NCBI GenBank assembly: GCA_051941275.1 | Contig: JAVEBF010000034.1 | Coordinates: 1-42,847 of the forward strand | Length of the DNA: 42,847 bases | From: Dirinaria sp. TL-2023a | Lineage: Eukaryota | Direction of reading: 5' to 3' | Part shown: positions 1 through 42,847 of the stretch, in pieces | How positions within the stretch are numbered: the stretch's first letter is position 1 | How the letters are laid out: every line of letters starts with the position of its first letter | Position numbers and translations under genes: made by a program | The notes under the pieces: model-generated | What the model saw: only the letters and a program-made list of their open reading frames with translations | Database searches by the model: none | Told to the model about the DNA's origin: nothing

Positions 1-790
1 TCAGAAAAAGAGATACTACAAGCTACAGATAAAAGAATTCCTTACAAATTTGATTGATAGAGCTAACACTGTTCTGAAAACCACAAAAGATCTCGAATCA
101 AAAGTGACAGTTGAAAGAAGCACGATCATCAGTGCTTTGATGACAATCTCGAAATCTCAGATAATCGACGAAGAACATCGTCGACAGATACGACTTCTTA
201 TCGACTCTCTCACATTTACAGAAGAAGCAATACGACGCGAGCTGATGCAGACAGAGATAGTCATATTCAACTTGACACAGACGATTATGAAGAAGAAAGC
301 AGTAGCAGTGAGAATAGCAAGATTTTTCTTGAAACTTCTGAGCTCAGACCCCGTTAAAGTCACGGAAGTCGATATCATTGAAGCATCATCTGACTCAAGC
401 AAAGCAATCTCAACTTCTCACAAAGAGTCATTTCTTCTCGTTTTCATTGTTTTCAAAATTCTGAAAGAGCATCTCTGCAGATGTGTCAAATGCGAATCAG
501 ATATCATCAAGCATCTGAAGAAAGAGATCATAAAAGAATTCAAGAATAAGCTGATTAACGCACTCAGTCAAAACGAAGAACGTCAGCTTCGACAGAAATA
601 TCGTCAAGCCAACTATGCCATCATATTTGAAGTCACTAAGAAGCAATTGCAGCAAGACGCTTGAGATCAACTCAGAAAAGAAGCAAAGGAGGAAACGCTT
701 GCTGATATAGCAAGCAAAGAAAAAGAATCACGTCAAGCAGCAAAAGACCGCAAGTTTCTTATCTAGAAGGTGAACGTCATGAGGACATGA
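1..790 (+). pseudogene. GG/CC-depleted, RIP-like degenerate reading frame (mutated repeat or gene copy), truncated at the window edge
   Basis: The frame is open from nt 2. The 204-aa ORF 50-664 has no Gly, no Trp and one Pro. I count a single GG in the first ~685 nt. The frame continues past TGA 662-664 (DQLRKEAKEETLAD...), consistent with TGG>TGA. No family recognised. Confidence 0.55.
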
Positions 791-2383
791 CGATAAAAGA
801 AAAGGGGAAGAGCTGTTAGAAGATGCAAAGTTAGAAGATGCCTTTGCACCTTCCCGAAAATGTATCTAGCATGCTTTAGTCAGCGAGTGAGAGGGACTGC
901 CCTTTCACCTTTAGCTTTTAGCTTTTTGCCTTTGCTTCTACAAGCAACTTAAGCCAGGTAGTCAACAACAAATAAGGACTCTTTCTTTGCTTCAAATAAG
1001 TGCCGAAATTGCTACTAGCAAACAGAGGGTTTTCAACGCTTGGACTCTGCTTTGCGCACATTGATCAGCGACTCCTCTATCATGATTATTGAATTCACTG
1101 CGAGTACCTTTATGTCTCCATTATGGTCTGTCAATGTTTGAGCAGCGCGGAACTCGAGAAAGATCTTTGGTCTCCTTGATATCTATACCACCAGTATATC
1201 CGTACCGTATCCTTACTCTTCTTTGATACCTTATGTACAGCACGTATAATGAGCTCAAGTAAGCATGCCTCTCTCAATAATTCTTATTCCCCCGACAAAG
1301 ATAATCCTAAAAAAAGTTCACTCGGCGTGTCTCGACTAAAATGATCACGATCAACTGCACCCTATATCATCATGGCACAGCTGACGTTGATAGGTTTGTC
1401 ATTCGTATCGTCGAGCCAAAGTCTATATTGACTCCTTGATGTATTTCAGTGGGCGCAAATCTTGTATTTTGATATCTAGCATAATTTTCCAAAAAGTAGA
1501 TGATGTTTGCATTCGTTCTATAATGGACAGACGAGTACATGCACTGTTCAAAACTTGATTCAACGAGAGGTAACTTCATCGTCGCATATCTACAGTTCCG
1601 CAAATGCGAGCAAGCGTTATAGAATGGAGGACGCTGAACCGAGCCCATGAAGACATGAACCAAAGGCTCACTAGCGTGGTTCGCATGATGACTTGTACTT
1701 AGGAAAAGATGATGGGCTCGAAGATTCTTCTGTCCGATCTATTTGCTTCCTAAAGCCAGAGGCGTTTAGCAAATCGGGCATATTCGATTCTGCCCGATTT
1801 TAACGCCTCAGGAGCTTGGCAATCCACTCGAGCAGCGCCACCAGCTCAGAATCAGCCCCCAACGTCCTGACAGCCCTGCTAGTCGGCTTGGCATACCTTC
1901 TAGAGATATTGGATACACATAACACAGCCCATCCATAGTGTTGGAAGTATCTTCGTTTTTGCACGCCATTACTTCCTGCCTTCCACAATCATCATCGAAG
2001 TCGGATTTGGAGGGGCTGTTGAGCTATGTTTAACAAACGGGGTTCGATACAGTTCAGAGTCGAAAGAGCGCTTTTCGAACCATTTCAAAATCCTGCCAAT
2101 CGACGCGCCATTTTTTCTCATAAATTGGGCTCATAAGGTAGCCCGGTGCCGCAGAGCTTGTAACGCGGCGCCTCTCACAGCCTCGTCCTCGCCAAGGCAG
2201 CTGCAGCTTGAGGGAGGCGCGACCTACATTGGTCCCATATCTGATGAGAAATCCCATGCTCACTTCGTTCTTCGCCGAGCAGCGACAAACAAACGACCTC
2301 AACCGCATCGCAATCGTGTCTTCTTCCTTCTTTTCGACGTTCTTATCGAAATGTCCAATCGTTCATTTCGCTTCGTCTGCGCC

Positions 2384-3426
2384 ATGCTGCTCAGGTACGG
2401 TCTTTTGATTAGCATTGCAGCAATTCCCTCACGTGCCGACATTCTTGTTGTGCCTCCACATGAGCAATACAGTGGCTCTATTAACCAAGCCTCGATCAAT
2501 TCCGACAGCGAAATTGTCGCTGAACTAGACTACTCTGCGCCCTCCAACTCTCCCTCAGGAATTAGCTTCCCTTGCACCAACTGCCCGCTCGCTGTCAACA
2601 GTGCGGGGTCCAGACAGTACGAACTCACAAATAGTGATGTCGAAACCACCATCGAAGTTTCATTGGATACCGCGCATGACCGTGTCAACCTGAATGGCAA
2701 CCCGTTTCTGAACGCGCAGATGAGAGACCTCCACCAACCTCAAACTACGAACCAAAGCGTTCTCGTCGGATCCTACCCAAGCGCCTACACAGGTCCCCTT
2801 CCTATCACGTACGAAGTCAATGTTGTTCAGGTAAGAACTGTACAACTAGAAGATCGTAGCCTCGTCGAATTCTATTCCGTGGATTTGCAAATACTCAGTC
2901 TTGGTCACCGAGCGATTAATGTGGAAAAGGTCAACTTTCATATCAAGCGAATTATTGGGGAGGTTAGCAGTGCACCTTGCCTTCTACCCTTGCCATTAAG
3001 TGGCAGTGCCGTATGGATAACTCAATAACTCTTAGCTCATCCTTCTTCCGTTCACGACGGCATACCCAAAGACTCCTCGTCTACTCACTGTCTCTGTGCC
3101 GGATTCTCCAGGTCAAAGCAGTACTTTATCGTCGATTGCCACTGCGAGACTCGCGGCTCCCATTGCAACCGGCACAACGTTGGCCAGTGCCACATCAGCA
3201 GGTCTTCGCCTGCCGATTAACCGGACGTCTGGTGGGAGGTAAGCATTTCTCTCATCTACTTCTCTAAGCACCCTGTCTTGACAATGCCAGGCCTACTGTC
3301 GCATCTCACACCACTCCTCCCCCTACCGCATTCACTGGAGCTACCAGCTCATTTGGAATGCCCATGTCCATCTTGCTCGCCAGTGGTATCTATGCTATCC
3401 TTGCAATGAGTTTCTCTCCGTTATGA
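2384..3426 (+). CDS. Secreted, probably GPI-anchored protein with CxxCP motif and Ser/Thr-rich stalk (~305 aa)
   Basis: Exons 2384-2962, 3036-3238, 3291-3426, with GTTAGC..TAG and GTAAGC..CAG introns that keep frame. Signal-like N-terminus MLLRYGLLISIAAIPSRA, motif FPCTNCP, and C-terminus TAFTGATSSFGMPMSILLASGIYAILAMSFSPL* typical of a GPI signal. Confidence 0.75.
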
Positions 3427-5037
3427 TTGCGCATGTTCTTTTCCGTGTTGGGGTAAGGTTATGGCCTCCGACAGCTATACTCTGACCAGATTCACATTAG
3501 CCTGCGGTCGTGCGTTCTCACACAGAGAAGGAAAAGCGAAGAAGAGCTTTCATGATAGCCAAAGGCATATGTAGATCTGGGGTAATATATCTTAAAACGT
3601 AGATCGAAAAGTCTATGTCGACAGAATGAGCTTAAGCAATATCAACTGCATCTTCGAGCACAAGACTTGAATCCTTATTTTCACACTGATTTTCTGTGGA
3701 CCAAATTTGGGATGAAGGACGACTTCTGTCACGCAAACATCTGGTGCAGATTGTTACGCAATCTCTTTTTTTCGTCAATGGGCTTTTCGTTCAATAGTTG
3801 ATGCGCGCTGTTTCGACAGCGCATGCCTACTTTCCTAAGCGCTCATGCGCAGGCTGGATATTGCGGATCTTTGGCTAGTTGATAAGAAGTTTTCCTAGAT
3901 GATCCATGACGAGTTTTTCGAAGTAGTGTGGATGAAGCCTGCCTTCAGAATCGATGGCCGATTGCTTTTTGAATGATAGCTGAAGCATGCGAGAAAGAAT
4001 AAGCCGATTGGCACTAGACCACGTGGATTCAATTTCAAGTGCCAAAGACAAGTACTCTTCCGCCGGGAATTAAGCCGGCTAAAGTGAGATTCCATGCCTC
4101 CTCTTCAGATTTGAGTACGAATTCGTTTCAACTAATCACATCTACTCATCACGCGCTCGGACCATCTAGTCATGACTATGATGTAGTCTCTATAGAGGCG
4201 TTGAAATGTCGAGTTGCCGTGCTGCAATTGTGAACTCCTTGGACGTTCAATGCGCTGCGAGCGAGGATAATTGTAGAGAGCAGTGACAAGAGTATGTAGT
4301 TTTGGAGTGAAGTTTGATCGATGATTGTGGTTCGTTCCTTCTCGTTCTAAGAGGAAGTTCTTTTCCTGAATCTCCTTGGATTGCGCTGCAAGTCGCATCC
4401 GGCATATTTGTCGCGTCAAGCCGTTGCGCTTATCTCGATAATGGCGAAGAAAGAGATCACTTTAGCGCCTAGAAAGCTTTAGATTAAGAAACAATCGCGC
4501 CCTCCAAAGCCAGAGATCATGAGCTTGTCACAGAGCCTCGAAACCATATAAATAGCGATGTTAGTGCTTAGTCTTCTCTCCTGGTTGATATGTTCATTAG
4601 CGTCCGAAAGGAGTAGGCAGGTTGACGTTAGAAGGAACACTTAGCAGCATCGAGACTTACAAGCTTACCAGGTTTCGGAAAGTGCAATTACGCTGAGCAA
4701 CCAATCGCTATTACTTTCATTATTGTTAAGTCACATAGGATATTCTTCAGAGCGGGGACGTGATGGTCTGAGCGAGCCTGCGGCTCCGCGCATGTCACAT
4801 TTTATGCGCATCCAGCAACCACAGCTCGTCAATTATTGTTTCAGTACTCAACTCTGTGACACAAATAGTATGTAGTCGGTTCAAAGATAATTAGAGGGAC
4901 GCGAGAGAGATCATTTTCTGTCGACCTCTATCGACTCAGCACCTGCGTCTTGCACTTTCATATCTGCAATATAAGTCAGAACCGACGTAAGAAATATTGC
5001 TTTGTCAAAAGAAGGGTTCATCTGTGAATAGAGAACG

Positions 5038-6013
5038 ATGATATTATTGGCAAATTTTACCAGTCGCTCGCTCGCAGCCGGCATCTGTATACTCTGGTAT
5101 ACTTTTACGACATGCTACTGCCAAAGTCTCAACTCGTCTATTTCTCTTAACGCGACCGATCTAGACGCAGCGGTTCGTACGCTCCTAGAAGTGGAACCGA
5201 GTAGCAGAACAGAAGGCAAGTCCACTCGTGATGCCATCTCTGTGAGGAACTATACCCTACTGGGGTGCTCAACCCCAAATACGGGCTCCAAAGCCGCTTA
5301 CTTGACGAGATTCCTGCCCCCTTTCCTGGACGGACTGCAAAACGCGATTGCTGACGCTGATATGGGGATGTACGGTGTCTATGGCTACAACGCTTTTTTC
5401 AAAACATTGAATCAGGACGTTGTGGAATACGTTTTTTGGAACATCCAGAAAGGCAGTCCGCTACACCTCAAAACCAGGAGGGGCAACAGACTTGTTACCC
5501 CGCAAATTGCCTGCCTGGGGGACGACGAGGATGGTGAGGGCCACGTTACCGGCATCGGCAATCTATATGATTACTTCTGCACCGGAAAGCATGGTGATTT
5601 CGGTGCAGCGGCTCAATTTCGAAAATCGGAGCTAGTTGTCCTATGTCCAAGCTTCTTCCGGCTCACTCCGTGGCCCACGCTGTCAGACTGCCCCAAACAT
5701 GTAAAGGGTGGGTTTTCGCCGAATAAGACGCAATTGATCGAAAATCAATTTGCTACGTTGATACGGAGCCTATCAGGACTCTATATTCCCACGAACAGGC
5801 TGGCTTTATGGTCAGCAGCATCAGATGCTGCCCCGGACAGCTTGGAGGCCGTTATCGCTCAGCCGGAGAATGTGGCGCGGGCTTCTAAGGATAGTTATGG
5901 TTATTATGCTGCTTGTGAGTCACATCACTTCTTTCTCAAAGATCCCAGGAGGCCGTTGATGCTGATGTAAAGCAGCTGTTGCGGCGAAGTGTGGAAGTTG
6001 GCCTTTGGGATGA
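5038..6013 (+). CDS. Secreted zincin (M35/deuterolysin-like) family protein lacking the HExxH zinc motif (~304 aa)
   Basis: ORF 5038-5914, intron 5915-5975 (GTGAGT..CAG), last exon SVAAKCGSWPLG*. Hydrophobic N-terminus, several Cys, and motifs YNAFFK, VVLCPSFF and SKDSYGYYAA. LIRSLSGLY sits where L-x-H-E-L-x-H-L-Y is expected. Confidence 0.7.
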
Positions 6014-6901
6014 ACGCCATTACAGGGAGAGAAGATCCCAGCCGCGGGCTCGATCGATGCTGTACCAATCCTGTTTTGCGAGTCGCGGCTCGCCTTCATG
6101 TATCACTGGTGCTATTTTCAAAATTCCCGTACACCGTTTTGTATTCTTTTAAGATACGACGGTCATGATCAGACTATCGGAAGCTCCGAGTACACAGCGA
6201 ACTCATACTCTGCTGTGAGATAGCGCTCAACCGAGAAGCTTAGTGTTCGCTGTTAATGCGATCGTCTCTTCGCGCATCTTGCAAAGCGAGCGTATGAGGT
6301 ACTGGATAATAAGTAGGCCACTACCGCATATATTTGCAATGGCGCAGCATGGGTAAACTGACTGTTTCACATCACCTTGGCTCTTACCTGAGATTAGTAA
6401 GCTGTGCGTTTGAACTTTGCCTTGCGTCACTGAACTTGTAGTAGACTTACCCTCCTACCTTAGTACTTTAGCCAAAATTTCTATTACCAAGATAATGAGT
6501 CAATGAGTCAGAAATGAATATCCGCATCGTGCAAGCTTCAGTAGCCCAATGAAAGTTGAACCACAATCGAAAGTGTAAGACTGAAAAACTCACCACCACT
6601 AACAAAATGCCAAGCATAGCTTGACGAAAGCGGTTAGTCTTTAGATTAGTCATCAGACCCCGGGTCTTTTGCTGCCCACAAAATTTCTTCTTTAGTTTTG
6701 AGGCAATTGAGCCCCAATACATACACAGAGGTCCAATTCATCTCTAAATCATCAATATCTTACAGAAAGCTTAAACATTAAAGCCACGGAGAATACATTA
6801 GGACTGCTTTCCACTGTTGTCCTTTTGTCTCATTGGATTTGTAATTTCAGCCTGACTAGCTGAACGTTTCCTTCCTCCGCCGCGTCCGGATCGTCGCCAG
6901 A

Positions 6902-6924
6902 CGGTGTTAAATAAATTAACACCG
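6902..6924. promoter_or_regulatory. Perfect 9-bp inverted repeat CGGTGTTAA-N5-TTAACACCG upstream of a TATA-like element; candidate Zn2Cys6 site
   Basis: Read directly. It lies ~20 nt before TATAAATA (6944) and ~100 nt before the SDR start codon at 7027. Confidence 0.4.
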
Positions 6925-7026
6925 CGCTATCTCCATCGTCATGTATAAATACAAATTGACCTCCAAGGCGGAAGCCGACGAGTGTAAAGTTTTTTCTGAG
7001 ATATAGTCAATTACAAAGACGCAAAC

Positions 7027-7969
7027 ATGAGTACCACGTTATCCACGCCCAAAAGACCACTTACGTGGTTGATTACAGGCTGCTCTTCTGGCTTTGGCCT
7101 CTCACTCAGCCGAATAGCGCAGGCAGCCGGACACAATGTGATCGCAACCTCCCGTAATCCGGCACGCACACCCGACCTCGTCGCGGAGGTCGAGGGTAAA
7201 GGCGGAAAATGGATTCAGCTGGACGTCGACAACCCTGACAGCCCCAAGGTGATTGAAGAACTAGAGAAAACCGGCCAAGAGATCGATGTGCTGGTGAATA
7301 ATGCTGGGTATTCCATCTACGCACCCGTAGAGATCTTCACCGAGGAAGAGACTCGCGCCTTGATGGAGTCGATGTATTTTGGCCCTCTGCGGTTGATCCG
7401 AGCGGTGCTGCCTCATATGCGCAAGCGACGATTCGGAGTCATCGTCAACATGAGCAGCGGCGCGGCTCTCGAGGGTCGAGACAGTATGGGCCCTTATGCG
7501 GGAGCGAAAGCCGGTCTCGATGGTATGTCCATCCACCTCCAATCTCTATGGGTGTATGGGTCCTGACTCGAAATGATCCGCAGCCGTGACCAAGGTCCTA
7601 GCGAAGGAAGTGGCGCCATTCAATATCCGGGCCTTGACCGTCGTCCTAGGCACTTTCAACACCAACATGGCCCCTTCCGCTATATATAGCAAAAATCCCT
7701 GGCCAGACGATTACAAGGGATCCGTTGCCGATCAAATGGTTCAGTATATCGCCAGTGGGAAAATTCCCATCAACGGTGACAAGGACAAGGCCATGAAAGC
7801 CGTCTATGAGATCGTCATAGGCGAGGGAGTTGGGGCCGGACGCGAGGCTGAACGATTTCTGCCTCTGGGCACTGATATGACCGCCCGAGTGAAGATGGTG
7901 CAGGACTACCTCGCGCACGCACTGGAAGTTTTCGAACATGTCACCAACAACGTCAACATCGACAGATGA
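7027..7969 (+). CDS. Classical short-chain dehydrogenase/reductase (~293 aa)
   Basis: Motifs WLITGCSSGFG, VLVNNAG, NMSS and YAGAK (YxxxK). One intron 7523-7583 (GTATGT..CTGAC..CAG) joins the two ORFs in frame. Confidence 0.93.
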
Positions 7970-8458
7970 CCCGGCGTATTGATATGGGACTTGAACATAG
8001 TGGTGGGTGGAAGATGAAACTTACGCTGAGATAGCCGCTTCAGAAGTGTACTACAGCTTGGCCTTTCTCCTCTAACCCTCTCGTACGTCCAAGTTCCAAT
8101 CAATTGCACTGAGCATCATGTAAACCATAGCTTTCCTCATGCCAAACCAGGAGTTCTGGCTACATGAGCTCAAGGGAAGCTTAGTCTTGAGCACCTAGTC
8201 CCAAATCTTGGACGCGGCTGCGTGAAGAGACTTTTACCTAGCCTATTCGGCAAGCATTCGGAATTTAACGAACTATAAAGCAGATGAAAGAGCTTTTCTC
8301 TTATTCTACTGGGTTTAAGGTTCCTCAACCTGTTATTTGAAGTACAAGATACCGGGAGAATGCAACCAAAATTCAATGAGGTGAAGAACCTTTTTCCGAT
8401 CACTCATTGGGCTCATTGATCAGAGAGCAAGAAGTTTTGGAATGCTTCGCCAGTTCCC

Positions 8459-9272
8459 TCACTCTGACCCTTGCACTCTCGCCATAACCCACTTCTTCAG
8501 CTCTTTTGCCTGTTCGCTTCCGCGGTCGTTGTCCACAGGTTCAATGAAGGACTGATCATGAACCTCCCCGACTCTGTTGACTACCGTTGCTGTTCTTGGC
8601 AATGCTTCCCAAAGCATTCGATCATTTTCGATTTCACAGCTTACTGAGCATGCGCTACTGGTACTGACCTTGATCGTTTCAGCAAACTTCTCGATATCGT
8701 CGAAGAGAATTCATCCGTGTCTACTGTCAGAAACAGATGCTGCACTGCCTTACTAACATCATTCCACCACTCCGTCTGTGCACGAAACGGCTGATTGTAG
8801 TTATCTGCTCGAGCGTCTCCTATGAACAAAACGGACCATTTCTCCAGCACAGAGGGGTTGATTGAGTCGTTCAAAGCGCTGCGTGTGTAGGAGGCAGTGG
8901 CAGTGCGAAAATCACCTCAAGGCCGTATACTAGAGATGCATCAAGGAAGGTACCGGCTGACCTGAGTGGCCTTTTAAAGCTGGCGAGGTGTAGGCTGTGA
9001 GAAATAAGCCCAAGGACTTGGTGTCCGCCGGGAGAGTCGCAACAAATGACCATCTGATTGGAACTAGCGTTGGAAATAGATTCCTTTCCCGCGGGGACGC
9101 GGTTACAATTTCAGACAAGAGGCTGTCAAGCCTACAATAAAGGGATTCTTACATCTTCGGCGGTACTACCTCTCGCATTCATGAAATAGCTAACGAGGTC
9201 TACGGCTTGGTGGAGCTGGGTAGGGTATTGTGTCACAGGAGCCAAGCTATACGATAGTACACAAATGGCCAT
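8459..9272 (-). pseudogene. Disrupted alpha/beta-hydrolase (HSL/Abhydrolase_3, Say1-like esterase) pseudogene
   Basis: Minus-strand fragments in colinear order: VLSYSLAPVTQYPTQLHQAVDLVSYF, intron 9152-9054, VICCDSPGGHQVLGLISH (decayed GDSAGG), IRP*GDF (ISPW with TGA at 8917-8919), WSVLFIGDARADNYNQPFRAQTEWWND, DE/ILFDDIEKFAETIK (frameshift ~8710), EVHDQSFIEP and ELKKWVMARV. No N-terminal HGGG region found. Confidence 0.75.
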
Positions 9273-11946
9273 TTCGTGGAGAGCAAGAAGCTGTACTGTC
9301 AAAATTAGGCAGATAGCTTACCAGATAAGAGAGTGCGAATAAGAACAAGCACCTACTAGACTGGCCAGCAAGGGAACTTTTGTCAAGCGTTTCGAAGAGC
9401 GACAGACGAGGCTGTGTGGAAGACGTAAGTAGAAAACTTCAATTACTTGTGCAGAGGTGTCAGCGAGATGGAAAATCTGCAAATTCTACGGAAAATTCTG
9501 TTCGATGCAACAAGAATATCTATCATGAAGTGATATCAAATTTCAAAAAGGCTGTCAGATGCCGCATAAGGCTTGTGTTCAAATTATGCAAGGCGGCCGA
9601 CGGAAATATACTGGGAGTCCGTGTTCCCAGCTACATGGGTGCCAAAATGTAACATGGCAACCACGAATGACTCGCTAAATGTTTGATAGGGCTTTTTGAC
9701 AAACTAGTCTAGTATAGCTCAATGTCGTCCGCCTACTGCGCGTCCAGATCGAGGACTTCTTCTTCCAGATGGTCTTTCGTTCTTAGTAGCTCCTGTGGCG
9801 CACGGTCATGCAGGTCCTATCTCTTGGGACGAACCTCGTCGCTGCAAGCCTTGTCTGATCTCAGGCTAATGAATAATTGAAAATCACTTGGCAAAAATCA
9901 AGTCGAAGGAAGACATAGAAAGGGCCATACAGCACAGATCAGTGACCACAGAGGCAGCTCATAGGCGTTGCTAGTCCAAAAGGTCTGAGCAGCGCGTGTA
10001 TTCTGGCAACCTTAGTTGAAGCACTCAATTCAAACAAGCGATAGCGAATCACTCAAGAAGTATCAAAGCGTCTCAATATCGCAGCAAAACCATTCATCAT
10101 CTCAGAAAGTTTGGTTGTAGATAATGGAATTGCAATGGCGTCGTATCATTCGATTCAGTGTGCCCTTCTTCTGCTTTTTATGGCCAATCCTTTGCTGAAT
10201 TACTGATTCCGAGATCCTGCACCGAAGTTGAAAAGACCCTTTGAAAATCAAGTTGCACCTCTGGTATTCAACTTCATGGATTCTAGGTTCGTAAAAATAC
10301 CAAAAAAAGCCATCCAACCCAAGAGCCTTAACCATCAAGAATCTTAATCAACGTAGCCGCGCCGACACAATATGTGATGCGGATATACTATGAAGATGTA
10401 AGCAAAAAGAGCGTACACTACTCTAGATAAACGAAAGGAATGGAGCACAAGCATATCCCGTACAGAAGAAAATTCACCAAAGAAATCGGCGCAGGATAAA
10501 CCCAGCCTCAGCTAGGCACTTCAAGGTTCGCACAAACGGATGCACGCTCGGATATAGGATAATGGAGCAGGGCTGCGTCTCTAATCTAGGATCATCATCG
10601 GTCTATGTAGGTGCAGGAAATAAGTCCAGTATAGCCCGAATCTCGTAATGATGCGCATAACCCTGGGTTTGAAATGTGCAGGTGCATTGAGCCTTCTCTC
10701 CATATGAGGAGCATTGACGCATTTCAGCGTGCCCACTGTTTCTTGTCAGATTGGTTGGAATGCAGAAGGGCCAATTGATATCGTAGAATCAGGGTTTCTA
10801 TCTGGATGAAGTGCCGATGTTTCTTTACAGATTGGCTCACTTTTTTGTTTTCTTATCGAAGTAAACGCAAGAGATATCGATCTATGTGTTGCAATGCGTG
10901 GCTATGCGGCTCAATCTGACGGGTCTTGGTTACCTCGATGCCAGATTGTCTAGCTTTCTGGTCGCCTTCCAAATATCCAATTTTATTAATTTTTTAGACA
11001 TAGGAATTCTGATATGCTATTATACATGTATCCCTGCATGCTTGATTATGCGCATGTCAGGATTCATTCTTGTCATATTAGCCAAAGACCTGCCTTCTAT
11101 ATCATTTATAGAGATCCTGAGGGATATCATTGTGAAGACTGTACTGAGCTTAGCAACACTGCGAGAAGCCACTCGTCGTTGCGCGCACTGGGCAACTAGA
11201 GTGGAGACGGCGATGAAGTCGTGATAGGAAGTATGACTTGATCCTTTGACTGGAAATTCCAATGTCTGCAACCTAGTACTTCATTACATAGACCGCTGAA
11301 AAGAGAAGGCATTAACGCGTGAGTGCTCAGATAAACCTCCGCGGATCTTTCAAAGCACATATCGAGTCTGTCATGCATGATACCGAATTGTTTAATTATA
11401 GGTCAACAGCTCGCTGCTAAGTGCCTTGAACTGTTTTGTTCGCAATGAACTGATTAAGATTCGAAAAATAATGAAACTTTTGCTTCGTGGAGCGGCGTAG
11501 CTTGGTTAAAGATGAAAACAAACGAGCAATGCAATAAGTCAGACGGCGTTAGTTCAGGTGGACTTCCAGTACCGTGGAAAAACATCATCAATTTTCTCGC
11601 GTTCCTGGACAAAAGACGGTGAAAATACCACATGAGTAACGTCGTCGAAAGAACTCCAAACTTAGCTTGTATAGAAAACTTTTGTGAGTGGCTATGCACG
11701 AATTTGCCACCCATATGTAGAGATCCGACGCAGCTCTAGCCCAAACCACATCCCGAGCGTAAGATATGCCATTAATGGTCAAGCTCAAGTCAGCGATCAG
11801 CCTCAGCAGATGCAAAATACTCAGAAAAATTCGAGCTGATACTCCGTGTGCCATCGCCGTAACCGGTTTTGTCAAGATTCCTTCCGTGTGAATTTCTCAT
11901 ATTTCCTCCATACAAATCGCTTTTCAATTCTGGCATGTCAAGTTCT

Positions 11947-13590
11947 TCAGTAGTGCGAGCCAACCAAGCCGATTGTCTCTTTGCCCCGCCTAGACCAATC
12001 TTTTTTTAAATAACCCTCAATTTGTTCATTTTGCAAAGAGCCGATGACTTTGCTCAGTCTTTGGATCCCTTCATAGAGTAGTTCTTCCTCCTCCCATGCG
12101 AAACAGAGTCGAAGGCTCCCTTTCAACGCTTTCAGATCAGTATCGCCCTGGACTGCGAACAGCGAGCCCGGTGCTATGATCAGACTCTCCGTCTCCTCGG
12201 CTTCAATAGCGACATCATCAGCCGTTAGAGGCGAAGGTAGAGTAATCCAGATAAAATAGCCGCCAATAATTTCTCGATCGCTCTGGGGAAGTTTGACATC
12301 CAGCGGCAGTAGGTATTTTTCAATGGCAGAGATCATGTTGCGGTATCTTCGAGCATAGGTTGGCTGCAGTTTGCCAGTTATATGATTTTGAAGGTCGCCT
12401 GACTCAAGGAGTCTCGCCATAAACGTCGCTGTCAGCTGCGACGGCGCACCACCTGATCGAGATGATCCACTTTTCGCGAAGTTAGCAGCGATCTCACATT
12501 GCCAATTCGTTGTCTTACGCTTGAGATAAGCCATATGCGAACTTCTCAGAGCCTTCTGCCCATCCCGTTCGACATCCAGGGCCGGCCAATTTGCTGAAGC
12601 TCCCATTACTCACAGCATTCCCAAACCCATCAGCTCCCGGCCTCTCTGGTCCGCCATTCAGAGCTCGATCGACGTCTACGACGCGTGGCATCACTGCTTT
12701 GTCGGAATAAGGTTTAGAACCGCTGGCTGGCCATTGCAGTTGATCGTAAACATCGTCCGTAATAATCAGAGCGTCATAATCCCGGGCCACTGACACTAGC
12801 TCACGCCGTCGCGTAATACTCATGGTCTTGGAAGACGGATTGGAAAAGGTAGGGACTGCGTAGATGATATGACGATAGATCTTGTTCCACGGGCGAGGCG
12901 GTTTAAGAGTCTAAAGCCCAATTGTCAGCCATTAGCTTGGACTAATGAGTCACAGTGACACGCTAGAGCGCCCGATGTCCAGGTTGATAACGTAGAGTGC
13001 ACGGTTTTTCCAGCGTACAAATCTTTTGTTAAGTATACAAATGGGGATAGGCTTTCCCCACTTGCTCGCACGTATGCTACATTGCTACGATATTCTGTAT
13101 GGGTTCCTACCGGCTTTTCATTACCGTCGGCCCGAGCCTTCTGCTCGCTCTTTTGGATCTGGTCACGCAGGAAGCCGATATCGATGCCCTCGTCATCCTC
13201 TGGCACGGACCGTAGTCGGCCGTGAAAGCCAGCGTCTTCGAAGATGCGGCACGCGAGGAAGTATGTAGGTGAGACCATCCACACATTCCTCGTGAAGATA
13301 GGGTCCGAGAACTCTGCTAGGATGCGCGCAAGATTCTGGCTGGCACCTCCACTGATGCAGATTCTCTCGAATCCTATTTGCTCGATTGGTTGATAGAACG
13401 CTGTCAACCATCTTGCTGCTTGTTGCCGCAACGGTCCGTAACCTTCATCTGGCCCATATAATAGGCCGGGCGTCACAATCTCGGAATCAGACAGCGCCTC
13501 ATTCGCTGCATCTTTGATCTGAGCTGCAGGGAGTAAGCTAGGGTTTGGCCACCCTTTAAACAGGTTGATCGGGTTCTTGGAAACGCCCAT
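11947..13590 (-). CDS. PLP-dependent class I/II aminotransferase (2-aminoadipate/aromatic aminotransferase-like, yeast YER152C type; ~464 aa)
   Basis: Exons 13590-13111, 12910-12519, 12469-11947. Motifs INLFKGWPNPSLLP, YAVPTFSNP, ITDDVYD, SFSKLAGPGCRTGW (PLP lysine), GGYFIW and LRLCFA. Confidence 0.92.
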
Positions 13591-14623
13591 TCTGGCTTTC
13601 CCCAGCCATCCACAGTTCAATTCGATGAAACCTCGATGAAGCGGAAAGAAATACCACGATGAAGAGTAAAGTCTACGGATTGCGTGTGATCATGATCTGT
13701 TGCGAAGCTTGGCGCTTTCTGAGTGGCTCGCGTAGTTTCGAAGCTGGCAGGCCTGCAGAGAGACGGCAAAGTATTAGGGTTGTTACAGGGTTAGTGCCTC
13801 AGAATCAAACCCCAAGCAGACTCTGACTTACCAGGTAGATACACCATCTACACCGGCTAAAAGTATGGTATGTAAATTCAGGGTTTTCCAGATCGGAAAT
13901 TCTGAGTAGCAAGAGATGCTGAATACACCAAGCCGTACCATAGCACAAGCCAGCAGATTTCTCGTTGGCTCTGCCCCTCACGAGGCGCATGGTTGACCTC
14001 GATGCGATACGCGCAATATCCATGCCAATAATGCGTTATGGGAAAGTAACATTACCATGTCAAACCCAATATGCCATAGCGCTGCCAACACGCATATAAT
14101 AAATAATCCAGGCAAGTTCCTGAGAAAGACTCCAGGACCCCTCGGACGACTGTCTCTACGGAGATTTTAGCTACGGTATGCTGGAGGCGTCGGTAGCCCT
14201 AAATATCTCCTAGCGCGAGTACGGATATCGATTCGCGGGTACGATCAAGTGCTCTCTCAGACGATTATCCGCAAAAATTTTTCCGATACTTTGCCAATTA
14301 GAGACTACTACCCTCTAGCTGTTCTTCTTTCACAAAGTTCTTGTTAGAGGATCAAGAAAATGGTGTTTTTGAGAGATTCTTCCCCCCGATAATTCAAACC
14401 ATAGTGATCTACAAATATACCAATCTCGTTATTCTCCCCCCCTTTTTCTTTTTTGCTTTCTGGGTACACTAGTGCATGCGACCGCGAGTCGCCAATGCGC
14501 AGCACAGACCAGAGAGCAGGTCACATTGCATTACTCTCCGTCCACCTGCTGTACAAGATTTGAACGTCATCCTCTCGCCTCGATAAACGAAGACTAGAGA
14601 AGTGCTAAAGGTGCTACTCAGCC

Positions 14624-15508
14624 ATGTTTGCTCTGCGTCTGCTCAACATTTTCGTAATGTTCCATGCTGTCGCTGCAACAACCAGTGCTGTTTGCGATGC
14701 TGTCTATGGCAGACCTTCTCTCCAAGCATGCGCTAGGCTCTTCGAAAGCCTTCAAACCTTCACCCATAGCCACGATCGTTTTATGGGTGTACCCGGTATG
14801 CCATCTGGCAGACCACGTGGTGTCGAGAGAGCAGCATGGAAGGGAAGGATAACGCTCCCAAGCGTCCATGCAGCAGGTAGTCCAAATCCGCCCGAAAAGG
14901 CCAAATACTCTCCTCGGTATCATCTCACATGCTGATATCCGGATGACGCGAAACACAGGCGATTGTAATCTCGCTTTGATCTCTATTTTGGACCTTAATG
15001 GCGAATACACATGGATGGTCGATAATCTCCGACGTATCGCCCAGCTCGAAGATGACCCCCTCAAGGGCATCAATGTACAATCCGTTTTCGGCAAATGCGT
15101 ATGCCTCTTAGGGCCGCACACTTCACTTGGAGGCTTCCGCCAAGTCCGTCAGTCGAGTCTTTCCTACTTTCGAAGGAAGAGAACGCGCAATACTAATCTG
15201 TCTATTTAGCTGATCAACCCGGACTGATAATGATCCTTTTTGCAAGCGATTCAACATACGAGCAATTCCTATTAAGTGGTCTGGGAGCCGAACATTATGA
15301 CGCAGCGAAGGAGCTCCCAGGTGGGTTGTATTTGCCATTCTGGCCCAGCGCAGTGAGAAACTCATCGCTATTATTCAACTCGACAAATCGCTTGTCTTTG
15401 CCAAGACCAATGAATCTCACCACTGCTGCTGATGCTCCGACTTCTGGCTCACTCACGTCTTCTAAGGAAAGGCGTTCAATCAGGAGCTATAGGCGAAGAC
15501 AACGGTGA
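14624..15508 (+). CDS. Secreted Cys-containing protein of unknown function (~246 aa)
   Basis: Exons 14624-14876, 14959-15147, 15210-15508 join three ORFs in frame through GT-AG introns with branch sites. Signal-like MFALRLLNIFVMFHAVAA followed by CDAVYGRPSLQAC. Confidence 0.72.
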
Positions 15509-16337
15509 TAGACTACGTCTGTTCGGCTCTCGACACAATTTTCGGGAGCATACTCTATTCAAAGTCTTCTTCGACATCATATGCTCCTTGAGCAAATTGG
15601 CGTAAAGATAATATTTCTCTGAAGCCACTGGCGAGTGATCACGCGCTGGCAGAAGGTTCACACCTCGAAGCTTTAATTAGAATGCGACGTCGTAGGATGT
15701 TTCTATTTGAGTAGCGGATGTAAAATTTCGCCACAATTTTGAAAAAAATGGCAGCCAATAAATCCCTCTGTCGATAAAGGATCGCTAAGATGAAATAAGC
15801 AAGGAGTTTCCAAAGTTAAAGATATACCCATCACACCGCGTGAGCTACTCTCCTCCACCCACCAGAACAAACCCATAAAAACCTTAAACATCAGCGCGAC
15901 CTGTACAGTGTATATACCATCTTCTAGCTGCCTCCCATCAGAGATATTCAATGATTGCGTGCGGCCCGATCAAGCACATGAACCTGTTGAGCCGTCATCG
16001 TTTTATCCAGAATGACTATTCGAACTTGGTGGATGCTACAACCCATATTCATTGACTTATTGAATGATTGAATGATACCTTGCCGACATTAGAATCAAGT
16101 GTGCATTTTGAGGAATGATCTTGACTAGGTATCAGATGTAGACTGCAAATTACTAGGTAGATATATGGTGAAACAGAAGAGGTTTGAGTAGATGACGGTC
16201 CTGAGGAGCCGAGGAACGCCTAACCCTTGCTAGGTCGTCAAGGTACAGGGCAATATCCATCAATCTTCTATCTTCTTGTAAAGACCCATTCCTAAGATAT
16301 CTTGCCGATTCTCATGATTTTAAGCCAGCATCTCAGG

Positions 16338-16372
16338 AAAAAAAGAAAAAAAGAAGAAAAAAAAAATAAAAA
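16338..16372. repeat. A-rich low-complexity tract
   Basis: Interrupted poly(A) run read directly in intergenic DNA. Confidence 0.8.
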
Positions 16373-16888
16373 ATTCTTGTCCCACGCTCTGCCAGAATTA
16401 ATCGCGAAACCGTATTACCGGAATACGGATGAATTTGTACATCGAGGAAGAGTCATCCATGGATTTAACAGCCCGCTGAATCCACACTGCTCACAAGGAG
16501 TGCATTGAGCTAGCGATCACAAACATGAATCGATACATCGATACTCGATAGATCAATCGAGAAATGCAAGTAAGCGCTTGTTGGGAGCTCCGCAGGGAAT
16601 CTCCCCCGCACAGTCGTTAATGCTGCTAAATTCTCTGCCAAAGACCATACCTCGACTTCCTTTTTTCAACCATAGAGCCGCAAATGTAGGATACAAAGAT
16701 GCACAGAAATTTTCCACGCTCATGCGTACGACGCTTCGTAACGGTCTTGGAGATGGCAGCGGATGTAGGGTCAGAAGCGACAGAGTGATCCTTCGCGCGT
16801 CACCGAACCACAGGCTTTGGCTCATTATGATCTTCTTTCGCTTTCCCACTGCGAATTTTATTTGTCGTTCCCATCTCTCTAATTCGTC

Positions 16889-17572
16889 ATGAACATGTTC
16901 GCAGTCGCACTGTTTTGCATCTCGATGTATCACTTGACGAAACCCGCCCTTGCAATGCCTCCGCCACCATCGACAAGCCCACTCTTCGCGTTGATCCAGG
17001 CTCAAGGCAATAACATGACCATCTCTTCTAACTTTACCAACCTCCAGTATAAATCTTCTAATTCTCTGTTTCTTTTTTTTTTTTTTTCAAATGATCAGCT
17101 AGCTAAACCTCTCTGCTCCAGCGCGCCCCCACCTCCTGGCTTCCACATCGACGGAAGCGCTGACCGCTACCTGCCACTTCCATACCGCATCACATTCCAG
17201 AATTACGGCGCCGCAATCGTCCACCCCGCCAACGCTCACACATGCCTCAATAGAGCGGCCTCGGTAATGTATTCGATGCACGAACCGTCCTTCATGGGAA
17301 CCCAAGAGCGGCTATACATACATGAGGATGTGATACTTGAAATTGTTCCAGGTCCGACACTGACGTGGGGTTATTGGGGCGCGGCAATCCGAGCACTGGA
17401 TACGATGTGGAGAGAGTGGGATGTGGTGGAGCTCGAACTCGCGATTGTGGTTGAGAAAGAAGGATTATTGGGGAAAGGGTACTTGTCTAATCTTCCTAGC
17501 CAGCAGAGACAGGTGAGAGGGGGACGTCGTGGCGGTAGTAAGAGATACTCCTTGCGTCCATCATTTCAATAG
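16889..17572 (+). CDS. Small secreted protein of unknown function
   Basis: Signal-like N-terminus MFAVALFCISMYHLTKPALA. Probable in-frame 75-nt intron 17047-17121 (GTATAA, poly-T, GCTAAA, CAG). C-terminal LTWGYWGAAIRAL...GLLGKGYL segment. The 3' end is uncertain: a possible intron 17513-17572 would move the stop to ~17596. Confidence 0.68.
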   Translation: MNMFAVALFCISMYHLTKPALAMPPPPSTSPLFALIQAQGNNMTISSNFTNLQYKSSNSLFLFFFFSNDQLAKPLCSSAPPPPGFHIDGSADRYLPLPYRITFQNYGAAIVHPANAHTCLNRAASVMYSMHEPSFMGTQERLYIHEDVILEIVPGPTLTWGYWGAAIRALDTMWREWDVVELELAIVVEKEGLLGKGYLSNLPSQQRQVRGGRRGGSKRYSLRPSFQ

Positions 17573-18140
17573 GAGAACTCTTGGGTGTATCGATGAGATT
17601 TCGGTCATCTATCTCGATATGGTCAGACTCGGGGCCTCTAAAAGCATCGAATTATTGGTTCTAGTAACCTACGCTGGCTTCACGGAGCTGTATATGGTGA
17701 GTTGAGTTGCTTGGGGTCTGTATCCGGTAAAAGCGAGTGAGAAATATAAAGTCCTGGCAATGAAAAGGACATCCCAGGTTAGAAAATATGCTTGATCGAC
17801 TGAAATGAGGTAGAGGATATGCTGGGATTTATCAGCTAGACGATTCGTGAAAGATGCAAATAAGCTATTGGGCTGGCGGCCTAAGGCCTAGGAAACCACA
17901 TGAATGTCTGAGTTAATGATGGCGATCCGTAGCTAAATATCACTGGCCGAACTAGGAAATGATATTGTGAGTAATGCTAGGGACTACACAATTGGCGGGA
18001 ATACTCTGTACAAGAAATCAGGGATCAGAATCATCCTCAAATCTTGATAGATAAGAATCACCTGGTCTAAGCAGATTCCAAGCTCGTTGGCACAATTGTA
18101 CGTTCATTCCCTCCAGGCTATTTCAGGCTAGAGTCGAACC

Positions 18141-19143
18141 CTACCACTCAATAACTCTTTCATTTTGCCAGAATTCGCCGTATATTCCCCTGATATCCCC
18201 TAACGCTAAAAGTACGGGCGTCTGTGCGCCCTCATCGATTGTTTTACTGCCCCGATGCTTCGACATATCCGTGTCCACAAACCCGGGACAGCAGCTATTC
18301 ACCAACACGGTCCCTCCCTGCTGCTTGTGCTCAAGCGCGATCGCTCTTGTCATGCCTGTGATGCCGCTCTTACTGACCGCATATGCTGCGCTAGGCCATC
18401 CTTTTTCTTCCTGCCTTCCCTCCCTGACGGCAGATATAAAACCTTCCATCAATGTAGTTACATCGTCTACAGTCTTAGATGAGGCGAATGCGAAGCGAAC
18501 ACGTTCCGAGTATTTGCCTTTTAGATGGCCGGCCATGCTTGAGACGTTGATAAGGCGTCCGCCTTCACGTAGGAGAGGTAGGAAGGAGCGAGTGGCGGAA
18601 AGAGTCCCGTAGTAGTTAGTGTGCAGCGTTCCTTGGACCACATTCATATCTGCGCCAGGGTTTTAGCAAATATACGCGTTTCGGAAACTTTTAGTCTACC
18701 ATACCAAAGCCATCCATGGCTATGCCGGCGTTATTGACAACTATGTCGACGCCCTCTGGATGCTCTCTTTGGATAAAAGAAGCGAATTCCGTAATACTTT
18801 TCGGCTTCGATATATCCAGGCCATGGTACCTGATAGAAGCTAGCCCTCCATCGCTAGCCAATGCGTTCGCTTTCTTCAACTGTGTATCATTTTGCAAAGT
18901 TTTGGCTGCTTCTTCGCCTCTAGCCTGATCACGGGCAGTGAGGTAGATAAGGAAGGGTCCGTTGTTGAAGGTCGAGGCGGGATACTGGAGAGCTAGATGG
19001 CGGACGATAGCGAAGCCTTTTCGATCATTGAAGTCAGCGACTTCGTTCCTGCAAAGATCTATATTTCGCCCAGACAGGACGAAAAGCTACTGACCGATTC
19101 CCTTGTTAGCCCCAGTCACAACGGCAACACGAGTAAACGCCAT
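18141..19143 (-). CDS. Carbonyl reductase (CBR1-like SDR, ~289 aa)
   Basis: Exons 19143-19095, 19016-18705, 18649-18141. Motifs VAVVTGANKGIG, YLTARD, VVNNAGI, NVSS, YAVSK and SCCPGFVDTDM. Confidence 0.93.
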
Positions 19144-19581
19144 CCTAGCAGACGTAAGGGTCAAGGGAAGTAGGAGTGACGGAGAAAAAAGAGGATTCAG
19201 ACATGATGATGAGACGAGTATTACTAATACCGAATTTTATTCAATTAGGAATGAATCAATAATGAGTACTACATCATGGATTGGTAATAATGATTGTCGA
19301 ATAATGCGAGTAATTTGACGCGTCTTTTGATCGGCAAGAGTTGCCAGCTTCACTTTCCGAAGCTAAACCTTAATGGGGTTTCGCGATAAGCGTCATCACG
19401 CAGGAATGACGTAGAGGTACCTTAGATCAAGATGGTCTTCAGATCTTGTTCATGTGATAATCTACCTTAGATCCAGGATTTCGTCACGCGTTCTGATTTG
19501 GAAAAGCCGGCTTTCGAGCACAACTTCTCAGTCTACTGTACACGGTCCCTTTAAAGGATACAGATTCGTCTGACAGCAATA

Positions 19582-20219
19582 ATGTCGCACCCTTCCGAAG
19601 ATCAAAAGAAAGCCATCTACGAGGGCCTGTCCGATGACCAAAAGAAGAAGCAAAGCTACACCGAATGGGTGAAAGACGCCTATAACAACCAGTACGAGCA
19701 GTGGATGCCTTGGATCGAAGACAAATATCTAGCTTGGTTTGGGACAGACAACAAGGCTTCCTATGCAACTAAGGGTACAGTACTCTCTGCGTGATCGATC
19801 CATTCCTTTCGAAAACCGAATCCCTTGGCATGTACTCTCGCTGACACTCCTCTCCTATAGATGCGCTTGACAAAACCAAAGTCACCGGCGTCTCCCAAGT
19901 GGACAACCTTCAGGACGGCGTGAATAACCTTGTCGGCGGCCAGGTGGGGAAAGAGGGGCTGCTCGCTCCTGTAGGAGACGCGGTCTCCAAGGAAGGCATC
20001 AACCGTGCCGAGCGAGGTGGCAAGGATGAGAAGGGTACCTACGGCGGAGCCGCGGCCGCAGTTACAGACCCGGTGGCTCAGAATGCGAAAACTGGTGGGG
20101 CAGGATTGGCAGGGTATGCACAATCGGCAGGGAGTGCAGTGACCGATGGCGCGAAAGGTGCCAGCGGGTACATCAGTGGCATGTTCGGTGGCGGAGGAGA
20201 GAAGAAGACAGAATCATGA
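19582..20219 (+). CDS. Small hydrophilic Gly/Lys-rich fungal protein (~183 aa), possibly stress- or desiccation-related
   Basis: Exons 19582-19774 and 19861-20219 (GTACAG..CTGAC..TAG). Segments YEQWMPWIEDKYLAWFG and VSKEGINRAERGGKD, with a Gly/Ala-rich tail. The function is inference from composition. Confidence 0.8.
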
Positions 20220-22938
20220 ATGGTTTTGCTTGACGGCTGACAACGGCTGCGAGGCACGGTGCGATATTCTGGCCCAAGTGTATTAGCTCGTCAGGTCACA
20301 GTGATAATTCTATGCAAGGTCAGAAATGAAGGTTGTTCTTCTTTCCAGCCGGGTGCTCAAGGGTTCATGGCATCTGAATTGATATTGACGCATTATCCCT
20401 CGCAGATTATCTCATAGGTCTGCCTTGCGCCCTTCGAACAATTGAGATGATGGAAGACTACCTTAGCATTTTGCGCGCTAAACGAACATCCGTGGATGGC
20501 CAGCCGCTTACCTGGTTTCTCAAATGGTAGGCCGATTCTTTCCCATAGATTTCTTCCAATTTTGGGTCTTCATCTCCGTGCTCAAAACAACCATTCGCAT
20601 GTTTAATTAGAATTCGTTTTGTTGCGCTATCAAACAAGAAAATTCCCTTTGAAACCGCATTAAAATGTAACTTACGCACAGTATATCTTGTATCGCGATC
20701 CTCCTTTCGCTGCAGACCAATGAGGTAGCAGGGAGAGGTGATAGACTGACCTGGTCCCGCTTGCGTGGTCTATGAAGAAGCGGACTGGAAATACTTTTGG
20801 GTGAATGTTACCCCATTTTTCGAAACTAAGCTCGGTCATACATGTCTCTTTTTTGATCAGCTTGATCTGCTAGTAAGTTGTCTCTAGCAGTATCTGACTT
20901 CATCACAAATGACTCTTTACTGTTTTCAGGCAAGCCACTCCTTCGAGGGCATATTTAATCTGTGTCAGCATAAGCATGCTAGTCATGCTATCAAGCCGTG
21001 CGCCTCCTTCGACGTTGGCCCACAAAAGGAAGCACCACATGCTCTGCTGGTTTCGGTCGCATCAATTTGGTGTTGTGTCCTTACCAGGAAATGGTTGAGA
21101 ATCAGTTGTTTGACATTTTCAGACGTCCAGCTCCGTATAGCGTATACGCTAATTTAGACGAGCAATAATTTGATCACGAGAAGAAAAGATCTGAAGAGAG
21201 TACTAGTTGTGAATTGATATCATAACAGAGTGATGAGCAGCTCTAAGTAGCCAAAAGCAGGCCTCAGACTTCGTACAGTTCTTTCTACACGCAACGCTTG
21301 AGGCTTCAGGGTTCATAGTCAATCGCGCTGCACGGAATTGTATTAAATTAAGCATACCCTATACACACACAAAAAAAAAAACGAAAATATCGTTTTCTTC
21401 TGAAATCTGAGGTAGCACACAAGCGACCTATATATCATGAATCGGTTCTGAATTAGAACGTGTATCTCTCAACCAATCCGTCAGAGACTCCACACGGCAA
21501 AGCAAATCTTAGGATATATACTACAGCCTCAAGGATCTTATGTCTACAATGAAATTCAACGCAAGGAAGTCAGGCAATCAATACAGCAGCAAGCCATCAA
21601 GCCTACGTCGACGATCATGCCGTCACTCAGAAATCAAATTGGAGAGCGATGACCCCCCAGGAAGGATCAGGATTGCATGCTTGAGCTGTCGAGCTTCAAT
21701 CCAAGCTCATGGAGAAGTGCGCCCTCCAGTATCTATTTGAAAAAGTAATACCTCAGCGCAGCTTAGCCTGGGGGACTTGCGCTGCGCAAGATCTCTTCCA
21801 TAACGCCTAAGTCCAGCCCATTTGAGCATCGAATCGATCACGACGGATGTTCCTAAAACCTCATATCCCGTGAGATTGACCAACGACACCTATACGCCGA
21901 GTCATTCTTCTACTGATCCACTCGTCACACGATACCTTTTTCCAATGGCATCACTACCACGAATCCTCCTCCTTCCAGGCAATTAGGAAGGTCCTCACGT
22001 CTACGACTGACTTCTCTACTGCCATCAGCACCACAGCCCCCGCACCAGCATCATTTCTCTCTCCAGTACGGACTGTAAGTCCTCGGCAACCCGAGCATGA
22101 AAGAGGATGCTGCCTTCATTCGAAAACACGCCCAGCAACTCTAAAAGCGTCTTCATATATTTTTCAAAATCCCTGACGGATGCCATCTTGCGAAAATACT
22201 GACTGGAAAAATCTAAATAGTGGAACGAAGCCCATATTAGAACATAGAGCTGAAGGAAATTTTTGAACAGGGAGCGCTCGTAAGAAATGAAAAGATCGTC
22301 AAAAAGAGAGGGAAAAAAACAAAACAAAAATAGGGAAGGCAGCTACCCATGCCGTGATGACGAATGAAGTTTGGCGCCATATCCCTTGTCTCGAAGGTGG
22401 GTCGTTGACTTGGTAGTTGTTAAGAACTTGTGATCATAAATTGAGCTTGAAGTTGCAGATCGCTTGACTGAGAAATGTCAAGCGTGGAAAATCTTCTACA
22501 TACCATCCACGGGCGCTGAAAACTGCTGTAAGGGTAACAAATGAAGATTAAGAAGACAATAAAAGAGTTTCGGAAGGAATAGCTACTGGTTTAGAACTTC
22601 GAGCATACCCTGGCTCGTCCTAAACCAATGCTATTAATCAGCGCACAGGCTTCATTCTATTCACTCAAAGTAGTCGACGAGCACTCGGTCGTATCAAGGC
22701 TAGCGACGAGCTTGTATAATAGAGGATAACATGTTGTTAGTGAGAGATGCGGATAGTTTCAGCGGCTTCCTTGGCTGCAGCTGTGCCACATGATGTCCCA
22801 TGTACTGCGCCTCGACGTCGAAGCGAATTTCCCTCAGTGGTGGACACTGCGCTTGCGGCTTTGCCTTAGATAAGACGGGGTACGAGTACAGCCCCGCTTC
22901 GTGGTTGCCAGGAGAAGAGCGCTGCAGAATTCTTGCAA

Positions 22939-24485
22939 ATGGCCTCAACCCGAATAGCTGAGCTCTCATCGCTCATTGCCACGCACACCGCTAATGTCGA
23001 CGCCTACCTGGCCGCCATTGGCTCGTCGTCGCCGTCGTTCGAGCCAGGACAGGCCTCGAACACTTTATCAGACGAACCGATTGCGGTGTCTCGCCAAATC
23101 ATTTTAGATGCAACAGACGAGCTGCATGCCTTGATGCTTGGACCAGCCGGTATACTGACATCTCCATTTGTTCGTTGCACTTATTCCATGCACAAAGTCA
23201 TTGATCAAACCGCATGATGCAAACAGCTTGAGCTAATTTTCAACCCTGTACAGCATAACTCGCTGATCAGTCTCCATGCAATTTGTCACTTTGGACTCGC
23301 AACAAAATTCCCTACAAACAAAGAGAGCGCATCCTTCGCGGAAATTGCAGACGGAACCAGCTTGAACGAGTCTATGGTGCGCCGAATCATCCGTCATGCC
23401 GCCTCCTATCGAATTTTTCGTGAGCCTCGAAAAGGATTTGTGGAGCATACGGGCGCCTCCAAATTTCTTGCCGAAAACCATGACATGCGTCAATGGATTG
23501 GAATGGTATCTGAAGAAATGTGGCCAGCAGCTACAAAGGCACGTTCACTGCACTTGAATGTTTTTCGTCTGCCTGCAAGCTGATGCGGGAATGGAGCAGA
23601 CAGTGAAAGCGCTCGAGGAGTGGCCAGGGTCTGACGAACCCAATCATGCGGTGATTTTCTCGTTTTTGCGGCGATAGGTATACGTTGGCTGATCAATTTA
23701 CAAAAAACAAGGGTTTCAATATTGCCCACCGTACGGAAAAAGTGAGTTTCGACGTCCTTTCCAGTGATCCAGACCGAGAGCAACGGTACGCAGCCGCCAT
23801 GAAATGGTTCAGCACAAGCCCAAGTCTAGAGCCAGCCCATATAGTGAACGGATTTGATTGGGCAAGGCTTGGTAAAGCGACTGTTGTCGATGTCGGAGGA
23901 TCGCACGGATCGCTTAGCATAGCGCTTTCTTCGGCATTCCCCAAACTGTCTTGTATAGTCCAGGATCGAGCGGAAGTCGTAGAAGTTGGACGAGCTTCAT
24001 TACCCACTACGGTCGAAGATCACGTTTCGTTCATGGAGCATGACTTCTTCAAAGAGCAGCCTACCAAAGCGGCCGCCGTCTATATCCTCCGATGGATACT
24101 TCATGACTGGTCTGACACTTATGCAATCAAAATTCTTCGAGTACTAACACCGGCCCTTGTTGAAAACTCCAAGATCCTGATTTGCGAATCCGTTCTCCCG
24201 GATCCGGGAAGCGTCTCTACGTTACGTGACCGGACCGCACGGTAATCGTACCCATCTCAAGCAATTCTGAACACTAAACACGCTAACTCGATAATGTAAC
24301 ACAGAAGCATGGACCTTTCGATGCTGGAATTCCATAACGGCAAAGAGCGCGACCACGATGACTGGGTTGAACTGCTTCATGTGGCCGACCCGCGGTATCA
24401 AGTGATCAGTATCAGGCAGCCACCGTTGTCACGTCTAGCACTATTGGAAGTAGGCTGGCGCGGCGATGCTGCCACGCTCGCATAG
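22939..24485 (+). CDS. SAM-dependent O-methyltransferase, fungal secondary-metabolite type (Methyltransf_2, OmtA-like; ~425 aa)
   Basis: Exons 22939-23169, 23254-23538, 23600-23650, 23712-24241, 24305-24485; the second intron is GC-AG. Motifs VVDVGGSHG, HDFF, LRWILHDWSD (catalytic His-Asp) and NGKER. Confidence 0.92.
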
Positions 24486-25626
24486 TTAATCGAGATAATT
24501 ATGTAATTATCTATGGGAATGCTTGATGTATATGACAGAGACCTCTTTTGATAATCCGTGAAGTTGTAAATCATCGCAAGACAGAAGTTTAAAAGGTATA
24601 GACCCATGGTAATCACCATAACTGATGCGAAGAGCCTTGCAAAGTAAAAAGAGTTGCGCGCCAAAGCCGGAGGTACAAGAGGGGATCCACGATATTTGGT
24701 AGGTTGAGTAGCAGAGTGCTACTGCAAGGCTTCTTCGCTTCGCAAACTTCTTATCGCACTTTAGACTAATCAATCTCCACCTTTTCCACCAGACACGTAA
24801 ATATGCAGTCGAGGTCAAGCCAGCGGCAGATACCAAGCCGGCTGTCGACCTAGATTCGCGTCCGTTAGAAAATCCCTAAATCAAAGATCAAGTGCTCAGT
24901 AAACATGGGGTTGGTAAGCTAAATAGCGAATGCACAAAACTTCGCCATAAGCGCTCGTAATTGCGAGAATTTGGGGAAAAGATGATGGATCGGGAGCAGC
25001 GATCAAAGGCACAATGTTTGATGTTCTTGACGTTTGTGGCACGCTTTGAGGCTGTCGGACTGCTGCCAGATTGCTGAACAAAACGATCCGAAAATCCCAG
25101 AAAGAATTCCTATGGTAGAGTCTTAGTCCCTAATGTTGCGACAGGAAGCTCTGCGCAGTACATTCGTATAAAAGAATGCATGTACTGTATCGCAGTCTTG
25201 TCAGGTACTAGAGAAATCACAGTGTCAGGTAAAATGTCGCAGTCTGGACCATCCTGAGAATCTCCTGTTGAAGTCTGCGTCACTAATATCAAGATAGGAT
25301 TAGAGTATAGTATATTTACGTCGTGTCGAGAACGCTTGAAAAATTAGATCTCGGCGTTTCAGCCATCAGCGACCAACTCATAAATGAAGGTAAATGTCTG
25401 CGCTAATCGCAATAGGTCTATTGACTGATGTGGGATACACGATCAAAGCTGAGTCTCCATTCCCAACAGATATGACTGATACACAACATTCAACACAACA
25501 AGACATAATGACCTCATTAGTGAGCGAACGGCAGAAGAGCACCGTATAGCCCTATCAGTGGGAACCCTCGGGCTTCTCCATCCATCATTGAGTGTGATTC
25601 TTCAACTGACAGTCGACGACTTTAGA

Positions 25627-27449
25627 TCAATGTAATATCCAGTGATCGCCCTTTTGAGCATATAACTCATCCACGACGCTTTCATAGCGCTTCAAAGTCT
25701 CCGCACGTCTTATAGTACCTTTGGCCGTAAAACTCATAGGTTGATCATGATCGAGTACGTGAATATGCGACTTCGAGATCTGCGTCTCCCGCCTGTAATC
25801 TTTGTTCGCTTCCTGCACCAGAGGCCAGACACCATCGACGAGATCGTCCTTCTCGTTGACTGAAAGCCTTGCATGATTCACTGGTTCAATGAGAAGCGCT
25901 GATTGAAGTCTTGCTGTACCTATCATTAATGCTGCACGTACATCTGGATACCGCGAAACCGATAGCTCCATTGAATCAGGGCTACATAGCCGGGTGTTTT
26001 TGAGGACGAGTACATTATCCTTTCTCCCTTTGTAAGTCCAAAGACCTGGTCGCGATGGATGCTGAGCAAACAAGTCTTTGGTTGAATACTCTGTGAGATC
26101 TGGAAACATTTTGAAGACGGGCTGTTCGACTTTCAAGTCAGACTTTCTAACTAGTATAGCTTCGCAGACGCCAGTCTCATTGTCCACAGCTCGGAAATCG
26201 ATACCTAGCTCCGGTTGTGGACGGATATAGTTCCATTCGTCTGCGGGCCATTTGCCTGATGGGTAGATTGTAGGGAATGAAGCTGTCTCCGTCGCGCCGT
26301 ATATATCGAACAACTGGGTCCTAGAGGTGAAAGCCTCGCCTGCAGTTTTTGAGATATCTGCACCACCGTACGTGACAACTTTGATATTTTTCGTGACGAA
26401 TTCGAGCATCTCCGGATCTGCGGCAATACTTTCCAGAGACGGCGGGTCAAGAACAGCAGCATCGACATGGACATGTTTGAGAGCTTCAACAATAACTTCA
26501 GCACAGGGCAAAATTTCCGCTGGTAGCGTGACAATAGCCGACTGATTTGCGATTGCGTTGATCAAGGTGCTAAAAAGGTTCGCGGCCTAAATTCTAGTCG
26601 TGAGCGAAGTTCCCGAAACAAAGATATCGGATGAATCGAGGTATGGTAAAGACTATCTCGTCCTATAGCTTACATGAGAGAATAGTGCTGTCACGAGCGT
26701 CCGGCTGGGCCTCATAATGCTCATGTGGCTTTCAAATCCAGGCGGTGGTGGAAGTCGGCACCATGCGATGTAGCTTGCTACAAAGTCGTGCGTGTAGACT
26801 CGTACTTTGGGTGGGCCTGTTGTCCCTGAAGAGTGTACGGCGCATAGCGGTTCCGTTTTGGCTTCGGCGAAATTTTTGCTATATGGAAACGGTCGATAAT
26901 CACCTTGAAGCAACTCGTACAAACTGGGGCTGTCAATCACTCTAAGAGCGCGGACTTCGAGGATACTTTTGACTGGCGCCGACTTGAGGCGGGAAGGTGT
27001 AAGTAGTATGCTGCATTCACCGGCCTCGAGAATACTGAGATGATAATCGACGCTATTATACGGGGAGACTGACAGAATCTAGCCCAAGTACGTGAGTGCA
27101 CCGATTGCATGCTAAAGTACAGCCACGAGCAAACCTTGTATCCAGCTTTTGCCGCCCCAAGGATCATAATAACGTACGTCAGATCATTAGGGCCAATGTA
27201 CGCGACGGCATCATGGTTTACGCCTTTCCCCAGCTGATGATGCAACAACCAGGCAACGCCATTGACTGCATTTGCCAAGTCCCTGTAGCTCACGCTTATA
27301 TACCCTTGATTGAATGTTGTAGGTGATGCAGGAACTTTGGCGTACAAAGCATCGGGCCTGGTATTTGCCATCCTGTCAACCATATTCGGTAGCAGCTCTG
27401 TATCAGGATGTGCAATGTTCATGGCTTCCGGAACTCCAAATGCAGTCAT
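25627..27449 (-). CDS. Stand-alone adenylate-forming enzyme (A domain of the fungal NRPS-like/carboxylic acid reductase type, no T or R domain; ~559 aa)
   Basis: Exons 27449-27135, 27078-26674, 26586-25627. Motifs SYRDLANAVN, YIGPNDL, HSSGTTGPPK (A3), YGATET (A5), TKDLF (A7), GRKD (A8) and TAKGTIRR (A10). The stop comes shortly after DELY. Confidence 0.88.
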
Positions 27450-28105
27450 CTTAGTGATCGAAGTAAAAGCTGTCCCTGGGTTTGTGACACTGGAAATATG
27501 GGATGTTGGATGCACTTTAGGGATTATCTCAGAGGGCGTGTGAAAGCTTCCCGTCTACGTGCAATAACCGACCCAGACGGTCTGATGATATCCTACCTTT
27601 ATATTCTAGAGTTACGTAAGTTTCCCATCAGATTTCAGAAGCCCATACGTCGTGTTTCTTTGATGACTATGATGTAAGTCCGCATTGAGTACAGCCGTCA
27701 TCACTCTAGGACTGCCTGTGACTCGTGCAGCCCCGGCAGAACTGAGCGGAAGAATTCTTTGAACGCCATTGGCCGCTGTAGTCTAGATCTGACCCATGAC
27801 CCGAAGTCGTGAACGAGGATTTCTCGATTCGAAAACCGATACAGGGATGGTGTCGGGTCAGTCTGTCATCTTTTTGGCTGAAGAAACAACAGCGAAGGAC
27901 CACGGCCGAGTCAGTCCGCAAACAGATGACTCGCGGACGCCTAATACGCTGGAAGGCTTGTTCGAACAAGGTCTAAAGCCGGGTCTAAGATATGCAATCA
28001 ATCGCCAATCTTTCTACGTGACCATTCAATTCCCCATCGGGTACAGCCAGCAGCATCTTGGTTTTAATACGCTATCTCTGCGCCTATCGGTTTATCTTGC
28101 TTTTC

Positions 28106-31100
28106 TCAATCCTTACCTTCCCGAATCAATTCCTTGCCCACCGGATTGAATTCTGCCGCTATTTTACCCCCAAGGTGCTCTATACTTGCGCTGTTCATGA
28201 TCACCATCAATGGCACTCTCGCGTCCAAGTCACGCGCTATCCAGTTCCTGAACTCGACTGCTACAAGGGAGTCAAGCCCATAGGCGACGACTGGCTTCGA
28301 ACTCTCGATATCCTCCTTCGATAGCATAAGCAAACTCGCCAATTTGTCAATCAACGCTTCCACGATAATCCCTGTGGCTGAAGCAACCGACGAGGCAGCC
28401 TTCAGGAGTTGTCGGACAGGTATAGCACCCTCTGTAGAAGTACTACTAGAGGCGGACAACGACTGAATTTTATGCAGGACATGGGCGAATTTAGGATCAT
28501 CAAACCAGACGGGAAGGGGTCTGTCCGGTAAGAGCTTGAGCCCGGTGATGGTCTGTCGATAATCTTGACAGTGAGGATTCATTATGGCGGCTTTGACCAG
28601 AGCATGAAGCTCGCGCTCTGACAGGCTGTCATGTGTTACCTTGCTGATCTCTGCGCGTCGGTCGACATTCTCGGCAACATATCCCACACTTTCAACAACT
28701 CCGATATCGATTGCGCAGGCGGCTAGACCAAGGCGTTGCCGGTATGCAGCAAAAGAATCGAGAAAGCAGTTTGAAGCCGCGTAGGCGGTCTGCCCGGGAT
28801 TGCCCAGGAAGCCAGACAAAGACGCGAGAATGACGAAGAAATCTAACGGAGAGGCGGAAAGATTGTTGTGGAGGTTCCAGGCACCGTTGACTCTGGGCAT
28901 TATGTTTAGTGTCCAGTCCTCATAGGAGATTGTGTCAAATAATGCATCTCTGAGGGCCATTGCTCCATGAATGACGCCACGAATGGGCGGCAAATTGAGC
29001 TGACATTCCTCAACAAGACGTTGAACTTGACAATTATCAGCGATATCGCATGCTTTGACCACTACGTTGGCATCAAAAGCTTTTGCTTCGTCGATGAGTT
29101 CCGTTATGCCTCGTTGATTCATGCCGCTGCGTGAGGCGAGAACGATGTTCTTCGCCCCTTGACCGACAAGCCATCTGCTGATTGATCTACCTAAGCCGCC
29201 AGTGCCTCCTGTGATAAGATAGGAAGCATCCGCCGAAATGTTGGTGTTTGGCGGAGGTACTGGTAAAGCCTGTCAGACTATTAGCTTGGTTGTTCGCAAT
29301 TCATATAGTGAAGAAAGTACCGGTACTATATCTTCCGAAGTGACTTCGACAACTAATTTGCCCAAGTGTTTCCCTGTTTGCATCATCCGCATGCCTTGGC
29401 TAATTTGAGACATGGGTATGGTCCTAATAGGGGTTATAGGTCTAATCGTCTTATTTCGATGTAATTCCATGACATCTCTAAGCATCCGTCCCACGATTTG
29501 AGGCTTGAATTTTAGCAGCGCGCCGAGGTCTACACCAATGAAAGATACTGCGTCTGCAAACTTCTCCATGCCAATTTTAGAATTTTGAACAATGTCCCAC
29601 TTTCCAAGTTCGAAAAATCGACCGAATGGTGCGAGACATTGCCAGGATGATTGAAGGATATCACCCGTGGTGGAGTTTAGGATGATGTCAACTCCTCTTT
29701 GGCTTGTTCTGCTCATCAACTCTTTTGAAAAGGCAGTATCGCGACTAGAGAAAATGTGATCTTGCGGTATGGCGTACATCTCCATCAAAAGATTTCGCTT
29801 TTCGATCGAGCTCACTGTTGCGTAGATTTCCGCTTTGGCATTCTGAGCAAGCATGATAGCTGCCTGACCCACCCCGCCAGCAGCTGCGTGTATCAATATT
29901 GACTCACCTTCGCAGATATTTCCCATCTTGACTAAGGCGTATAGTGCCGTGCAGAATACTATAGGTATTGACGCTGCTTCAGAGAATGTCATATCGTGCG
30001 GCATTCTTACGACTTTTGAGCTCTTCACTCGAACGGAAGAACCATAAGCGCCTTCTGCCATTCCACAGACGCTGTCGCCAACCTTGATTTCGGAAACCTC
30101 AGATCCTATCGCGGTAACAACACCACTACACTCGAGACCAGGGTCATGGTAGTAAGGTATCTGTCCAAGGCTAATCATGACATCTTTGAAATTCATGCCA
30201 GTCGCTTTGACAGATATCTCGATCTCGTCATTCGATAGAGGAAGCTGTTCAGCAAGATTGGTTTCGAAATAGATACTGTCGAGGAGGCCTATTTGACCAA
30301 TCTTCATCTTTAGTGGTCGCTCTTGAATCAAATGCTCTGGCTCCGGCACAGACGGACGAGTTTCTCTGACAATATAGTCATCTTTGCTCTGATCTTCCAA
30401 CATGCGTGGTATGTGCAGCATGCCATCGATTTCCCGGAACTCCATATCTACCACAGGACTCAGTCTCTCCGGGTCAAACACGTAATCAGCCACCTTTAAG
30501 ATGATCTCTGCAGTCTCTTGGTCGGAGAGTAAGGTCTCAGCATCAAAGTCGATGGTTGAAAATTGAAGACCAGCGTTCTCGGACCTGATTGACCTTGCCA
30601 CGCCAGCAACCATGTTGGCTATGGGATACTGGGATGAAGCACCACGAACGACCCAGAGAATCCCTCGCGCTGATTGGAAAGTGCTCTTCATTTTTTGCAG
30701 GCCCGATTCGTCGATGTCCAGCCAAAAGGAGTCCTCCATCGCTACCACGATTGCGTATTTGTCGTCCAAATTAGTTTTCAGCAGGTGCTCAACGGAGATT
30801 GGTTGAGCAGCTCGGGCACTTATTAGGCGAGACAAGATCTCGCTTGGTGCCTTGAGCTCGCGCATTTGAGGCTGGACGAGGCTGAGAACTGGTGAGGCGG
30901 CCGTTTGGTCTGGTTTTGCTGTCGCTAACATAACGCTACCAAGGCTGTGTCCATCACCATTGATCTGCATACTCCCATCCACTCTCGAGAATCCATTTGC
31001 ACCGAGAACATCATTCCACTGCTGTTCATTGAGAAACGGTTTGTCGCGGCGTTCAGGCTCCTCTCCAAGCCACCATCCTGCATTTGAAGCACAAGGTGTC

Positions 31101-34100
31101 AGTCCATGTCCGTAACCCTCAAGATATACGCGCGTTGCAGCAGACTCAAGCTTCTAAGCACAGACATTCCAATCAAGTAAGGGCCTCGTAGGTAGATAGC
31201 TAAAAAAGCATCTGGCATTGCAGGTCGCGCTGAGTAGGGAATTGCGATACTAGGCCTTTGGGGTTTTAGCTTACCTGGTAGAGTACCAAAAATCATGAGA
31301 TTTGTGAGCAGCTGCGCTGTAATCTCGGCAATAATGATTTTGCCACCTGGCTTCAATAACCGGCGGACGTTGCGTATCGTATTGGCCATGTTGGCCGTAG
31401 CATGAAGAACATTGGCGGCCACAACGAGATCATATGATTCACGTTGAAAACCTTGGTCCAAAGGATCTTCCTCTATATCTAGCTTACGGTAGCCTAGGCG
31501 AAAACGTCAGCGATCCTTATTTTGAGCGCTCAAGTATATTGTGGGCATTCTCGGAATTAGTATAGTAGCTTACTGATTCTATCCGCCCATTCCATCTGTT
31601 CAGCTCTTGCGCTTTCAAAGAAGCCTGCCGAAACGTCAGTAAAGTCGAAGTAAGCGAATCTTTGGCCCAGCGTATGCAGAATTGGCATTGTTGCGCCGCC
31701 TGTACCAGCTCCCAGCTCAACGATTCGCATATTGGGATTCTCGCATGCTAACTTGTCGGCAATAGATGTAGTGCACGCGTAGAACCACATTCCCCAATTA
31801 TGCTCACGATAATAGGACTTGAGCATGTTGTCTTGCACCATCATCGAAAGGGGCTCAACTTCGCCCTTAAGAACAGAGGATAGGTCACGGCCCATACTAC
31901 ACACCAGGCGGCCGCAAGCACCAGAGGATTCTAGGTCACGAAGGAACTCGTTGTTCTCAGCCTCTCCAGACTCGACCCACTGCGCGTTCCGGAAGACCAA
32001 ATTCTTTTGATTGCTTTCTCCCATCAGAGTAGACAATGTCCTGTAGAGCTTTTGGTGGTGTGGTGAAAGCATTTCGGCTTCTTCTGCTGTAACATTTTCG
32101 AGTGTTGATTTGATGAGGATAAAAGCAGCTCTCTCGTGATTCTGGAGCTCAGCAATGGGTGCTCTGCAATCCAAGGCGCTGCCAAAGATGTTGTGGAAAT
32201 CTTCAGTCTTAAGTAGGCTAAGATAAGGCTCCCAGCTCAGTTTGTAACAAAGCCCGCGATCATTGGACTTGGTAACGTCGATATTTTGATTCGGTAATCT
32301 TGTCACTACAAGGCCTTCCACCTTGATCAATGGTTCCACTGCAGATTCACTGTCCATGATAAAAAAGGACGCGTGGATATCCGGATCACTCGTGCTGCTC
32401 GTCGGTGATGCTCGCGCATAGCCGTCGAGTCTGTGCCCTGGAGAATTAGGTAGGTTATGACATACAGTGATCTCTTTCACAAAGGTTGGCACATGGATAT
32501 CATCACGTGAGAGATCCCCTGCACCAGCTGCATAATCAACAATTTGAAAGCATGCGTCGAAGGTACCTGGGTGAATGATGTGGATACTCTCGAAGTGATC
32601 GGGCATCATCCCCGCGGTATCAGGTATATTAATTGCACCAGTCGAGTAACCATCAGCAGCGTGAGCGGCTGAGATGTTGCGGAAGGCTGGCCCGAATTCC
32701 AGGCCACCTCTCGAGAATCGTGAATAGATATCGTTGGGAGCCAAAACCCTCTGACATACGCGCTTGCAATTTTGAACAGCGTCTTTGTAAAAATTCGCTT
32801 CTTCTTCAAGCTGTCGCACTCCGCTAATGGGGTTTGGCTCTCTGTCACCCTGGATCACGGTGATCAAACCATGGCAATGCTCTACCCAGCCACCCTCTGA
32901 AGTCCACGAGAAGACGCGAAAACAATTCCAAATACTCGAAACACTTTGAGGACGCATGACAAGCGATACTTCTGTGGCAATGTCATCAGAAAGCATCATA
33001 GAGCGATCAATCCTCACGTCCTGCAACTTATATTGGCTCGCTGCAGTGATGGAACCCTTGTGCAGTACGGCATGTTGGTATGCACCCTCAATGGCCATGG
33101 CTAGATAGCCGGTCAATGGAAAGACAATAGAACCCTGGACCCTATGATCTGACAGCCAGGGAACATCCGAAACACGAAGGATATTTCTCCATCTCGGCTC
33201 TATGTCGTTAAAGTCATCGACAAGACTGCCTAGAATGTCGCTCCGGGGAAAACGCTTACAGCGATGATTGATGCTTAGTCGAGACTCATGCCAGTGTCGC
33301 TTGCTATGATTCCATGGATATGCTGGTAGATCCGTCAAGAACCTCGGAAGAAGCAAGTCGAAGTGATTTATGGCGTCGAAGTTGAGTCTGCAGCCCATCA
33401 TGAACAGTTTCGACGCTAGAGAAAGCATCGTAAAGTCTGCATCTTGGCCCCGTACCAAGCTAGGGAGATATTGTACCCTTGACACCTCCTGGGGCACACT
33501 TTTTAAGATGTCACGTATTGAAGACTCCAACGTGGAATGTGGTCCGATTTCGACGAGTACATCTGGACCTCGACTTTCACCCTCACTGTACATACTCTGA
33601 ACAGCGTCCATAAATTGAACTGGGCTTGTCATATTTTCAACCCAGTAACCAGCGTCGAGCGAATTTGTTTCAACCAGATGGCCTCGGACTGAGGAGTAAA
33701 AGCGAGCACCACGAACCTGACGAGGCTCGATGGCCTTAATTGAGTCGAAATACTCCGTTGAGATTTCATTCATGTGGGGCGAATGATAGGCAACGTCTAC
33801 TTTCAATCGTCGGTTCAAAAGACTTTCTTGCTCCGTAATAGTTTGAAGCCTCGATATGCCACGTTCATCACCGGAAGCAGTGATAATTGATGGAGCGTTG
33901 ACGCAAGCAATAACCACTTGCGCCGATCCTAATCTGTCGATCATTGGCCGGACTTGAGCAGGGGACGCACCAACAGCAAGCATCCCTCCAGGCCGCTCGG
34001 ATTTGTTGGCGAGAAGTCTCTCCGCAAGCGCGCCACGTTGGAATGCGACGAGTAAACAAGACCGTGCAGAGAGTGCGCCAGCTGCGTAGGCAGCTGCAAT

Positions 34101-36533
34101 CTCTCCACTGGAATGTCCGACCACAGTTGTTGGCTGAATAGCCCAGGATGAGAGTAAAGACACTAAGGCGATCTGAACAGCGGTCGTGGCAGGCTGACTG
34201 ATATAGGGTCGATTTACGAAGGATGACTCGCTATCCTTTTGGAGTTCATCTTCCAGATGTTAGTATCTCCATACCAATCAAGCAGCCGTTCACTAACCCA
34301 GCAGCGACCATGTTGCGCCAAACTCCTTGAGGTACATATCCGACATATACATTGATTGCGCAAAGGTTGGATACGAGTTGAGCTCCCGACCCATGGCATG
34401 CCATTGAGCACCTTGGCCTGTAAATACAAAACCCAAGGATGGCTTTCCGGAAGGCTTTATCGGCTCTGCGGAGTTGCAAGATAAAAGTGCACTTAGTTCA
34501 CTTGGCGTTGCTGCAACTACCGCCTCTCTCCAGTCTAATATTGATCGTCGTTGACTCAAGGTGAAGGCCAGGCGTTCCATAAGTGCCGCTTCCCGGTAAT
34601 TGGGCTTGGCTTGAGCAAGATATAATGCTGAGAACATCAACCTACGGTCAGCAAATTGATGCTTTTAGACACGGATGCCAGAGTGAAATTACCAATATCC
34701 TCAAGAGAACGTTTTAGTGAAGTTTTGTCGCGGGCACTGAAAACGAACAGACGTCTCCTCGATTTCCCAGGATCCTCGTCGGATTCAGATGTCAACTTGG
34801 AGTCATCACCAGGATAAGGAAGATTGATGTGGCAACTATCGATCCCATTGATATGAGTGAAATTGTTCTTCAGAGTATGCTGTTCGAGGATGACGTGGAC
34901 GTTTGTGCCTAGAGACACTGATTAGCGGGTAGCGAATCACACCAAAAGAAGCTGACCTCCAAATCCAAAGTTACTGATAGAAGCTCGACGTATTTGGGAC
35001 GTTGGCCAAGTTTGAAGTGAGGTCGGGACCTTGTATGATAAGCCTAGTCATTGATAATATCTTGAGGCGTACCTTCAACTTCCAATCACTCAATGGAATA
35101 TCTGGATTGGGGGATTTGAAATTGATATTCGGAGGAATAACACCATTTTCCAATGCGAATATGACCTTAACCATCGCGGTCAAGCCGCTCGCTGCTTCCA
35201 AATGTCCAATATTAGTCTTAACAGATCCAATTACTAAAGGCTCATCGATTGATCGACCGTTGCCAAAAACCTTAGAGATCGCCTCTGCTTCTACAGGATC
35301 GCCCGCTGCAGTACCTGTGCCATGAGCCTCGACATAACTTGTTTCGATGGGCTTCAAACCCGCTGCTTGGTAGGTTTCATCCATCAGCTTTGCTTGAGCT
35401 TCACAACTTGGATAAGTAATGCCGTTTGTTCTACCATCTTGATTGACGCCTGTATTCCGGATAACGGCTCGAATGTTGTCGGAATCGTGTATTGCAGCAT
35501 CAAGCGGCTTTAACAGAACACCCACGACTCCTTCACCGCGACCGTATCCCGCTGCTCTAGAGTCAAATGTAAACGACTTGCCCTCAGAGCCAAAGAGTCT
35601 AGAAAGAATCAGTATATGCCGCAATACGACGCCCGTGGACTTGCTTGAGCATGCTCATTCCCACCATAACGTCCGGGCTAAGCATTATATGTGCACCGCA
35701 GACGATGGCTTGGCTGCTCTCGCCTGTTCGCAGACTTTGACACGCTGTGTGGAGGGCGGCCAGGCTGGACGAGCAGGCGGTGTCCATAGTTATACTCGGG
35801 CCCTTTAGATTGAACGCATAGCTTATTCTATTGGAGAGTATGTTGGCGGATGTGCCAGTGGACTGATAGACTGGGAGATGCTCAACATCCTTATACATAA
35901 GGTTTTGATAATCGATCTGTGAGGCTCCGACGTAGACACCCGTAGAAGTGCCCGCAATCCTTTCAAGGGCCACACCACCTAGGTACTCCGCAGTTAGCGA
36001 ACTCTATTAGCTTCGTTATATCCAACTACTCACCGTTTTCAAGCGCTTCATATACGACTTCAAGTAGTAGCCGCTGTTGGGGATCCATGGCCTTGTGTAT
36101 AGATCAGTACTGGACTCGTATGGACTTTGTACGCTCACTTTTGCTTCATTTGGGGTGATGCTAAAAAATGGGGCATCGAAAAGCCCAACGTCGTCTTTCA
36201 GAAAGTGGGCACCTGCAAAGTTGAACTATCATTTACTTGAGCCAACGTTGTACGAGAGCCTATATCTTTGGCTGAACTAACAGTTCCACTCTTGGAGGGG
36301 TTCGGATGAAAGTATGCTTTGGGATTCATTCGATGTTCCGGGATCTCGGACCACGCTGATTCACTGCGGCAGCACATTTCCCACAGCTTTCGGGGGTTTG
36401 TTGCTTCGCCAGGGAATCGGCCAGCGATACCAACAACAGCAATGGGCATTATTGCAGCTACTCTGGCCGGATCAGTCGAAAGATGCTCCGTATTCTGGCG
36501 CTGCTGTCCATTGATAGTATGGGTTGAAGGCAT
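28106..36533 (-). CDS. Highly reducing iterative type I polyketide synthase KS-AT-DH-cMT-ER-KR-ACP (~2563 aa, 12 exons)
   Basis: KS DTACSSS, EAHGTGT, NIGHLE; AT GHSSGE, AYHS; DH HRVQGSIVFP, FDACFQ; cMT ELGAGTGG, NVLHAT; ER NFKDVM, HAAAGGVG; KR TGGTGGLG, LRD, YAASN; ACP GLDSL. Introns 36281-36226, 36138-36092, 36033-35979, 35644-35599 (GC-AG), 35072-35030, 34956-34909, 34692-34628, 34297-34250, 31573-31494, 31274-31078, 29320-29270 give 7692 coding nt. Confidence 0.96.
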
Positions 36534-37258
36534 CACGCGCTGTGTGATCAATGACTTTTCCAACTGCTGGGACGAAATATATCGTAGAATAATAATCAAC
36601 AAGGTTTTGGATTATACTGTCAGACACATGACCAAGTAGGGGGTTATGGCCTGGTTCATATAACCGAACAGTAAGAACGCCTTGTTGGAACAACACGTGA
36701 AGGGAGTTGATATCGAGAATTAAGTGCCAAACATACGGCCTTAATACGTCAAATACAAAGACTTATACAATTGGGACACGTCTTGCAAGAATACTCAGAA
36801 CTCGCAGAGACCCTTGAAGGGTGCTAAATCGAGAATGCACCAAGAAAAGTCATATAGCAGGTGTGGGTCCCACCCAAGCCCCGTCTGAAGATTTAGACAT
36901 AGTAGCATGATAGATGATTAGCGGAAATATAACCTAGTGAGAAACTTAAAGTTAGTAGAAATAGTTGTTGACGTATGGATTAGGAGACGATATCGTATAA
37001 TTCATGCAATGGCGGAGATGACCGGCCTATTCTTACGATATCCGAGTTTCTCCGATCAATGCTTGACTGGATAAAACTTGTCAGCTACAGCGCAAGCAAA
37101 AGATAAAGAATTTTGACGCATTGAATACTTAGGCTTTTACGGGCTAGCACGATCTAAATCTGCGGCACGGTGAATAGCCTAAATTACATAATTCATTGGA
37201 ACCAGAGTCTCGTTGACGGCTTGTATAGAACAACCAAGTATTACTCGACGAACGCTTG

Positions 37259-38158
37259 TCATAGCGCGTTCGTGTGGTCAACGACGCCCAAACTCCTCTG
37301 AATGACCTGCCGGATTTCCTTGGCAATTCCTTGGGTTGTACGGAGGTCCCACGGGACTATGTGGCCCTTGCCATGGTCGAAAATCCCAGCCGAGTCTCTA
37401 TCACAGATGTTGTACAAGGCCAAGGAAGCCCGGTGGGTGGGATCTTTTGATGCCACAATATGGGCAGTGGGGATGGCGATGCGTGCTGTTGTCTCGTCTG
37501 CAAGGAAAACTCCTTTATCTTGCCATTGCTGCGGCGGCAGCCCGCAGAGGAAAATCGCGAATTTGAATGGACTCTTTCCTTTTTGCATCGCTTGACGAAA
37601 CAGCAAAGTTGCAGCCACAGAGGCACCTTCAGAGAAGCCTAGAATACCATCGAAAGGGCCCTCCTCCTGCGGCTCAACAAACTTTTCGACGGACTCGCAC
37701 GCGCGTGTTGGGCTCATGTCGAAACAACGGTGCTGTTGCAACATTCGCACAAAATCTTCCGGGGTTGACCCGTTCCCTGCGTCCTCTGCACATGTGCGGG
37801 CAATTTCCGTCACTCGAGCCAACTGAACATCATTATCGTAGAAACGGTAATATGGACCTTCATATCGTTCAGCTATACCCACTGCAGCTGGTGCTGGAGC
37901 AGGTCCATTGATGAATCGGAGATCCAGCTCGTATGTCTTGCGGAGCTCGTACAAGACCGGGGCTGTACTTAGACTGGATCAGCCCACTCTCATTATGACG
38001 ACCAGAGGGTACTCGTCACCTAGCTGGGTTTGCAAGATCTGTAAGGGGCAATATTAGCTGCAGGTGCTTCATTGTAAGCGTGCGCGCACGCAAGGGTGAG
38101 TTCCTATCTCGGTTACATTTGCATTCATGCCGAAACCGTGCAGGCAGAGGATCTTCAT
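37259..38158 (-). CDS. FSH1-family serine hydrolase (LovG/Fub4-like trans-acting polyketide release enzyme; ~254 aa)
   Basis: Exons 38158-38117, 38038-38020, 37962-37259. N-terminus MKILCLHGFGMNAN; putative triad Ser in GPFDGILGFSEGA, Asp in ASKD, His in HGKGHIVP. Confidence 0.92.
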
Positions 38159-40735
38159 CCTGAGCTCTTCTAGGTAGTGCGTCGAGATTGTCGCCAAAGG
38201 TGTATGATAGAGACTGGTTCAAATTTGTCTGTGTCTTCGAAAGTCGATGTTGTGGCAATGTAATGTGTATTTCAAGTAATCGATTGTTTATCAAAGGTAA
38301 ACCTCGACTGTACCTCCGTCCCAATCTTCACAAGGAGCAAGTGTCTCTAGATCTGAAGTTGAGAAAGGACCAGGCCCGGATATCGCCCCGTGAGCCCTTC
38401 GTCGGAGGTGTTTGAATAACGGGTGATGTGGACGAAGCAGGAGTAGCACCCTTGAGAGCGTATGCGGTAGTCACGACTCTGGCATTGTAGAGTGCGGACT
38501 TAGCTGAGTAGCTTAAATCATCGCTGTCAAGCCGCGGAAAGAAAGGAGATTATTCAGAGATGTTTACGTAACGACACATATCTGCACAGATCATGTACGC
38601 GAAGGTGTCAGGGTGAGTCTGTGAGATCCGCACGGCTGAGTTCGGTCAATGCAAGATCTACTCGAACTATGCTCACTCAACCCAGCAATCGGTCCCTGCT
38701 TCTGGAAACGACCAACCATTTTGATTGGAGAGGAAAAGCTAGAATCGTAAAGTATCGTATGGCAGAGATTTTTCAGGTTAAGTACATACCTTACCTACGG
38801 TACATGAAGACGATGAACGATCAATCTAGCCGAAGGGAGCCTAGCGACTTGACTAACCGTACGGAGTAGGTTCCTGAGGTGCCCTAAAGTACGGAGTACT
38901 AGATGAACTGGATGCCATGTCGGGCCGAACCCTGATCGAGCTCCGATCGCGATGATTTCCAGCACCCATACATTAGGTAAAGTATTATTCCTGAGCATGT
39001 GCTTATTGCTTATTCCAAATTCTCAAGAATGTTGGATTGGATTCACCCTTCAATCACTCGTGACATGCTCGAAATATGGAGACGCCTTTGTAGCTTTCCA
39101 AAATTACCAATCTTGTCAAATTCGAGTCTACTATCTTCGCTGATCGCAGTGCCAAAGACTCAAGATGAGTCTTCGTTTTCCTTTTATTGAAAATCGAATG
39201 GGAGCTACTTTCTGCGAGACGGTTTTGATATTGCGTCGAAAAGACTGTAACACATGTGAGATATCTTCAAAAGGCAATTGTGTTTGAAAAATTTTCAAAC
39301 CTACCGGACTCAAATGATCACCGTAGCGAAGTGCCTAGCTTGGCTAGAGGGAAGTAAGGTAAGGGATCTACTGTACCTTAGTTGCCGACGCTAAATTTGT
39401 CCGGTGCATTTGATACCAGTAATACTATTGCTACGTATACGAGCATGCATTTGACATCATCATTCAGCTTGCTACCTCCATTGTGGAATTGGAGTGGCGT
39501 GCGCATATCGGCATGACATACGTGCATATTGACATGTCGGCATCGCCGACCTCTCCGGCGTGCAATTGCCATTATTGCTTATGGGAAACCGTGCATATGG
39601 GATACTTCGCCATCGCATTGCAGTTGACTGACCGTGGCTCTGCATTAGACTCGACATGCGTTCTAGACCTTTTGGACCTTGGATGACGCATTCGGCAATG
39701 CTTTGAGGCAACGAGAATATATGACAGTGACATCTCATCGGCACCTCCTCTGGCTTCCACAATCGCTTCACGATTATTGTACCCACCCACTGCAAGTATT
39801 GGCCAAACAGATAGAGGGAGTTGTCAACGCTAGAGGCAGCATGTTTCGAGACAGTTGTTGCTTGCTAGATAGACGACTCTGGCATCGGCGAGGCCGAAAA
39901 CCAGTATATGGCTATTATCAATGCTGGTCCCGTGAAGCATTGAGAGCACTTCTCATAGAATGCTGCGCGCTGTCGCTAATTTACTTAGATGTGAGGTGTA
40001 TTTTGTACTGTAGGTTGGCTCGCTGGGTGCAGAGTATGATGATTTTCCCGTTTGAGTTGATTGAAAAGGGGCTGATTTAGGGTTACCTTCGACCATATGT
40101 TGCGATAGAATGTGAAGACTCTATTTAACCCTCGTAGCAATCTCTTCACAGTAAGATCTATTATTAATTAATCACGATTATCTGCTCAAGCCTGAGATCA
40201 AGTTTTGTTTATCACCGTTTCATGTGTAAGCCATTGAATTTGCATTCTATCGTTCTCACGCGTAGTCGAGTTTAAAAACTCGATGCTTCATTTCTTAAAA
40301 TCTCATTGATTTCGTCTTAAAAGCTCAAATATGAAGTGTTGACTTTCGCGATCGATGCACATGGGTCTGCAACCTTTCATGGAAAACTTCAAGTCCAATA
40401 GGTCGATATGAGTACTCAGCCTCGCCTTTGACTTACCTTATCATTAAGGCGTCCAAAAAAGGCTTACGAAACTACGGCGCAATGTTCTCAAACGTGGACT
40501 ACGCTCCCAGCGGGCAAGTGATTGGTTAAGGATGATGATTAAAGCAAGGCACATGGGAATAGGTAATTGCCTGCCTGGTAATATAGACGTCTATGTTGTT
40601 TGCGCGTGGTGATTCGACATGAGCCCCCCCTCTGCGTGCCTTTGCCGTTCCATTCTGGGATATATAACTCCGTCGACGTACTCCAGAACACTGCGTTCCA
40701 TAATTTGCTCTATGGTAGCGTCTCAGCTCTTCCTC

Positions 40736-41717
40736 ATGGATCTTTTTCTTCTCATTCTGACTGGTCTGTTCAATCACTGCGAAGGGGGAGCAATTTTCGC
40801 AAGAAAAGTATTCTTCCACCACACAAACCCACAAAGGTGCCTGCTTACACGTACAGCTACAAAATGTCACAGTTTCAAGTGAATCCGCGGGTAATACAGC
40901 GGAGGCGATCTTCCCTAAGGCAACTCCCTTTGTTATTCCCCTACCCTCGATGCCTTCAAATTATACAGCACGAGTGACTGTCGGTACGATCCTTGCTGCA
41001 AATTCTGATCTGGCGATGACTCAGAGACCCTCTAATCCGAGCACGTTGGTGGGAGTGTCTGTCGTGGTGAGCCCAGGAGAGCCGGCGCCCGAAACACCTG
41101 CTATACATGCACCGGCTAGTCTCCTGACGCCTACAGAAACTTCCAGCGAGGTCACCGAAACCCCGAAGGAGATCAGATCGACTTCCCTAGTAACCATTCT
41201 AGCAACCATCACGCGCACGAAGTCTCAAAGGTCATCCACCCCCAACGCCGACAGTTCCGACTTTCTAAAAGTGCATGACCACTCCGCGGAAGATCTAATT
41301 ATAGGGCATAATACGCTTGCTCTGTCGTCTTTACTACTGCCGGCTCCGTCGGCATCACGCCGAAAGCTAGCTGCAGATATCCCCACGGACCAGATCCTGC
41401 CACTTTCCAAAATCTTGCGGTTGGATGTGGTTTCAAGCTCGCGGCCTACCGCCTCTTTGGGTCAAGAGAGCCGCGGACACCGTTCTCCTGAAGTGAAGAC
41501 CTACCCGAATTCGCAGAGATACATAGCTAACATGGCTCAGACAACTTCAAGAATGGGCAATTTATCTACGGCTGGATTCACAACATCAAAAGCTTCCAAC
41601 TTATCAACGGCCGGGTTGGCAGCATTCAAGGGCGCTGCTTGCGCCGGAACATCGTCTGATTTCCAATGGCGCATGCTCGCTCCCCTAGGATTGACGGTGT
41701 TCTTCGACTTTTTTTGA
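40736..41717 (+). CDS. Ser/Thr-rich secreted, probably GPI-anchored or cell-wall protein (~310 aa)
   Basis: Signal-peptide exon 40736-40807 (MDLFLLILTGLFNHCEG...), 49-nt intron 40808-40856 (GTATTC..CAG) in phase with the long ORF. Repeated NLSTAG and a hydrophobic C-terminus MLAPLGLTVFFDFF*. Confidence 0.68.
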
Positions 41718-42517
41718 GTTTGTGTTGTTGGAAACCGAGCAACATCATCAGACTGTGTACGCTGAAGCTCGCTTGGATTTGATCAGCCCTCTCGTCTGAT
41801 TCAGCTTTTCATTATCGACTACACTTTGCTTCTCCGCTGTCAATTAAACGATCAGATCAATAAAAACTTTACTTATCTCGTTATCTCACTATGATGCTCA
41901 CATTGCAACACATCACGCGATAGCATTTTGACCCTGCGTATTATTCTGCATCTTCCGAGCAATCTCCGCTCCCTTAGTGCCATCCTTTTTTTCATCGTGG
42001 ACATTCACTACCTACTTTCCACTCCATGCATTCATACTACTGACACCGTATATTTTAAATAAGGATCCAGAGTTCGACAGAGACTTGCCAAGGGACTTTA
42101 GCATGACTGAGTTTTGCTATCGTAAGCTACATACATCATTATCACTTATGTCAGCAACAAAGCGCTGACTCAAGGGAACCCCTCATTCTCCAACAGAATC
42201 CAACTCAAAAAGTCATCGAGTTCTCATTGATGGACAGATTCCATTTGTGACTTACGAGCCCCCGCACACCGCCTCACAATCTTCTATCCTCCACCACTAT
42301 CATCAAAAACAATCCTCCAACGCACAATCCGTTCTCTCGAATATTTTCCTATCCGGCTTCATTGAATAGCAAAATCTCAAAAAAAAGCTTTCCCACAAAA
42401 AATTAACCTGCCGGTTCTTTACGATCCCGAATAGGACCCCATTTCGTCCCGGTCGACCTTTTCAACGCACAATCAAACCACCATTTCAAAGAATCACTTT
42501 CACAATCATCTATCTCC

Positions 42518-42550
42518 AAAAAAAAAAAAAAAAAGAAAAAGAAAAAGAAA
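42518..42550. repeat. Poly(A)/A-rich tract
   Basis: A run of A followed by GAAAAA units, read directly. Confidence 0.8.
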
Positions 42551-42644
42551 GACCGCCGCTAGACGCACACCCCCCCTTCCTAATAGCACACCGTCTCTCT
42601 TCGTAATGGCACACCCCCCTCTTCCCATCTCAACCCCTCCTCAT

Positions 42645-42847
42645 ACTTACATGATCGATCGCTCGCTAATTTTAAAGTCATTCAAGAGACAAAGTATCAA
42701 GATTACAATGATATCGCTCAAGCAATCATGACGTTCTTTGAGCGTCGAAATGTGCACTTTTCGAAAAAAAAACTTCGAAAAGATCTTGAATATTTTCGAA
42801 CAAATTTTTAGTCGAAAGCCGAGACAGTTCTTGAAGTCAACTACTAC
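42645..42847 (+). pseudogene. Start of a second GG-free, RIP-like degenerate sequence running off the window
   Basis: No GG and one CC in ~200 nt. A coding-like frame (..LANFKVIQETKYQDYNDIAQAIMTFFERR..FRTNF*SKAETVLEVNYY) carries an internal TAG. Confidence 0.45.

What the first reader, a model, noticed from the sequence alone, without database searches (positions are those of the whole stretch)
22939..38158. Compact polyketide cluster: HR-PKS, FSH1 hydrolase, stand-alone A domain and O-methyltransferase
Seen: four intact adjacent genes; the PKS carries recognisable KS, AT, DH, cMT, ER, KR and ACP motifs; no P450, intact transcription factor or transporter. Known: LovG- and Fub4-type FSH1 hydrolases release chains from HR-PKSs that lack a TE; the fusaric acid cluster pairs such a PKS and hydrolase with a full A-T-R enzyme; PKS plus OMT pairs occur in pyrone pathways such as solanapyrone and nectriapyrone. 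Inference: I do not recognise this exact combination. A plausible logic is release of a C-methylated reduced acid, ATP-dependent re-activation for lactone, ester or amide formation, then O-methylation. This is the best candidate here for an undescribed system.
Basis: partly seen in the sequence, partly recalled or inferred. Interest (0 to 1): 0.82.

Follow-up and report, generated by a model that had tools for sequence, protein, structure and literature searches.

The report
Orphan lichen polyketide gene cluster
Four intact neighbouring genes in a lichen fungus form an ordinary-looking orphan polyketide cluster: the synthase and its release enzyme are a conserved pair, but nothing yet shows that the two other genes work with them.

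Summary
The window is a whole 42,847-bp contig of a lichen-fungus MAG (Dirinaria sp.). At 22939-38158 it carries four intact genes:
- an O-methyltransferase;
- a stand-alone adenylate-forming (ANL) enzyme;
- a 2563-aa HR-PKS (KS-AT-DH-cMT-ER-KR-ACP, all motifs present, no release domain);
- an FSH1 serine hydrolase.

No P450, transcription factor or transporter was detected nearby.

The FSH1-then-PKS tandem is conserved in a lichen-only PKS clade. Four relatives' gene models carry the hydrolase fused at the N-terminus, and those hydrolases are among the window hydrolase's best matches.

The OMT is not co-conserved. In 5 of 5 genomes with both an OMT relative and a clade PKS, the two lie on different contigs. 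The ANL enzyme belongs to a widespread ascomycete family of about 560-aa stand-alone enzymes. Its linkage could not be tested.

The combination has precedents:
- fusarielin: PKS, thioesterase and a non-participating AMP-binding neighbour;
- strobilurin: PKS, CoA ligase, OMTs and hydrolases.

Verdict: a new member of a known kind, an orphan LovG-type HR-PKS cluster with two candidate accessory genes. Interest is modest.

The parts
22939..24485 (+). O-methyltransferase gene (Methyltransf_2/COMT-like). Five exons: 22939-23169, 23254-23538, 23600-23650, 23712-24241, 24305-24482, then the stop. 425 aa.
   Evidence: Pfam PF00891 at 89.5 bits and PF08100 at 21.5 bits, which is below its cut-off. Spliced alignment to 9 relatives. 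The model has VDVGGSHG (SAM site) and LHDW. Best solved relative is GedA 7wh9, E 3.6e-27.
25627..27449 (-). Stand-alone adenylate-forming (ANL superfamily) enzyme. Three exons: 27449-27135, 27078-26674, 26586-25630, then the stop. 559 aa. No carrier domain.
   Evidence: PF23562 at 90.2 bits and weak PF00501 on three ORFs. Model and motifs: GYKILSVSPYNS, SSGTTGPPK, YGATE, STKD, GRKD, AKGTIRR. 42% identical to the 540-aa P0134. Atlas neighbours are ascomycete PF00501+PF23562 clusters of 557-593 aa.
28106..36533 (-). Highly reducing iterative PKS. 12 exons, 11 introns, including one GC-AG intron (35644-35599) and one 197-nt intron (31274-31078). 2563 aa.
   Evidence: Spliced alignments to up to 9 guides per region. 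Motifs. 100% match to P0001 over the shared exons.
35070..36455 (-). KS domain of the PKS (approximate limits).
   Evidence: PF00109 and PF02801 on ORFs 36201-36611, 35602-36003 and 34974-35654. Cys198, HGTGT and NIGH present.
33398..34430 (-). AT domain (approximate limits).
   Evidence: PF00698 at 161.3 bits. GHSSG at residue 670.
32285..33236 (-). DH domain (approximate limits).
   Evidence: PF21089 and PF14765. HRVQGSIVFP at residue 994.
31336..31721 (-). C-methyltransferase domain core. It is split by the 80-nt intron 31573-31494, and the 197-nt intron 31274-31078 follows it.
   Evidence: PF08242 and other methyltransferase models on two ORFs. VELGAGTGG at residue 1469. The same two introns were found with 7 of 8 guides, lichen and non-lichen. 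P0004 gave another split of the second intron.
29348..30805 (-). Structural NAD-binding region (PF23114) followed by the ER domain.
   Evidence: PF23114, PF08240, PF00107 and PF13602. LIHAAAGGVG at residue 1991.
28145..29227 (-). KR and ACP domains. The protein ends 12 residues after the ACP match, with no TE, R or C domain.
   Evidence: PF08659 at 209.5 bits. PF00550 and PF23297 at residues 301-376 of the 388-aa last ORF. GGTGGLG and GLDSL present.
37259..38158 (-). FSH1-family serine hydrolase (LovG-type). It lies upstream of the PKS on the same strand, 725 nt from the PKS start. About 258 aa. Main exon 37967-37262; first exon starts at 38158; the small middle exon is uncertain.
   Evidence: PF03959 at 77.2 bits. 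Models. Ser116, Asp179 and His206 of the 239-aa ORF lie in columns at least 90% conserved in 30 relatives. 61/47/45/45% identity to the hydrolase parts of P0003, P0007, P0018 and P0011.

Best explanation
The working unit is a conserved two-gene module. An FSH1 (LovG-type) serine hydrolase gene lies directly upstream of a TE-less iterative HR-PKS with a complete reductive loop and a C-methyltransferase.

The PKS builds a reduced, probably methyl-branched acyl chain on its ACP. Having no release domain, it depends on the hydrolase to cut the thioester and free a carboxylic acid.

This copy is one of two paralogues in the genome. It sits beside an intact stand-alone ANL (acyl-activating) enzyme and an intact phenol/enol-type O-methyltransferase. 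These are best treated as candidate, lineage-specific accessory genes. If they take part, the ANL enzyme activates a carboxylic acid with ATP, either the starter or the released product, and the OMT methylates a hydroxyl or enol.

Shown here: gene integrity, domain content and motifs, and conservation of the hydrolase-PKS tandem. Inferred: hydrolytic release, methyl branching, and any role of the two neighbours. The product is unknown.
For: - Domains and motifs are complete, and the protein ends 12 residues after the ACP match.
- FSH1 scores above the Pfam cut-off, and Ser, Asp and His sit in columns at least 90% conserved in 30 relatives.
- The PKS falls in a 19-row clade with support 100. 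That clade holds only lichen-fungus MAG/genome proteins plus one unnamed contig protein. The tree has 41 rows: the window plus 40 of the 120 listed hits, chosen by me. Identity is 69-46% inside the clade and 38% or less to Penicillium, Fusarium and other non-lichen fungi.
- 4 of 120 PKS relatives' models carry PF03959 at the N-terminus (P0003, P0007, P0011, P0018). They are spread over the clade.
- Their hydrolase parts are 61, 47, 45 and 45% identical to the window's. The best non-self representatives in a 1.84-billion-protein library reach 44-48%.
- LovG-type release from a TE-less HR-PKS is established: LovG, and FSL2 whose deletion abolished the product (PMC6274466, passages).
- LovB is the best solved match of the AT-DH-cMT exon, E 4.2e-83.
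- The ANL and OMT genes are intact with their core motifs. They lie within 0.7-1.1 kb of their neighbours, and the flanks have no recognisable genes for 3.8 and 4.6 kb.
Against: - There is no direct evidence of expression or of a product.
- The fused FSH1-PKS models may be annotation mergers. They show adjacency and orientation, nothing more.
- The window PKS is sister to (Xanthomendoza + the second Dirinaria copy). No true orthologue of this copy was sampled, so its own neighbourhood could not be compared.
- cMT catalytic residues beyond motif I were not checked.
- For the accessory genes: the OMT is not co-conserved, no ANL or OMT piece occurs in any of 120 PKS models, and no promoter motif is shared.
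Confidence: 0.6

Rival explanations
1. The hydrolase releases a C-methylated reduced acid. The ANL enzyme re-activates it with ATP for lactone, ester or amide formation. The OMT then methylates the product.
For: - All four genes are intact and tightly packed between gene-poor flanks.
- The ANL enzyme keeps the ATP-binding and catalytic motifs.
- From my recall, not checked here: the azaphilone cluster pairs an HR-PKS with a CoA ligase thought to re-activate the released acid for an acyltransferase.
Against: - No acyltransferase, condensation or carrier protein was found in the window to accept a re-activated acid.
- The OMT is not co-conserved with the PKS clade in 5 of 5 genomes.
- 0 of 120 PKS models carry an ANL piece, and no promoter motif is shared.
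- A solved-structure search places the OMT nearest GedA (7wh9). That GedA acts on an aromatic polyketide is my recall. Sources name other relatives 'sterigmatocystin 8-O-methyltransferase precursor'. This is not what a saturated acid would need.
Confidence: 0.15
2. Starter-unit supply, strobilurin-like. The ANL enzyme makes the CoA thioester of a non-acetate acid, for example an aryl or branched acid, or loads it directly. This primes the HR-PKS. The hydrolase releases the chain, and the OMT methylates an enol, hydroxyl or carboxyl.
For: - In strobilurin biosynthesis the stand-alone CoA ligase Str10 activates benzoate as the starter of an HR-PKS. The cluster also holds two SAM methyltransferases and hydrolases (PMC6158276, passages).
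- Atlas neighbours of the ANL C-terminal exon include a bacterial cluster auto-named 'putative feruloyl-CoA synthase', in which 64% of members carry PF23562.
- Benzoate-CoA ligases appear among the weak profile hits, E about 9e-3.
- In Heterodermia an OMT relative's gene model (P0294, 56% identical) carries a piece of an aromatic amino-acid lyase. This implies a PAL-like gene next to it.
Against: - No PAL or other starter-making gene is in this window.
- The similarity to aryl-CoA ligases is marginal, and fatty-acid CoA ligase and luciferase score better.
- The same lack of co-conservation and of a shared promoter motif applies.
Confidence: 0.15
3. The ANL gene, the OMT gene or both are unrelated neighbours. 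Only the hydrolase and the PKS belong together, and the four-gene set is a chance juxtaposition in this paralogue.
For: [quoted passage not shown]
- OMT relatives of 46-56% identity sit on other contigs than the clade PKS in 5 of 5 genomes: Calogaya, Haloplaca, Pyrenodesmia, Heterodermia and Pseudocyphellaria. This follows from locus tags and contig lengths.
- The best OMT relative (68%, Loekoesia) comes from a genome with no PKS among the 120 listed.
- The ANL family is common in Ascomycota: 18 of 30 Atlas hits share its domain set.
- The four promoters share no motif.
Against: - In fungi, biosynthetic-type genes packed within about 1 kb of a PKS are usually cluster members.
- The compared OMT and PKS proteins may be paralogues, not orthologues.
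- ANL linkage was not properly tested. The one search covered 175-559 aa, while the protein itself is 559 aa and its Atlas relatives are 557-593 aa.
Confidence: 0.35

Closest known systems
Lovastatin LovB/LovF with LovG (trans-acting FSH1-family thioesterase)
   Same: A TE-less fungal HR-PKS with a cMT domain, released by a separate FSH1-family serine hydrolase. LovB is the best solved match of the AT-DH-cMT exon (7cpx, E 4.2e-83). LovG's role is as cited in PMC6274466 (passages).
   Different: From recall, LovB has an inactive ER, needs trans-ER LovC and ends in a condensation domain. Here the ER motif GGVG is intact and the protein ends after the ACP. No trans-ER, P450 or acyltransferase is nearby. 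The relationship is distant: no solved structure matched the hydrolase by sequence.
Fusarielin cluster (FSL1 HR-PKS, FSL2 thioesterase, FSL6 AMP-binding)
   Same: An HR-PKS, a trans-thioesterase that is needed for the product, and an adjacent AMP-binding gene (PMC6274466, passages).
   Different: The authors report that FSL6 is not co-expressed or conserved. FSL1 has an inactive ER and uses trans-ER FSL5. That cluster also has an epimerase, a P450 and a transcription factor, and no OMT. Sequence relatedness to the window's genes was not tested, because no FSL sequences were at hand.
Strobilurin cluster (stpks1, Str10 CoA ligase, Str2/Str3 methyltransferases, hydrolases)
   Same: An HR-PKS with KS-AT-DH-cMT-ER-KR-ACP, a stand-alone CoA ligase, SAM O-methyltransferases and hydrolytic functions in one cluster (PMC6158276, passages).
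   Different: It is from Basidiomycetes. [quoted passage not shown] The ligase there supplies a benzoyl-CoA starter. None of those extra genes is in this window.
Fusaric acid Fub1/Fub4/Fub8 and pyrone PKS+OMT pairs (solanapyrone, nectriapyrone)
   Same: I know them only from recall and read no paper on them here.
   Different: From recall, Fub8 is a full A-T-R enzyme. The window's ANL enzyme has no carrier or reductase domain. From recall, the pyrone pathways need no hydrolase. No sequence comparison was possible.
Ascomycete stand-alone PF00501+PF23562 enzymes ('acetyl-CoA synthetase-like')
   Same: Same two-domain architecture and size. The top Atlas clusters are 559, 593 and 557 aa with 75, 53 and 57 members, from Ascomycota, scores 0.99 for the homologue P0134. 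P0134 is 42% identical to the window's protein.
   Different: I know of no tested function for this group. The Atlas gives look-alikes without alignments, so membership rests on Pfam domains and on the 42% identity to P0134.

Membership tests
Fungal iterative highly reducing PKS | Domain order KS-AT-DH-cMT-ER-KR-ACP on one polypeptide | tested here: met
   Pfam hits lie in this order along nine collinear ORFs. They are joined without frameshift or stop into 2563 aa.
Fungal iterative highly reducing PKS | Catalytic and cofactor motifs of each domain are intact | tested here: met
   DTACSS, HGTGT, NIGH, GHSSG, HxxxGxxxxP, VELGAGTGG, GGVG, GGTGGLG and GLDSL were all found once in the expected order. 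The GHS.G pattern had one further chance match at residue 1633. The motif patterns are from recall. cMT catalytic residues beyond motif I were not checked.
Fungal iterative highly reducing PKS | No built-in release domain (TE, R or C) | tested here: met
   The last ORF of 388 aa holds KR at residues 16-194 and ACP at 301-376, and ends at 388.
FSH1/LovG-type trans-acting thiohydrolase | PF03959 match above the curated cut-off | tested here: met
   77.2 bits against a cut-off of 21.
FSH1/LovG-type trans-acting thiohydrolase | Ser-Asp-His catalytic triad | tested here: met
   GFSEG Ser116, Asp179 and His206 lie in columns at least 90% conserved among 30 aligned relatives. Assigning these columns to the triad is from recall of the alpha/beta-hydrolase pattern.
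FSH1/LovG-type trans-acting thiohydrolase | Genomic pairing with a TE-less HR-PKS, conserved in relatives | tested here: met
   The hydrolase lies 725 nt upstream of the PKS on the same strand. 4 of 120 PKS relatives' models carry the hydrolase N-terminally.
FSH1/LovG-type trans-acting thiohydrolase | Thioesterase activity on the PKS-bound chain | not testable with these tools
   Needs an enzyme assay or co-expression.
ANL superfamily adenylate-forming enzyme | PF00501 N-terminal domain plus a C-terminal lid domain | tested here: met
   PF23562 scores 90.2 bits against 20.8. PF00501 is split over three exons, each below the cut-off (24-28.5 bits against 29.9). The full-length homologue P0134 scores 67.9 bits.
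ANL superfamily adenylate-forming enzyme | Core motifs A3 (P-loop), A5, A7, A8 and A10 Lys | tested here: met
   SSGTTGPPK, YGATE, GRKD and AKGTIRR are present. A7 reads STKD instead of the usual TGD, with the Asp kept. Motif definitions are from recall.
   TIGR01733 is the best NCBIfam hit of homologue P0134, but at 53.7 bits against a cut-off of 317.4. The window's exon 2 reaches only E 4e-4.
   The only PP-binding match in the window is the PKS ACP.
Class I SAM-dependent O-methyltransferase (Methyltransf_2) | PF00891 above cut-off, SAM-binding glycine motif and catalytic His | tested here: met
   89.5 bits against 22.3. VDVGGSHG and LHDW are present. 94 solved relatives, the best being GedA.
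Co-functional four-gene biosynthetic cluster | Co-conservation of the gene set in other genomes | tested here: not met
   The OMT lies apart from the clade PKS in 5 of 5 genomes. No ANL or OMT piece is in any of 120 PKS models. The ANL test is inconclusive because of the length limit. No contig of any relative could be read.
Co-functional four-gene biosynthetic cluster | Co-regulation (shared promoter element or co-expression) | tested here: inconclusive
   Shared 7-mers: 0 observed against 0.33 expected. Shared 6-mers: 14 against 12.1. No expression data are available.

The most novel reading that the evidence does not exclude
This paralogue of a lichen-only HR-PKS/FSH1 module has recruited a member of the widespread, functionally untested ascomycete family of stand-alone PF00501+PF23562 adenylating enzymes. 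That enzyme works directly with a carrier-only partner, the PKS ACP or the freed acid. It either loads a non-acetate starter without a CoA intermediate, or re-activates the released methyl-branched hydroxy acid so that two units are joined as an ester, which is then O-methylated. Such a product would resemble the aliphatic, methyl-branched ester acids known from lichens (bourgeanic-acid type; this is from recall, and I do not know of it being reported from Dirinaria). That would give the first function for this enzyme family and a route to a lichen aliphatic ester. In some relatives the hydrolase may also be truly fused to the N-terminus of the PKS.
Probability: 0.1. Interest if true: 0.6.

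Novelty: new member of a known kind. Interest (0 to 1): 0.3.

Why it matters
Lichen fungi hold many orphan reducing-PKS clusters, and almost none has a known product. This locus defines a lichen-restricted clade of HR-PKSs that travel with a LovG-type release enzyme. It also gives corrected full-length gene models that could be expressed in a host.

If the neighbouring ANL enzyme does take part, that would give a first function to a common but uncharacterised ascomycete enzyme family. As it stands, this is a routine genome-mining target, not a new kind of system.

Tried and rejected
- **Cluster-member lookup.** I wanted locus tags for the ten best FSH1 relatives.
- **ANL search at 'near' lengths.** It gave only 19 hits, and I first read the family as rare. 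I rejected this reading. No protein search was left for the 'longer' range, so fused A-T-R relatives and ANL neighbours of PKS relatives stayed unchecked.
- **Structure prediction of the ANL family (alignment A1, P0134 as first row).** It gave mean pLDDT 54.2 and pTM 0.35. That is too poor for a fold search, so none was run.
- **Sequence and profile searches of the ANL enzyme against solved structures.** They gave only marginal hits: luciferases at 3.5e-6, fatty-acid CoA ligase at 1e-4, benzoate-CoA ligase at 9e-3. No subfamily could be assigned.
- **Promoter motif search.** It found nothing above chance.
- **First ANL splice model.** The 553-aa model was replaced after I saw that it skipped the conserved SPxNS stretch.
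- **Apparent frameshift.** The frameshift at about 34853 seen with guide P0002 disappeared with 8 other guides, which use introns 35072-35030 and 34956-34909 instead.
- **Literature.** Three searches for the gene combination or for lichen LovG/FSH1 pairs found no description of this cluster. The paper on the Teloschistales metagenomes, which I take from the 'TL-2023' names and its subject to be the source of these MAGs, does not mention Dirinaria, hydrolases or O-methyltransferases in its main text (PMC9907504, term search). Its supplements were not opened. A passage search of the fusapyrone paper gave nothing useful.
- **Synteny.** No contig collection for fungi was open, so synteny could not be examined directly.

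Full report
**Origin and observation**

The window is a whole 42,847-bp contig of a metagenome-assembled genome of a lichen-forming fungus. The PKS exon matches, at 100%, a protein that its source names 'Dirinaria sp. TL-2023a, Q9191_000596', seen on one contig of 42,847 bases. The adenylating-enzyme exon matches Q9191_000595.

I ran Pfam on 132 stop-to-stop ORFs of at least 76 aa.
- an O-methyltransferase on the + strand;
- on the - strand, in order, an AMP-binding enzyme, a highly reducing PKS and an FSH1 hydrolase.

**Gene models**

I wrote a spliced protein-to-DNA aligner and used relatives as guides.

- *PKS.* 12 exons from 36533 to 28106, 2563 aa, with no frameshift or internal stop. One apparent frameshift seen with one guide vanished with eight others. 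The 197-nt intron inside the cMT region was recovered by 7 of 8 guides, non-lichen ones included. The eighth gave a different split.
- *Public models.* The PKS model is 2344 aa and lacks the N-terminus and parts of the KS. The public ANL model is 404 aa and skips the middle of the gene.
- *ANL enzyme.* 559 aa in three exons. My first model of 553 aa was corrected after I saw that it skipped a conserved SPxNS stretch.
- *OMT.* 425 aa in five exons.
- *Hydrolase.* About 258 aa, starting MKILCLHGFG. The small 5' exons are uncertain.

**Domain integrity**

The PKS has the expected motifs in the expected order: KS Cys and two His motifs, GHSSG, the DH His motif, cMT motif I, GGVG in the ER, GGTGGLG in the KR and GLDSL in the ACP. 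The patterns are from recall. The protein ends 12 residues after the ACP match, so it has no release domain.

The hydrolase has Ser, Asp and His in columns that are at least 90% conserved among 30 relatives. The ANL enzyme keeps the P-loop, YGxTE, GRxD and a C-terminal Lys motif. Its A7 reads STKD. The OMT has the SAM glycine motif and the LHDW histidine.

**Surroundings**

No P450, transcription factor, transporter, acyltransferase or second carrier protein was found. This holds for the 132 long ORFs, for 32 ORFs re-scanned at E<=1, and for 123 short ORFs in the flanks.

The nearest other recognisable genes are:
- a carbonyl-reductase-like SDR at 18144-19086;
- a class-I aminotransferase-like gene at 11950-13689;
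- another SDR at 7000-7966.

The four genes are bounded by 3.8 kb and 4.6 kb without recognisable domains.

**Relatives of the PKS and the hydrolase**

Of 120 listed PKS relatives, those at 46-69% identity are lichen-fungus MAG/genome proteins plus one unnamed contig protein. By their names they are mostly Teloschistales, with a second Dirinaria copy. The ordinal placement is from my recall. Identity then falls to 45% and 42% in two further lichen fungi (Pseudocyphellaria, Pycnora). It is 38% or less in Penicillium, Fusarium and others. No hit carries the name of a characterised synthase.

I built a FastTree of the window plus 40 of the 120 hits. I left out the partial P0017, most unnamed fragments and most of the distant named hits. 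The tree puts the window in a 19-row clade with support 100, as sister to Xanthomendoza plus the second Dirinaria copy. The window gene is therefore an old paralogue, and no sampled orthologue of it was found.

Four clade members' gene models (P0003, P0007, P0011, P0018) start with an FSH1 domain and continue into the KS. Whether these are true fusions or merged annotations, they show the same hydrolase-then-PKS order on one strand. Their hydrolase parts are 61, 47, 45 and 45% identical to the window's. The best non-self representatives in the 1.84-billion-protein library reach 44-48%. The pair is therefore inherited together across the clade.

**The OMT**

The best relatives of its SAM-domain exon are 68% (Loekoesia), 57% (cf. 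Caloplaca sp. 2) and 53-56% in many lichen fungi. More distant relatives are named 'sterigmatocystin 8-O-methyltransferase precursor' by their sources. The best solved relative is GedA.

Five genomes have both a listed OMT relative and a listed clade or near-clade PKS: Calogaya, Haloplaca, Pyrenodesmia, Heterodermia and Pseudocyphellaria. In all five the locus tags are hundreds to thousands apart and the contig lengths differ. None of the 120 PKS models contains an OMT-like segment. The caveat is that orthology was not established.

**The ANL enzyme**

- It is far from any solved structure. Luciferase at E 5e-4 is the best sequence hit, and a family profile reaches only 3.5e-6.
- No NCBIfam model comes near its cut-off.
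- The 175-559 aa search gave 19 hits. Only one other full-length named protein was among them: Pseudocyphellaria, 540 aa, 42% identical, not near that genome's PKS.
- I first read this as a rare family, but the protein is itself 559 aa. The Atlas lists 18 of 30 look-alike clusters with the same two domains, 557-593 aa, from Ascomycota. The family is common, and the search was simply cut off by length.
- Its linkage to PKS relatives therefore remains untested, apart from the absence of ANL pieces in 120 PKS models.
- A structure prediction of the family was too poor to use (pLDDT 54.2).

**Co-regulation**

The four upstream regions share no 7-mer (0.33 expected) and 14 6-mers (12.1 expected).

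**Mechanism**

The best-supported reading is a two-gene core. The TE-less, fully reducing, C-methylating PKS makes a reduced, probably methyl-branched chain, and the FSH1 hydrolase frees it as an acid. LovG does this for lovastatin and FSL2 for fusarielin (PMC6274466, passages).

The ANL enzyme and the OMT are intact and close, so they are fair candidates for accessory steps. Three readings stay open:
- supply of a non-acetate starter, as Str10 does in strobilurin biosynthesis (PMC6158276, passages);
- no role at all, as reported for the AMP-binding gene FSL6 beside the fusarielin PKS (PMC6274466, passages).

On present evidence the last is the most likely single alternative.

**Novelty**

Each part belongs to a known family, and the PKS-hydrolase logic is textbook. 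HR-PKS clusters with a ligase, OMTs and hydrolases are in print. Three full-text searches found no description of this particular cluster, nor of a lichen LovG-type pair. No MIBiG comparison could be run.

I rate it a new member of a known kind. Its modest interest lies in the lichen-restricted clade, in the corrected gene models, and in the chance to give a function to a common uncharacterised enzyme family.

Noticed in passing
window 28106-36533, 25627-27449 and 37259-38158: The public gene models of this contig are defective. The PKS model (P0001, 2344 aa) lacks the first exons and parts of the KS. The ANL model (P0121, 404 aa) removes two false introns of 254 and 351 nt and so loses the P-loop region. 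The hydrolase model (P0140, 253 aa) has a different N-terminus from the MKILCLHGFG start that is usual in relatives.
   Followed up: yes
window 31078-31274 and 35599-35644: The PKS has an unusually long 197-nt intron after the cMT core, and a GC-AG intron (GCAAGT...TAG, 46 nt) in the KS. Both are supported by several guide proteins.
   Followed up: partly
P0003 (Dirinaria Q9191_002743) and P0002 (Xanthomendoza): The same genome has a second copy of this PKS, with the hydrolase, that is closer to the Xanthomendoza gene than to the window's copy. The duplication is therefore old. The neighbours of that second copy could not be read.
   Followed up: partly
P0039 and P0327 (Dirinaria Q9191_000460 and Q9191_000464, one 49,787-base contig): A different HR-PKS of the same genome lies four locus tags from a paralogous OMT, which is 45% identical to the window's. 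This is a separate PKS-OMT neighbourhood.
   Followed up: no
P0294 (Heterodermia aff. obscurata Q9195_002999): The gene model of an OMT relative (56% identical) begins with a fragment of an aromatic amino-acid lyase (PF00221, E 7.6e-7). This suggests a PAL-like gene next to that OMT.
   Followed up: partly
P0003, P0007, P0011, P0018: The hydrolase and the PKS are annotated as one protein in four relatives. In P0007 the FSH1 domain runs into the KS through a linker of about 55 residues. Whether these are real fusions or merged models could not be decided without the DNA.
   Followed up: partly
window 11950-13689 (-), 7000-7966 (+), 18144-19086 (-): A class-I aminotransferase-like gene (best solved relatives are archaeal multiple-substrate/kynurenine-type aminotransferases, E 1e-9) and two SDR genes, one of them carbonyl-reductase-like, E 1.7e-31. 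They lie 4-16 kb from the cluster. Their relation to it is unknown.
   Followed up: partly
window 1904-3264 (+), 5032-5967 (+), 40761-41714 (+): Three further ORFs: one with a weak DUF7728 match, a 312-aa Cys-containing ORF with a hydrophobic N-terminus and no family match, and a 318-aa Ser/Thr/Ala-rich ORF with no family match.
   Followed up: no
window 19100-22900 and 38200-42847: Both flanks of the four genes lack any ORF with a recognisable domain, for 3.8 and 4.6 kb. A-rich simple repeats lie at 16338-16373 and 42518-42552.
   Followed up: partly
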